Assembly (NCBI RefSeq): GCF_964213995.1
Contig: NW_027590338.1
Span: 310,001-374,000, forward strand
From: Mustelus asterias
Taxonomy: Eukaryota
Length of the DNA stretch: 64,000 nt
Direction of reading: 5' to 3'
Part shown: positions 1 through 64,000 of the stretch, in pieces
How the letters are laid out: each line of letters opens with the position of its first letter
Position numbering within the stretch: the first letter of the stretch is position 1
Program-made: the position numbers and the translations under genes
The notes under the pieces: generated by a model
What the model saw: only the letters and a program-made list of their open reading frames with translations
Database searches by the model: none
What the model was told of the DNA's origin: nothing

Positions 1-265
1 GAGTAAGAAATGTCGCTGGCCCACTCTTCTGCTGCAATGGATAACAGGCTGGACATGAAGTAGGAGCTATTGCCGTTCTCCGCCACCACCTCGGTGTTCT
101 TGTAGTTCCCAGGATTCACCAGCTTGCCATTGACGGTCCACTTGACGAAGATGTCTGGGGGGGAGAAACCTCTCACTAAGCAGCTGAGGTAAATGAATCT
201 CTGAGTGAAGGCTTCTTCTGCCGAGGGCAGGGGGATAAAGATGGATGGTTCCCGCGGATTTGGAT
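1..265 (-). pseudogene. IGHM: IgM Cmu4 exon of the minus-strand Cmu pseudogene (runs off the window edge)
   Basis: Acceptor ctgcag|atcc at 266/265. Reads [88 protein letters not shown], colinear with the + strand Cmu4 at 60869. Frame is open in the visible part. Confidence 0.93.
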
Positions 266-293
266 CTGCAGACAATGTATAATAAATGTCAAT

Positions 294-1020
294 TGTTAAG
301 GACCTGATATGAAATTCCAAGGTATTTTATGAAGTTAGCCTCGACCCTAACTTTGACATCTGATTTGGCATTAGGGTGAGTATAAGGTGTTTCAATCCAG
401 GTATGATTCAAGTGTCCCACTAGGAAGCTTTTGTCAAAACAAACATTATTTAACAACACAGTTCAAAAATAACCAAAAGAACTGGCATAAGTTTACCAAT
501 TAAAGTACTTAAATACGGCATCATGTAATTCTTAACAGCTAGTTAACAGATGCTTAAATGGGCACTAGATTTCCAGCCTTTTGACACTTCTGAAGAGTGA
601 TCCAGACAGACACCTGTCTGTTAATTCTCGTGCAGCAACTCCCAAACAGAAGAATCCCGGAGAAAAAGGCTTATTTCTTGGCGGATTTCAGTCTCCACTT
701 CAGACAGAGCAAGAGTTGCAGAGGAAGCAACCTCGACCTAAAGATCCCAAAAGCAAACTGCCTTGAGTTCTCTGTGAAATCTAGCTTCACTCAATCATAA
801 GATCTTACCTATCCATCAAGCTAATCAAGCCCCAGTTTGCAATATCCCAAGGGAAAACACAAAAGAACAGAATCTGCACTTGTTCAGACCAAAACAGACA
901 TTGCAGCAATTAAGATCAATTAGGCTGCTGCGTACAGACAGAGCAGTTCCGATCATAGAAAAACAAACTGCTACAAGAGATCCTGCGCAATCTATTTCAT
1001 AAAGATACAGTATCGTAACA
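294..1020. mobile_element. Solo LTR in the Cmu3-Cmu4 intron of the pseudogene
   Basis: Termini TGTTA...TAACA, with a 4-bp TSD CAAT at 290-293 and 1021-1024. The paralogous + strand intron (~60830-60868) shows the empty site. Confidence 0.85.
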
Positions 1021-1499
1021 CAATAAACTGGAAAATGCCGGATACAATGAAACCGCTGGTCAGATATGAGAGAAATGTGCTTTGTGTTGGATTTTAAAGG
1101 TTTCCATTTTTCATTTTGTGACCTGTCCAGTTTCCCAGCTCAGAACAGAGGTGAACAAAAATATTTTTCCTGAGCACTTAGCGGGTTGGTCTCGAAATAT
1201 TGATAAAGTTAACAATATCGATACAGGCCATTCAGTCCTGCTGGCCTGTGTTTGTGTTCAAGATTCACACTCGGTTCCTCCCACCTTATTCCATCTAAAA
1301 CCATCACCATGGCCGTCAATTCATTTTTCATTTTTCTATTTCTCATTCTCCCCTTAAAGTCTCCAGGCACAAAGTGCTTGGTTAGTGGAAATGCCAATCA
1401 GGATAAATCAGAAATACACTGAATAGTAAATATTGACCTTTGCATTTACACTCGAAATAGAAACAATGACTCACTAATCACTTCAACCTCTCCACCCAC

Positions 1500-1787
1500 C
1501 TGTTTTCTTGTGGATGGTATTTCTGAAAGGAGTCGGCAGATCCTGATGGCTCACCACGCAGTCAAACACAGCCCCACTCAGCCAGGCTTGTGTCGAGATG
1601 TTTAAGTTGCTGACCTCAGAATCTTCTCCAGACTGGTCGGCAATCTCTGATTTCAAATGCTTCTTCTCTTGGATCCAGGACACGTTGACTCCAGAAGGAG
1701 CATTAGAAATGACCCAGGCTAAGGTTGCGGTCGCCTTCAGTGGTGGTGGCAGTATCGTCACTGTGGATTCAAGGCACTGGGGAGGAT
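1500..1787 (-). pseudogene. IGHM: IgM Cmu3 exon (pseudogene)
   Basis: Acceptor cacag|atcc and donor acag|gtgg. Homologous to 60065-60373 but 21 nt shorter (in-frame 15- and 6-nt deletions); first canonical Cys changed to Trp. Confidence 0.92.
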
Positions 1788-2429
1788 CTGTGAATGAATA
1801 ATGAAAATCAACACAAGTTCCATCTTCAGCATCAGGACAGCAGTATTCAGCCTTCACTTTCTAAACAGAAATAAATCAACTTTAAGATATTAACCAACGA
1901 TACTGCCACCACCACTGAAGGCGACCGCAACCTTTGATACACAATGGAAAACCTGCTTGGTCTGTGAAAACTATTCTCATTGTTAAAGTAGTTCGGCACC
2001 GGTATCATTCTAATGAATCTGCATTGCAAATATACCATTTCTGATCTCAAGAAGGCAGTACTGACCGATGATTTATATATAATATGAAGACATTTTCCAA
2101 CATTTTACCCTGAAGTTATTACCTGTACAAGAGTGTCAGACGCCCACTGTCTCTCTCTCTCTCTCTAAATATTATCAACTGTCTGAGGATAAAGCTGATA
2201 CCAAGTCCACCTGTCCCACTTTTTGATATCAAACTAGAGGGAAATATCACTTGTTGTTATTTTAAAACCCTGAATGGTGACCAACTCTAAATATGGTTTT
2301 TACTTCAACATGAAACACAAACTATATGGCAGTTAAGCCAAATTTTTCTATGCTTGGTAATAATTTTAATTAATGCCTGATTTTGATTAACATCGGAGTG
2401 CAAAATGATATATTGTTTGTGTCTCATAC

Positions 2430-2735
2430 CCAGAGATCCGATGATTATTTGAATGTGGGTGAGCCCTTGATGAGTGACCTGGCAGGTATAGACCGCGTTG
2501 CTGAACCATTCCCCAGCGGAGACTGTCAGCCGACTGCTCGCTGAGAAGTTCCCGTTCACTTCCCAGGCGGGAGAGATGACAATTCCTGAATCCATGGGCT
2601 GTCCATTCTTCAGCCACTTCACCGTCATTGACTTTGGCTAGAAATCGATGATTGAACTGAGGATGGTTGCAAATTTCCTGCTTGTGATTTCTTCACTGGG
2701 ACTCACAGTGAGGATAACGATTGGCGGGATTTTCC
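2430..2735 (-). pseudogene. IGHM: IgM Cmu2 exon (pseudogene, premature stop)
   Basis: Homologous to 58843-59148. CAG->TAG stop at 2638-2640, canonical Cys->Ser, second Cys->Trp. Splice sites intact. Confidence 0.93.
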
Positions 2736-2799
2736 CTTCAAGAAATGCATGTTCAGCGTTCTTTTCATTAGTAAATTAATAGCAACAGTTCGAGTTCTT

Positions 2800-3820
2800 G
2801 TATCCTTAACAGGCTAGTTATGGACAACAGAATGATATCAATGGTTTGTTTGAGTGCAAAAAAAAGGTGACAAATGGAATTTAATCTGGAAAAATCCGAG
2901 TTGATATTTTTTGAGAGGGATAGCAAAGCAGAGGAGTGTTCAATAAACAGAAAGATAGAGAGGGATTGAGCAAGTGTGAGACTTTGCGTGCATGTCCACT
3001 GGTCAAAGGACATGAGAGGAACGGGGAGGATCAGGCTATTGAGTTGGATGTTCAGTGATGATCGCATTGAATGGCAGAGCTGGCTCAAAGGACCTTACAC
3101 CTGCTCAAAAATTCTTTATTTCTATGTTTCAATGTAGCACAGGAGGACAACATGGTCAAACGAATCATATTGAATGCTTTCATTCACTGGGCAAGTTATT
3201 GATGACAAAATCACGGGTATTTTGATAGAACTGTTTAAAATGCTGTTTAAGCCACAGTTTTGGCTTGTGCGCAGTTCTGGGGATCATATCGCAGGAAGGT
3301 CATAATTATTATGGAGAAATTCAGGATAGATTTACAAGAATGTTACTTGGGCTTGAAAATTGCAGATCTGATGAAAGTTCGGAGAGGCGAGGGTAATCTT
3401 CATTCTAACAGTGGATACTGATGGATGACCTAATTGAGGTGTACAAAATTATGAGGGACCTACACAGAGTGAACAGGAAATAATTCATTCCTCGAGTGGA
3501 GGGCTCAATTACTGGGGGTGGGGTAGGGGGTTAGATTTCCAACGATTGGTAGAAGGATTTGAGGGGACATGAGGAAACACATTTTCACCCAGATGATAGT
3601 GGACATCTGGAATTCACTTTCTAGGTTGGTGAATGAGGCTGAAATATGCAAATTATTAAAAGGTTCTTGTATCAATATGTAAAGTGTTATAACCGGCAAG
3701 GCCAATGACCTGGTGCTGGAAAATGGGATTGGAATGCACGGAGAGTTTACTTTTTGGCTGGTGAAAACACTATGGGCTGAACGGCCTCTATCTACACTGT
3801 AAATTGTCGATGATTCTGCT
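2800..3820 (+). mobile_element. Old degenerate CR1-type LINE fragments in the Cmu1-Cmu2 intron
   Basis: Decayed RT C-terminal motifs (caaatggaatttaatc, cagttctgg, gaggtgtacaaaattatgagg). Same position and relative orientation as 58020-58760. Confidence 0.7.
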
Positions 3821-3975
3821 GTTCAAATGCACTTTGATGTCAGTAGACAATAACCTCGAATTTGCAGGAACATAACTTTGCAGAGTCCCACAAATTTGTT
3901 ATAACCAAGACCCTATCAAACAACTTATAATTTAGGTTTAGCTGTTCTGTTTCTCACAGGTTCCACAATACTTAC

Positions 3976-4061
3976 ATTGCATTCCAATGCTCTTCACTAA
4001 GCCGAAGTGTCGAACCTCACAGTTGATTCTGCTGCATTCTCCCTCTGACTCGGTGATGGTT
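3976..4061 (-). pseudogene. IGHM: IgM Cmu1 exon, 3' part (split by a LINE)
   Basis: Reads TITESEGECSRINCEVRHFGLVKSIGMQ with donor caat|gtaag; matches 57805-57889. Confidence 0.9.
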
Positions 4062-5010
4062 TGTGATTTATATAAACGATCTGGAAGAAGGTGTAACTGG
4101 GGTGATCAGTAAGTTTGCAGACGACACGAAATTGGCTGGACTTGCAGATAGTGAGGAACATTGACAGAGGCTACAGATGGATATAGATAGGGTGGAAATT
4201 TGGGCAAAGAAATGGCAGATGAATGCGAAGTGATGCATTTTGGTAGAGCTAACGTAGGGGGAGCTATACGATAAATGACAGAACCATAAAGGGTTTAGAC
4301 ATGCAGAAGGACCTGGGTGTGCAAGTCCACAGATCCTTGAAGGTGACGTCACAGGTGGAGAAGGTGGTGAAGAAGGCATATGGCATGCTTGCCTTTCTAG
4401 GACGGGGCATAGAGTATAAAAGTTGGGGTCTGATGTTGCATATGTATAGAACGTTGGTTCGGCCGCATTTGGAATACTGCGCCCAGTTCTGGTCGCCACA
4501 CTACCAGAAGGACGTGGAGGCTTTGGAGAGAGTACAGAGGAGGTTTACCAGGATGTTGCCTGGTATGGAGGGGCTTAGTTATGAGGAGAGATTGGGTAAA
4601 CTGGGGTTGTTCTCACTGGAAAGACGGAGGATGAGGGAAGACCTAATAGAGGTGTATAAAATTATGAAAGGCATAGATAGGGTGAACGGTGGGAAGCTCT
4701 TTCCCAGGTCGGTGGTGACGTTCACGAGGGGTCATAGGTTCAAAGTGAGGGGGGTGGGGGGGAGGTTTAACACGGATATCAGAAGGACATATTTTACACA
4801 GAGGGTGGTGGGGGCCTCGAATGCTCTGCCAGGCACGGTGGTGGAGGCGGGCACACTGGGAACGTTTAAGACGTATCGAGATAGCCACATGAACGGAGTG
4901 GGAATGGAGGGATACCAAAGAATGGTCTAGTTTGGACCAGGGAGCGGCGCGGGCTTGGAAGGCCGAAGGGCCTGTTCCTGTACTGTATTGTTCTTTGTTC
5001 TTTGTTCTTT
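4062..5010 (+). mobile_element. 5'-truncated CR1 LINE inserted into the Cmu1 exon
   Basis: RT motifs (SKFADDTK, RPHLEYCAQFWSPH), (TTCTTTG)n tail, and GGTT duplicated at 4058-4061 and 5011-5014. Confidence 0.93.
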
Positions 5011-5224
5011 GGTTAACTGCTCAGGGTGGAGGTTCCCTTCGTGTTTCTCACTGACGGGTAAGTCTTAAATCCAGTGGTGATCGGCTGCCCATCTTTCTTC
5101 CAGATCAGTGTGGTGACGTCTGGGGAGTAGTCCATCGCCGAACAGCCGTAGGTGACGGAGCCGTCGGCGTTGTGTTGCCGACAGGAGGACACCAATATGT
5201 AGAGAGTGGACGGAGACGGTGCCG
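5011..5224 (-). pseudogene. IGHM: IgM Cmu1 exon, 5' part (4-nt deletion/frameshift, LINE-interrupted)
   Basis: Acceptor ttcccag|cggc. Reads [69 protein letters not shown]; agcagttaacc versus agcagccagttaacc in the intact copy. Confidence 0.93.
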
Positions 5225-6479
5225 CTGGGAAAGAATGGCCGATTGAACAAGTTAGACTCTGTTATTTGTGATCAAGATATCACACAACTCATAATGTGGA
5301 TACAGTTATAAAATTTATCCTTATATTTTCCAGTTAAAACTTGCATCCACATTTGATATTCTATAAATTCCATCATTTACGAACCAGCGCCTGTTTTGAA
5401 ATTCACACATTTTTCTCCTTCTCTACAACATTACAAAAATTGCATTCTGATGTCAACTGACATTGCTTTGGATTATAGTTGAAGAGAAGAGATTTTCCCC
5501 ATTATTTCCGCTACTATTTATTTCTCAACCAACAGCCATTTGTGATGAAGAAGTTGTCACTTCACTTAGATCATTGGAAGTTTGGAAATTGTCTGTGTTC
5601 AAACTGACTGATGCCCCTTCCTCACGCCACGTCACTCCCCCTCACTTCCCAAAACAAAGAATAGTGACTTTGCTTCAAAAACACCTTCGGTATAAAAAAG
5701 TATGAATGGTGTATGTCAGAGGGTTTGTGTGTGTGAGAGAGAGAGAACATGTGACAGCATGTATGAAAGTATGCGTGTGAGGGAGAGTATATATGTGAAA
5801 GGTGAAGTGTGTGAGAAAAATAATTTGTGCGCCAGAGACAGTGTGTGAGCAACATTGTGAGTGTGTGCGAGAGTGTTTGTGATTGTGTTTGTGAGTAAGG
5901 GAGCGTTTTAACAGAATTAAATACTTATTTGTTCATTTAATTTATCAAAATAAATTTAAGCCTCCTCGTTCTGAATTGTGCTCAAGTTCAGGTCACTCAC
6001 ATTCAATGGTTTTCTGATGCACAAAATGCTTCAACATAATTAATTTATTCAAATTAATATCTGCGCTGTTCAGAAAGATTCTTGTAATAAATTAACTTGC
6101 ATCATTTGATCCGATTAATGGAAGTTTTTTTTCATACGTTGATATCTCGATACGTTTTCATATATTCGTTGCTGATTCAGTTGACTTTGCGGGGCAAAGT
6201 CTCTCAGGTGTGACAAAGGACAAGTTACGATGTACAATGAAACTCACATTCCTCACCGGAAAAGCTTCTGTCTCCACATGCAGGGGTGGAATTCAACAGT
6301 AACCCATCTCTCCACTGCACTGAAAAAGTCCAGGTCAGTAACAGTACTGCTCCGATATAAAATAAATCTCCCTCTGCATTGTCCCATTACATATTCCCAG
6401 GAGAGGATTCAGTCCAGTTTAGGTATACATGCAGTAGCTATAAGCAATTCAGAGGCTGGGAATTCTGTGACAAATAATT

Positions 6480-7000
6480 GAACTCAGATCGCTCGAAGTC
6501 TTTTCATCTACAAGTCTACAAGTCTCAATAAGTAAAACTCAAGAAATTCGGCAATTTTCAGGACAAAGCAAACCGCAATATTGGCATCCCATCCACCACT
6601 TTAAACATCTACTTCCTCCACCACCGACGCACAGCAGTGCGTACCACATACAAGATGCACTGCAGCAATTCAGCAGTACTCCTTCGGCAGCACCTTCCAA
6701 TCCCGAAACCTCCATCACCTGGAAGGAAAAAGGCAGCAGATGCCTTGGAACACAACCACTTTCAAGCTCCCCTCCAAGCCACTCACCATCCAATGTATTT
6801 GGTCATACATTGGCTTTTTTTCATTGTCTCTGGGCCAACAGCCGGGAACTCCCTCCCTAATAGCGCCAGTGAGTATATCTACACCACATGGTTTGCAGCT
6901 ATACAAGGACTTTTCACATCAACAGTACATCATGGAATAATTAAGCACAGAAAACAAACATTGGCATAGCCAATGACTGTAAATTCCATGACGAGATTAA
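6480..7000 (+). mobile_element. Degenerate CR1/L2-group LINE 3' fragment
   Basis: Same family as the decayed fragments at 31300-33200, 36210-36950, 40360-41290 and 51330-51800 (taccacatacaagatgcactgcagcaa motif). Confidence 0.6.
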
Positions 7001-7814
7001 AAAATATAATGCAAACGAATTTCGCCCTGTACCCTACACAATTAACGAGGCAATTGAATGCTACAGCAAGGATTAGATTGGAGTAAACCTCTCATTGCAT
7101 TGCTTCATCGAACATTCAAAACCGAGAAATGACTGGTTAAAAAGTAACCAAGTTTGGCGGTTGTGTATTGTTCTTTCTGATGGTCATAATCTGGCTGAGG
7201 AGCCCAACTGAAAATGAGCAAAACTTTCACGTTCCTCACAGATACGTCAAAAACGTCAGTTAAATTTCACTCCCTGAAATACATGAGAGCGACCCAAAAG
7301 AGTTACAACCAGTCAGGAAGATTCCCGGCCCCAGCACAGTGACCACACGCACAGAAACAGAAGGCATGGCTGCAACAACCGAGTTCCCAGCAAATAGATC
7401 AGTTCAATCTGTTAATTTCATTCAAACTGTTTGATTCTGATTGATCAATGTTTAACTTACAACAGAATATCAATCGCGTCTTTTAAATTAGACTGAAATG
7501 CGTTTCAAAACTCTCTTCGACTTCGAACCATCTCTTACTTTCGGTCTCAAAGCTCGAAAACTGGGGAAAAGTGTAATTTCTCTGAATATGATCAGGTGAA
7601 TTACAACATATTCTGTGTAGTTTACTGTCTGCAATAGAGATTCAGCCACATGGTAAAAAGAAACAAATTAGGAATCATTGACATTGAAAACCAATGACCT
7701 GATTGATCTAATTTCCTAGTGAAATACAGGCAACAAAATAATCCGAGCATAACACCGTATCGAGCTGAGCACAGTAAGGAAATGCATTGTTTTCTGAATT
7801 CATTTTAGATACAA

Positions 7815-9010
7815 GTAAGAACGTAAGAATATAAGAACTACGAGCAGGAGAAGGCCGTCTGGCCCCTCGAGCCCGCTCCGCCATTAAATAAGATCATGGC
7901 TGACCTTTTCGTGGACTCAGCTCCACTTAACCGCCCGCTCACCATCACCCTTAATTCCCTTACTGTTCAAAAATATATCTATCCTTGCCTTAAAAAACAT
8001 TCAATGAGATATTCTCAACTGCTTCACTGGGCAGGGAATTCCACAGATTCACAACTCTTTCTGTGAAGAAGTTCCTCCTCAACTCAGTCCTTAATCTGCT
8101 CCTCCTTATTTTGAGGCCATGCCCCCTAGTTTTAGTGTCACACGCCAGTGGAAACAACTTCTCTGCTTCTATCTTATCTAATCCCTTCATAAGCTTATAT
8201 GTTTCTATAAGATCTCCCCTCATTCTTCTGAATTCCAATGAGTATAGCCCCAGTCTCCTCAATCTCTCCTCATACGCCAACCCTCCCAACTCTGAAATCA
8301 ACCTAGTGAATCTCCTCTGCACCCCCTCCAGTGCCAGTACACCCTTTCTCAAGTAAGGAGACCAAAACTGTACACAGTACTCCAGGTGTGGGCTCACCAG
8401 CACCCGATACAGCTGCAACATTACCTCGCTGTTTTTAAACTCCACCCCTCGAGCAATGAAGGACAAAATTCAATTTGCTGTCTTAATTACCTGCTGCACC
8501 TGCAAACCAATTTTTTGTGATTCATGCACAAGGACACCCTTTGCATAGCCGCATGCTGCAATTTTTTACCATTTAAATCATAGTCCATTTTGCTATTATT
8601 CCTACCAAAATGGATGGCCTCACATTTACCAGCATTGTACTCCATCTGCCGACCCTCGCCCGCTCACTTAGATTATCGGTATCCCTTCGCAGACTCTCAG
8701 CGTCCTCTGCACACATTGATCTGTCACTCATCTTAGTGTCATCTCCGAATTTTGACACACTACACTTGGTCCCCAACTCCAAATCATCTAAGTAAATCAT
8801 AAACAATTGCGTTCCCAATACTGATCCCTGAGGCACAGCAGTAGTCACTGATCGCCAACCAGAAAAACACCCATTTCCGCCCACTCTTTGCCTTTTGTTC
8901 GTTAACCAATCCTCTATCCATGCCACTACATTACCCGTAATACCGTGCACCTTAATCTTATGCAGCAGTCTTCGGTGCGGCACCTTGTCAAATGCCTTTT
9001 GAAAATCCAT
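7815..9010 (-). mobile_element. 5'-truncated CR1 LINE, frameshifted RT
   Basis: ORFs 8573-9010 (DFQKAFDKVPH, VPQGSVLG, KFGDDTK) and 7990-8466; taagaac tail at the left end. Confidence 0.92.
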
Positions 9011-9443
9011 TGTATAAAATCTTTAACATTTTGCACGCCAGTGTACAGCTCTGTTGCAGAAGGTAATTTATGTTGAACTAGTTACCACAAATATTATATT
9101 GCAAGTGATTGCTAATTATCTGTTAGTTCTCCTGTTGACTGATTTGTACACTATAATCAAATAGTTTTGAATAACTTAAAACTTATTTCTTCATGGAACT
9201 TTGTTAATTAATTGGGGCTTAATTAAACTTTAAAGAATGTTAAAAATGAACTTTGGATGGGAATATCCAGAAATGCATGGTACTTTTCCTTCAATTTACT
9301 CACATTTCAATATTTGAATTTTACTTTTACTTCAACTTCCCTATTTTAATCTCAACGTAACATTGATGAAACTTAACTTCCATCCATTCTCGGAATACAA
9401 TATATTAAATATGTTCAACTGAACTGACATCGCATTAACTGTC

Positions 9444-9765
9444 ATAGAACCATAAGGTCCCTCCAATGCAGAAGGAAGCCAGTCGACCCATCGAGCCTGC
9501 ATCGACAACAATCCTACCCAGGTCCTATTCCTGTAACACCACATTTACCCTGCTTTTCCCTCTGACACGAAGGGTCAATTTAGCATGGCCAATCAACCTA
9601 AACCGCACATCTTTGCACCGTGGGAGGAAACGGAAGCACCTTGAGGAAACACACACAGACACGGGGAGATGTGCAACTTCCACACAAACATTGAACCGAC
9701 GCCAAGATCGAGCCTGGGTAGTGTGAGGCAGCTGTGCTAACAACTGTGCCACCGTGCCACCCGTC
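9444..9765 (-). mobile_element. tRNA-derived SINE (HE1-like)
   Basis: Head ggtggcacggtggcacagttgttagcacagctgcctcac and a CR1-derived tail; same family as 30473-30828. Confidence 0.8.
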
Positions 9766-12077
9766 AATGCCTTGTAACATCATGTGCTAAAGCGAGACTC
9801 TCGAATTTATATTTGGTAACGGCACTGCGGCCTAAGACCAAAAACATTGCTTCCTCGATTTAATAATTAAGACCATCCCTGTAACTTAGTTATCGAACAT
9901 TGCGCTTAAATAAAGAATATCCGAATTTAACAGTGCAAATTAGGACGAGGACAATATATTCAATTCCTCTGCAACACTGTGACATGATGAACTAAATAAA
10001 TCGAGATTTTATTTAATAAGAATTAAGCATGGGGCTCAGGTATAATCACGCCTTCTATTTTATTATTCCACGTATAATTCTGCCCCGTGTGCAGCAGTTA
10101 TGGGGGAAGGGTTTTATTATTCAGTGCAATACAATGGTATTTTTAATTAAAATATTTGAATTTCAATTATTTACATGTCAACCACAAACCGTGTGCTGCT
10201 GGCAACTTCCTACAATTCAAATGAATTCATATGAACAATTCCTTCACAGTCTGCGACTTCCACCTCTCAGAAAACTGATTAAAATAAGAGAAATGATGAC
10301 TATCTTGTTATCCAACTACAAATGGCATTGCAGGAATTCTATGGTTGTGGCTGTGCAGAAATAATATAATAACCGGATCCACAAATTGTCAAACAGCAAT
10401 GCAAAACGTATATTTAAGTCAATTAATTCAAAATATCTTTCGAAACTGAACACGACTGTAGAACCAACATGCTATTATTAAAATAGTTTCAAAGAATCAT
10501 AGAATCCTACAGTGCAGAAGGAGGCCATTCGGCCCATCGAAACTGCACCGACATCAACCCCAGCTGGTTCCCCTGACACTAAGGGGCAATTTAGCATGGC
10601 CAATCCACCTAACACAATTAATCAGAAAGCATTTCCATTCCAGATACTTTGCGGTTACGTTAAGTGCACAACAGTCCATAATTGTGAAAAACGATTGATG
10701 ATTAATAAAATTAATATAAAATAATATTTGACTAATTTCGAGTGATATTTGCTGTTATAATTATTAAAATTATATCAATTTTAACTATCCAATTTGCAAC
10801 TTGATAAATAATTAGTTTGTGATTGCAGCAACCAATTATGTTCTGAATTAAATCATAATTTCGTTTAATCTCTAATTATCACTTGAATGTCTTTTTTTAA
10901 CGTCCCGTAAATTTTTATTATTTCTTAATTTCCGAAACCTGCCTGTTTTCGACCTTCAATCGTGCTTCAAAGTGTCTCAAATGCATAGACTATTTCCATT
11001 CAACCAGAAAACGTGTACGCTGTCAGTGTCACTGAGTCAAAACAATGTAGAAATGACCAACTTTTTCAGAAATGCTACTTCTTCAAAGTCACCCAGACAC
11101 ACCATCTCCTCGGCAGAAAAAAAACACCAAAACACATCACTGAAGGACTGAATCCAGTTTCATGGAGAAGCAGGTCAACTCTACATCGAACGGATTCAAA
11201 TATAGCATTGCAGGACATTTCTAATATCGAATCCAGAAAACCCACAAGCCGAGTATGAACTATTGAAGCAAATATGAGCCTCGAATAATGGCAATAACAT
11301 TGGGAGTAGGTGGAATGTGTCCAAGAAATTAATATTGAACCTTCGCTGGATTTCATTCATACTAGGTTATATTTCAAAGGTATTTCAAATATATTTAAAA
11401 AAAACAGCAGATGGTAAAACCTGCGGCCATCGCGGTTCAGCATTTCAGAAACGCCAAACTGTGGCTGCAAGAGCGAACTATGGTCTGAACTAGCGTCGTA
11501 AACCGTGAATTAGTTTATTCTGCAATTATCATATATTTATATATATTTAGCTGCACTGGCAGACTGTCTGGCTTCTGCCGACAATCATGCCCAAGTAGTT
11601 TTAAGCGGGTAGACTGAATTCAAGCACAATACGTGTACCTGTTCAATGGCACCGAGTTTAAACAATGCAGAAGCAATGCAGAAGCGCCAAACCGTCTCAC
11701 AAATCCTACTTAAAAGTCACCAGAAGCACAATCTGCTCAGCAGAAAAAAACACCAAATCATATCACTGAGGAAATGAAACAATTTTCATGAAGAAATTTC
11801 GCAATACTACAGACAAATTAAACAGAATCAAAGAGGAAACATTGCAACAAAGTCTGATTCCGAATCCATCAAATTCTCCTGTTCAGCGAGTGTATGAATA
11901 GCTTAACTAATCGGAAACATGAAATAATAGCGTCAGCATTGTGAGTAAGAAGAGGACGATCAACAAATGAACATTGAAACTCCAGCACACTTTGATAATC
12001 TTGGGTTATATTTCAAATACTTGTGCTGCAGGTTGTACCATCTGCAGCCATCAGATGCCATCAAGATTAAACTTCGT

Positions 12078-12290
12078 AACAGCGGGAGGGCGGGGGGGAG
12101 GGGACAGCGGGGGGGAGGGGGAAATAGCCGGGGGGGGGGCGGAAACAGCGAGGGGGGGGACAGCGGGGGGGGGGGGCGGAAACAGCGAGGGGGGGTGGGG
12201 ACAGCGCGGGGGGGGGGGGTGGAAACAGTGGGGGGGGGGGGGGGAAGAGCGGGGGAGGGAAAACAGCGGGGGGCGGGGAAACAGCGTGGG
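12078..12290 (+). repeat. G-run minisatellite, approx. (G)n-AAACAGC; G-quadruplex-prone
   Basis: Many runs of 4-12 G separated by (a/g)acagc-like spacers. Confidence 0.9.
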
Positions 12291-12506
12291 AATGATGCAT
12301 TAATGATTTAGCAGAAATCATTGCTTCCTTAGATATTTGCCAGACGAACGCTTTCCAATTTTGAAGTTCAAGTTAAGTTGAGCAATCAGGTTGAAAGTAA
12401 CGGTTTTCTTCTTGAATTCAGTGACACGGGCTCTCAGTCTCACCATTGTAACACAGCGCAGTTGAACACTGCAGACAGGCCGATTGGCTGCCGTGTGCTG
12501 TCAGCT

Positions 12507-12578
12507 ATGTCTGCAGTGTAGTATGATCACGTTAGCCTCACACACGAAAAGTTCCCGTTTTAAAATCAGGCAGGAATG
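12507..12578 (+). pseudogene. tRNA-Val(CAC) pseudogene
   Basis: Aligns to vertebrate tRNA-Val; loop ct-CAC-ac; T-loop/B-box and stems degraded. Confidence 0.75.
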
Positions 12579-13554
12579 CTGTTGGAACTTTCTCATTAAG
12601 GGTGCGAGAAGTCTGTGTGATTTAAGTTAATTGCTCAACATTACACGAATCTCGATGTTACATCAACTCAAATGCTTTCGGAAAATCAGAAACGCTGAAT
12701 TTTAGGACACAATGACACTAAATAAAAGTTTGTAATGTTTGTACACATATTCGCAACTAGTTCATTCCACAACAGAATTTAATGTGCTTATAGATGCAGA
12801 CAAATATATTTCTTCACCATCTGAAATGTACCTAATTGCGTGCTCATAAAGACAGGCACAAGTGAAACTGCAACTGAACTAGAGGAAATGGCGCACATTT
12901 CCCAGAAGCATTTTTTCAGAATTGTTCGACACGATAAAGAAACAGGAAAAGCCACTCAGACAGATCAGGAAATCGAAAATCAATGCGGACCTGCTGGACT
13001 TCCTCTTGATGAACGAGATTTCCGCGCCAGAATGTTTCACACACAGAATAAAGAGAGACCAAGTATAACAAACAGATCATTCATAAATCTCTTCCCTTGA
13101 AAAATATTTGATTTTGTTTTAAAGATGACTGTGGTCAAAATCATATAAGCACCATGGGATGTGCATTACCCAGTGACTCGATTTATTTTGTTGCACAGTC
13201 ATGTTTGCAGTTCAATGTTGTATATTTCAAAAATATTCAGTTGAGAGTGAACATCTGTATTCATATTAACTGTTGAACAACAACAAATACTGGATACAAC
13301 TGTTTGAAATTATTCTACCGAAGATGAGAATGATGCATTAATGATTGAGCAGAAATCATTGCACCCTTAGACATTTGCCGGACGAACGGTCTTTAATTAT
13401 GAAGTACAAGATAAGTTGAGATATCAAATTGAAAGTAACGGATGTGTTCTTGTATTAAGTGACATGGACTCTCAATCTAACCATGAGAACCTGCAGCGAC
13501 GCAGTGGAGTTGAACATTGTAGTCAGGCCAATTGGCGGTATTATGCGGTTACTT

Positions 13555-13627
13555 GATTCTGTTGTATTGTGGTTATCGCTTTCGTCTAACACGTGAAAGT
13601 TTCCCGGTGCGGAATCGGGCAGAAACG
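13555..13627 (+). pseudogene. tRNA-Val(AAC) pseudogene
   Basis: 73 nt; loop ct-AAC-ac; B-box mutated (ggtgcggaatc). Confidence 0.78.
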
Positions 13628-14780
13628 TTCATTAAACTTTCTCATGAAAGATGGGGGAAATCTGTATGATTTCAGTTCGTTACTAAACATTATCCGAACC
13701 AAGACATTACAGCCAAATCATCCCTGCACTGAACTCGACCTCAAATGATTTCTGTCAAATAAGAAATGCTGAATTTTTTGACGCACCGACTTGAAAAAGA
13801 AAGATACTATTTTGACGACGTGCACATATTGGTATCTCGTTTAGTGTACAACATAATTAAATGGGATTATAAATGCAGATTAATATAGTTAATCACCCCC
13901 TGAAACTTGTCTAATTGCAGTGTGTGTTCAAAAAGACAGACACAAGTGACACTGTAATTGAACTAGAGGAAATTGCGCACATTTCCTACGAGAATGTTTT
14001 TTAAAAATCGTTCTTTATAACAATAGGAAAAACAACCCGAACAGATGAGAAAATCGAGGCTCAGTGTGGATCAACTGGACTTTCCGGTAGATGGACGGAA
14101 TTTATGCGCCTGATTGTTTCACACCCATAATAAAAAAAGCTCAAGTATAACTAACAGATAACGCTTCAATCGCTTCCATTTAAAAATAGTTGACTTTGTT
14201 TAAATGCTGACGATGGTCGATGTCAAATAAGCACCATGGGATCTGTATTACCCGGTGACTCGATTCCTTTTGTTGGTCAGTTATGTTTGCAATTCAGTGA
14301 TATTCATTTTCAGAGATATTCAATTCATAATGAGGACATATGTGTTAAATATGTCCTCACTATGTGTTATTAGAAAGAAACATAGAAAAACTACAGCACA
14401 AACAGGCCCTTCGGCCCCACAAGTTCTGCCGAACGCATCCATACCTTCTAGGAACATATCTCTACCTTCTAATACCTTATTGATATCAAATATTGAATAA
14501 CGAAACAAATACTGAGTACAATAGATTGAGATTATTCGAAGGAAGATGAGAATGATGCATTAATGAATGGGCAGAAATCATTGCTCCCTTAGATATTTGA
14601 CAGACGACCGCTTTTACATTTTGAAGATCAAGATAAGTTGAGAAATCAGTTCGAAATTAACGGTTTTCCTCTTGAATTAAGTGACGTGGGCTCTCAGTCT
14701 AAACATTGGAACCTACAGCAACATAGCGCAGTTGAACATTGCAGACAGGCAGATTAGCTGTAACATGTCGCCAGCCATCT

Positions 14781-14853
14781 GTTTCTGTGGTGTAGTGGTC
14801 ATCACGTTCACCTCACGTGCAAAACGTCCCCGGTTCGAAACTGGGCAGGAACA
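14781..14853 (+). pseudogene. tRNA-Val(CAC) pseudogene, best-preserved promoter boxes
   Basis: gtttctgtggtgtagtggtcatcacgttcacctCACgtgcaaaacgtccccggttcgaaactgggcaggaaca. A and B boxes near intact; anticodon stem disrupted. Confidence 0.8.
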
Positions 14854-15472
14854 CTGTTGGATCTTTCTGAAAGCTTGTGCTACCAAATAAGCTAGTTGGA
14901 TTTTAACCTGGTGCTGTGAGACGTCTTTCTATGCCTAACCCAATCCAACACCGGCATCTCCACATCGTGGACCCTTGAGGGTGTGCAAAGTCTGCATGAT
15001 TTAAGTCAATTGCGCAACCTTATGCGAATCTCGATGTTACATTAACTCAAATGTTTTTAGGAAATTCAAAAATGCTGTATTTTAGGACATAATGGCAGGA
15101 AATAAATCTTTGTATTGTTTGTACACATATTCGCAACTCGTTCTGTCCACAACATAATATAATAGGTTTAGAGATGTATTGATATTAAATGTTGAATAAT
15201 GGCAAATATTGGATATACCTGCCTGAGGTTATTCGAAGGAAGATAAAAATGAAGCATGAATGATTGAGCAGAAATCATTGCTACCTCAGACATTTTCCGG
15301 ACGAACGCTTTTTACTTTTGAAGTACAAGGTAAGTTGAGGTATCGGGTTGAGAGTAATGGATGTGTTCTTTTTTAAGTGACATGGGTACTCAGTCGAACG
15401 ATGAGAACCTGCAGCAACACAGTGGAGTTGAACATTGTTGTCAGGCCAATTGGCGTCGCTATGCTATTACTT

Positions 15473-15545
15473 GTTTCTGCAGTGCAGTGGTTATCACGTT
15501 CGCCGAACACGCGAAAGGTCCCTGGGCCGAAAGCGGGCGTAAGCA
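15473..15545 (+). pseudogene. tRNA-Val(AAC) pseudogene
   Basis: Anticodon stem ttcgc/gcgaa intact, but U33->G and T-loop mutated (gggccgaaagc). Confidence 0.8.
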
Positions 15546-15852
15546 TTCATTAAGCTTTCTCATGTAAGGTGAGGGAAGTCTGCATGATTTCAGTTTGCTG
15601 CTGAACATTATCCGAATCTCGATGTTACCGTCATATTATTTTTGCTCTGACCTCGGCCTCAAAAGCCTCCTGTAAAATCAGAAATGCTGAATCAAAAGAA
15701 CCAGGAGGATGTAATGTGATTGGATGAGATTTATTTTCTTCGCCCATTTTCATATCGGCAAATAGTCACTTTCTGCAGAACGGTACCATGATGTTTTATA
15801 AGTGCAGTAAGAAGTTTAACAACACCAGGTTAAAGTTTTATAAGTGACCAGA

Positions 15853-15871
15853 GAGCGCCCTCCAGTGGCCA
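15853..15871 (-). promoter_or_regulatory. Candidate CTCF site
   Basis: Minus strand TGGCCACTGGAGGGCGCTC versus core consensus TGGCCACCAGGGGGCGCTA. Confidence 0.45.
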
Positions 15872-16369
15872 ATGCAACAGCATTGGAAACAGACGCAGAA
15901 CCAAGAGCCCAGATATATACACCCCGAGATATATCCAGTATACTTACAACACTGGACAAGAGGAAACATTCGCTCCACATCCACATTGTTAATACCCGTA
16001 GGGTTTTGAATGTTTCAGTCAAGTTGCCGGTTACTCTTCGAAACTCTCGCGGACACAGACCTACGATCACCATACTTTTATCATAAGATAACCCGCTCAC
16101 AGCTGGTAATAGTTTAGTAAAACTCCTCCGAACCTTTTCCACCGTATTAACATCTTTCTCAAGATAAGAACACAATATTAGAGATATGCCCAATGCCCTC
16201 GCCAAAGCCCAATTTTACGATCTATATGTGTGTCGTCAGCAGATTTAGCATCCATGTCTTCATTCCCTTCATCAGTGCAGAACTCATCCCACTTAATTGT
16301 TTTTGACAAATTCAGCCAGAATGCATTTGTTCAGGTCAAATCGTGCTGAATTAACGTGCTTGAGTTTTA

Positions 16370-17545
16370 TGCTGAGTAACAGAGATGGTTTTTGAGAGTA
16401 TTTCTCTTAATGGGCGTCCAAAGGTCATGTGATACGGTGCTGCACCACAGCTTTGTGAATAAATATGGAGCTCAGAGAATAAAATGAACAGGAACAACAG
16501 GGATGGGAAATTGGCTGAGTGCCAGGAAACAACTCGTAGCTGTTTTTCGGACTGGAACAAAGCTTGTAGTGAAGGTGCCAGGAGTAGGTTATATGACCGT
16601 TGATCTTCCTGGCATAGTAATGGCCGAGAGCTTGGTATGGAGGTCAGACTTTCAAAATCTGTGTATAATGCAAAACATGGAAACATTGCCAACCATCAGA
16701 AGACCGAGCAGAACTTCAGAACGAAAAAAAAACTAATTGGTGGAATTGTCGTGCAATTGGGAGATTTAATTTATTGCACGTAAATTTCATGATTAGTTTT
16801 GTTAAGCAGAATGTGAAGAGACAAGGGGAAATGATGAAAACGCTACGAAATTGGCGGTAAAACGCCGAGGGACCTGCGTGAATATGTGTATAAATCATTC
16901 TTGGTGGAAGACAGGTTGAGACACCGGAAAATAAAATAGTTAACAGTCTTTGTCCTTTGGGGAAAAGAATACCAAAGCAAGGAAGTTGTGCTAAGTTTGT
17001 AGAAAGCACTGGAAAATAGTCAACTGAAAAAATGCGTCCAATTCTGGGCAACAAACGTAAAGAGAAATGTAAAGCTAGATGCAGGGGAAAAATACGAGAT
17101 AAGTTCCAGAGATCAGAAACTTCAGTTACGAAAATATATTGGTGACGTTTGGACTGATTTCCTTGACAGGAAGTTGCTGGTGTGATTCTATTGAGGCCTT
17201 CAAAATCCTGAGGGGTTTTGACAGAGTAGACAGAGAGGATCTGTTCAATGTTAGAAGGATCTTGTATCAGAGGGCGCGGGTTGAAGTTAATTGGCGAAAG
17301 AAGCATGGAGACATAAAGAAAAACATTTTCGGACAGTGAGTGATTCAGATCTGGAATGTGCTGCTTGAGAATGTGGTGCAGGCAGCGCCAATTAATGGTT
17401 TCAAGATCATTCAAGATTGGATTATTGTCTGAAAATGAACAAAATTCGAGACTGTGGGGTAGAGAGTGCCATTGGATGAATTGCTCGTTTAGAGGACCAA
17501 TACATACATGACGCTTCAAAATGGCCTTCTTCTCTGCTGTAAGTA
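16370..17545 (+). mobile_element. Highly degenerate CR1 LINE
   Basis: Decayed RT 3' motifs (gaggccttcaaaatcctgaggggttttgacagagtagacag) and CR1 3' end. Confidence 0.7.
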
Positions 17546-18071
17546 CTCCATCAATATGGAAGGGGGGGGGGGCGGGTACAGTGACATTGCGGTAACGTCA
17601 CTGGGAGAGTAATTCTGAGGGGAGGCAATTTTCTCAAGGTATATATTCAAATCCAATTACAGCAGAAAGTGGGGTTTGAAAATGCAATTACAATTTTGAA
17701 TTTAAAGCTAGTTTCCGTAATTGTGGCCATGAAAAGAAATATATCAGATTCTCTAATGTCCTGCAGAAAAGGAAACCATCCATGATTTCCCAGGTTGGAC
17801 GACAGGTGACTCCAGGCCCACACGTATTTGGCGCTTACCTATCTTCTGTGACGGTCTAGCAAACCAATAAATGCAGAGTATTAGCGATTGCCAGCATATG
17901 CTGACCTTGCCAGCTGGGTATACAACACATGAAAGAATAAGAAACGGCAAAGGTGGTCCAGCAGATCGCAGTGAAACCGTGAGTTTTGGCACAACGGGAA
18001 GCAGAGATCGCCTCAGTTATTGCTGCAATAAACTCAGTTTTTTTCCATCCTAAATTAAACCCAGTTTATAA

Positions 18072-19665
18072 ACAAAGAACAAAGAACAATACAGCACAGG
18101 AACAGGCCCTTCGGCCCTCCAAGCCCACGCCGCTCCCTGGTCCAAACTAGACCATTCTTTTGTATCCCTCCATTCCCACTCCGTTCATGTGGCTATCTAG
18201 ATAAGTCTAAAACGTTCCCAGTGTGTCCGCCTCCGCCACCTTGCCCGGCAGCGCATTCCAGGCCCCCACCACCCTCTGTGTAAAATACGTCCTTCTGATG
18301 TCCGTGTTAAACACCCCCTCCCCCCACCTTGAACCTATGACCCCTCGTGAACGTCACCACAGACCTGGGAAAAAGCTTCCTACCATTCACCCTATCTATG
18401 CCTTTCATAATTTTATACACCTCTATTAGGTCACCCCTCATCCTCCGTCTTTCCAGTGAGAGGTGGCAGATGGAATTTAATCCGGATAAATGCGAAGTGA
18501 TGCATTTTGGAAGAAATAATGTAGGGAGGAGTTATGCAATAAACGGCAGAGTCATCAGGAGTATAGAAACACAGAGGGACCTAGGTGTGCAAGTCCACGA
18601 ATCCTTGAAGGTGGCAACACAGGTGGAGAAGGTGGTGAAGAAGGCATATGGTATGCTTGCCTTTATAGGACGGGGTATAGAGTATAAAAGCTGGAGTCTG
18701 ATGATGCAGCTGTATAGAACGCTGGTTAGGCCGCATTTGGAGTACTGCGTCCAGTTCTGGTCGCCGCACTACCAGAAGGATGTAGAGGCATTGGAGAGAG
18801 TGCAGAGAAGGTTTACCAGGATGTTGCCTGGTATGGAGGGTCTTAGCTATGAGGAGAGATTGGGTAGACTGGGGTTGTTCTCCTTGGAAAGACGGAGAAT
18901 GAAGGGAGATCTAATAGAGGTATACAAGATTATGAAGGGTATAGATAGGGTGAACAGTGGGAAGCTTTTTCCCAGGTCGGAGGTGACGATCACGAGGGGT
19001 CACGGGCTCAAGCTGAGAGGGGCGAAGTATAACTCAGACATCAGAGGGACGTTTTTTACACAGAGGGTGGTGGGGGCCTGGAATGCGCTGCCAAGTAGGG
19101 TGGTGGAGGCAGGCACGCTGACATCGTTTAAGACTTACCTGGATAGTCACATGAGCAGGCTGGGAATGGAGGGATACAAACGATTGGTCTAGTTGGACCA
19201 AGGAGCGGCACAGGCTTGGAGGGCCGAAGGGCCTGTTTCCTGTGCTGTACTGTTCTTTGTTCTTTGTTTGTAGAACAACCCCAGTTTACCAAATCTCTCC
19301 TCATAACTAAGCCCCTCCATACCAGGCAGCATCCTGGTAAACCTCCTCTGCACTCTCTCCAAAGCCTCCACGTCCTTCTGGTAGTGTGGCGACCAGAACT
19401 GGGTGCAGTATTCCAAATGCGGCCGAACCAACGTTCTGTACAACCGCATCATCAGACCCCAACTTTTATACTCTATGCCCCGTCTTATAAAGGCAAGCAT
19501 GCCATATGCCTTCTTCACTACCTTCTCCACCTGTGCCGTCACCTTCAAGGATCTGTGGACTTGCACAGCTAGGTCCCTCTGCGTATCTACACCCTTTATG
19601 GTTCTGCCATTTATCGCATAGCTCCCCCCTACGTGAGTTCTACTAAAATGCATCACTTCGCATTG
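18072..19665 (-). mobile_element. CR1 LINE (minus), interrupted at 18460/19272 by a related CR1
   Basis: Tail (acaaaga)n at 18072. The host sequence ...ttccagtgag|aacaaccccag... resumes after the insert; ORF 19189-19701. Confidence 0.9.
18461..19270 (+). mobile_element. Nested 5'-truncated CR1 LINE (plus)
   Basis: Open RT C-terminus (WQMEFNPDKCEVMHFG...RPHLEYCVQFWSPH) ending 19192, with its own (TTCTTTG)n tail. Confidence 0.9.
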
Positions 19666-20133
19666 ATATGACACAAAATCATATTTCTGATTATATGACA
19701 ATGATTCTCAGTTGATTCTGTACTCAGCAAAATCCCAGTTGTTTCTATATTCGCCAAGCCTCATTTGATACTACAGCGCACATTCTGGCAGTTATGGCAG
19801 CATAGAATTAATTCTCGGCTCATGTCATGATACTCCATATCTCTGTTGTTACTTCACTAGTCCCTCTCTCTCCTGATACTGCTCCAGAACATGTTACTGT
19901 TTGCATTACACGAGGCTCTGTATCAGTTAATACATTGCTGGAATCTGCCACCTATAAAGAAACATCGACAACACCTCAATCACCGCTGCACCAGTACACC
20001 GCCCTGTTTATACCGAATAATATCCTGTCTCTCATCATTGTTCTATTTCATGATTCGTTTATTGCTGCAATTGCCCCTCTCAAAGCTTATCAAGCCTTGG
20101 TTTGATATTACTGCATCGGCTTTGTCTCAGTTT

Positions 20134-21269
20134 ATAAGAACATAAGAAATAGGAGCAGGAGTAGGCCATCTAGCCCCTCGAGCCTGCCCCGCCATTCAAT
20201 AAGATCATGGCTGATCTGACGTGGATCAGTACCACTTACCCGCCTGATCCCCATAACCCTTAATTCCCTTACCGATCAGGAATCCATCCATCCGCGCTTT
20301 AAACATATTCAGCGAGGTAGCCTCCACCACCTCAGTGGGCAGAGAATTCCAGAGATTCACCACCCTCTGGGAGAAGAAGTTCCTCCTCAACTCTGTCTTA
20401 AACCGACCCCCCTTTATTTTCAGGCTGTGTCCTCTAGTTTTAACTTCCTTACTAAGTGGAAAGAATCTCTCCGCCTCCACCCTATCCAGCCCCCGCATTA
20501 TCTTATAAGTCTCCATAAGATCCCCCCTCATCCTTCTAAACTCCAACGAGTACAAACCCAATCTCCTCAGCCTCTCCTCATAATCCAAACCCCTCATCTC
20601 CGGTATCAACCTGGTGAACCTTCTCTGCACTCCCTCCAATGCCAATATATCCTTCCTCCTATAAGGGGACCAATACTGCACACAGTATTCCAGCTGCGGC
20701 CTCACCAATGCCCTGTACAGGTGCATCAAGACATCCCTGCTTTTATATTCTATCCCCCTCGCAATATAGGCCAACATCCCATTTGCCTTCTTGATCACCT
20801 GTTGTACCTGCAGACTGGGCTTTTGCGTCTCATGCACAAGGACCCCCAGGTCCCTTTGCACGGTAGCATGTTTTAATTTGTTTCCATTGAGATAGTAATC
20901 CCATTTGTTATTATTTCCTCCAAAGTGTATAACCTCGCATTTCTCAACGTTATACTCCATTTGCCATATCCTCGCCCACTCACTCAGCCTGTCCAAATCT
21001 CTCTGCAGATCTTCTCCGTCCTCCACACGATTCACTTTTCCACTTATCTTTGTGTCGTCTGCAAACTTCGTTACCCTACACTCCGTCCCCTCCTCCAGAT
21101 CATCTATATAAATGGTAAACAGCTGCGGCCCGAGTACCGATCCCTGCGGCACGCCACTAGTTACCTTCCTCCAACCGGAAAAACACCCATTTATTCCGAC
21201 TCTTTGCTTCCTGTCGGATAGCCAGTCCCCAATCCACTTTAACACACTACCCCCAACTCCGTGTGCCCT
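20134..21269 (-). mobile_element. Young 5'-truncated CR1 LINE with uninterrupted RT fragment
   Basis: 339-aa ORF 20226-21245 (SGVPQGSVLGP, KFADDTK); taagaaca tail. Confidence 0.95.
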
Positions 21270-24200
21270 ATGTTATACAATGCCCAGAATTCGTCAAAAT
21301 TGCACTAGGCCCGGTGACAGTTTTATTGCACTAGATGCTCTCTCCTATATTACTGTGCCAAACAATACCGCTGTTCATTTTACATGTTATCCTTTCTCAA
21401 TTATTGCTTTACTCTGCATTGCCTCACTTTTTATTCCACTCGGCCACACGAGATCGTGTCCTTATATTCTGATAGTGCCGATGTGAGTTTGCATTACGCT
21501 AGAATCTGTCTCAGTTTAAATTACAGTGCACATTGTCTCTGCTTATATTAGAATAGACCTTGTCTTTGTTAAAACTGCGGATTGCATGTCTCTGTTTACA
21601 TGAGAAAACACCACGCTGGTTAGTAATACGCTGTACCCGCTTTCAGTAATGACTGAACTGGGCGCCTGCTGTATTCATATTAGTGCAGGTGCTGTATGAA
21701 TAATTGGTGCACTCGAGCCCTGTCTCTGTATTACTGCACAAAACCTGTCCCTCGTTTATATTACAACAGATTGTATTCGATGGATTGGCCATGCAAAATT
21801 GCCCGTTATTTTTCGTAGGGTATGCGGATTAGCCATGGTAAATGTGCGGGGCGAACGGGGATAGGGCAGAGGGAAGGGCCTGGGTAAGATGCAGAATCGG
21901 TGGGCCAGATGGCCTTTTTCTGAACTGTAGGTATTCTGTTGATCTATGTCTAAGGAATATCATCTTAGGTCCTTGCTTAGACATTTGAGTGCTTATTTAT
22001 TTTAAATATTGTATTTTTTAATAACCGCCTTTGGAGAAATGATTCCTTTTAGCAATTTCCCTTCAGATTTCCCAGTGATAACCTTCACTCCATCTCTGCC
22101 TTCCATAGTGTATGAGAACACCAAACAGTTCTTGTATTTCAACTGAAGAACATTTAATATGTAACTATTTATTGACAACCATTCTGTTGTGTGTTCTCGT
22201 ATACAAAATGACTTCAGTCTGACTATTTTGTTCCCAGCATTGACTTTTCTGCCTTTAGAGATCTGTTGGAAAATGGATAAATCACATCTCGAATGACGAG
22301 ATTACTGGAAATTGGTCTTCTTAGCATCTCACTGAAATTCCTGATATAAGACTCAATTGTGCGCTGATTTGTGAAAATGATGGTGAAAATGACCCTGGAC
22401 ATATAGCCGACAGGAAATGATTACACCTGTAATTCTCAGACTTCTTATTCCTATCGATGCAAAGGACTAAAACATCTGCTGCTGTCCAGAGAAGTTTCAA
22501 TATTTCTGTTCAACCGATAACTTCACCAGTTCGATGGTAACCATCCTAAATATTTTCGACTGTCTGTAGGTTGTACAATCTAGGTAATAAGGTGAATTAT
22601 GTTCAGGTGTATCATGAGAGTGACCAGACCTTGTGTGATATAAACAGAAATACGATCTGGTGAACATGGACCGCAGCGGTTCAAGGTGGAAGATCATCAC
22701 CACTTTGTCAAGGGCAATTAGAGAAGGGCAACAGATACCAGTGATGCCCACATCCCATCAATGATTAAAAATTATACACTAACAACAGACACATAATCTA
22801 ATCTAATATAGACAGATATGCTAGTGCAATGATAACATAAACTGGCTGGGAGAGTCATGTGAACCAATGTATGCGGTATATAGAATAAGAGAGACAGGAC
22901 ATGATATAAGATTTAAATAAACATTTTTTGTGCGTGTGATCATTTTGGAAAAAGTAAATTGTCCAATAATAACCGGTAGGCATCAAATAAAACAAAACCA
23001 GATTCAGGTTCTAATTCACAACTGATTGGGTAACGGTTTCAAAAAAATAACGATAGAGAATTAGAACATTATAATTTGAATGGCCGGTTAGTGTATCACT
23101 AACAGAGACAGCTGGGCCCGGAGTCAGGTTGGGACCTGATATAAGGAAGCAATCATTTCTAGGGCCTAAGCGCAGGTTTCTTTTTGATGACGAGTGATGC
23201 AGGGATTTGTGTGGTAAGCATGGATTGGAAACACAATGACAACCTCGGGAGTGACTGACTCCATCTGACTAAGAGCTGGTATTCCCAAGAGGGGATAATC
23301 ATGGCGGACTCCATGAATTTCTGTTATCTGAGGTAACAATGGTGAATCTGTCAGAGGAACAGAAAATAATCTGTTCCTTCTCATTCTTACAAACTGTTCC
23401 ACATTTATGGACAGAATTAGGACATGTGATGACTGAAAATACGAAATATGAAAACCTCATCGGAGGAAAAAGAACAGTGCAATAAATGGTAATGGCAAAT
23501 GTGTTTTTCATAAACAAGTTCGATCCAATGCTAATTTGTTCAAAGTGATGGCTTGTAGATAGAATTGCATTTCGGAATGGTTCCAGGCAATTATTCACAC
23601 ACACACACACACACACACAAGTGCTGTCAAAAGATAAGATTAGCACAAGATGACAGCTGTAAAAACATTGCATTTTATTCAGTCTCAATGAAGGACAGGG
23701 AGAGACACAAAAAGCATACTTGGACAATGATTAAAATGAACCATTAAAATGGTCCCATTCTCGAAAATCCTTCAAATTTTAACCCCATGAAGGATATATC
23801 TAATTTATTTTCCAAAGTTACTGTGAAATCTGATTCGATCACCCTTTCAAGCTGTTCATTCCAGTTCATAACAACTCTTGTGTAAAAGTAAACAATTATA
23901 TTTCTGTCTCCCTGCTCAATAAAATAAATTTGTGCCCATTGGTTGCTGACCGTCCTCCCAGTTGAAAGATTCTCTCTTTAATTAACCCACTCACAACTTC
24001 ATGATTATGAACATTAATGAAAGTGTTCAAAAGACTGGCAAGGAGATAGAGAGAGAGACGCCGGGAGAATTAGGAGAAAGGAAAACGGGGTGCTGACAGA
24101 TAAAAGCTGAGGAACAAAAAATAAATAGCAGATGGAGAGAAAATGATCAAACAATGAAAGATAACAACTATCATTTCCTTCCTTCACGGAACCCGGGAGA

Positions 24201-24344
24201 GCTCAGTGACTGATCCATTGACCATCCAGTTATGTCCCCGAATGGAAACTCTGAACAGATCACAACAGACTCATTTGTACATTTCCCCACAATGTGATCT
24301 GTCTGACTCTGCCTGATTCTATGGACAGATATAGGCCGCACTGA

Positions 24345-24543
24345 CAGATGTTCTCACTAGATTGTGGTCCCTGGATTTATTTTCTGCTCAGAAGTGAGAT
24401 GTGCGGTTTGGAACCGGCAGCAAGAAACAGGAAGTTGTGTTACCTGAGAATGAAACAACCAGGGCCAGTTTGATGTTATCACCGTGAACAGTCTTCCTGT
24501 CTGTGAGGGTGAACTCACTCAGAAAGCATCAAGAACAACCACA
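24345..24543. promoter_or_regulatory. Candidate lymphoid enhancer (E-box/RUNX/ETS/IRF cluster)
   Basis: CAGATG 24345, TGTGGT 24363, TGCGGT 24402, GAAACAGGAAGT 24424, GAATGAAAC 24448, CTTCCTGT 24493, AACCACA 24537. Confidence 0.4.
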
Positions 24544-27500
24544 CAGATTGCTGCCGGTCTGAACATTGCATTTACCTCCATTCCCATTTTAGTGAATCAA
24601 GAAAATGATCATATTTGGGGTTTAAATAGATTAATTGAAGTGAAGATGGACCGAAGATTATCACTGAGTGAAAAGAGGGAAAATTAAAGCAACATTGTTT
24701 CCCCCAGAGGTGTTCTAAAATAGAAACTTTAAGTGTTTTAGGTGTTGTGTGAGGGAAATCGAGGAGAGAGATTAAGTGAGTGAACTGGTCTGTTTCCGGC
24801 ACTGAATTTTCCTCTGATGAGTTTGTTATGCTTTATCCTTTCAGTCACAAGGTGCCTTAAGCAAAAGAAATGAACATTTTTTTTCAACTAGTAGCCAGGT
24901 GCGGCTCCTAGGTACCTGTGTAAGTGAATTAATGGAGACTGACAGAGTGAAGAGGAATTATCTGATTTAGGTACAATCTGAGACAGAGAAGGATAGGAGA
25001 GAAGTTCAGTGAGTCATTTGAAAGATGCATTGCCTTAGCAGCGGAATGGCCAGCTGTGCATCACATTAAAAAGCGTCCAGGGCAGTTCATTAACTTTAGA
25101 TATTGACTGAGGCATAGAATGTGCAAGTAAATACTTAATAAATTACCATAACATGCTTAAACGCAATTGCAATTATTTACACAACGGTTAGCACTGGTAC
25201 CTCACAGAGTTTCGGACACAGGTTCCATTTCGGCCTTGGGTAACTGTTTGTGTGCAGTTTGCACATTCACCCCATGTGTACGTGGGTTTCCTCCAGGTTT
25301 ACCGCTTTCCTCCTACAGTTCAAAGATGTAAAGGTTAGTTGGAGTGGCCATGCTGAATTGTCCCTTAGTGTCCATTTGTATTGCAACATGGCATATGTTT
25401 ATTCTGTTCCTGAATCTCCTTTGAACAAGAGGATGTTATAAGACTCGACCCAAGTTTTCAACAAAATATTGCACACAGTACGAGAGCAATTAGATATTAT
25501 ACGCAACACCTAATCGTTATTAACAAGACGAACCCCTTTCATCCACACAATTATATTGCATTTTTAAGTTAATATCCATCTATTCTTCTCTTTCTTTCTT
25601 TCCATCTTTCTTTCTTTCATTCCATCTATCAGACACATTTTATAGAAAAGCAATTACTGAAATAGTGTCTACTTTATTATTATGAGAACCCAATGGAATG
25701 CAAAGTGACGCACGGATGCGTTCAGTAGTGCATGACATGGAGCCGAGCACAATAATATTTGAGATGGAACCAAATGTAACGTAAGTGGACTCTTGACTAA
25801 GCAACAACAGCTCAGAAATGCTGATTTGTAGCATTTACCATGGCATGTCTTCAGGTATTAATAAATGAAGCGGCATATAATGTAATGTAAACTGATACAA
25901 CTTGCAACAATGATTCAAATGAGTCAAATGCAGAATATAAAGAGGCATGGCCTAGTGCATTACTGTGCAAGACTGCACCAATGTGTTATTGCAGTGAACA
26001 TTGTCAAGTAGAGTAATAACTGAGACAGGGTTAATTGTAGCCCTTATAGAAGCAAGGTCCACTGCATTAATAAATTAAGCTTCAGATTGCGTTATATATA
26101 CAGATACAGTGCTGAAAGTAAAATAAAAGGAGACATGGTCTAGTACAGTCAGAACTGAGACAACTCCTGTGCAAGAAAAAGTATTACATGGTTAAATGCA
26201 GTGATAACTGAAGGAAGTACAGCGTGATAAATCTGAACTCAATGTTTAGTGAAATATACGCATATGCATGGTCCTACTCTGGAAAGAAATTTTAAAAATG
26301 GTCAACCATAGCTTCCACGGAATCATAGCCTAATTCAATAGTAACGATACATGATAATGTTATGAATCCGAGAGGAGGGACTGCGGTGTTGAGGAAGGAG
26401 AGAGAGAGAAAGAATTGGACAAGTACACTAATACCACTCCACTTATGATGATTGATCTGCTGAGTGTTTCTGGCATTTCTTTTTTTAGATCCCATGCATC
26501 CGCAGTATCTTGTTTCTCATGGCTACTTAGCGATATTAGCACAAAATAAACCTACTCTTCCAAACAAGAATGACTGGTATCGGACATGCACGCCCATATG
26601 TATCGTGATTGATAATATCTCGACAGGCAACATATTCATAGTCGCATGTTGGATTAACAGAGACAGGCTGTGGTGTGATGCAAAGAGACAAATCCTGTGT
26701 AATATAAAAAGAGATGGGATCCGATGTAATATAATCAGATCCGTGGTCTACTCCAATACTAATTGAGAGGACTTAATGTAGCATAAATAGAGAGATGGCT
26801 CGTGTAACATAACAAGAGAAACGACTGGATGCAGTATAGAGACAGGGCCTACTGTCGTATAATTAAATATTGGGGCTGATACAGCATAAATAGAAGTATG
26901 GACTGATGCAATGTAATCAGAGGTATGGTTCAGTTAATTGATAACTAATAAAGCAGTGTCTTATGTATACTGGCCCGCTTGCCAGTGGATAACAATTTCT
27001 TCTTAATCAGTAAAACATTCCCGTTCATAGTTTTGAACTTCTGTCCTAAATCTCCCATAAATTGTTCAGTTCGAAGGGAAACAAACGCAGCGTTCAGCTG
27101 TTCTGATAGTGCAGCTCATGCATGATGAACGTCAAGCTCCACACCACCTTCTGCCTCGCATGTTTCCCGATGTCATTTTAGGAATTGATGGAACTTTTAC
27201 ACGGATTCCCATTAAGCATTGCCATCGTGTCAGAATAAGATTCAAGGCTAGGTGAAGACTTGCTTCTGACAATTAAATGCATCAGTGTAATGTTGGACAC
27301 AGATCTCAGAATTTAGACGCACTCTGCTAAATGTCATAATGGCAAAACTCAAACTGTGATCAGTTAACAGTTTTTCTCAGTGGAATCAATATCAGTTTCG
27401 AGTCAAATGGTAATGTCTTCAATTCCCACAACAGATGCTTGAGCTGACGATCCAACCTGTGACCAAGTGCTGAATGTTTAGTTATTCCATTATTAGATAT

Positions 27501-28649
27501 GATGATATTTCAGCCTAAGGAGCAGTATAGCAACATCATTATCAAGCTAGTTTTCCAGAAGCTTGAAGTAATGCTCCGGGGACAGGAGTTCAAATTCTCC
27601 ATATGTCTGCGTGGGTTCTGGTGCTCCGGTTTCCTCCCACGGTCCAATGGTGTGCGAGTTAGGTTGATTCGCCAAGCTAAATTGCCCCTTAGTGCCCCAG
27701 CATGTGTAGGTTAATTATGTGGGGTTGCGGGGATTGGGCCTGGGTGGGATTGTTGTCGATGCACGCTCGATGGGCCGAATGGCCTCCTTCTGCACTGTAG
27801 GGTTTCTACGAACAAAACGCAAGTTCTTTCCAAATGTTAACATTATAAAATGCAAAATTTGACATGTTGAAAGCTCTGAGATTAATGTGTGATTACAGTC
27901 ACTCTTCTGCCTGATGTTTTAACTTGTCAAATTTGAGTAGATTAAACCTCAATCACATTGACATTCAGTGGAATACCAGCCTGTTCAAATATATTTTATT
28001 TATTGTGTCATCAGAACTTTCAGAATAAATTATTGATTAGAAGGTTTTTTTTACTTGAATGAAATAGCATTTGGTCCAATGGGTATTCACGAAGCTTCTA
28101 TTCATTTTGAACCAACTGTCAATATACTTAAAATAAACTGCTATTTTGAGTTCAAACTAATCAATAAGTGACTGTTTATCTGTTTTTTTCTGCCATGAAC
28201 ACTTCATTGCAAGCAGTAAGGTGTTTATACAAATAAACACATAGATAGAAATCCCAGATTAGATTTATTGATTGACAAAAATCAACAAGTATTTCTCCAC
28301 CAACACAACACAGAAATAGAGGCAAACGTGCAAATAAATTAATCGATTCCAGTCGTGATTGTTTTTGGGCAATTTTTTCTTCATCAGTTATATGCGCAAA
28401 AAGAGCCAACATCATATCTATGTTCAAAATTAGAAAAGATTCCCTCTAATCTCGAAATACAGTGACACGGCAAATATATATGTGGCGATTTCCTGTGCTT
28501 TATCTCTCTGTGTCATTCTCCTGTCTGATTCTGTGTCGTGTCTTGTCCACGATGGATCATTGTCTTTACTCAACAACATCATGTCACACTCCAACTATGT
28601 ATTCTCTCAGCCCTGTTCATAGGCTTCTAACAAAACGGATCTAATTCAA

Positions 28650-28950
28650 TTAATTGGAATATATAGAGGGAGCTTTACTCCCAAATGTATCTTGACTATT
28701 CCCTGTATCTAACCCGTCCTGTCCCTGCTAACCAATTGTTTGAATGGACAGTGTAGAGAAAGTTTTGCTGATTCTAAACAGTCTACAGTTTCTGGGAATG
28801 ATTGATTGGGACCGCGTAGATGGAGTTCCACTTTGTATTTACTCCGAGCTACACCTGCCTTGGGAGTGTTTAATGTTGCAATGTGGAGGGAGTTTTTCAT
28901 TCGGTACCTAACCCCATGATACACCTGCCCTTGGAATGTTTGCTGGGATG
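28650..28950 (+). repeat. ~66-bp tandem repeat remnant (acagtgtagagggagctttactc...ctgggagtgtttgatggg family)
   Basis: About four degenerate units; related copies at ~6230-6430 and ~61440-61490. Confidence 0.6.
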
Positions 28951-29949
28951 CTAGGCCCTCTTCCTATATTGCACTCGTCTGTGACCCTGTCTCTGCTTAG
29001 GTTAAATTAACTAATCTCGGTGTCGGTTTTTATTAAAGAAAATTCTGTCTCTGTTCATATTACACTGGACGTGCTCTGCGTTTATGCTGCACGTCACCAT
29101 GTCTCTGCTTATGTTAGTTCGACAGTAACTCTGCTTTTATTGGTGATGACCGGCCTCTGTACTAAACCAGATGCAGTATCAGTTCTGCAATTGACTCTGT
29201 CCATGGTCATTTTATATTTGGCACGGACTGTTATTACTGCACTCGACAATGCCCAATCATGTGAAAATTGGCTGGGGGAACACAATTCTCTGCATCCTCC
29301 TACAGATACATCTCTGTAGAATGGAGACTAGTCTTGGGCATTGGAAAAGACGAAGTGATACCTGAAATATAATTCTGTTAACTGCATTGAAAATGGATAT
29401 CAAACCCTGCGCAGCATAGTCTGTCGATCCAATACTTTCCGTTTCAGGATCCTGCTAAATACAGATGTTTTTAGCCCAGCATTGTTATGTATGATATTAC
29501 CTCTCCATCTCACAGAACCGTAGAGTAATGCGGCCATAATTCAAACAGGGGCATAATCCAGTGCATTAATAACAGTGGCCTGGTCTCGTGAAATATAGAC
29601 AGATTCAGGAACAAATATCATATAAACAGGGAATGGGTGCAGTGCAATATTAACTAAGTTCTGGTCAAGCGGAGTATTAACAGAGACAGGATCCATTTTA
29701 ATATAAGCAGAGGCCTGATCCAGTAAAACAGAAACGAGGTCGTGCTGAGTGCCTGTGGGAACTTAAAGGCGAAATACTTGCCTTACCTGAGACACCCATA
29801 TCACATGAAAGAAACATTAAAAAATATGAATGACGTCGAATAGTACAAGAAAAACTGAGACAGTGTCGAGTGCAATTTTAACTGGATGCAGTAACTTGTG
29901 CAATATAAACTGAGACACAGCCTAATGTCTTCGTGTCAATTATTGGTAA

Positions 29950-30200
29950 TGACCTGGACCGATATTAACTGAGACAGAGCATAGTGCATTAGAAGCAATT
30001 ACTGATACAGGATGGACTGATATTAACTGAGACAGCGCCAAATGCATTTGTAGTAATTACTGATGCAGGACCTGGACTGATATCAACTGAGACAGAATTT
30101 AATGTGTTATTAGCAATTAGATACGAAATGTAGACTGATATAAATTGAGACAGAGTCAAGTGCATTGGTAGTAATTACTAATATGAGAACTAGACTGGTA
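29950..30200 (+). repeat. ~59-bp tandem repeat, about 4 copies
   Basis: gatattaactgagacag-like motif at 29961, 30019, 30079 and 30137. Confidence 0.85.
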
Positions 30201-30472
30201 CACACTGAAATATGGACAGTACACAAATTAGAGGGATCACATGATGCAATAATAACAGAGACAGGTCAGAGTGTTAAATAAATAAATACATGGATTGGTG
30301 CAGCATTAACTAAACAGGATCGAGTTTATTTGATCTAATGAACCATTAGAGCAATGACTATGACTGAAACTCACGTAACGCAAGAAGGGTGTTGTTCCAG
30401 CTTAGTTTCCACCGAAAATGCAGTCAGAATTGAGACACAACCTCTTGCCAGATATAAAACTTTAAAGCTTTT

Positions 30473-30828
30473 CGGGCGGCACGGTAGTACAGTGGTTAGC
30501 ACTGCTGCTTCACAGCTCCTGGGACCTGGGTTCGATTCCCCGCTCAGGTCACTTTTTGTGCGGAGTTTGCACATTCTCCCCGTGTCTGCGTGGGTTTCCT
30601 CCAGGTGCTCTGGTTTCCTCCCACAGTCCAAAGATGTGCGGGTTAGGTTGATTGGCCAAGCTAAATTGCCCCTTAGTGTCACAGGATGCGTAGATTAGAT
30701 GGATTAGTGGGTGGATTAGCAGGTAAATATGTGGGGATATGTGGATAGGGCCTGGATGGGATTGTTGTCGGTACAGACTCGATGGGCCGAATGGCCTCCT
30801 TCTGTACTGTAGGGGTTCTATGGTTCTA
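30473..30828 (+). mobile_element. Full-length tRNA-derived SINE (HE1-like)
   Basis: Pol III A/B boxes (tagtacagtggttagc, gggttcgattccc) and CR1-type tail (ttctatggttcta). Confidence 0.85.
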
Positions 30829-31093
30829 ATTTATTGGTGTCACATTAACACTGCAATAAAGTTACTGTGAAAATCTCCTGGTCGCCACCCTCCAGTGCCT
30901 GCTCAGGTACACTGAGGAAGAATTTAACATGGCCAAAGTGCAGCTAACCAGCATGTCTTTCGGACTGTGGGAGGAAGTCCACGCAGGGAGAAGGTGCAGA
31001 CTCCACACAGTCACTCAGCCAAGCTGGGAATTGAACCCACGTCCCTGGCGCTGTGAGGCAGCAGTGCTAACCATTGTGCCACAGTGCCACCCA
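30829..31093 (-). mobile_element. tRNA-derived SINE, tail-to-tail with the previous one
   Basis: Minus head gggtggcactgtggcacaatggttagcactgctgcctcacag; same subtype as 41940-42250. Confidence 0.8.
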
Positions 31094-31299
31094 TATTAAC
31101 TGAGACTGAGTTCAGCAATAGTCATAACTCAGAAAGTTTCGTGTAAACAGGGCCTTGGCACTTTTATGAACAACTGTTAATGAGCCGACTAGAGAAATAA
31201 CAGAGACAGAACACGCTGTAATGTGATTGAGACATGGCCTACTGCAATAAACGGAGGTTGGGGCTAGTAGAATATAAGCAGAGATATGACATGTTCAAA

Positions 31300-33200
31300 A
31301 TTATTTAAATAAATCTTGGTGTCACTGGTAAAGTAGCATTTGTTGCCACTTCTTTTTTTACGTTTGAGAATGTTGCGGTGAGCTCTATTCTTGAACCATT
31401 GCATTCCATATGAAGTAAATATACTCACAGTGCAGTTAAGAAGGGAGTTACAAGATTTTCATCCATGGACATTGAAATATAGTGACATAGTTCCCAGTCA
31501 AGTGTGGGTTTTATGGGGACTTGCAGGGTAATTATGTTCTCGTGCATCTGATGCCCTTGTCCTTTTAAGTATCAGAGTTAATGTGTTTCGAAGGTGCAAT
31601 TGAAAGAGTATGTTGCTGCTATACCAGTTGTATATCTTTCACACTGCCAGAGTTGTCCATCTGTGATGCAGAGAGTGAATGTTTAAAGTGGTGGGTGGGC
31701 GTTCATTGAGCCGGCTGCTTTTTACTTGGTGGTGTTGAACTTTTTGTGTGTTGCTTCAGGGTTTTACGTCAGGAAAGTGGAGAATATTAATTCACAATAC
31801 TGACTGTTGCCCTGTATGTTATGGACAGGGTTTGGGAAGTCAGGAGGTGAGTTACTCAACGCAGAATTCCCAGTCTCTGACCTGCTCTTGTAACAATATT
31901 ATTTACATGGTTGTCCCAGTTCACTTTGTCATCAATGGTAATTCCCAGAATGATGATAGTGGGGGATTCAGCTGTAGTCATTCCATTTAATGACAAGCAG
32001 AGATGTTTGGAATCTCTCTTACTTAAAAAGGTCATTCATTGCCTACCACTTGGGCGGCGTGAATGTCATTTGCCACTTCACAACCAAAGCCTGAATGTTT
32101 TCTAATTCTTGCTGCTTATGGGCACGGACTGCTTCAGTATCTGAGGAGTTGTAAATGTGCTGAACATTGTGCAATCATCAGTGAACGTCCCACTTCTGAG
32201 CTTGCCTTGAAGGGTGAAGATTAGGCCGAGAACTCTATCCTGAGGAGTTCCTTCAGCAATGCCCTGTGACTGAGATGATTGGTTTTTAACAACCACAGCT
32301 AACTTACTCTGAATTGGGTGTGACTGAAGCCAGTGGAATGTTTTTCCACAGATCTCCATTGGCTGCGGCTTTGCTCTGGCTTCTTGATGCCACGATTGGT
32401 CAAGTGCTGCGTTGATGTCGAGGGCAGGCATTCTCACCTCACATCAGTAAATCAGCTATTTCCACGATATTTGGACTAAGATTAAATCAATTCTAGAACT
32501 GAGTACTCCCAGTGGGATCCAAACAGAGCATCATTGAGCAAATAATTTTTCGTAGCAGTTGTAGCTGTATTGTTATTATTATATTATTATTAATATTTGG
32601 ATGATCCTTCATACTTCCCATTACGTTGATCGCGTGAGGATGCATTGGGCGGTAATTGGTCGGGTTGGATTTGTCCTGCCTTTTGGAACAGGGCATGTCT
32701 GCCAAATTTCCACAATGTTATGTATGTGATCGTGATGTATATACTTGAATAGATTGGCTGGGGCGCAGCAAGCTCCAGAGCACAAATCATTATTATTATA
32801 CCTGAAATATTGTCAGGACCCATAAACTTTGCAGTGTCCAACGCCTTCAGCACAGGGTTAGGCCACAGATCAATCATGTTCAGATTGCATGGTGGAATGG
32901 GCTCCAGGGGCCGAATGGTCCACTCCTGTTCTTATGCTCCATGATATCATGTTGAATGATTTGACCTCCTGGGAGACTGGCATCTGTGATGCTCGCGGCA
33001 TCAGGAGGAGACCGAGACGATACATCCTCTCGGCCCTTCTGGCTGAAGATGGTAGCAATTGTTTCAGTCTTGTTTCTTTTCCCTTTTGCTGGGACCCCCC
33101 ATCATTAAGAATTGGGGTTTTATTTGAGGCTCCTGCTGCGGTTATTTTTTCAAATGTCAACCACCATTCAGGACTGCATGTGGCAGAACTGCAAAGTTAG
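31300..33200 (-). mobile_element. Degenerate CR1/L2-group LINE RT fragments
   Basis: ALDINAALDQSWH, KSNPTNYRP and KALDTAKFMGPDNI remnants in ORFs 32102-32877. Confidence 0.75.
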
Positions 33201-33569
33201 TCCCTACCTGTAACAATACGGATCAGAGTGATTGCGTGATGTATACATTGACATGCACTGGTGCAATCTGAGTTTAAACAGGGTGCCATATAATATAATA
33301 TATTATAATCATAGACAGGGTCCATTACGTATATATATATATATATATATTGGCATAGGGTCCAGTGTAACATTTATTGAGGCAGTGCCTGCTTCATGTA
33401 ATATAAACCATCAAGATTTCAATTCCATCTTTTACAGTTACTGTAAAAATATCGCTGTCAGGTATGATCTATGATATTAATGCATAAAGAATTCACACCC
33501 ATAAATATAATACCACATCCCCTTCTGCGGAAGTTGCCCAAACTTAAGGTGCAATGAACTATAGATGTA

Positions 33570-34440
33570 CGTTGCTGAATAATGCAGGTTAAGCGGTGTG
33601 CCGCAGGAATCTGTCTTGGGGCCTCAATTATTTACAATATTCATAACGGCTAAAATAATGGCACAAAAAGTCAAATATCCAAATGATAGATTAAGCTTTT
33701 TTTAGAAGGCACAAGTTAAATTTAGTGGATGCTCAGAGAGATTTGGGTGTTCGGGTGCATAGCTTCTTAAAATGCCACGAACTGATACAGAAAGTAGTCA
33801 AGCACGCCAACGGAATTCTGGCCTGCGTATCTAAAGGACTGGAGGATAGGGATTCAGATGTTATGCTGCAATTGTGCAAAATGCTGGTTAGAGCCCACCT
33901 AGAGTACTGTGCGCAGGTATGGGCATCGCACCTTTGGAAAGATGTTGGCCCTGGAGGGAGTTCAACGCAGGTTCACAAGAATTATACGTGGTCTTCAGGG
34001 GTTAAGTTGCGAGGAGAAATTAGACAAATTGGAACTTTTTCTCTCGAATTCAGAATGTTGAGGGGTGCTCTGAAAGAAATCTACAAAATATTTCCGTGGT
34101 AGGACAGGGCGGATAAGGATAAGAATTTCCCACCAGTTGAAGGCCCTGGAATAAAGGGCCAATTTCTTTTAAAAAACGGACCAAGCCGTTCAGGAGAGTT
34201 GATCAAAAGCATTTCGACACGCAGAGTGGAGGAGGTTTGGAACCTTCTTCCTCAAAGGCCAGTGGGTGCTGGTTCAATTGTTAGATTTATGTCTGAGATT
34301 GACTTTTGTATTGAACAGGGGTATCGAGGGATATGGGCCAAGGGCAGGTACATGGATTTGGCCACAGATCAGCTATGATCTTACTGAATGGTGGGGCGCG
34401 TTCGAGAAGCTGAATGGCCTTCTTCTGCTTTTTTATTCAT
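33570..34440 (+). mobile_element. Degenerate CR1 LINE
   Basis: ORF 33725-34102 (QRDLGV, RAHLEYCAQVW). Confidence 0.8.
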
Positions 34441-35039
34441 TTTTGGGACATGGGCGTCGCTGGCTGGTCAGCATTTTCCCATCCCTTGTTGCCCATGATA
34501 AGGTGGTGGTGAGTTGCCTTCTTGAATCGCTACAGTCCATGTTCTGTGGGTAGACCCACAATGCCATTACGGAGGAAATTCAAGGATTGTGACTCAGCGC
34601 TTGTGAAGGAAAGGCGATATATTTCCAAGTCAGGATGGTGACTGGCTTGGAGGAGAACTTCTGTTCCTATGTTCCTATGTTGCCAGGTCAGCATCAGAGC
34701 AAAATGGCTCAATCCATGGTCATGCATTTTTGTTCATTTTGGTTCGAAGGATCAATGCTGACCAGGGCGCTATTCGAGACCATGGGACTTTTAACGTCCA
34801 GCTCAGCTAACGTGGCGTTGGGGAAAGTTTATTTGTTCATCATTTCATCTGAAAGATAGTTGGGGGTAATTGTTTCTTAAGCCTCCCAGGAAGCCAAGAT
34901 GGAGTTTTAAATTGAAGGAAAAATGTATGGGTGTGTGCGTGTGTGTGTCGCGTTGTCTGAAAAACGTCATATTGTTTATAAATCAATTTCACAATGATAA
35001 CTGATATCCTTTCATTTAAAATAAAAATTAGGAACACAG

Positions 35040-36120
35040 TAAAAACATCAAATTCGGAATGGGTTCTTTTTCATATGTCACCTTTGTTGATGACTGAGGA
35101 GGACATTTTTGAGACGTAGATTCTGTTGGAAGTGCTTCCCATGAAGCCACCAATTGTGGTTGTATGTTGTCGTTTTCTGTGTCATGAATGAGACTGAGGA
35201 GTTTTGATGGAGAGCGAATTTTTCCCAAATATTGTAGTCCCTGCTCTGCTACAGGTGTTGAATGTCTTGATGAGATTGACGAAGGTAAAGATAAGTACAT
35301 AGGGCATATGAAGCAGATATTTTTCAGAGTCAATCTTCCATTACAAACACAACACTGTGTTTCAGGGTAATCCGGGTCTTCAAGCAGATGAATGATTTCA
35401 AGTGTGACACTGACAATGGCCTTTCCCGTGATGCAATAATGGATATATATCTGTAGTTGTTGCAGTGTCCTCTGACGGCTTTGTTTTTAGATAGTGTTTT
35501 GCTTTTGAATCATGCATGTCCTGTGGAGCGCATCCTATCTTCCAGCAGAGAAAGAGCAGATCATAAATGTTCATAAAGTTGATATTTATTTTCACCAATT
35601 GCCATCCATTCACAAAGTTGCACAATTTTGTTCACCAGTTATCATCCATTCATAAACATTAATAGTTTTAAGTTTTAAGTTAAGGGATGTGGGCGTTGCT
35701 GGCTAGGTCAGCATTTGTTGCCTATTCCTAATTGCCCTTAGTAAGCTGGTAGTGAGGTGCAGAATTTGTGGTGTGTCTACTCACACAGTGCTGTTGCAGA
35801 TTCACGAAAGTACGGCAAGATACGTACATATGGCATATGGAGCAGATGTTTTCTAGAGTTCCAATATAGTCCAATACAAACACAGCACTGTGCTTCAGGG
35901 TAACCCCGGTCTTCAAGCAGATGAATGCTTTAAAGTGTGACACAGGCCAAGGCCTTTTCCATGATGCTATGATGGATATATATCTGTAGTTGTTGCAATG
36001 TCCTCTGTCGGCTTTGCTTTCAGATAGTGTGATGTTTTTAAATTACGCATCTCCTGCAGAACAGATCCTACCTTCCAGCAGAGAAAGAGAAGGTCATAAA
36101 TGTTCATAAAATTGTTATTT
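35040..36120 (-). mobile_element. Ancient RTE-clade LINE RT fragments (locally duplicated)
   Basis: Frame-shifted remnants of PQDMxD...DCNNYRxISLLSITGK...LADRVYPE...DLxKAFxTVSR, typical of RTE reverse transcriptases. A third copy lies at ~41420-42300. Confidence 0.65.
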
Positions 36121-37859
36121 ATTTTCATCAATTGGCATCCATTCACAAAGTTGCATAATTTTGTTCACCAGTTATCATCCATTCATAAACATGAATAAAT
36201 TTAAATTCTAATTTAAGGGATGTGGGCTTTGCTGGGTAGGTCAGCATTTTTGCCTATCCCTAATTGTCCTTCGTAAGCTGGTGGTGAGCTACCTTCTTGA
36301 ATTTCTGCGCAACCTGTGGTGTAGGTACTCACACAGTGCTGTTACAGAGGAGGTTCTAGGATTTCAATCCAGCGACAATGAAAGAAGGGAGCTTTTTTCC
36401 AAATCAGATTTGTGAATGGCTTGGAGGGGAATTTATAGGTGATACTCCCAGGTAATTGTTATCCCTGTCCTTCCAGATGGTAACTGATGTGTGATTGGAA
36501 GGTACAGCCAAAGGATTCTTGGTGAGTTCCTGTAGTGAAATTTGTAGATGGCACATAATGCTGCTCTTGTTTGTCGGTGGTGGAGGGAGAGAGCATTTGC
36601 AAATGCTATGCCAGTCAGGCCGTCTGCGTTTTCCTGAATGCTTTAAAACTTCTTGAATGCTGTTTTAGCTGCAGTCATTCAAGCAAGTGCAGAGAACTCT
36701 ATTATACTCCTGAGTTGTGGTTTGTAGGTGGTGGACAGGTTTGGGGAGTCAGGAGGTGGGTCACCCACAGCAAGCTGACCTGATATTCGAGCCGGAGCAT
36801 TTATATACCTAGTTAATTCAGCGATTAGCCAATGGTAACACCGACGATGTTTATAGTGGGTGATTCAGTATCGTAATATCATTGAGTGACAAGGAGCAAT
36901 GGGTAGATTCTCTCTTTTTGGAGATGGTCATTGTCTGGTGCGAATATTACTAATAATCTGCAAATCACAAAAATAAATAAATATTTCACAAATTATTTTC
37001 AGCATTTTATTTGATACAAAATTAATTGCAGTTTATTAAATATAATTCATTGAGATTCAAATTTATTCCGTTCACTTTGGCCTTTCGTCACCAAATAATC
37101 AAATCTGTCCCAGAATTCAGCGGGAAATGGAATTAAATCAGACCGAGGATAAGGAGCAGCTACACAGCAGCCTCTGCGTTTTATTGACCAGTAATCACTT
37201 CATCATCACACAAAAACTCTTGAGATATGTCTGGAGTGTGTGACCATTTTTAGAATGACAGTATAACTGAAAGTATCTGTATTTAATGTGAAGTTATAGA
37301 AGCTTAAAATCTAGATTGATTATTACATCGTTTTGGAAAGTAATTTAAAACTTTTGGGTGTCCAGTGAGTTTCACAATATTTTACTTGCCACATGATTTA
37401 TTTTTTAGCCGATTATCTTCACTAATTTGGTTGATGATCTGTTGAGTGATTTTGTTGCTCTAGAAAGGCCACATGTTCCAAATATTACAATCCGCCCTCA
37501 TCAACCTGATCATGTTCCCCCATTCCATTTTCAGGGGGAAAATATCACCATCAGCAGGGGGAAAATATCAGATTACTCTCACTGAGCTTCAGTTCATTTG
37601 TTCCCGATATCTCGGGGATGGAATTCACCCAGAAAATCTAGAAGGACTAAAGGTTACAGACTGACACAATTGTAATAAAGGACCAGCTTTGATTTTTGAA
37701 GTAGTAAAACACAAGTATGCAAATATCGAATAGCAAATTTCAGGACCAACTATCGTCGCATTCACCAATCCATTCACTGATTCCTCAATCAAAACATTCA
37801 GGCATCCAACTATCGTTCATCCCTGCATCAACACAAGCAATTGTTTTTTGGTGTGTGTA

Positions 37860-38210
37860 GATGGTGGCGCAATATTAATGCCAGTGGACCAGTAATCCAG
37901 AACCCCAGCTCAGCGATGTGGGAACGCGAGATTAAATCCGACCATGGTAGCTGGTGGAATTTGATTTCAATCAATAGATCTTGGTTCCTACTGACAGCGA
38001 CCAGATAAACCTCCCTGATTCCCCAATGAAGGAAATCTGCCATCCCTACTTGCTCTTACTAGGATGTAACTCAAGATGGACGGCTATATAAGTAACTGGG
38101 CAACGCCTTCTGAGATGCCCTAACACACCATTCAGTTGAAAAGAGATTAGGCACATGAAATAAATGTTGGTCTTTCCAGAGACTCCCACGTCCCATGGAA
38201 GAATGAAGTG
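37860..38210 (+). mobile_element. Old SINE (SacSINE1/DeuSINE-like)
   Basis: Same family at ~17580-17900, 44045-44390 and 59320-59625 (minus). Family name is from memory. Confidence 0.55.
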
Positions 38211-38220
38211 AAATAAAACT

Positions 38221-39913
38221 GGGAGTGTCTCGGAGGGGAGTGTTGACCCGTTAGAGAAAATCTCCATTACAAGGGAGGAAGTGTTAGGATTTTAACTGGT
38301 ATAGATTCTTTAAATAGTATAGATTTTTTAACTAGTATAGATTTTAACAAGTAAAGATTCCACCAGGGCCTGATGGAATCTATCCCAGGCTGCTCAGGGA
38401 GACGAGAAATGAAATCGCTGGGCCTCTGACGCAAATCTTTGTCTCGTCACTGGACACAGGTGAGGTCCCAGAGGATTGGAGGATAGCTAATGTGGTCCCG
38501 TTATTTAAGAAGGGTAGGAAGGATAACCCGGGAAATTATAGGCCGGTGAGCTTGACGTCCATGGTAGGGAAGTTGTTGGAGAGCATTCTTAGAGATAGGA
38601 TGTATGCGCATTTAGAAAGGAATAAACTCATTAACGATAGTCAGCATGGTTTTGTGAGAGGGAAGTCATGCCTCACTAACCTGGTGGAGTTTTTTTGAAG
38701 AAATGACTAGAATGGTTGACGAGGGAAGGGCCGTGGATGTCGTCGATATGGACTTTAGTAAAGCGTTTGACAAAGTCCCTCATGGTAGGTTGGTGCAAAC
38801 GTTTGGCTCTCATGGGATAAAGGGGGAGGTGGCTAGATGGGTGGAGAACTGGCTTAGTCACAGAAGACAGAGGGTGGTAGTGGAAGGGTCTTTTTCCGGC
38901 TGGATGCCTGTGACTAGTGGTGTTCCGCAGGGCTCTGTATTGGGACCTCTGCTGTTCGTGATTTATATAAACGATCTGGAAGAAGGTGTAACTGGGGTGA
39001 TCAGTAAGTTTGCGGACGACACGAAACTGGCTGGACTTGCAGATAGTGAGGAACATTGTCAGAGGCTACAGAAGGATATAGATAGGCTGGAAATTTGGGC
39101 AAAGAAATGGCAGATGGAGTTCAATCCAGATAAATGCGAAGTGATGCATTTTGGTAGAACTAACGTAGGGGGGAGCTATACGATAAATGGCAGAACCATA
39201 AAGGGTGTAGATACGCAGAGGGATCTGGGTGTGCAAGTCCACAGATCCTTGAAGGTGACGTCACAGGTGGAGAAGGTAGTGAATAAGGCATATGGCATGC
39301 TTGCCTTTATAGGACGGGGCATAGAGTATAAATTTTGGGGTCTGATGTTGCAGTTGTATAGAAAGTTGGTTCGGCCGCATTTGGAATACTGCGTCCAGTT
39401 CTGGTCGCCACACTACCAGAAGGACGTGGAGGCTTTAGAGAGAGTGCAGAGGAAGTTTACCAGGATGTTGCCTGGTATGGAAGAGCTTAGTTATGAGGAA
39501 AGATTGGGTAAACTGGGGTTGTTCGCACTGGAATGACGGAGGATGAGGGGTGACCTAATAGAGGTGTATAAAATTATGAAAGGCATAGAGAGGGTGAACG
39601 GTGGGAAGCTTTTTCCCAAATCGGTGGTGACGTTCACGAGGGGTCATAGGTTCAAGGTGAGGTGGGGTAGGTTTAACACGGATATCAGAAGGACGTATTT
39701 TACACAGAGGGTGGTGTGGGCCTGGAATGCGCTGCCGGGCAAGCTGGTGGAGGCGGACACACTGGGAACGTTTAAGACTTATTTAGATAGCCACATGAAC
39801 GGAGTGGGAATGGAGGGATACAAAGGAATTGTCTAGTTTGGACCAGGGAGCGGCACGGGCTTGGAGGGCCGAAAGGCCTGTTCCTGTGCTGTATTATTCT
39901 TTGTTCTTTGTTC
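38221..39913 (+). mobile_element. 5'-truncated CR1 LINE (frameshift and stop in RT)
   Basis: ORFs 38492-38698, 38703-39536 and 39543-39836; (TTCTTTG)n tail. Confidence 0.95.
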
Positions 39914-40359
39914 TAACGCAGCAATTAGGAGGTATTGCAAAGTACAATAAAACTGACACATGACAGACTTAAATAATCAAGTACATGGACTGGTGCAGCA
40001 TTAACCTAAACAGGACCTAGATTATTAAAATCTAATGAACTATTAGCATAATAACTGTGACAAAACCATGTGTAATGCATGAAGACAGGATTTCCAGTTT
40101 AGTGTACAGTGGTAAATGCTCTGAGGCAGTAAGAATTAAGACACGGCCTCTTGTCAGATTAGCAGAGACGTGGCTATGTGCAACCATAACTTAGAAATTA
40201 TAATATTTAGAGGGCCTGTGCCTCGTACATGAACACCTGAAATTGAGCCGAGTGCAGGAAAAAACTTTGATAGGACCTCATGGAATGTGATCCAGGCAGA
40301 GACTAGTGTAACACAGACAGGGTCAGAGGCGAGTTGAATATAAGCAGAGATATGATATG

Positions 40360-41290
40360 TTTAACATTTTGTCTGGGATTTTGACGTCATTGGTGAAGTC
40401 AACTTTTGTTGCCAAACCATAATTTCCTTTGAGAATGTGGTGGCAAGCTTTGGGAAGCTAGTGGGTGGGGTGTTCTTCGAGACAGCTACTTTTTTCCAGA
40501 ATGGCATGGAGCTTTTTGAGTGGCACAAGTCAGGCAAGTAGAGAATATTCAATCATCTGTGTTGGAACAGGCTTGGTGGGCAGAAGGGCCTGTACATGTG
40601 CTGTACTGTTCTTTGTTCTTTATTCATACTCCTCAGTTTTGCCTTGTAGATGATGGATAGGGTTTGGGAATTCAGGAGGTGAGCTTTTCGCCGCAGAACT
40701 CCTGGCATCTCACCTGCTCATGTAGCCACATGATTCAAATGCCTGTTCCAGTTCAGATTTTCACGAAGGAAAATGCCCAGGATGTTAATAGTGAGGGATT
40801 CTGCGCTAGTAATGCTACTTAGTGTCAAGGGGAGATGGTTGGAATCTCCCTTATTGGTCATGGCCTGCCACTTGTGTGGCATTAATGTTACTTGCCACCC
40901 ATTAGCCCAAGGATGGTTGTTTTCTAAGTCTTGCTTCATATGGACGCAGACTGTGTCAGTACCTGAGGAGTTGGAACTGATGCTGAACTTTGTTCAATCA
41001 TCAGTAAACATCCCACATATGAACTTTGAAGATGCCTGAAGCTTGGGGCCAGGTCACTAACCTGAAGAATTCCTGCAAAGCCCTGTGACTGAGATGATTG
41101 ACCATTAACAACCACAACCACCTTCCTTTGTGCTCCAGCCAGTGGACTGTTTCCCCCCTGATTCCCATTAACTGTAGTTTCGCTCGGGCTACTTGATGCC
41201 ACAAGCGGTCAAATGCTGCGTCGATGTCAAGGGCACGGACTCTCCATTCACCTTTCAATCTACAATTTTTATCTATATTTGGACTCATTT
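40360..41290 (-). mobile_element. Degenerate CR1/L2-group LINE (duplicate of 31300-32480)
   Basis: VRALDIDAAFDRLWHQ remnant. Confidence 0.72.
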
Positions 41291-41939
41291 TAAATCATTT
41301 CTGGAATCGAGTGATAATGGCAGAACAAAAATTGAGCATCTTGGTGTGCATGTGTTTTGTGAAATATGTCATGTTTTATAGAAATTAATTTCAAATTGAT
41401 CACTTGCAGCCTTCCATTTACAGTACATGATGGACGCACAATAAACACATCCAATTCAGATTGGCTTCCTTTACATATGTCACCTTTTCTGATAATTGGG
41501 GAGGACAATTTTGAAAGGTTAGTTCTGCCACAAGTGCTGCCCGTTAAGCTACCATTTGTCATTTGTGTGTTATCGTTTTTGTATCATGAATGGATATTAG
41601 GAGCTTTGGTGTAGAGCCAGTTATCACCACAATCCTGAAGTCCTTGCCCTGCTGACAGTGTTGAATGCCTTAGCGAGATTGACCGAAGTACGTTAAAGAT
41701 ATGGACATATATGAAACATGAAGAAGTTGTTGGCTGGAGTAAATCTTCCAACACAATTACTGAACTGCACATCAGGTATACCCGGTCTGCAAGCAGATGA
41801 TGTATTTCAAGTGTGACCCCAGCAAAGATATTTCCTGTGATGCTATGACTGAGATATGTTTGTAGTTGTAGCAGTCTCTTCCATCGGCTTACTTTCCAAA
41901 AGTGTGATGAATTTGAATCATGCATGGCTTGTGGAATGG

Positions 41940-42250
41940 TGGGTGCCATGGTGACACAGTGGTTAGCTCTGTTGCCTCACAGTGCCAGGGTCACAGGTTT
42001 GGTTCCCGGCTTGGGTCAGTGTCTGTGCAGAATCTGCATATTCTCCCCGTTTATGCATGGATTTCCTCTGGGTGGTCCAGTTTCCTGCACAGTCCGAAAA
42101 GGCACGCTGTTAATGTGCATTGGCCAGGCTAAATTCTCCCTCCGTGTACCCGAACAAACGCCGCAGTGTGACGACTCGGGGATTTTCACAGTAACTGCAT
42201 TGCAGTGTTAATATAAGCCTACTTGTGACATTAATAAATAAACTACAAAC
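41940..42250 (+). mobile_element. tRNA-derived SINE inserted into the RTE fragment
   Basis: Head gggtgccatggtgacacagtggttagc; the RTE remnant continues on both sides. Confidence 0.75.
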
Positions 42251-42699
42251 CTTAAATCTTCCAGCAAATAAGGAGAATGTCATAAATGTTCAGAAAGATA
42301 GTAATTATTTTCACCAATGATCATCCATTCGCAATTTAATAAATGCATTCAGCAATTCTCATTCATTCACAAAGGTTAGTCTATTTAAAATTACTTGATG
42401 GAAGGTGGGCGACACTGTCTAAGCTACAATTTATTCCACATTACCAATTGCATTCGGTAAGCTGGTGGTAAGTCGCCTTCTTGAACAACTGCACAACCTG
42501 CAGTATAGGTACACCCACAGTATTGTCAGGGAGGGTTCTCCTGGATTCCGACCCAGCGACAGTAACGGAACGGTAATATATGTCCAAGTCAGGTTTATGA
42601 GCGTCTTGGAGGGGAATATCCAGGCGTGGTTGTTCCAATTCATCAATTAACATCAATTCATACAGATAAACAATTATTTCACCAGTTATATTCAGCATT

Positions 42700-43207
42700 T
42701 TGATAAATGCAAAATATTGCGGATTCTGAAAACTGAAACAAAAACAATCAATTCTGAAAATCTCAACAGGTCTGATAGTATTTGTGGAGAGAGAATAGAG
42801 TGAAAGTTTCGAGTCAGGATGACCCTTTTTCTTATTTGGAGGAAATTGAAGAGGGTGATGAAATTGGGAAATGATGAGGGTGGAAAGGAATTAGGAAGTT
42901 TCTTTAGGATATAGTTAGTGATGGAGACGTTGATTAGGTTAGTTAGCATGGATAAGTTGATTATGATATTTGGGATCAGTATGTAAATTGATGCATGTAA
43001 TTAAACAGTATCTATTTGAACCATTCCCAGCTCACAGGAAAGTTATGCAGCTTGTCTGACACTTTGTTAGAAACAATGGTGATCTCTCCAACGCACCAGG
43101 AATATTCTAGCGAAGAGTCGTCCAGACTCGAAACGTTGGCTCTATTCTGTCTCCACAGATGCTGTCAGACCTGCTGAGATTTTCCAGCATTTTCTGTTTG
43201 TTTTCAG
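42700..43207. mobile_element. Penelope-like element remnant with inverted termini
   Basis: 42735-42830 is an approximate reverse complement of 43110-43207; decayed hammerhead-like gagtc/gactc-GAAACGTT at ~43107-43138. Confidence 0.55.
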
Positions 43208-46099
43208 TATTTCATTCTATACAACTTTGCTTTGAATTATTTATTGATATTAACGTTTATTGACATTGTATTGGCTTTTTTGTCACCAATTATAAAAATC
43301 TGTCCCAGAATTCAGTGGGAAATTGAATGAATTTAGACCGAGGATCATGAGTAGCTACCCAGCAGTCTCTGCCCTTTAAACTTCTGATACATAACTGGTG
43401 TGATGATGATGCCCAAAGTGATTATATAAATTAAACTACCTGCACCTAATATGATTTTACTGAATCTTTAAATCCCGATTCACCATTACACGGTTTTGGG
43501 AAATAATAGTTTCCCAGTGAGTTTCACAATATATCTGTTGCCACATTATTTACTTTACAGCCTGCTCCTTCACTAATTTGGGTGAGGGCATGTTGATTGA
43601 TTAGCTGCACATGTTTCAAATATTGCAATCCTCCCTCCTCAGCCGAATCATGTTCCCTCTTTCGATCTTGGATATGAGTATTCAGCATCAGCAGAGACGT
43701 GAACCATCCGAGCCGCAGGAAAATCCCCTCCTCTTTTCGTGAGGATCAGTTTGCTAACTCCCTAGAAACTCCGGTTGGATTTCACCCAGACCCTCTGGAA
43801 GTATTGAAGTTATTAGACTGACAGAAATGGAATAAAGGAGCTGTTTCAATTTTTGAACCAGTCACCTACAAATATGGGAATGTAGAACAGCATCTTTCAG
43901 TATCATTTAACAATGCATCCATCAATCCATTCACTGATTCCTCAATCAAAATATTCAAGCATCCAACTGATATTCATGCAACTATCATTCATTCAACTGT
44001 TATTCATTCTGCATCAACACAGCCATGCATTTATTGTTTGCGCAGATGGTGACATAATATTAATTTAATTGGCCCAGTGATCCAGAGACCCAGGACAATA
44101 ATGTGGGGACAGGGATTTAAATCGGAGCATTGCAGCTGGTGGAATTTGAATTCAATTAATAAATATGGAATAGATACGAATGGCGACCATTGGAACCTCT
44201 CTGATTCCCCAATGAGTGAAATCTGCCATCGCTACCTGGTCTCACAAGGATGTGACTCCAGGCGGACAGCAAAATAGCTGACTCTTTAATATCTTCAGAA
44301 GTGGCCTCGAAAACCAATCAGTTCAAGGGAATTTGCGACAGGCAAAATGTGCTAGTCTTTCCACCAACTCAAATATCTCATGGGAAGATAAAGGGAAAGA
44401 AAACACAAACATACATGTTAATGTATTACAACATGTGTCCTCTCTCTGATTCATCTCTCAGAGTCTGCCTGTAATTCTTTCTATCCATCCATCACAATAT
44501 CCTGATGTGTTGGAAAAATCATAATTGTTGCGAACAGGGTGCCAGAGAAGCTGCATAACTTTCCTTCCATGAGAGATGGGAAAAATTCACCTAGATTTTC
44601 AACTTAAAAAAATTAAAGTCCCTTCTGTACTGTTGCTGAGTAGATTTGTTTAATAACAGGCCCCATTGACAATGTGAACAGTTTCAAGTTGGCTTGCAGC
44701 CAATCGGTCAGTACTGAGGAAACAGATCTTTGATGTGTTGAACAACATCCTCAGATGCTTCCTGCCAATAACTTTGAGCATTTGACAGCAGGCTGGATTG
44801 GTGCCAAACACTGTGTGGGACAGATTAGCGTGAACCTGACTGGACAAAATGGGATTCAACCATTTAAACAATAAATGTTTCATTCCCAGAGGAAAAACAC
44901 ATTTTAAATCGTAATCATTCTAATCAAATATTTTCATTCAATGTCCTGTTCATTATGTGAGTAAATAGTATCGCAAAACAATAAAGTGACCAGATGCTTT
45001 TTAGTTTGTATAACTTCCAAGTAAATGTCACTCCAATATTTAAATTCTGTTTGTTAACCACTTCATGAAATGCGAAAGAGAGATGTTGATGGTCCCAATT
45101 CCCCAGTCAACTGAGATCAGAGCAATGGCAAAAATGCATCGAAATAATATTAAAAGAACATCATAAAACTGACATGAACAGGGGGATTGCTGGAATATTC
45201 TGAAAGTTCTGTATCGCATTTAAACAGCAGCGTCTCTTGTACCTGATTAACACCCTATTCTATTGTACAGTATAATCTGATTCCTGTTATTGAAGAGTTC
45301 CAATCATAGCTGCCAATGAGTGGAGAAATGATCAGTTCATAACCTGATTCAATGGAAGATAAAACAATTATTCTTGTGATATTGTGCAATGTGCCGCAAA
45401 GTGCTGATATCCTGTGTTCCCAATAACAGTGAATGTTCGACAGCCGGTGGCCAATAGACTGAGCTGCAATGATTTGGATGCTGAAGGAGAAATTTAATGA
45501 TTCCGTGTCCGTTCCGATTCATTAACTTCTTTGTCAAAAGTCGATGTTAATTTTATGTTTCTCTGTCAACTCACTATTTAATTATCTGAAGGGCAGAATT
45601 CTTGTTATTTTCAAAGGGCTGTCTTGAGATTGGGGCAGTTTGATAAATATAAGAAGAAACATTGTACAGGGTGAGAGTTTCTTCTCATCTCCAAACCCAA
45701 ATTGTACAGTGACAGCCATCAACACTGTAAATAGAATCACTTTGTTCATCCCCCGCATTTAGTTACACAAATCGATAACAATTCTTCCGATAAATGATGC
45801 CTTATTATAGTAATGTGACAGAGACCCGGAATTGTTGCAAAATAGACTGACGGTCTCTTCATTTTCCGTAAATGTTATTTAATCATTTTTAGAGTTGTCT
45901 TTTTGTCAGGGGCGTGGTAATAAAAGCACCATACTTACAATGGAATTAGTTATTTAAATAAAGAAATGATGAACTGCAATATCACCATCAGAAATAATGA
46001 GAACAATACAGTGAACATACTCAGCCAAACAAATATCCCGACACAGCTAAAATGTCCATTTTAATATTAACCTATTGTAAATCTGGGACTCCATTCTGT

Positions 46100-46200
46100 T
46101 GGGGGCGTGGAAGGTGGGACCTGGATCCAGTCGCCGCCTCCAGCAGGGAATCAACAGGCGGCGCCTGGAAAGCCGCCCCCTTCTGCCGGGTATTAAAATG
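46100..46200 (+). promoter_or_regulatory. VH promoter (GC-rich, TATA-like)
   Basis: GC box ccgccc at 46173-46178 and tattaaaa at 46191-46198, ~95 nt before the ATG. No ATGCAAAT octamer nearby. Confidence 0.55.
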
Positions 46201-46289
46201 CCGCTCACTGGGACCGGAATCCAACAGTTCGGGAGTAGGTTTGTTCACTGTGCTCCTGACACAACCATTTCCCTCAATTTACCAGAAGG

Positions 46290-46335
46290 ATGAGGTCGGC
46301 GATTTGTCTCAGTTTGTTGCTGACTTTCCTATCCG
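46290..46335 (+). CDS. IGHV: IgH leader exon MRSAICLSLLLTFLS(G)
   Basis: 46-nt phase-1 exon with donor g|gtgagt; hydrophobic signal peptide. Confidence 0.93.
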
Positions 46336-46469
46336 GTGAGTAGTTTTTTTTTAATTGTCCAAGTCTCCCACAGTTACTGTCTCAGTCTTAGTCTATCTCT
46401 GTAATATTCCAGAGTCAAAAATCATTACACCGGGATTAATCCTCGGGATTTTTGACATATGTTTTACAG

Positions 46470-46774
46470 GTGTCCAATCGGAGGTTGTGTTGACTCAGCC
46501 AGAGGCAGAGATCGGGCGTCCCGGAGGCTCCCTGACACTGACCTGTAAAACCAGCGGCTTCGATCTCGGCAGCCACTGGATGAACTGGATCCGACAAGTT
46601 CCCGGACAGGGGCTGCAGTTTCTGCTGTGGTACGATAGTTCATCAAACAACAACTACGCCCCAGCAATTAAAGATCGATTTACTGCGTCCAAAGACACTT
46701 CAAACAACATCTTCTCTTTGGAGATGACGAGGCTGAAGACCGAAGACACCGCCATCTATTACTGTGCAAGAGAC
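46470..46774 (+). CDS. IGHV: Germline IgM VH segment, open frame
   Basis: Acceptor ttacag|gt. Reads [48 protein letters not shown]...[11 protein letters not shown]. Confidence 0.97.
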
Positions 46775-46813
46775 CACAGCGAGAGGAACCAGGGATGGAC
46801 CCGAACAAGAACA
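46775..46813 (+). other. VH 23-RSS
   Basis: CACAGCG + 23 nt + ACAAGAACA. Confidence 0.92.
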
Positions 46814-47186
46814 GCTCGAGAGGGAATTCAGCAACTTCCATCATAACCTGACGGTCAGGATCTGTTTTAAATGTAATATTAAGGACAGTGATCAGAACCA
46901 AAACACAAACCGCTTCTGACAAACCTAACATAAAGGAAATTAAACATTTAACCGAGCAAACTCACAGACATAATGGGATGAGCTTTTCACTCTGCTTATA
47001 TTTACTGTTAACAGTTTCTGCAGTTACAGACCTGGATGATATTGCTCGTTTTAATATTTCTGAGACTTCGAGGAGATGTTTCCAGATTGTACTTTGTAAA
47101 CTGTTGCATAAATTGTAAATTATATCAAAAATTCTGGTCTATTTGTAGTGAATATTGAGCGGCAGTACTGAACAGAGACTGAGTGC

Positions 47187-47214
47187 AGTTTTTGTGCGGG
47201 TGTGTGTCACTGTG
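47187..47214 (-). other. D 5' 12-RSS
   Basis: AGTTTTTGT + 12 nt + CACTGTG. Confidence 0.95.
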
Positions 47215-47225
47215 ATACAGCAGTG
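47215..47225 (+). CDS. IGHD: Single DH segment ATACAGCAGTG (open in all frames)
   Basis: 11 nt between two 12-RSS. Confidence 0.93.
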
Positions 47226-47253
47226 CACAGCAGTTACTGTCAATACAAAAACC
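47226..47253 (+). other. D 3' 12-RSS
   Basis: CACAGCA + 12 nt + ACAAAAACC. Confidence 0.95.
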
Positions 47254-47580
47254 CCTCAGCACTAATTGACCGAGGATGGGGCAGTGCTCTGTTTTACAAT
47301 CCACCATTATTTACAGCACTGTATTATTTATGTCTAGCACTGCTCAAATAGCCAGAATTAACATGGAAAATTTACGATAACTATTCAATTATCATTTGGT
47401 GTTTCCAAAAACATATTCATCTGATGCTCTGTGAATTATAAAACATTAGGGTCATTTATGAAGAGCGAACGGTATCCACAAATACAATTAAAATTTCATT
47501 AAAAATGCAGTGATTTACTTTCCCTCTGGCTTGTGGATATTTAAAATAATGGTGGCTTTTTGTCTATTTTGTGCAGGGAT

Positions 47581-47619
47581 GGTTAGTGTCAGATCCAGCC
47601 CAGGGAATGTGACAGCGTG
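47581..47619 (-). other. JH 23-RSS
   Basis: GGTTAGTGT + 23 nt + CAGCGTG. Confidence 0.85.
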
Positions 47620-47667
47620 ACTACATCGCATACTGGGGCCAAGGGACCATGGTGACGGTGACTGCAG
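47620..47667 (+). CDS. IGHJ: JH segment YIAYWGQGTMVTVTA
   Basis: WGxG motif and donor cag|gtaag. Confidence 0.96.
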
Positions 47668-47949
47668 GTAAGAACCATGCATTTATTTAGTAACTATTTT
47701 ACTTGAGATTTTGTTTTATATTTTTATCGAATTTAATAATTCATTCGTTCACAGATTGAGATTTTTTTTTACAATGTTTCAGGTGATTCTGCTGAAAATG
47801 TGTTGTATAATTCCGCTGTTTATTGGCAAAAGGTGACGCTGAAGGATTCAGTCTCTGGTTGTTGTCATTTGGTGTTTATCTGCTGAGGACATTGTGTGGC
47901 TGGGTTACTTTAAATGCCGAAATTCTGTTAAACAGTTCGGCGTTTCTGC

Positions 47950-49085
47950 AATGTTTGATCTCGGTGACATCTAGTAGCTGCGATTTGTACCATCTGCTGC
48001 ACAAGTGTTTGAAATCTAACCCAATATTAATTAAATGTGTTAAAGTTTCTGTATTAATTTAGTGATCATGTTCCGCTTACTCACAATGCTGGTGTGGTTA
48101 TGACTTATTTCTGTCCATTTTAATTCTTAATTAGTATGGTGATGGTCGGATTGGTTGGATTTTAAATTGAGATTTTCTGTCAATGTTGCATTTGATTCTT
48201 TTGAAAGTGTTTGGAGAATTGATCTGCTTCTGCATGAAGCGGGGTTCAGTCCCTCAGTGATGTGTTTCTCTGGTCAGGAGATTGTGTGTCTGGGGGACTT
48301 TGAACAAGCAACATTTGTGAAACGATTTGGTGTTTCTGCATTGTTTAAACTCGGTGACACTGAATTGTTACCCGCTTTGTTATTTAATACAAAGAATCTG
48401 CGGGTTTGCAACTGCTTGACGCATGACTGCAGGCAGAAATCAGGCCGGCTTTATTGTATTTGTATTTTTTTTAATCTTAAGTGATAATTGCAGGTTAAAC
48501 TAAACCACCGTTTACGCCGCTCGTTCAGAACATAGTTTGTCACGGCATTCACAATTTGGGATACATGCAATGTTTAATCTCGGTGGCATCTGATGGCTGG
48601 AGCTTTTACCATCGAAATGTTTAAATACGTTTGAAATCTTTTGGAAATAAAATGTGGCAAAGTTTCAATATTATTTTATTGGAAATATTGGAACTCCTCA
48701 CAATGTTATTGCTATTATCCCAGATTCCTTTTTAGTTTAACAATCCATATATTTGGCGAAGAGCTGGTGTGCCGGATTGGATATTGAGATTTTCTTGCAA
48801 TGTTATATTTGATTCTGTTGAATATAGAATTGAGCTGCTTCTCCCTGAAACGGGGTTCAGTTACTCAGTGATGTGTTTTCATGCTTTTCTGCTGAGGAGA
48901 TTGTGTGTCTGGGTGACTTTGATTGTTTAAAATGTGTGAAATGGTTTGGCGTTTCTGAATTCTTTCTGCATTGTTTAAATTCGGTGACACTGAGTGGTTA
49001 CAAGCTTTCTGGTTGAATGCAAACATTGTGCGCTTTTGAAAATCCTGGAAGCACGGTTGTAGGAGAAAACAGGCAGGTTTCGGAA
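47950..49085 (+). repeat. Diverged ~610-bp tandem duplication in the J-proximal intron
   Basis: 47952 vs 48571 and 48241 vs 48852 share sequence; both units are also present in the minus copy (10930-12075). Confidence 0.7.
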
Positions 49086-52000
49086 AATAATAAAATAAAG
49101 ATATGAGAGCATTCCATACACTTTAACTGATGCTTACTGTGTAAAATAAATCATGACTTATAACCCTCATTGAGAACGCCATTCATTGCGGCTATCACAA
49201 ATTACTTAATCAGCAAGTTTTTAAATAGGAGTAAAATAAATAAAATTTGAACATTTATTCCCAGTAATATAGCAAACTCACCAAGGATTATTTTATATTA
49301 ACATCATTAATCATTAATCGGCTTTCACAATTCTGCTGTGCTTTGAACATGATTAACATGGCCGGAAAAGTTTTTATTCTGCAAATGCTTTGTGATTGTG
49401 CCTGAAAGTATTTCATTGAAAACATGCTGATTCCACAGCAGCGCTCAGCATATCAATATATTTTTAATTAATCATTATATCCCAGATTAAGTTTGCATTC
49501 ACTTAAATAGGAGTTTTGCATTGCAGTTTGGCAATTTATGTATTCGGTTATTACATTATTTCATTGCAGGCGTAGCCACATTATTTCTCAAAGTAATAGG
49601 TAGTTGGATAAAGAGATAATTAATCACTACTCTAATCGTAAACAGCTTTCTGAGATGTGGAATGCGCTGTCAGTCAATTAATTGTTCATTTGATTATGTT
49701 TGATTTGTAGTAAGGTATCCAGAAACTGGCAAGAGATTGACAAGTAAATGCTTCAAATTAAACAGGTTAATTTATGTTACAAAAGGTTAATATTTGCTCT
49801 GCAATTAATAATGGCATCCTGTTTCCCATTACTGCTGCAGACAGGATATCATTATACGGATAACAAATGGCTGAAGAGAATAATTGATTCTATCTGAGCC
49901 TTATGTTTAATTCTTATTGAATATTAAATGAAGAACAAAATGTCGTCTTTTTTTGTTCATCATGTTTCAGTGTTGCAGAGGAGTTGAATAAATTGTGCTC
50001 ATTGTGTTTTGCACTGTTTAATTGGGATCTTCTTTAATTAAACAATATGATCAATAATTAAATTACAGGGAAGGCCTGAAGTATTAAATCTAGGAAGCAA
50101 TTTTATAGATCATAAACTGCCAGGCTGTTACAGTATATATTCGCACAGAAAAATTCAGTTTAACACTTTTGTAGGTTAAAAGAAAGCATTTAGAGTAAAA
50201 GTAAAATATTAAGATGCAATTAGATGTAAGTAGAAGTATTTTAGGTATCTGACTGTTTGCATCCAGTAATTTGAAGTTTATTGTTTAACATTATTTAAGA
50301 TTTAATTGACACTTAATTATTTAAAGTTCCAGACAAAAGCAGGATTTGAATCAGTGAAAGCTATTATTATTATAGAATACAAATCAGCCAACAGGAGTAC
50401 TAACTGACAATTAACAATAACCTAAAATATAAATATAATTAATTCAACATAAGTGAACTACTACAATATTTAATTGGATCAAAAATGAATTCAGACAACA
50501 ATGCATTTCTTTACTCAGCTCTGCTCCGCTCGATACAGTGTTTTGCCTCGATGATTTTGTTGCTTTCATTTAATTAAAGAATTCGATCAAATCACCGAAT
50601 AATTTTCAGTGTAAATGTTTGCTGGTTTGTTTAATTCTGTGACACAGCATTTCTGTTATGTAAAAAAAAAGTCTATCCTGAGTACATTTAATGTACTCAT
50701 TTTCATCGAAATTATATTTTTGCCCTGTTTTCGATATTTGAGGCAGACAGGGATACATTGCTGAAAGTTATAGGGTGTTTTGAAATTAATATCAGTTTAA
50801 TTTAAAAGAGGTTTTTGAATTGTTGTTGTTGTAGGTTGACCATTGTTCAATTAGAATAAATCAGTTTCAATGTGCTTCACAGATTGAACAAATCTATCTG
50901 CTGGGAACTCGATTGTTACACCGTTTGTTTCTGTTCTGTTTCTGTGCGCGTGGTTACCGTGTTGGGACCAATAATTTTTCTGACTGCTTGTAAATCTTCT
51001 GATTCCTTCTCCTGTATCTTCGGGGCGAAAGTTTGGCTTATTTCTGCAATCAACTTGTGCGGTGAGGAATGTGACAGTTTGACTTGATTTTTTTACTAGG
51101 CGTCTCAGAAATGAGATCCCTGACCCAGAATGTGACCGTCGGACAAAGCAGAAACGTCAGAAAGAGTGTGGAAGGAGATTTGTTTTTTTTTTAACCAGTG
51201 ATGTACCAACCTTGGGAATTTTCGATGAACAAATACAAAGGGAGATATAACCTATTGCACTCCGTATTATAGCAGACTCTTTCCAAATTAATAGGAGATT
51301 TAGACCGTCAATTCCGGTTGTGTCTTACTTTTAGTCCATGAATGGGATTTTAGAGTCGCTGGCTAGGGCAAAATTTGTTATCTGTCCCTAATTGTCATTT
51401 CAAAAAGTGCTGATATGAAGTATCCTTGAATAACTGCAGACCATGTGGTGTCGATATGCCTACAGTGCCATTCGGGATGAAGTTCCAGGATATTAACCCA
51501 GCGACTGTGAAGGAACGGCGATATTGTTTCACGTCAGGATGTTGTGTGTTTTGGAGGGGAGCTTGCAAGATGTAGTTTGGACAGTGTATTCTATGGAGTC
51601 TTGGTGATTTGCTGCAACGCATCATATGTGTGATACACCCTGCTGTCACTGCTTGTTGGTGATGGAGGAAGTGGATGGGGTGAATGTCGGGGTGGGAAAG
51701 TTTCCTGGGAAGCGACGACTTTCTTTAGATTTTCTCAACAGTCGCTCATTGTGGCAAGTGGAAATTATTCAATTATAGACCTGAATTGTGAATGGTTTAA
51801 ATGTTTCTCCAACCGTTAGCCCGCGTGCCATATTCAGTTCATTTACTAAACACCCACCCACCCCCACCCCACACACTATGAGAATTGCTGAGAGTGCGTG
51901 TGGAATGTGAGGGTGAAGATGATTATTAAGACTGAGAGACCCAGATAGAAAATTACACGTACCACACTCTCACACACATAAATACATACATCTGCACTCA

Positions 52001-53439
52001 TATATTATCTCTCGCTCTCTCTTGCTCTCTCGCTCACTCTCACTCTCTCTCTCACACACCCACAAACAAACAAACACACACATACATATTCATGCTCACG
52101 CTCTCTCTCAAGATTTCTGTCAAACCCATATGCATTCTATCTCTCACACGTCGCACACGCTTTCACACGCAGAAAAGCAGATATACTCTCGCTCTCCCAA
52201 GCAATGTCTCAAAAACACTCACGCACATTCTCACTTACACACAGAGACTCAATCCCACGCTCTCGCACACCACACTTTTCTCTCTCTCGTCCTCTTTCTC
52301 ACACACACTATCTTTCACATACCCTCTGCCACAAACTCACTCTGTCCAAATTCATTCACAATCTCACAATCCCTCTTGCACACAAACTCTCTCTCACACA
52401 TGCACATATTTCTCTCTTTCCCACACACTCTCTCTCTCTCAAATTATTTCACACATGTACATTCTTGATCTCAAAACCGGTCTCTCTCAAAGACTCAATC
52501 TCACAATATACATGCACACACTCTCCTACAAACACACTCTCTCTCATAGGCACAGTTTCACATCTCGCACATATATCCTCTCTCACAGCACCCACTCTCG
52601 CATGCACTATGTCTCTGACATACTATCTGCCAAAAATGTTCATTCTGTCTCACACTCATTCACGCACGCTCTGTCACAATCCGTCTTGCACACGCATTGT
52701 CTCTCTCTCTCACACACACCCACACATTTATCTTCCCCTTTCACACAATCATTCTCTGACACTCTCACACATGCCCATTCCTGCTCTCACACACTGTCTC
52801 TCTCAAAAGCACTCCCTTTCACACAAACACAGACACGTGCACACGCTCACACATACATTCTCTCTTACACGCAGGCACACTCTCTCACAAAAGCACAATC
52901 TCACACTCTCGCACACACATTGTCTCTCACACACGCTCACATGCACTGTCGCTGTCTCATACACTTTGTCACATATGCTCACTTTGTCTCACACACACTC
53001 TCTCCCATACAAACACTCTTCCACACCCATTTTCTCTGACAGGCACATATTTCACTATCTCTTTCACACTCACTCTCTCACACTATATCACACATGCGCA
53101 TAATTGATCTCAAATGTCTCTCACAAACACATACTCTCTTTCACACGTACATTCACTCACACACAGTCTCTCTGTGTCTCACACACGCACACACATGTGT
53201 AGTAAATGCATCTCTCTTAAAGACTCTACCTATCACAGACACAAAAGTTCTCTCGCTCTCGCAGGTCACACGTCACAAACACTCACACAGAAAGACATGC
53301 ATACTCTCGCTCTCCCAAGCAATCTCTCACACCTCCATACAGAAAAATACTCAAGCACATACTCCCGACCATTATCTTCCTCTGACACACTCGCACAGTC
53401 ACTCTGTCTCATTTGCACACTTATTCTCGCTCACATCCT

Positions 53440-55480
53440 GATACAAGGATATTATTAAACTGGAAAGAATACAGAAAATATTTACTAGGATGCGAGCGGG
53501 AATTGATGGTTTAAGTTACAAAGAGAGGCTGGATGGACTGGGACTTTTTTCCTGGAGCGTGGGCGGCTTGGGAGTGGTCTTATAGAGGTCTATGAAATAA
53601 TGAGGGGCATAGATGAGGTAGATAGTGAACATCTTTTCCCAAAGGTAGGAGAGTCTAAAACTAGGGGCAGAGGTTTAAGGTTCGAAGGGACCTAGTGCTG
53701 AACTTGCAGGGGCCCTGGCAGACATATTTAAAATGTCAGTATTCACGGGGGAGGTGCCGGATAATTGGAGGGTGGCTCATGTTGTTCCGTTGTTTAAAAA
53801 AGGTTCAATAAGAAATCCGGGAAATTATCGGCCAGTAAGTTTGACGTCGGTGGTGGGCAAGTTATTGGAAGGTGTGATAAGGGATAGGATCTACAAATAT
53901 TTGGATAGACAGGGACTTATTAGGGAGAGTCAACGTGGCTTTGTGCGTGGTAGGTCATGTTTGACCAATCTATTAGAGTTTTTCGAGGAGGTTACCAGGA
54001 AAGTGGATGAAGGGAAGGCGGTGGATGCTGTCTACCTGGATTTCAGCAAGGCCTTTGACAAGGTCCCTCATGGGAGGGTAGTTAGGAAGGTTCAGTCGCT
54101 AGGTATACATGGGGAGGTAGTAAATTGGATAAGACACTGGCTCAATGGAAGAAGCCAGAGAGTGGTTGTGGAGGATTGCTTCTCTGAGTGGAGGCCTGTG
54201 GCTAGTGGTGTGCCGCAGGGATCGGTGTTGGGTCCATTGTTGTTTGTCATCTATATCAATGATCTGGATGATAATGTGATAAATTGGATCAGCAAGTTTG
54301 CTGATGATACAAAGATTGGAGGTGTAGCGGACAGTGAGGAAGGTTTTCAAAGCTTGCAGAGGGATTTGGACCAACTAGAAAATTGGCCTGAAAAATGGCA
54401 AATGGAGTTTAACGCGGACAAGTGTGAGATATTGCACTTTGGAGGGACAAACCAAAGAAAAACGTACAGGGTAAATGGTAGGACTCTGAAGAGTGCAGTT
54501 GAACAGAGGGATCTGGGAATACAGGTACAGAATTCCCTAAAAGTGACGTCACAGGTGGATAGGGTCGTAAAGAGTGCCTTTGGTACATTGGCCTTTATAA
54601 ATCGGAGTATCGAGTATAAAAGTTGGAGTGTTATGGTAAGGTTATATAGGGCATTGGTGAGGCCGAATTTGGAGTACTGTGTACAGTTTTGGTCACCTAG
54701 TTACAGGAAGGATGTAAATAAGATTGAAAGAGTGCAGAGAAAGTTCACAAGGATGTTGCCAGGACTTGAGAAGCTGAGTTACAGAGAGAGATTGAATAGG
54801 TTGGGACTTTATTCCCTGGAGCGTAGAAGATTGAGGGGAGATTTGATGGAGGTGTATAAGGTTTTGATGGGTATAGATAGAGTGAATGCAAGCAGGCTTT
54901 TTCCGCTGAGGCTGGGGGAGAAAAAAACCAGAGGGCATGGGTTAAGGGTGAAAGGAGAAAAGTTTAAAGGGAATATTAGGGGGGGCTTCTTCACGCAGAG
55001 AGTGGTGGGAGTGTGGAATGAGCTGCCGGATAAAGTGGTAAATGCAGGGTCACTTTTAACATTTAAGAAAAACTTGGACGGGTTCATGGATGAGAGGGGT
55101 GTGGAGGGATATGGTCCAAGTGCAGGTCAGTGGGACTAGGCATAAAATGGTTCGGCACAGACAAGAAGGGCCAAAAGGCCTGTTTCTGAGCTGTAATTTT
55201 CTATGGTTCTATGGTTCTATGGGAGAAATACAAAAGAGTCCAGAGAGGCATTTTGTTTCACTCAGAGGGTGGTGAGCGTCTGGAACGCGTTGCCGGGGCA
55301 GTCGTAGAGACACACACAATTTTGTATTTTAAAAAGCATTTAGGTACAAGGGTAAAATGGCTTTAGAGAGATATACGCTAAATGCGGACAGTTGGGACTA
55401 ACTTAATGGCAAGAACTGGGCGGCATGGAGAAGCTGGGCCGAAGAGCCTGTTTCCATGCTGTAAATATCTATGACTCTAT
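53440..55480 (+). mobile_element. Older CR1 3' fragment hosting a nested CR1
   Basis: 53440-53690 continues at 55221-55480; compare the uninterrupted sibling at 55637-56435. Confidence 0.8.
53691..55220 (+). mobile_element. Young 5'-truncated CR1 LINE, 468-aa open RT fragment
   Basis: ORF 53733-55139 with full RT motifs; (TTCTATGG)n tail; GGGA duplicated at 53687-53690 and 55221-55224. Confidence 0.95.
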
Positions 55481-55636
55481 GACACGCACTCTCCCCTGGT
55501 CTACACACACACACACACACACACACACATTATCGGTCCATCTCACACACACACCCTCTCCCTCACACACACTCTATCCTGTCACAGACAGACACGCTGT
55601 CACACACACGTACAAACTCGGGTCTCACGCACACAT

Positions 55637-56435
55637 ATGATGCATTTTGGTGGATTGAACCAGGGCACGACTTATTCAGTTAATGGTAGCGCGTTGGGGC
55701 GAGTTACAGAACAAAGAGAGCTCGAGGTACATGTTCAGAGCTCCTTGAAAGTGGAGTCACAGGTGGACAGAGTGGTGAAGAAGGCATTCGGGATGCTTGG
55801 TTTCATTGGTCAGAACATTGAATACAGGAGTTGGAATGTCCTGTTGAAGTTGTACAAGACATTAGTAAGGCCACACTTGGAATACTGTGTGCAATTCTGG
55901 TCACCCTATTAAAGAAATGATATTATTAAACTAGAAAGAGTGCAGAAAAGGTTTAGCAGGATGCTACCGGGACTTGATGGATTGAGCTATAAGGAGAGGC
56001 TGGATGGACTGGGACTTTTTTCTCTGAAGCGTAGGAGGCTGAGGGGTGATCTTCTAGAAGTCTATAAAATAATGCGGGGCACAGATCAGCTAGATCGTCA
56101 ATATCTTTTCCCAACGGTAGGTGAGTCTAAAACTCGAGGGCATAGGTTTAAGATGAGACGGGAGAGATACAAAAGTGTCAGGAGGGGCTATTTTTTCACA
56201 CAGAGGGTGGTGAGTGTCTGGAACAAGCTGCCAGAGATAGTAGTAGAGGCGGGTACAATTTTGTCTTTTAAAAAGCATTCAGATAGTTACATGGGTACGA
56301 TGGCTATCGAGGGATATGGGACAAATGCGGGAAATTGGGATTAATTTAGGGTTAAAAACAAAAGGGCGGCATGGACAAATTGGGCCGAAGGGCCTGTTTC
56401 CATGCTGTAAACCTCGATGACTCTATGATTCCATG
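55637..56435 (+). mobile_element. 5'-truncated CR1 LINE
   Basis: ORFs 55637-55912 and 55940-56344; atgactct-type tail. Confidence 0.9.
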
Positions 56436-57101
56436 ACATGTGCCTCAGACATCCTCACACACACACCACTCACAAAGTTTCTCTCTTTCACGCACACACT
56501 CATACAGAAGAACTCTCTCTACCTCGTCTGTCTCTCTCTCTCTCTCGCAAACACACCCTATCTCACATATATTCTCACACGTTCTCTATCTGTCTCTCTC
56601 ATTCTGTCACCAATAATCTGCAACAAACTCACTGTCATGTGCAACTACATTATCTCTCTCTGTCACATACACACATTCTCTGTCTCTCATACACCCTTAG
56701 TCACACCCACTCTCTCCTCTTACACACAGACACCGTGTCTCACACATTTACAAACTTAGGATCTCACACACACATGTCTCTCACAGAAACACCACACAGA
56801 AAATCTCTCCCTCTCCCACTCACACAATAACACCCTATCTCATACACATTCTCTCACATGCTCAATCTCTCTCTCATTCTCATCCCAACATCTATCACAC
56901 ACTCACTGTCACGCGCAGGTAAATTAACTCTCTCTCTTTCACACACGGACTCTATCCTGAACACTCACACATACCGTGTTTTTTCTCTCTCACTGTATCT
57001 TAGACACACTCTCTCTCTCACACACGTATACTACATAACCAACACATATCTCTTTCTCATACACATAAAGCCACACTCGTATATACACATACACACACAC
57101 A

Positions 57102-57330
57102 GACGGGGGAAAGGCAGAGAGCCGGGGGAGAGAGCAGAGAGCTGGGCGAAAGGGCAAATAACCTGGGGAAAGGGCGAAGAGCCCGGGAAAGTGTAGACAG
57201 CTGGGGGGAAATGTTTAGAGCCGGGACAGAGGGCAGGGAGCTGGGGGAAAGGGCAAAGCACCCGGAGAAAGGGTAGAGACCCAGGGAAGAGGGTAGGGAG
57301 CTGGGACAGAGGGCAGAGAGCCGGGGATAA
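57102..57330 (+). repeat. G-rich 20-bp tandem repeat (~11.5 units, consensus GAGCTGGGGGAAAGGGCAGA), switch-region-like
   Basis: 20-bp period read directly; AGCT at 57140, 57199, 57239 and 57299; ends 260 bp 5' of Cmu1. Confidence 0.88.
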
Positions 57331-57589
57331 GTTCATAATTCTAGTCAAATCTTGACGTAGAAACTTAGAAAATCGAAGCAGGAGCCGGCTGTTCAGCCCT
57401 TTGAGCCTGTCTGCCATTCACTTTGACCATGGCTCATCAATATCCTGATCCCGCCGACCACCCATATCCCTTGATCTCATTAGCCCCAAGAGCAATATCT
57501 AATATAGAACCATATTTGTATAAACATGTTTGATTAATTAATAAAAGCAAATAAGAGTCTAACTTGTTCAATCGACTATTCATTCCCAG

Positions 57590-57889
57590 CGACACCATCT
57601 CCTCCGACTCTCTACAGCCTGGTCTCCTCCTGTCATCAACACAACTCCGACGGTTCCGTCACCTATGGCTGTTTGGCGATGGACTACTCTCCAGATGTCT
57701 CCAAACTGACCTGGAAGAAAAATGGGCTGCCGATCACCACTGGGTTTAAGACATACCCATCAGTGAGAAACACGAAGGGAACCTACACACTGAGCAGCCA
57801 GTTAACCATCACCGAGTCAGAGGGAGACTGCAGCAAAATTGACTGTGAGGTTCGACACAGCGGCTCAGACAAAAGCATTGGAATGCAAT
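57590..57889 (+). CDS. IGHM: IgM Cmu1 exon
   Basis: 300 nt, phase 1; [15 protein letters not shown]...[10 protein letters not shown]...TWKK...IDCEVRH; AG/GT intact. Confidence 0.96.
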
Positions 57890-58019
57890 GTAAGTGTGTG
57901 GAACCTGGGCAAGAGAGGGACGCTGTGATTGAACTATATCAGGCCTTAGTTATAACTGATTTGTAGCACTCTGAAAATTTTGAATTATGCAAATTATGAC
58001 TGAAAAGTTGCTGAGAACC

Positions 58020-58760
58020 AAAGACCAACAGAAATGTAACTGTGCAGAATGAGGCCATTTAGCCCATCATGTCTGGCCAAAAGGGAGAACAAATACACTA
58101 GCCAGACATTTTAAGCCTATTTTCCAGCCCTTGATCCGTAGCTTTGCAGGCGAAAGCATTTGAGATGGAGACCCAGATACCTTTTAAATGACCATGCTCC
58201 CTGGTAATTGAGCCTTCCACTTGGGGAGTGAAATTTTCAGCCTACATCCCTTATAATTTTGTGAACCACAATTACGTCACGCCTCAGCCTCTTCTTTTTC
58301 TGAGGAGAACAATCCCTGCCTGTCCAATCTCTCCTCATCGCTGCAATTCTCAGCCCCGGAAACATTCTTGTAAACCTCATCTCTCTCCAGAGTCATCACG
58401 TCATTCCTGCAATGTGGTGACCAGAACTGTACAGCAAACTCCAACCGTGGCCTAACTGGCATTTTATACAGCTCCATCATTGCATCCCTGTTTTGGAACT
58501 CAATATCTCACATAATGGAGGAACTAACCCACATGATTTTCTGATCAACTTGCAGCTGTCCTAGCATCTACAAGACCTGTGGAAATGCATTCCAAGGTCT
58601 CGCATTTCCACAATCCCTCTCAACCTTCCAGTTTATTGACTATCCCCTTGCTTTGTTTGACCTCCCCAAATGCATTGCGTGACACTTCTGACGGTTGAAT
58701 TCGATTCGCCAATTCCCTGCCCATTCAACCAAACCACGGATATCATTCTCAAGTCGGCAG
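58020..58760 (-). mobile_element. Old degenerate CR1 in the Cmu1-Cmu2 intron
   Basis: ORF 58277-58480 (RPRLEFAVQFWSPH). Confidence 0.75.
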
Positions 58761-58842
58761 CTCTCCTGCTAAAATATAAGAACTAATTTTAATTGTTATC
58801 AATTGATTCGGCAAGTAGCGTCTAAACATGTGTTTGTTTAAG

Positions 58843-59148
58843 GCGACATCCCCCCAACCGTTATCCTTACCGTGAGTTCCAGTGACGAAATCACAAGCAG
58901 GAAATTTGCAACCATCGTCTGTTCGATCATCGATTTCCAGCCAAAGTCTATGACGGTGAAGTGGCTGAAGAATGGCCAACACATGGATTCAGGAATTGTC
59001 ACCTCTTCCGCCTGTGAAGTGAATGGGAACTTCTCGGCGAGCAGTCGGCTGATAGTCTCCGCTCGGGAATGGTTCAGCAAAGCAGTCTATACCTGCCAGG
59101 TCACTCATCAAGGATTCACTCAGAGTCAGAACATCAGCGGATCTCTGG
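58843..59148 (+). CDS. IGHM: IgM Cmu2 exon
   Basis: 306 nt; [12 protein letters not shown]...[21 protein letters not shown]...YTCQVTH; AG/GT intact. Confidence 0.96.
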
Positions 59149-60064
59149 GTAAGAGACTCAAACCGAGGATAAAATATATCATTTCAATGTTAATCGAAAT
59201 TAGGGATCTATTAAAGTTAGTACAAAGATAGAACAACTTCGGATTTACTGTCATGTGGTTTGCTGCATTAGGACAGTGGCTCATTGAGAATTTCATCACA
59301 ACAGCAATTTTTGTTATTCCTTCATGAGATGTGTATTTATTTCCCATCCCAGAGGGCACTTAAGTGTCAACCACATTGCTGTGGACCTGGAGTCACATGC
59401 ATGCCAGGTCAGATAAAGACAGCAGATTTACTTTTCTAAAGGGCATTCGTGAACCAGGTGGGTTTTTACAACAATGGCTTCATGATGATCATTTGACTTT
59501 TAATCATAGATTTTTATTAAAGTCAAATTTCACCATCTGCAGTGGTGAGATTCGAATATGTGTCCCCAGAGTCATGCCCTAGGTTACAAGCCCATTGACA
59601 ACACCACCATGCCACCGACTCACCTGGAAATCGTGTTCACTTCCATTTTGAAGTAATATAGTGAGCGAGGTGGCCTTGATGTCAGCTTTTTCCTGAGACA
59701 GCTGGTAAGATTTGGAGAGACAGTCGGTGTCGGACTGTTTCACAGGTCACAGTATAGGGGTAAAATATTGGAAAGTACATCCACCCTACTGATAAGCCAA
59801 CGGTCAGTACTTTTTTCCTGAGTTCAGGATGGTGTATTTGTTTAGGAATGCTGCAATCCTGATTCATGAGAATGATACTGTTGCTAAAATACTTTAATAA
59901 AAAGAATAGTTTCACAGAGCAGGCTGGTTTTCCATCCTCCATCGAAGTTGAAAGGTGATAGTTAGACGTTGATATCTCGAAGGCGACTACGTCTCCTTCA
60001 GGCTGAAGACTGCTGTCCTGCTTCTGAAAGAGAACTAGGGTGGATTTTCATTTGTCATTCACAG

Positions 60065-60373
60065 GTCCTTCCCAGTGCCCTGATACCACAGTGACGATAC
60101 AGCCACCACCAATAGAACAGGTCTTAATGGAGGCTACCGTGACCTTAACCTGCATCGTTTCTAATGCTCCTTATGGAGTCAACGTGTCCTGGATCCGAGA
60201 CAGGAAGTATTTGAAATCAGAGATTGCCGAAAAGCCTGGAGCGGATCCTGACAGCGTGGTCAGCAACTTAAACATCTCGACACAAGCCTGGCTGAGTGCG
60301 GCTGTGTTTGACTGCGTGGTGAGCCATCAGGATCTGCCGACTCCGTTAAGAAAATCCATCCACAAGGAAACAG
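60065..60373 (+). CDS. IGHM: IgM Cmu3 exon
   Basis: 309 nt; [20 protein letters not shown]...VSW...[13 protein letters not shown]; AG/GT intact. Confidence 0.96.
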
Positions 60374-60868
60374 GTGAGCTGAGAGATTGAAGCAATAAAT
60401 GCGTCACTGTGTCTATTTCCAGTGTCAGTGGACTGGTCAATATTCAGTATTCAGTGCATTAATGGTGTCTCCTGATTGGAAACTCCACTAACTAAAGACT
60501 CTGGTCCTGCAGATATTTTTACGGGGAGATTTGATGTGTTGATGAATTAAAAGTGAACTGAAGGCGATGTTATTGGGTTTAGATCGAATAAGGAGGGAGG
60601 AGCCTGATGTGGAGCATGAAAACCAATAAAAAAGCAGATCAGTTGGGCCGAAGAGCCTGATTCAGTGCTGTAAACTTTCTGAAACTTTCCAGTCCAACCC
60701 GCTGAGTTATTTGAGAAAACAATTGTGTTCACCTCTCCTCCAAGCTGGAAGTCAAAAATAGAAACATTTAAAATCGAAAGCGAAGCACATTTTTCTGATA
60801 CCTAGCCAGCAGTTTCATTGTCTCCAGAATTCTCCAGTTTATTGACATTTATTGTACATTTTCTGCAG

Positions 60869-61260
60869 ATCCAAATCCGCGGGAACCGTTCGTCTCTGTC
60901 CTCTTGCCCTCGGCAGAAGAAGTCTCCGCTCAGAGATTCGTCTCCCTCAGCTGCTTAGTGAGACGTTTCTCCCCTCGAGAGATCTTCGTCAAGTGGACCG
61001 TCAACGACAAGCCGGTGAATCCTGGGAACTATAAGAACACCGAGGTGGTCGCGGAGAGCGGGAATAGCTCCTTCTTCATGTACAGCCTGTTATCCATTGC
61101 AGCAGAGGAATGGTCCAGCGGTGCTTCTTATTCCTGTGTGGTGGGACATGAAGCCATCCCCTTGAAGATCATCAACAGAACAGTTGACAAATCCAGCGGT
61201 AAACCCAGTTTTGTGAACATTTCCCTTGCACTGATGGACACCGTTAATTCATGTCAATGA
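60869..61260 (+). CDS. IGHM: IgM Cmu4 exon plus secretory tailpiece
   Basis: LSCLV...VKW...[11 protein letters not shown], tail [20 protein letters not shown] with an N-glycosylation sequon and penultimate Cys. Internal donor for the TM form agcg|gtaaa at 61198/61199. Confidence 0.97.
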
Positions 61261-61287
61261 GAATCACTCGGTTACATTAAAAACTTC

Positions 61288-61302
61288 AATAAAAAGAATA
61301 AA
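61288..61302 (+). terminator. Secretory-form polyadenylation signals
   Basis: AATAAA at 61288-61293 and 61297-61302. Confidence 0.8.
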
Positions 61303-62339
61303 ATCGTTTTCCTCCAACGATAAATGAAATACCCAATTGCTTAATTGATTGGTTTTCAATTTTACTTCCACTATGTATCTTTGGTTTGAGTCAGGTATTT
61401 TCACGTCTCGGGCTCAAGCCTTGTTGAACCAATGCACCCAGCTCAGATACACCCTGGGTTAGAGACAGAGTAGAGCACATTCATTGCAGTATTCTGCAAA
61501 ATATCTTCACCGACTTTCCTCCCACTGAGGAGAAATCTGACAATTTCAAAATTTCTGACAAACAAACACAATTTACATCTCGGTGTTCCTGCTTCTCTCG
61601 TTGTCCATGCCTTTACCATTGATGTCAGCTTTAAGCTGCTGCACCACACCCACTGGGAACTGGAGTGAGGGTCACACAGAAACATGGAGCAACAATCCCC
61701 CCATCAGAGAGAGGGGAGAGTGAAATTGTGAACATACCGGATTCCTACTCACCCAACAAAGAGAGGGGAGAGCCGTAGCTAACCCATGTACCATCACTTC
61801 CTCAATGAAAAGAGGAGGAATGTCATTATTTAATCCACTCACCACCACCTCGTCAGCGGTTAGAACCATCAGGCACATTGCTTCACCGGGTAGAGAGAGG
61901 GAAATTATGAGCTCACTCCCTCCCTCTTCGCAAGTAACGTGTTTGGAAGGGACCAGCTCTCTACTAGAAGAACCCAGTTGCCAACAGTACAAATTAGCTT
62001 CTGGTTTATTTGCTGCAGAGTTTGAAGTATCATTATCCTAATCAATGTGATGCATATATACTTATGCAACATAATTTAAAAATGTTTCTGCACTCTTGTT
62101 CCTGTTAATCATGTCCTGGCATTGATTTCCCATAATGCAAATTGAAACAAATGATTGAATCCTCCCCAGTTTTCACTGTTCTGTCCCTGATGTTTCCGAG
62201 ATGCATCAATGAATGATTTCATTCGTTCTCCTGATATCACCGTGCCACTCACATAAACTACATTCATACAGCAAAACATTGAAAATATGCTCCATTATAC
62301 GTATTGTTTGGATCATTTTCAGTTAATGATTGCGGTGAA

Positions 62340-62841
62340 ACTTGGAGCAACAGCTAAAAAATACACACACTGACAATACTCCACAAAACTGTCACAATTA
62401 TAAATACACACATAAGCGCGCACACACACACTCACACTCACACACATACACACACACACATCGACACAAATGCACAACTACACACACAAATACACATACT
62501 CACACATATGCACACAAATACAGAAAGACACATGTAAATATACACACACAAACGCATACACATACCCCCACACACATACATATACAGAAATAGGGACAGG
62601 CACATTCAAATACAGACACAGAAACACACAAATACACAACAGATACACTTTCACACACCATAGGTACACTCAATACTTGCACAGACGAACACACATGCAG
62701 AGAAACAAGAATGCACACACAAATGCACTCATGGGCAAAACATGCACAAACAGAAATACACGCTTACGCAAATACACCCACACAAAAATACACCCATACA
62801 CAAACACATCCGTACACAAATATACATAGGGACACACCCAT

Positions 62842-62873
<32 letters not shown>

Positions 62874-63960
62874 ACAGACGGACACATACACACACACACA
62901 CATACGAACACATAGACACGCGCTCTTGGACAAACAGACACTAAAACAACAACATACACACACATAATCAAATATGTACAAACGCACACATGTACACATG
63001 AAACACACAAGTACATACACATACACATACGTGAGTAGGTACAGACCCAAACACAAACACATACATGCATAGACACAATACAGACAGATACACACGCATG
63101 CAGACCCACATAAATACACAAGCACATACTTAGACTCAAATAAATACATATATTAGCACACGTTCACGCTGATAGGAATATAGATATAAAGACACACAAT
63201 GTTATACACATTCACAAACATATATGGAAATACATATAAACAAATCACCAGGCTGCATACAGAAGAACAGACTGCAAAACATTTACACACAAACATGTAG
63301 ACGCAAACATTAACATGCTCATAGAACAGAACACCATAGCACACATTACTACACATCGAAACACAAATATACATCAACACACCGTTATAAAGAATGTCAA
63401 CACGTGTATACATACACTGACATGTTAACAGGCGTGCACACAGACACATGGAGAAACAGACGCACACAGAAAGGGAAACAGTAAGTAGTTACCTGATGAA
63501 GGGGCAACGCTCCGAAAGCTCGTGCAACCAAATAAACCTGTTGGACTTTAACCTGGTGTTGTGGGACTACTTACTGTGCCGACCCCAGTCCAACGCCGGC
63601 AACTCCACAGAAAGGGAAACAAACATTACTAGAGTGACAGAAATTAACACAGAGCAATAGGCATAAACACATGTGCACCCATTAAGAGTGGCATTAATAT
63701 ATATTCATAGACTTCACACAATAATAGAGTCATATATACACAATGACAAAAGAATAAAATATGCGCACAGATGCAGACACACAACTACACAAATCAACAA
63801 TCACTGGCAAATGAACGTGCACATTAACACTCATAATCACATATTAACTCAGAGCCAAAGATTAATGCAGAGCACGAGATGCTCATGCACACGCACACAA
63901 ATGCAAAATCTTCAATACAAACGGTAGGCAAATGATGAAAGTACAATTTAAACGTGACTT
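62340..63960 (+). repeat. CA-rich low-complexity tract
   Basis: Degenerate (CA)n/(CATA)n. Confidence 0.9.
63481..63605 (+). mobile_element. Short Penelope-like terminal element containing a minimal hammerhead motif
   Basis: CTGATGA-a-ggggc/aac/gctcc-GAAA-gctc; flanked by the direct repeat cacagaaagggaaaca (63465-63480, 63606-63621). A related fragment lies at ~14868-14968. Confidence 0.65.
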
Positions 63961-64000
63961 TTTAATGGAGATATCCACAGATTTATTATCCCAATGTACA

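What the first reader, a model, noticed from the sequence alone, without database searches (positions are those of the whole stretch)
47187..47253. Single-D IgM cluster whose D/RSS junction has the exact geometry of a germline RAG signal joint
Seen: only one D (12-RSS on both sides) lies between V and J. It is exactly 11 nt and ends in GTG, so the upstream nonamer (47187-47195) also sits exactly 23 nt from a second, embedded heptamer AGCAGTG (47219-47225; reverse complement CACTGCT). That heptamer abuts the 3' heptamer CACAGCA with no gap, giving GTG|CAC, i.e. nonamer-23-heptamer|heptamer-12-nonamer. Established: elasmobranch IgM clusters are usually V-D1-D2-J (D1 12/22-23, D2 12/12), and germline RAG-type joins occur in sharks. 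From memory and unverified: shark D1 is ATACTACAGTGGGT-like, i.e. this D plus GGT. Inference: RAG paired a cryptic 23-RSS inside D1 with the 3' 12-RSS of D2 in the germline, excised the D1 tail, spacer and D2, and left a signal joint on the chromosome. The product is a new, still rearrangeable V-D-J gene with shorter CDR3 potential.
Basis: partly seen in the sequence, partly recalled or inferred. Interest (0 to 1): 0.85.

Follow-up and report, generated by a model that had tools for sequence, protein, structure and literature searches.

The report
Shark IgM gene with one D
A shark antibody heavy-chain gene has one short D piece instead of the usual two, because the head of the first D now sits directly against the recombination signal of the second, most likely after the antibody-gene cutting enzyme acted in germ cells.

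Summary
One intact-looking IgM minilocus lies on the + strand. Its layout is V with a 23-RSS, then 12-RSS, an 11-nt D and 12-RSS, then J with a 23-RSS. The D ends in GTG and abuts CAC, so the nonamer-23-heptamer|heptamer-12-nonamer geometry is real.

Paralogue contigs match the left flank up to 47225 and then continue with GGT plus a consensus heptamer, which is a D1. Another contig matches from 47225 rightwards and carries a 5' heptamer and a different D2 before it. So the D is a D1 head fused to the D2 3' RSS.

The mechanism is not settled. Three RAG routes give this same product:
- an ordinary D1-D2 coding joint in which D2 was nibbled away;
- a hybrid joint of the D1 coding end to the D2 3' signal end;

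The geometry follows from D1's own sequence minus 3 nt, so it does not discriminate among them. First-stage notes list at least seven other single-D (V-DD-J) clusters on other DNA of this genome, which favours the ordinary route. Verdict: a new variant of the known germline-joined shark Ig clusters, of moderate interest.

The parts
46290..46335 (+). Leader exon of the VH gene (MRSAICLSLLLTFLS, then a split Gly codon), followed by a GT donor
   Evidence: Translation. Exon limits are inferred from the GT/AG sites and are not checked with RNA.
46470..46774 (+). VH exon (V-set domain, ends ...YYCARD)
   Evidence: Pfam V-set E = 2.6e-16. The best relative is a Scyliorhinus torazame protein at 83% identity.
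46775..46813 (+). V 23-RSS: heptamer CACAGCG, 23-nt spacer, nonamer ACAAGAACA
46814..47186 (+). V-D intersegment of V-D1 type
   Evidence: Paralogue contigs that end in a D1 match this flank, for example X22 record 20 over 46937-47225 with 26 other letters. It has no similarity to the right flank.
47187..47214 (-). 5' 12-RSS of the D: nonamer 47187-47195, spacer 47196-47207, heptamer 47208-47214. Read on the - strand it is CACAGTG-12-ACAAAAACT.
47215..47225 (+). The only D, ATACAGCAGTG (11 nt). It is open in all three frames (IQQ / YSS / TAV) and equals the first 11 letters of the paralogous D1.
   Evidence: table 7: two X21 contigs run on after 47225 with GGT and then CACAGTG.
47219..47225 (-). 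Embedded heptamer-like CACTGCT. CAC is kept and 4 of 7 positions match the consensus. It lies 23 nt from the nonamer at 47187-47195.
   Evidence: Its function is untested.
47226..47253 (+). 3' 12-RSS of D2 type: heptamer CACAGCA, 12-nt spacer, nonamer ACAAAAACC
   Evidence: a contig with a different D2 and its 5' heptamer matches from 47225 rightwards. V-D-D joined contigs also start matching at 47225.
47254..47580 (+). D-J intersegment of D2-J type
   Evidence: Exact contigs are X21 record 15 (47253-47638, 0 other letters) and X22 record 21 (47245-47652, 1 other letter). Paralogue contigs start at 47225.
47581..47619 (-). J 23-RSS: nonamer GGTTAGTGT, 23-nt spacer, heptamer CAGCGTG (letters as on the + strand)
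   Evidence: It fell below the threshold of my scan.
47620..47667 (+). JH segment (..YIAYWGQGTMVTVTA) followed by a GT donor
57673..61260 (+). Four C-mu exons. The open frames lie within 57600-58000, 58800-59250, 60000-60400 and 60850-61300. The last ends in a secretory tailpiece.
   Evidence: Pfam C1-set E = 8.3e-11, 4.1e-18, 1e-09 and 2.2e-20. Exon limits are approximate.

Best explanation
This is an apparently working shark IgM heavy-chain minilocus that descends from a normal V-D1-D2-J cluster. A germline deletion removed the last 3-4 letters of D1, the D1 3' RSS, the D1-D2 spacer DNA, the D2 5' RSS and all, or all but one letter, of D2. The head of D1 now stands directly against the D2 3' 12-RSS.

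The most likely route is the ordinary RAG reaction between the D1 3' RSS and the D2 5' RSS in germ cells. That is a D1-D2 coding joint of the V-DD-J class, with unusually deep nibbling of D2 and no added letters.

The product has a tetrapod-like grammar, V(23) / 12-D-12 / (23)J. It needs two joining events instead of three and offers a shorter CDR3.

Shown: the anatomy and the D1-type and D2-type flanks. Inferred: RAG as the agent, the germline as the place, and the route.

The confidence of 0.45 is for the route. That the D is a D1 head fused to the D2 3' RSS I hold at about 0.85.
For: - Anatomy and an intact gene.
- Flank switch: two X21 contigs match up to 47225 and go on with GGT, a consensus heptamer CACAGTG and unlike DNA. 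One X24 contig matches from 47225 on and has, before that place, a 12-nt spacer, CACTGTG and a different D2. X22 record 20 matches 46937-47225 and has 44 further letters that do not fit.
- The two flanks are unrelated to each other.
- Both deletion ends sit at or within 4 nt of RAG cleavage sites.
- D1-D2 joining before V or J joining is a documented somatic intermediate in nurse shark (passages of PMC2435157). In one clone there, D1 was cut back to four letters.
- Germline RAG joining is established for shark Ig genes (abstract listing of PMC2193156; passages of PMC5192425 and PMC4279169).
- First-stage notes list at least seven other single 12/12-D clusters read as D1-D2 joins in this genome (unverified leads).
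- A joined contig, table 5c, keeps only the last six or so letters of a D2. So deep trimming of D2 does occur in this organism, though this is a single case.
Against: - A coding joint normally keeps letters of both partners. Here at most one letter (G, 47225) can come from D2. The nibbling would have had to stop exactly at, or 1 nt before, the heptamer, which is a rare outcome.
- The junction shows neither P nor N letters and is exactly heptamer-flush. That is what a signal end looks like.
- I could not read the other single-D clusters, so I do not know whether they are close kin of this one.
- The kind of runs X21, X22 and X24 is not on record, so germline presence is not independently shown.
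- No exact contig listed bridges 47177-47244.
Confidence: 0.45

Rival explanations
1. Germline hybrid joint. RAG paired the genuine D1 3' 22/23-RSS with the genuine D2 3' 12-RSS, which point the same way. Instead of the standard inversion, the D1 coding end (trimmed by 3 nt, GGT) was joined to the intact signal end of the D2 3' RSS. The DNA in between, from the D1 3' RSS to D2, was lost.
For: - It gives exactly the observed letters with only a 3-nt loss on the coding side and an intact heptamer, which is typical of a signal end.
- It uses two real RSSs and obeys the 12/23 rule. The D1 3' heptamer CACAGTG is seen in the loose ends.
- Passages of PMC2193153 report a germline hybrid joint between D1 and D2 in a shark cluster (their reference 9). 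They state that hybrid joints show base loss and addition.
Against: - Hybrid joints are a minority outcome of V(D)J recombination (PMC2193153 calls them 'less common').
- Pairing of the D1 3' RSS with the D2 3' RSS rather than the D2 5' RSS has not been shown in sharks.
- The spacer length and nonamer of the D1 3' RSS were not visible, because one search shows only 30 loose letters.
- Nothing on the chromosome distinguishes this route from the other routes.
Confidence: 0.2
2. The D1 5' nonamer together with the embedded heptamer CACTGCT, 23 nt away, acted as a cryptic 23-RSS. It paired with the D2 3' 12-RSS. The DNA between them left as a coding-joint circle, and a precise signal joint (GTG|CAC) stayed on the chromosome, where it now serves as the 3' edge of a new D.
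For: [quoted passage not shown]
- The substrate exists. Paralogous D1 segments carry the same embedded heptamer, followed by GGT.
- The topology, with both RSSs pointing away from the excised DNA, does leave the signal joint on the chromosome.
- The idea that signal joints gave rise to D segments is in print as a speculation (PMC2193153).
- A first-stage note (s1-892526; unverified) reports a nonamer-12-heptamer|heptamer-22-nonamer motif elsewhere in this genome.
Against: - The heptamer matches the consensus in only 4 of 7 places.
- Its nonamer is shared with a near-perfect 12-RSS (7/7 and 8/9), which should win RAG binding.
- Use of cryptic RSSs is generally far rarer than use of real ones (established knowledge, not measured here).
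- The geometry adds no independent weight, because any loss of exactly GGT from D1 produces it.
- Many ordinary D1-D2 joins seem to exist in the same genome.
Confidence: 0.12
3. A deletion not made by RAG, or a second change to an older single-D cluster. Examples are end joining of a random break, replication slippage on the short shared G/GTG, or conversion between clusters.
For: - One letter (G, 47225) is shared by the D1-type and D2-type sequences, and both D segments contain GTGG. So there is a little microhomology.
- Diverged contigs with a one-D layout exist (X24 record 29; X21 record 16), so the family has a history of change.
Against: - Both ends of a roughly 400-bp deletion fall at or within 4 nt of RAG cut sites, and the right end is flush with a heptamer.
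- Slippage on the shared GTGG would leave a 12-nt D, not the 11 nt seen (my reasoning).
Confidence: 0.13
4. Not a germline feature: an assembly collapse, or a somatic V-DD-J rearrangement caught in the assembly.
For: - No exact contig listed bridges 47177-47244.
- At 47179 all contigs of X22 and X24 carry another letter.
- Somatic V-DD-J intermediates exist in shark lymphocytes (PMC2435157).
- The best holders may be the assembly's own samples.
Against: - Exact contigs from three samples cover both flanks close to the D: 46923-47155, 46967-47163, 47245-47652 and 47253-47638.
- Two diverged contigs show the same one-D layout.
- The junction is not inside the homologous part of D1 and D2, where a collapse would fall.
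- A somatic joint would rarely reach consensus depth and usually carries N letters.
Confidence: 0.05

Closest known systems
Partly germline-joined elasmobranch IgH clusters (VD-J, VD-DJ, VDJ), attributed to RAG activity in germ cells
   Same: This is a cluster-type IgM gene in which the DNA between two rearranging segments, and the two RSSs that faced each other, are gone, while the remaining RSSs stay usable. Reviews describe such clusters (passages of PMC5192425, and PMC4279169). The abstract of PMC2193156 attributes them to RAG in germ cells.
   Different: The join is between D1 and D2 only, with V and J still free (V-DD-J). The reviews I read do not list that form as a germline state. In the held library the term occurs in 1 of 1 paper, and there only as a somatic intermediate. 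The D2 coding part is missing altogether.
Somatic V-DD-J intermediates of nurse shark IgM genes (Malecek et al. 2008, PMC2435157)
   Same: D1 is joined to D2 first, leaving V with its 23-RSS and J with its 23-RSS around a 12/12 D. This is the same layout as here (passages).
   Different: Those are lymphocyte products with N and P additions. This one is in a genome assembly, has no added letters, and keeps 0-1 letter of D2.
Germline hybrid joint between D1 and D2 in a horned shark cluster (Kokubu et al. 1988, as interpreted by Lewis and Wu 2000, PMC2193153)
   Same: A non-standard RAG product is fixed in the germline at the D1/D2 pair of an IgM cluster (passages).
   Different: That case is an inversion of the RSS-bounded DNA between D1 and D2. 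Here the DNA is deleted, and a different RSS pair would have to be used. The 1988 paper itself is not held.
Tetrapod and bony-fish IgH grammar: V(23) / 12-D-12 / (23)J
   Same: The RSS spacer grammar is the same, and a single D takes part per rearrangement (general description in PMC2435157).
   Different: Here it is a one-V, one-D, one-J minilocus with its own C-mu, not a translocon.

Membership tests
Elasmobranch IgM heavy-chain cluster (minilocus) | Split-leader VH exon with a 3' 23-RSS | tested here: met
   Pfam V-set E = 2.6e-16.
Elasmobranch IgM heavy-chain cluster (minilocus) | JH with a 5' 23-RSS and a splice donor, and four C1-set C-mu exons with a secretory tail downstream on the same strand | tested here: met
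   The J RSS is weak (nonamer 7/9, heptamer 5/7).
Elasmobranch IgM heavy-chain cluster (minilocus) | Two D segments (D1 12/22-23, D2 12/12) between V and J | tested here: not met
   Only one D, flanked 12/12. V to J is 845 bp.
Germline-joined cluster by standard coding joint (D1-D2) | Loss of the intersegment DNA and of the two RSSs that faced each other; left flank of D1 type and right flank of D2 type | tested here: met
   loose ends at 47225 on both sides. One search, flanks unrelated to each other.
Germline-joined cluster by standard coding joint (D1-D2) | The junction keeps coding letters of both partners | tested here: inconclusive
   At most one letter (G, 47225) can be from D2.
Germline-joined cluster by standard coding joint (D1-D2) | Present in DNA of non-lymphoid or germ cells | not testable with these tools
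Chromosomally retained signal joint | Heptamer-to-heptamer fusion without loss or gain, each heptamer with a nonamer at 12 or 23 nt | tested here: met
   AGCAGTG|CACAGCA, with 23-nt and 12-nt spacers. Met in form only, because the left heptamer matches the consensus at 4 of 7 places.
Chromosomally retained signal joint | The left element is a site that RAG can cleave in 23-RSS mode | not testable with these tools
   No RIC model or assay is available here.
Chromosomally retained signal joint | The product cannot be explained by coding-end processing | tested here: not met
   Loss of GGT from D1, plus either loss of D2 or a hybrid joint, gives the same letters.
Hybrid joint | A coding end of one partner joined to the intact signal end of the other; the RSS pair obeys 12/23 | tested here: inconclusive
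   The letters fit (D1 minus 3 nt joined to an intact heptamer). The spacer of the D1 3' RSS is not visible in the 30 loose letters. The fit is not unique to this route.

The most novel reading that the evidence does not exclude
The GTG|CAC junction is a true germline signal joint. RAG used the D1 5' nonamer with a heptamer embedded in D1 as a 23-RSS, paired it with the D2 3' 12-RSS, threw out the coding DNA between them as a circle, and left on the chromosome a signal joint that works as a new, shorter D. That would be a natural case of a D boundary made from an RSS fusion. It would also be a live example of the old idea that D segments can be born from signal joints.
Probability: 0.12. Interest if true: 0.75.

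Novelty: new variant of a known kind. Interest (0 to 1): 0.45.

Why it matters
Sharks are the one group in which RAG has demonstrably edited antibody genes in the germline.

This cluster shows that such editing can turn a three-join V-D1-D2-J gene into a two-join V-D-J gene with the same RSS grammar as tetrapod heavy-chain loci, while the gene stays rearrangeable. Together with the other single-D clusters noted in this genome, it offers a series of independent or related D1-D2 events. From these the spectrum of germline RAG products (coding, hybrid or signal-type) could be read.

If the flush junction proved to be a signal-end product, it would show that non-standard RAG outcomes create new gene segments. 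If it is a deeply nibbled coding joint, it is one more member of a known phenomenon.

Tried and rejected
Fetching paralogous clusters as DNA:
- A protein search with the 60-aa open frame across the D found no candidate.

Literature for this D or for germline single-D clusters:
- The 11-letter D gave 9 of 9 unrelated papers.
- 'V-DD-J' occurs in one paper, as a somatic state only.
- The 'single D' search was swamped by 'single domain'.
- Searches gave nothing on point.
- Kokubu 1988 is not held.
- Supplements are closed. Figure S1 of PMC2435157 (junction trimming) could bear on how rare a 12-nt loss from D2 is.

Rejected readings:
- D equals D2 with D1 simply lost. The left flank runs on into a D1 in paralogues, and D2 is a different sequence.
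- The two flanks are duplicates of each other (one search shows no such repeat).
- Slippage on the shared GTGG. That would leave 12 nt, not 11.

Species was not pinned down beyond a galeomorph shark. I ran no search with joined C-mu exons; the exons were scanned apart.

Full report
WHAT IS THERE

- The VH exon ends at 46774 (...YYCARD). It is followed by a 23-RSS: CACAGCG, 23 nt, ACAAGAACA, at 46775-46813.
- 373 bp further on lies a 12-RSS in D-5' orientation: nonamer 47187-47195, spacer 47196-47207, heptamer CACTGTG 47208-47214.
- Then comes the 11-nt D, ATACAGCAGTG (47215-47225).
- Then comes a 12-RSS: CACAGCA 47226-47232, spacer, ACAAAAACC 47245-47253.
- The J 23-RSS is at 47581-47619 and JH is at 47620-47667.

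A scan of both strands of the whole window for RSS-like sites gave five. Three of the five are the V and D signals, and no second D lies between V and J. The last seven letters of the D (AGCAGTG, reverse complement CACTGCT) lie exactly 23 nt from the upstream nonamer and abut the 3' heptamer. This gives GTG|CAC, an ApaLI site at 47223.

THE GENE AROUND IT

- The leader (46290-46335, MRSAICLSLLLTFLS plus a split Gly codon) and the V exon are open.
- The D is open in all three frames.
- J reads YIAYWGQGTMVTVTA and is followed by a GT donor.
- Four C1-set exons follow at about 57.6-61.3 kb. The last ends in a secretory tailpiece.
- The V domain is V-set. Among 51 proteins with E <= 0.001 out of 53 candidates, its best relatives are shark proteins: Scyliorhinus torazame at 83%, Chiloscyllium punctatum at 78% and Heterodontus at 74%.

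So this is an intact-looking IgM minilocus of a galeomorph shark. The J-to-C-mu1 intron is about 10 kb and holds reverse-transcriptase fragments.

Instead I laid Logan contigs of four public runs on 46300-47800 at 80% likeness.

Runs X21, X22 and X24 are one organism, three samples and one study. They hold exact pieces of the window:
- X21 record 15: 47253-47638, 0 other letters.
- X22 record 19: 46923-47155, 0 other letters.
- X22 record 21: 47245-47652, 1 other letter.
- X24 record 28: 46967-47163, 0 other letters.

They are therefore the window's species, and possibly its own samples.

These runs also hold many paralogues. 183, 121 and 67 contigs were laid for X21, X22 and X24, of which 63, 48 and 25 were under 90% alike. 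Only the best-supported rows are printed. Not shown are 146 loose ends, 765 pieces, 429 other letters and 64 indels.

Among the printed loose ends, two fall exactly at the junction.
- Two X21 contigs match the window up to 47225. They then continue for a median of 149 letters with GGT, the consensus heptamer CACAGTG and unlike DNA. This is a D1 that equals the window's D plus GGT, followed by its own 3' RSS.
- One X24 contig matches from 47225 rightwards. Before that place it carries 255 unlike letters that end in a 12-nt spacer, the heptamer CACTGTG and the letters ATAACTGGGTG. This is a different D, a D2 with its 5' RSS.

X22 record 20 matches 46937-47225 with 26 other letters and has 44 more letters that do not fit, probably on the same side. 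Three contigs in which a V end is joined through 10-30 other letters also start matching at 47225 (tables 5 and 5c). These are V-D-D joined forms that keep the D2 3' RSS. The two flanks of the window's D show no similarity to each other.

The left flank is V-D1 DNA with the D1 5' RSS and the D1 head. The right flank is the D2 3' RSS with D2-J DNA. Because the G at 47225 is present in both kinds of paralogue, the switch is at 47224/47225 or 47225/47226.

WHAT THIS DOES AND DOES NOT SHOW

It shows a deletion derivative of a two-D cluster. The deletion's left end is 3-4 nt inside D1, and its right end is flush with, or 1 nt before, the D2 3' heptamer. Both ends sit next to RAG cut sites, which makes RAG the likely agent (inference).

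It does not identify the route. Three RAG reactions give exactly these letters.
(a) The standard D1 3' RSS x D2 5' RSS coding joint, with D1 trimmed by 3-4 nt and D2 by 11-12 of its 12 nt, and nothing added.
(b) A hybrid joint after pairing of the D1 3' RSS with the D2 3' 12-RSS. These point the same way. Joining the D1 coding end (minus GGT) to the intact D2 3' signal end deletes the DNA between them.

It appears at the junction as soon as GGT is lost, so it carries no weight of its own.

CONTEXT IN THE SAME GENOME

These are first-stage notes, shown as titles only. They are unverified leads.
- Two-D clusters: s1-891526, s1-892468.
- VD-D-J: s1-890411, s1-890416.
- V-D-DJ: s1-893204.
- Clusters with a single 12/12 D read as germline D1-D2 joins, at least seven notes: s1-892839, s1-893218, s1-892857, s1-893245, s1-891529, s1-892890, s1-891489.

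So the scan has found single-D clusters before, on other DNA of this genome. Six of these seven notes span 73-79 letters, against 67 here. If they are measured nonamer to nonamer, that would mean D segments of about 17-23 nt. This is my inference from the lengths and I did not check it.

One search agrees in part.
- X24 record 29 bridges 47099-47328 in one piece: 233 letters, 18 other letters, 5 gap letters.
- X21 record 16 (846 letters) has a middle piece on 47175-47265, between diverged intersegment DNA. That piece is given as 102 letters for 91 places, which would fit about 11 extra letters at the D. This is tentative.

Both contigs are diverged copies with a one-D layout. Ordinary D1-D2 joining thus seems frequent in this genome, and this cluster would be the short extreme.

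One note, s1-892526, reports a nonamer-12-heptamer|heptamer-22-nonamer motif elsewhere. If real, it would show that signal joints can persist in this germline. I could not look at it.

LITERATURE

- Reviews list VD-J, VD-DJ and VDJ as germline-joined forms and ascribe them to RAG in germ cells (passages of PMC5192425; passages of PMC4279169; abstract listing of PMC2193156). My term search of PMC2193156 found no 'signal joint' or 'hybrid joint' in its text.
- V-DD-J is described as a somatic intermediate in nurse shark, along with the absence of a strict joining order. One clone kept only four letters of D1 (passages of PMC2435157).
- Lewis and Wu (PMC2193153, passages) make three relevant points. 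Signal joints are exact RSS fusions. Hybrid joints are a less common outcome that shows base loss and addition. One shark cluster pair differs by an inversion between D1 and D2 that a germline hybrid joint 'exactly predicts'. They also speculate that D segments arose from signal joints.
- The term V-DD-J occurs in 1 of 1 paper of the held library, the nurse shark one. Searches gave no description of a germline V-DD-J or single-D IgM cluster.
- Older subscription papers are not held; Kokubu 1988, for example, is missing. Supplements are closed. So 'not in print' is not established.
- PMC12227049 (passages) concerns linkage of IgH clusters with TCR alpha/delta. It says nothing on D number.

WEIGHING

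These weights are inference, not computation.
- Route (a) has by far the highest prior, because it is the normal reaction and the genome seems full of its products. But it needs a rare trimming outcome.
- Route (b) needs a minority joint type and an unproven RSS pairing. It explains the intact heptamer and the 3-nt loss without strain, and it has a germline precedent in sharks.
- Route (c) explains the letters perfectly. But it needs RAG to use a 4-of-7 heptamer whose nonamer belongs to a near-consensus 12-RSS.

My weights are about 0.45 for (a), 0.20 for (b), 0.12 for (c), 0.13 for a non-RAG or secondary deletion, and 0.05 for an artefact or a somatic junction.

LIMITS

- All of the evidence on the flanks and on paralogues rests on one read-laying run on assembled contigs. 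Contigs show presence, not depth or absence.
- The kind of the runs is not on record, so the joined V-D-D contigs may be somatic or germline.
- No exact contig among those listed bridges 47177-47244. At 47179 all contigs of X22 and X24 carry another letter, while in X21 about 254 of 1400 depth units carry the window's letter.
- The D1 3' spacer and nonamer were not visible.
- No RIC score or assay was possible.

VERDICT

The specific signal-joint mechanism is one of three indistinguishable RAG routes and is not the most likely one. This is a new variant (germline V-DD-J with D2 erased) of a known kind of shark Ig gene editing, and it is of moderate interest.

Noticed in passing
window 1483-2628 (- strand): Two C1-set exons lie on the opposite strand near the window's start (Pfam C1-set E = 2.1e-05 and 3e-11). 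They closely resemble the C-mu3 and C-mu2 translations of the + strand gene. They belong to a second, inverted IgM constant region. No V, D or J RSS was found for it in the window. A first-stage note (s1-892562) calls it a headless C-mu.
   Followed up: partly
window 46768/46770 joined to 47225 (contigs of X21 and X1, tables 5 and 5c): In these contigs a V end is joined through 10-30 other letters, with D1-like and D2-like parts, to the D2 3' RSS and D2-J DNA. These are V-D-D joined forms that are still unjoined to J. They may be germline-joined clusters or transcripts or DNA of lymphocytes. The run kind is unknown.
   Followed up: no
window 47099-47328 and 47175-47265 (X24 record 29; X21 record 16): These are diverged contigs with a one-D layout like the window's. 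One has a net 3 extra letters and the other perhaps about 11 extra letters near the D. They suggest a family of single-D clusters with D segments of different length.
   Followed up: partly
window 53733-55139 (+), 20226-21245 (-), and further open frames at 4301-4930, 7990-9010, 18347-19701, 38703-39836 and 55637-56344: There are many reverse-transcriptase fragments of LINE type (RVT_1 E = 2.3e-35 and 2.6e-13 for the two scanned; the others by likeness of their translations). One lies inside the roughly 10-kb J-to-C-mu1 intron of this gene.
   Followed up: partly
window 52000-53500, 56400-57200, 62300-63900: These are long low-complexity tracts that read as runs of H, T, S and L in several frames. 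They flank the C-mu exons. A first-stage note (s1-892438) calls 57102-57330 switch-region-like.
   Followed up: no
another piece of the same genome (note s1-892526): A first-stage note reports a nonamer-12-heptamer|heptamer-22-nonamer motif, which is the form of a D1/D2 signal joint kept in the genome. If real, it bears on whether signal joints persist in this germline.
   Followed up: no
window 46775-46781 and 47613-47619: The V and J heptamers both depart from the consensus with a CG at the inner positions (CACAGCG; CAGCGTG on the + strand). The J nonamer matches at only 7 of 9 places. So the V and J signals of this cluster are weaker than the two D signals.
   Followed up: no

Follow-up and report, generated by a model that had tools for sequence, protein, structure and literature searches.

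A G-rich 20-bp tandem repeat upstream of Cmu1 is shared by a large clade of shark IgM clusters and is most likely an inherited minisatellite

The window analyzed here is a 64,000-nucleotide stretch of Mustelus asterias DNA. Its forward strand carries an IgM cluster in which all exon frames are open. A leader, VH (46481-46775, with a 23-RSS), one D (47215-47225, with a 12-RSS on both sides), and JH (47620-47667) occupy positions 46290-47667. They are followed by a JH-Cmu1 intron of 9.9 kb, the Cmu1 exon (57590-57891; 89% to Triakis scyllium IgM P0008), and Cmu2, Cmu3, and Cmu4 with a secretory tail in open frames (58845-61257). The single D with its two 12-bp RSSs may be a germline-joined D-D. 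At 47200-47260, the V-D spacer is like that on contig C124, and the D-J spacer is like those of clusters with a longer V-to-J distance. At another locus (L203:8652-8990; contig C166, ~442.8 kb), V runs directly into a J motif, as expected of a VDJ joined in the germline. The assembly contains three copies of the window gene that are ~100% identical (C306, C127, and C667), either haplotypes or the result of a very recent duplication.

The reverse strand carries an IgM pseudogene (1-12072) with no V or J in the window. Its Cmu1 is split by a LINE fragment (3974-5225, minus strand), its Cmu2 contains a stop, and its Cmu3 contains small deletions. A 21-bp minisatellite at 12084-12290, more G-clustered than the repeat described below (G4Hunter 2.26), sits where the pseudogene stops being homologous to the JH flank; it is C-rich on the pseudogene's sense strand.

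The feature under study is a worn, G-rich 20-bp minisatellite of 11 units on the forward strand (57102-57330), what remains, after truncation, of an array that measures 0.5-1.1 kb in related IgM clusters. A sequence-only reading of the window had described it as about 11.5 tandem 20-mers built on an AGCT-bearing unit, forming a miniature switch-region-like element. The repeat is real: TRF returned a 20-bp period at 57104-57326 with 11.2 copies and 65% matches. Counting bore out the G-rich strand, the GGG runs, and the four AGCT of that reading, with 108 G in 229 bases (47%) and 20 runs of GGG or longer on the sense strand. The mean G4Hunter score was 0.97, the best 25-nt window scored 1.88, and the array was the second-highest 200-nt window of the 64 kb. 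The AGCT unit did not hold. All four AGCT (57140, 57199, 57239, and 57299, within 57140-57302) lie in the same unit slot, which reads AGCC in the consensus and AGCT in 4 of the 11 units. Four AGCT in 229 bases exceeded the 1.1 expected under a dinucleotide shuffle (p=0.01), and three further places in the 64-kb window also reach four. WGCW motifs were not above chance (6 vs 3.7 expected, p=0.12), and Xenopus-type stem-loops in the array found no support (z -0.46). The 260 bases reported between the array end (57330) and the Cmu1 exon start (57590) were confirmed.

The array is not an assembly artefact, because contigs from two sequencing runs matched it without difference. One contig from run X1, possibly the window's own sample, spanned 56800-57493 with zero differences, and a contig from another sample (X4) spanned 56800-57287 with zero differences, covering the 5' end of the array. 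A further run, X17, contributed no additional evidence on the array.

When the shark's genome was searched for the array and for Cmu1, the matches co-located. The array was present in all of the first 30 Cmu1 loci extracted and, once 9.6 kb of intron was included, in 40/40 loci, where it mostly lay between -1.6 and -1.0 kb from Cmu1. It was always G-rich on the sense strand, and no copy was reversed. A second sample was chosen by Cmu4 and was hence blind to the intron. Of its 19 clusters, 17 had full arrays; L189 retained 3 units, and the truncated pseudogene L172 had none. In the subfamily of L197 and L199, the array was displaced to -2.2 to -2.8 kb, not absent. The 77 loci were then collapsed to 42 distinct clusters, with short extracts replaced by longer ones and L189 merged into a near-identical cluster and left uncounted. 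With presence defined as at least 4 units, 40 of the 42 carried the array, so the absence from other clusters that the sequence-only reading had named as a refutation was not what we found. Both array-free clusters were pseudogenes in which much more than the array was gone. In a Cmu1 tree, the 42 clusters formed one clade (support 98/99), apart from two divergent array-free IgM genes. The array is a family trait of one large IgM clade, not a peculiarity of the window gene. A tract unique to this gene, or a chance tract, was rejected by the co-location with Cmu1 in other IgM loci.

Across the clade, array length was 229 bp in the window, mostly 0.5-0.8 kb, and at most ~1.1 kb. Unit number ranged from 3 to 40, and the distance to the acceptor from 260 bp to 2.2 kb. 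Two clusters with open exons have lost most of the array, L189 with ~3 units and L191 with ~4-6. The arrays closest to that of the window were in L115 (85.6%) and L116 (82.5%). The array also extends to other organisms: contigs from organism D (run X11) and organism C (run X7), two of four runs, joined array units to the same flanks, while runs X15 and X5 had no contig bridging array and flank among the contigs listed. Organisms C and D are close relatives, with intron pieces ~80-95% alike.

In other clusters, the order was CA-rich tract, TCAC-rich tract, lead-in, array, ~700 bp of flank, SINE-like fragment, and acceptor. The window gene departs from this order on both sides of the array. A CA/TC-rich low-complexity tract (56440-57101, forward strand) adjoins the array directly, and the lead-in and TCAC-rich tract are absent. 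At the 3' junction (57324-57331, forward strand), the array is joined ~262 bp before Cmu1, the usual ~700 bp flank is gone, and a short GGA microhomology is present. Between junction and exon lies a very abundant interspersed-repeat fragment (57358-57510, no strand assigned), a depth peak which we take to be SINE-like. It is common to most main-subfamily clusters and is a passenger with the same inheritance pattern as the array. The window copy is the remainder left by germline deletions on both sides. These deletions, in this one gene, produced the "miniature" size and the close spacing to the exon noted earlier. The idea that the window gene is a switch-like germline chimera, with its joint at the 3' end of the array, was unsupported, as array and flank both fit L115/L116. 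A near-identical copy of the window gene on C667 has two extra repeat units (13 vs 11).

The reverse-strand pseudogene was explained in the same way. It has no array in the 14.8 kb upstream of its Cmu1, in agreement with the sequence-only reading, which had contrasted the two genes. A deletion that took in the TCAC tract and some of the flank removed its array and upstream intron. The contrast between the two genes is thus a loss in the pseudogene and not a gain in the forward gene.

To place the array among antigen-receptor genes, IgW and IgNAR genes were found through a search for the C1-set family (150 of 793 candidates scored), and isotype labels were assigned here from domain layout and identity. 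No array was found in three IgW-type genes (C185), one IgNAR-type gene, the two divergent IgM genes, two light-chain regions, or one TCR-beta region. The best sense-strand 300-bp G fraction was 0.33-0.38 in 10 of 11 control loci versus 0.50-0.52 in IgM arrays; the 11th locus reached 0.45, downstream of an IgW C1. An array confined to IgM cannot serve IgW-IgM switching.

The constant strand and the nearness to the Cmu1 acceptor could also fit a role unrelated to switching, in which the G-rich tract would act on IgM transcription or pre-mRNA, by pausing or as a splicing enhancer for the long JH-Cmu1 intron. G-runs are intronic splicing elements in other systems. Such a role is very improbable. 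The distance to the acceptor varies over the range given above, the divergent IgM, IgW, and IgNAR genes checked manage without the array, and the open-exon clusters L189 and L191 retain just 3-6 units.

An 18-mer of the IgM type had 89 exact matches in 3.68 Gb. For 75 of them, a known Cmu1 followed on the same strand within 4 kb, extraction of the loci placed 8 more in IgM, 1 was in an IgM intron ended by a contig edge, and 3 were upstream of a Cmu4 match on C2355 and were counted without its Cmu1. The remaining 2 were non-Ig. IgM introns thus held 87/89, a ratio that is partly circular because the probe was chosen from IgM arrays. The second refuting outcome named by the sequence-only reading, a repeat common genome-wide without Ig enrichment, was not borne out; the enrichment before C1 exons it had proposed to look for held for IgM but not for IgW, with none in the three genes.

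The undecayed unit behaved differently. It had 833 matches, and all 100 of those listed sit in one non-Ig array. Long homogeneous arrays of 0.4 to ~5 kb, with 91-96% unit match and unit counts that reach more than 100, were found in at least 14 non-Ig contigs (C27, C35, C40, C45, C99, C194, C336, C406, C494, C845, C876, C1224, C1461, and C2267). No Ig exon lay beside them in the 9-30 kb checked, and the idea that they are S regions of IgW or IgNAR was rejected on this ground. Rfam gave no match in 12 loci flanking long arrays, and a motif scan found no zinc-finger exon near them. Among the matches listed, in contig order, none fell on C1-C26. The 20-mer is neither a dispersed genome-wide repeat nor Ig-specific. 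The long arrays lie inside a young, repeat-rich duplicated unit, which shares a genome compartment with IgM clusters; it is 35 kb from one on C194, and fragments of it follow Cmu1 on C325. A transfer of the array into IgM within this non-Ig unit found no support: in a comparison of one non-Ig copy with IgM introns, the matches listed contained no flank homology beyond low-complexity or interspersed repeats.

We take the array to belong to the G-rich VNTR minisatellites of vertebrate genomes. Like these, it has 20-bp head-to-tail units, strong strand asymmetry, and variable copy number, and it exists as young homogeneous and old decayed arrays at unrelated loci (the non-Ig contigs above), with 21- and 23-mer variants. 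Unlike a typical VNTR, a single old array sits fixed within the intron of an antibody gene and has been multiplied by the cluster organization, which is why it looks Ig-specific. A 21-bp minisatellite of 126 copies at the start of C121 (L219:3-2632) and a 23-bp minisatellite (L218:9200-9506) share the core of the 20-mer.

Motif densities were calculated from 18 distinct arrays and compared with the rest of the introns. AGCT occurred at 5.6/kb versus 2.0/kb (17/kb in the window array), and WGCW at 14.2/kb versus 13.9/kb. The single-strand AID motifs WRCY and RGYW were at 31/kb versus 21.5/kb and 44/kb versus 17.9/kb, respectively, and GGG runs at 69/kb versus 5.4/kb. The arrays were 46-48% G, with 1-7 AGCT per array and one WRC motif per unit. 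The unit slot read AGCCGG 109 times, AGCCAG 91 times, and AGCTGG 35 times in the 18 arrays, counts that are not independent because units share ancestors. Outside the main lineage, AGCTGG was about equal to AGCCAG or more frequent (window 4:0, L115 6:2, L129 4:2). Seven young non-Ig arrays contained zero AGCT. The G of the unit's CpG was the least conserved of the 20 positions (51% G, 37% A), and the C of the CpG had become T in 16%. CpG decay is clear only for G-to-A, because the preceding C also changed to T in 16%. AGCT, one letter from AGCC, appears to be one of several decay products and not favored overall; it probably arose by a C-to-T change at the unit's CpG.

A sense-strand R-loop-forming stretch was predicted at the array in 39/42 clusters by a heuristic that is our own rough version of a published rule. 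Transcription of the gene is predicted to give rise to R-loops and G4 at the array, and incidental access of AID is therefore possible.

These properties were compared with known switch systems. Mouse S-mu is described in the available part of PMC2193334 as (GAGCT)nGGGGT, n being about three, over 3,000 bp, which by our own arithmetic (three per 20 bp) gives ~150 AGCT/kb. A working synthetic switch zone that supports R-loops and switching consists of nine 80-bp repeats with four AGCT each and has 46% G, according to the text available of PMC4245955. It holds 36 AGCT in total (50/kb), compared with 1-7 in each shark array. Like mammalian S-mu, the shark array is a tandem repeat located in the intron that precedes the first CH exon (40/42 clusters), with a G-rich, G-clustered sense strand. 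Unlike S-mu, it measures 0.2-1.1 kb and not one to several kb, has an AGCT density far below that of S-mu with WGCW unenriched, carries AGCT as a decay variant and not as the unit, and has no known promoter or I exon. Also unlike mammalian switch regions, no counterpart was found before the other isotypes checked, and the unit occurs outside Ig loci. The Xenopus S-mu region offers a likeness of another kind, a repetitive intronic element before Cmu in an ectotherm, as far as PMC4279169 and PMC5485518 describe it in the parts available. The array resembles a switch region in geometry and G-skew but is not one, since it fell short in the tests of hotspot density, length, and coverage of other isotypes. 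Of the convergent or incipient acceptor switch element proposed earlier, the tie to IgM, the position, and the R-loop-favoring strand stood, while hotspot density, isotypes, retention, and the non-Ig arrays spoke against it.

Three reviews, in the parts available, describe shark Ig loci as lacking switch regions and cryptic promoters (PMC4279169, PMC8201067, and PMC4588147). Inter-cluster switching nevertheless exists in sharks and accompanies AID expression (PMC4279169, PMC4588147), and IgW-IgM switching in both directions is reported (PMC4279169, available sections). This switching uses the same type of locus, and within the IgM clade every donor and every acceptor would carry the array. The portion of PMC2435157 available to us contained nothing on intron repeats. 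No description of such an array was found in the literature by title and abstract, which is weak evidence, as primary shark-switching papers or their supplements may describe intron repeats.

On this background, the array might be a weak, co-opted break site. VDJ transcription would form an R-loop or G4, AID would act at AGC or AGCT, and either microhomology or the homology between the arrays of the two clusters would join the VDJ to the Cmu of another IgM cluster; beyond the sequence features, every step is one that we infer. The S-mu-like position and strand in 40/42 clusters with none reversed, the R-loop stretch predicted in 39/42, the G content with one WRC per unit, and the presence in organisms C and D are consistent with such a site, and intronic junctions would escape cDNA. 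Each array has few AGCT beside the 36 of the synthetic zone or the density of S-mu, however, and WGCW is unenriched. In nurse sharks, switch junctions lie mostly in JH. The array is ~9 kb from JH, and promoter distance lowers R-loop formation and switching (PMC4245955, available part). No promoter or sterile transcript is known in the available text of PMC4588147, and the IgW genes checked have no array although switching between IgW and IgM is reported (PMC4279169, as above). The coupling of shark inter-cluster switching to AID expression (PMC4279169, PMC4588147, same parts) favors the idea, as do mice without S-mu, whose residual junctions, in the part of PMC2193334 available, cluster around a G-rich stretch of 200-300 bp that contains isolated GAGCT and keep a weak facilitator in play. 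We regard the break site as unlikely. It is likewise improbable that the array is an overlooked proto-switch region, whose R-loops would focus AID breaks and allow VDJ exons to pass from one IgM cluster to another by way of junctions in introns, which cDNA studies miss.

Retention and divergence were examined along the intron end. Retention per bin was 33-37/40 clusters in the array, 30-38/40 in the 3' flank, and 33-36/40 in the adjacent C-rich tract. In 29 like-structured clusters, the mean p-distance was 0.081 in the array versus 0.057 in the 3' flank, and the gap share was 0.12 versus 0.004. The array is kept no better than the neighboring intron and diverges faster. True switch regions also diverge fast, and fast divergence is therefore compatible with function.

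Inferred template switches between paralogues reached 45/kb in the array, compared with 46/kb over the final 260 bp and 27-39/kb in other intron parts. With a looser switch penalty, the array was highest at 71/kb, a figure inflated by gaps, versus 43-64/kb in other parts. The inferred exchanges extend over the intron end as a whole, and any excess in the array is modest and may be caused by alignment gaps. The distance correlation across the array was low (rho 0.19), and adjacent non-array blocks gave rho 0.33. Four-gamete incompatibility was high along the whole intron end, with no peak at the array. Paralogous IgM clusters (L081-L120, L171-L189) were strongly mosaic; those on C107 and C166, for instance, were 85% alike in the 5' intron and 98-99% near Cmu1. 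The mosaicism points to frequent germline exchange between clusters.

These data bear on a further alternative, that the array is a germline fragile site without somatic role, which would drive deletions and exchange and help to shuffle V-side and C-side halves during evolution. Deletions end inside the array in the window gene (on both sides) and in L189, and L191 is reduced. Unit numbers vary from 19 to 40 and differ between near-identical copies of the window gene, and the mosaic clusters and the low correlation across the array would also fit. However, neither incompatibility nor inferred switches peak at the array, both being high throughout the end of the intron; adjacent non-array blocks also correlate poorly; and a chimeric 3' junction in the window gene is unsupported, because the array fits the L115/L116 lineage and so does the flank behind it. 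We consider a fragile site quite unlikely.

The window gene itself may be mosaic. Its 5' intron side (46290-51400) was 75-80% like all clusters compared, which were 84-99% alike among themselves, and its Cmu1 side (57330-59150) resembled the main family at 81-90%. Of 101 candidates, 40 were scored, and none of these was a close paralogue of the 5' half.

The most probable explanation, which we hold with fair confidence, is that the array is an old G-rich minisatellite spread passively by IgM cluster duplication, with no dedicated role in switching. A single minisatellite gain would have occurred in the ancestor of the main IgM clade, duplication of whole clusters would have carried the array along passively, and since then units would have decayed and deletions trimmed or removed the array. 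The tie between array and IgM would follow from one gain inherited through cluster duplication. This account builds on the observed position, strand, single clade, unit decay, deletions, and young non-Ig arrays, from which we infer the single gain and the neutrality. Several observations count against it: the S-mu-like position, strand, and G content with the R-loops predicted in 39/42; the occurrence of both complete losses in pseudogenes and the sharing of the array with two other organisms; and the rise of WRCY, RGYW, and AGCT over the rest of the introns, with some lineages leaning to AGCTGG. By analogy, the residual junctions at a short G-rich stretch in S-mu-less mice (PMC2193334, available part) may count against it as well.

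The array is real and wider than the sequence-only reading saw. At the S-mu position of ~40 distinct IgM clusters, it is a mapped target for testing the reviews' statement that sharks have no switch regions. Activity of the array, if it existed, would mean that switch-like DNA is older than the tetrapods or has two separate origins. More likely, on the sequence evidence, cluster duplication makes a passenger repeat resemble a conserved element.

Other features of the shared compartment were observed. A young duplicated unit of ~20 kb or more (L041-L060, L215-L218; C845, C45, C40, C27, and others), with copies 93-99% alike, is packed with different minisatellites and long homogeneous 20-mer arrays and contains no Ig exon and no Rfam match. 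On C325 (L212:1226-3490), fragments of the non-Ig unit lie just after Cmu1, with no Cmu2-4 in the 6 kb downstream. Next to the non-Ig array on C194 (L043:3627-9558) are long open frames that resemble retroviral pol and env.
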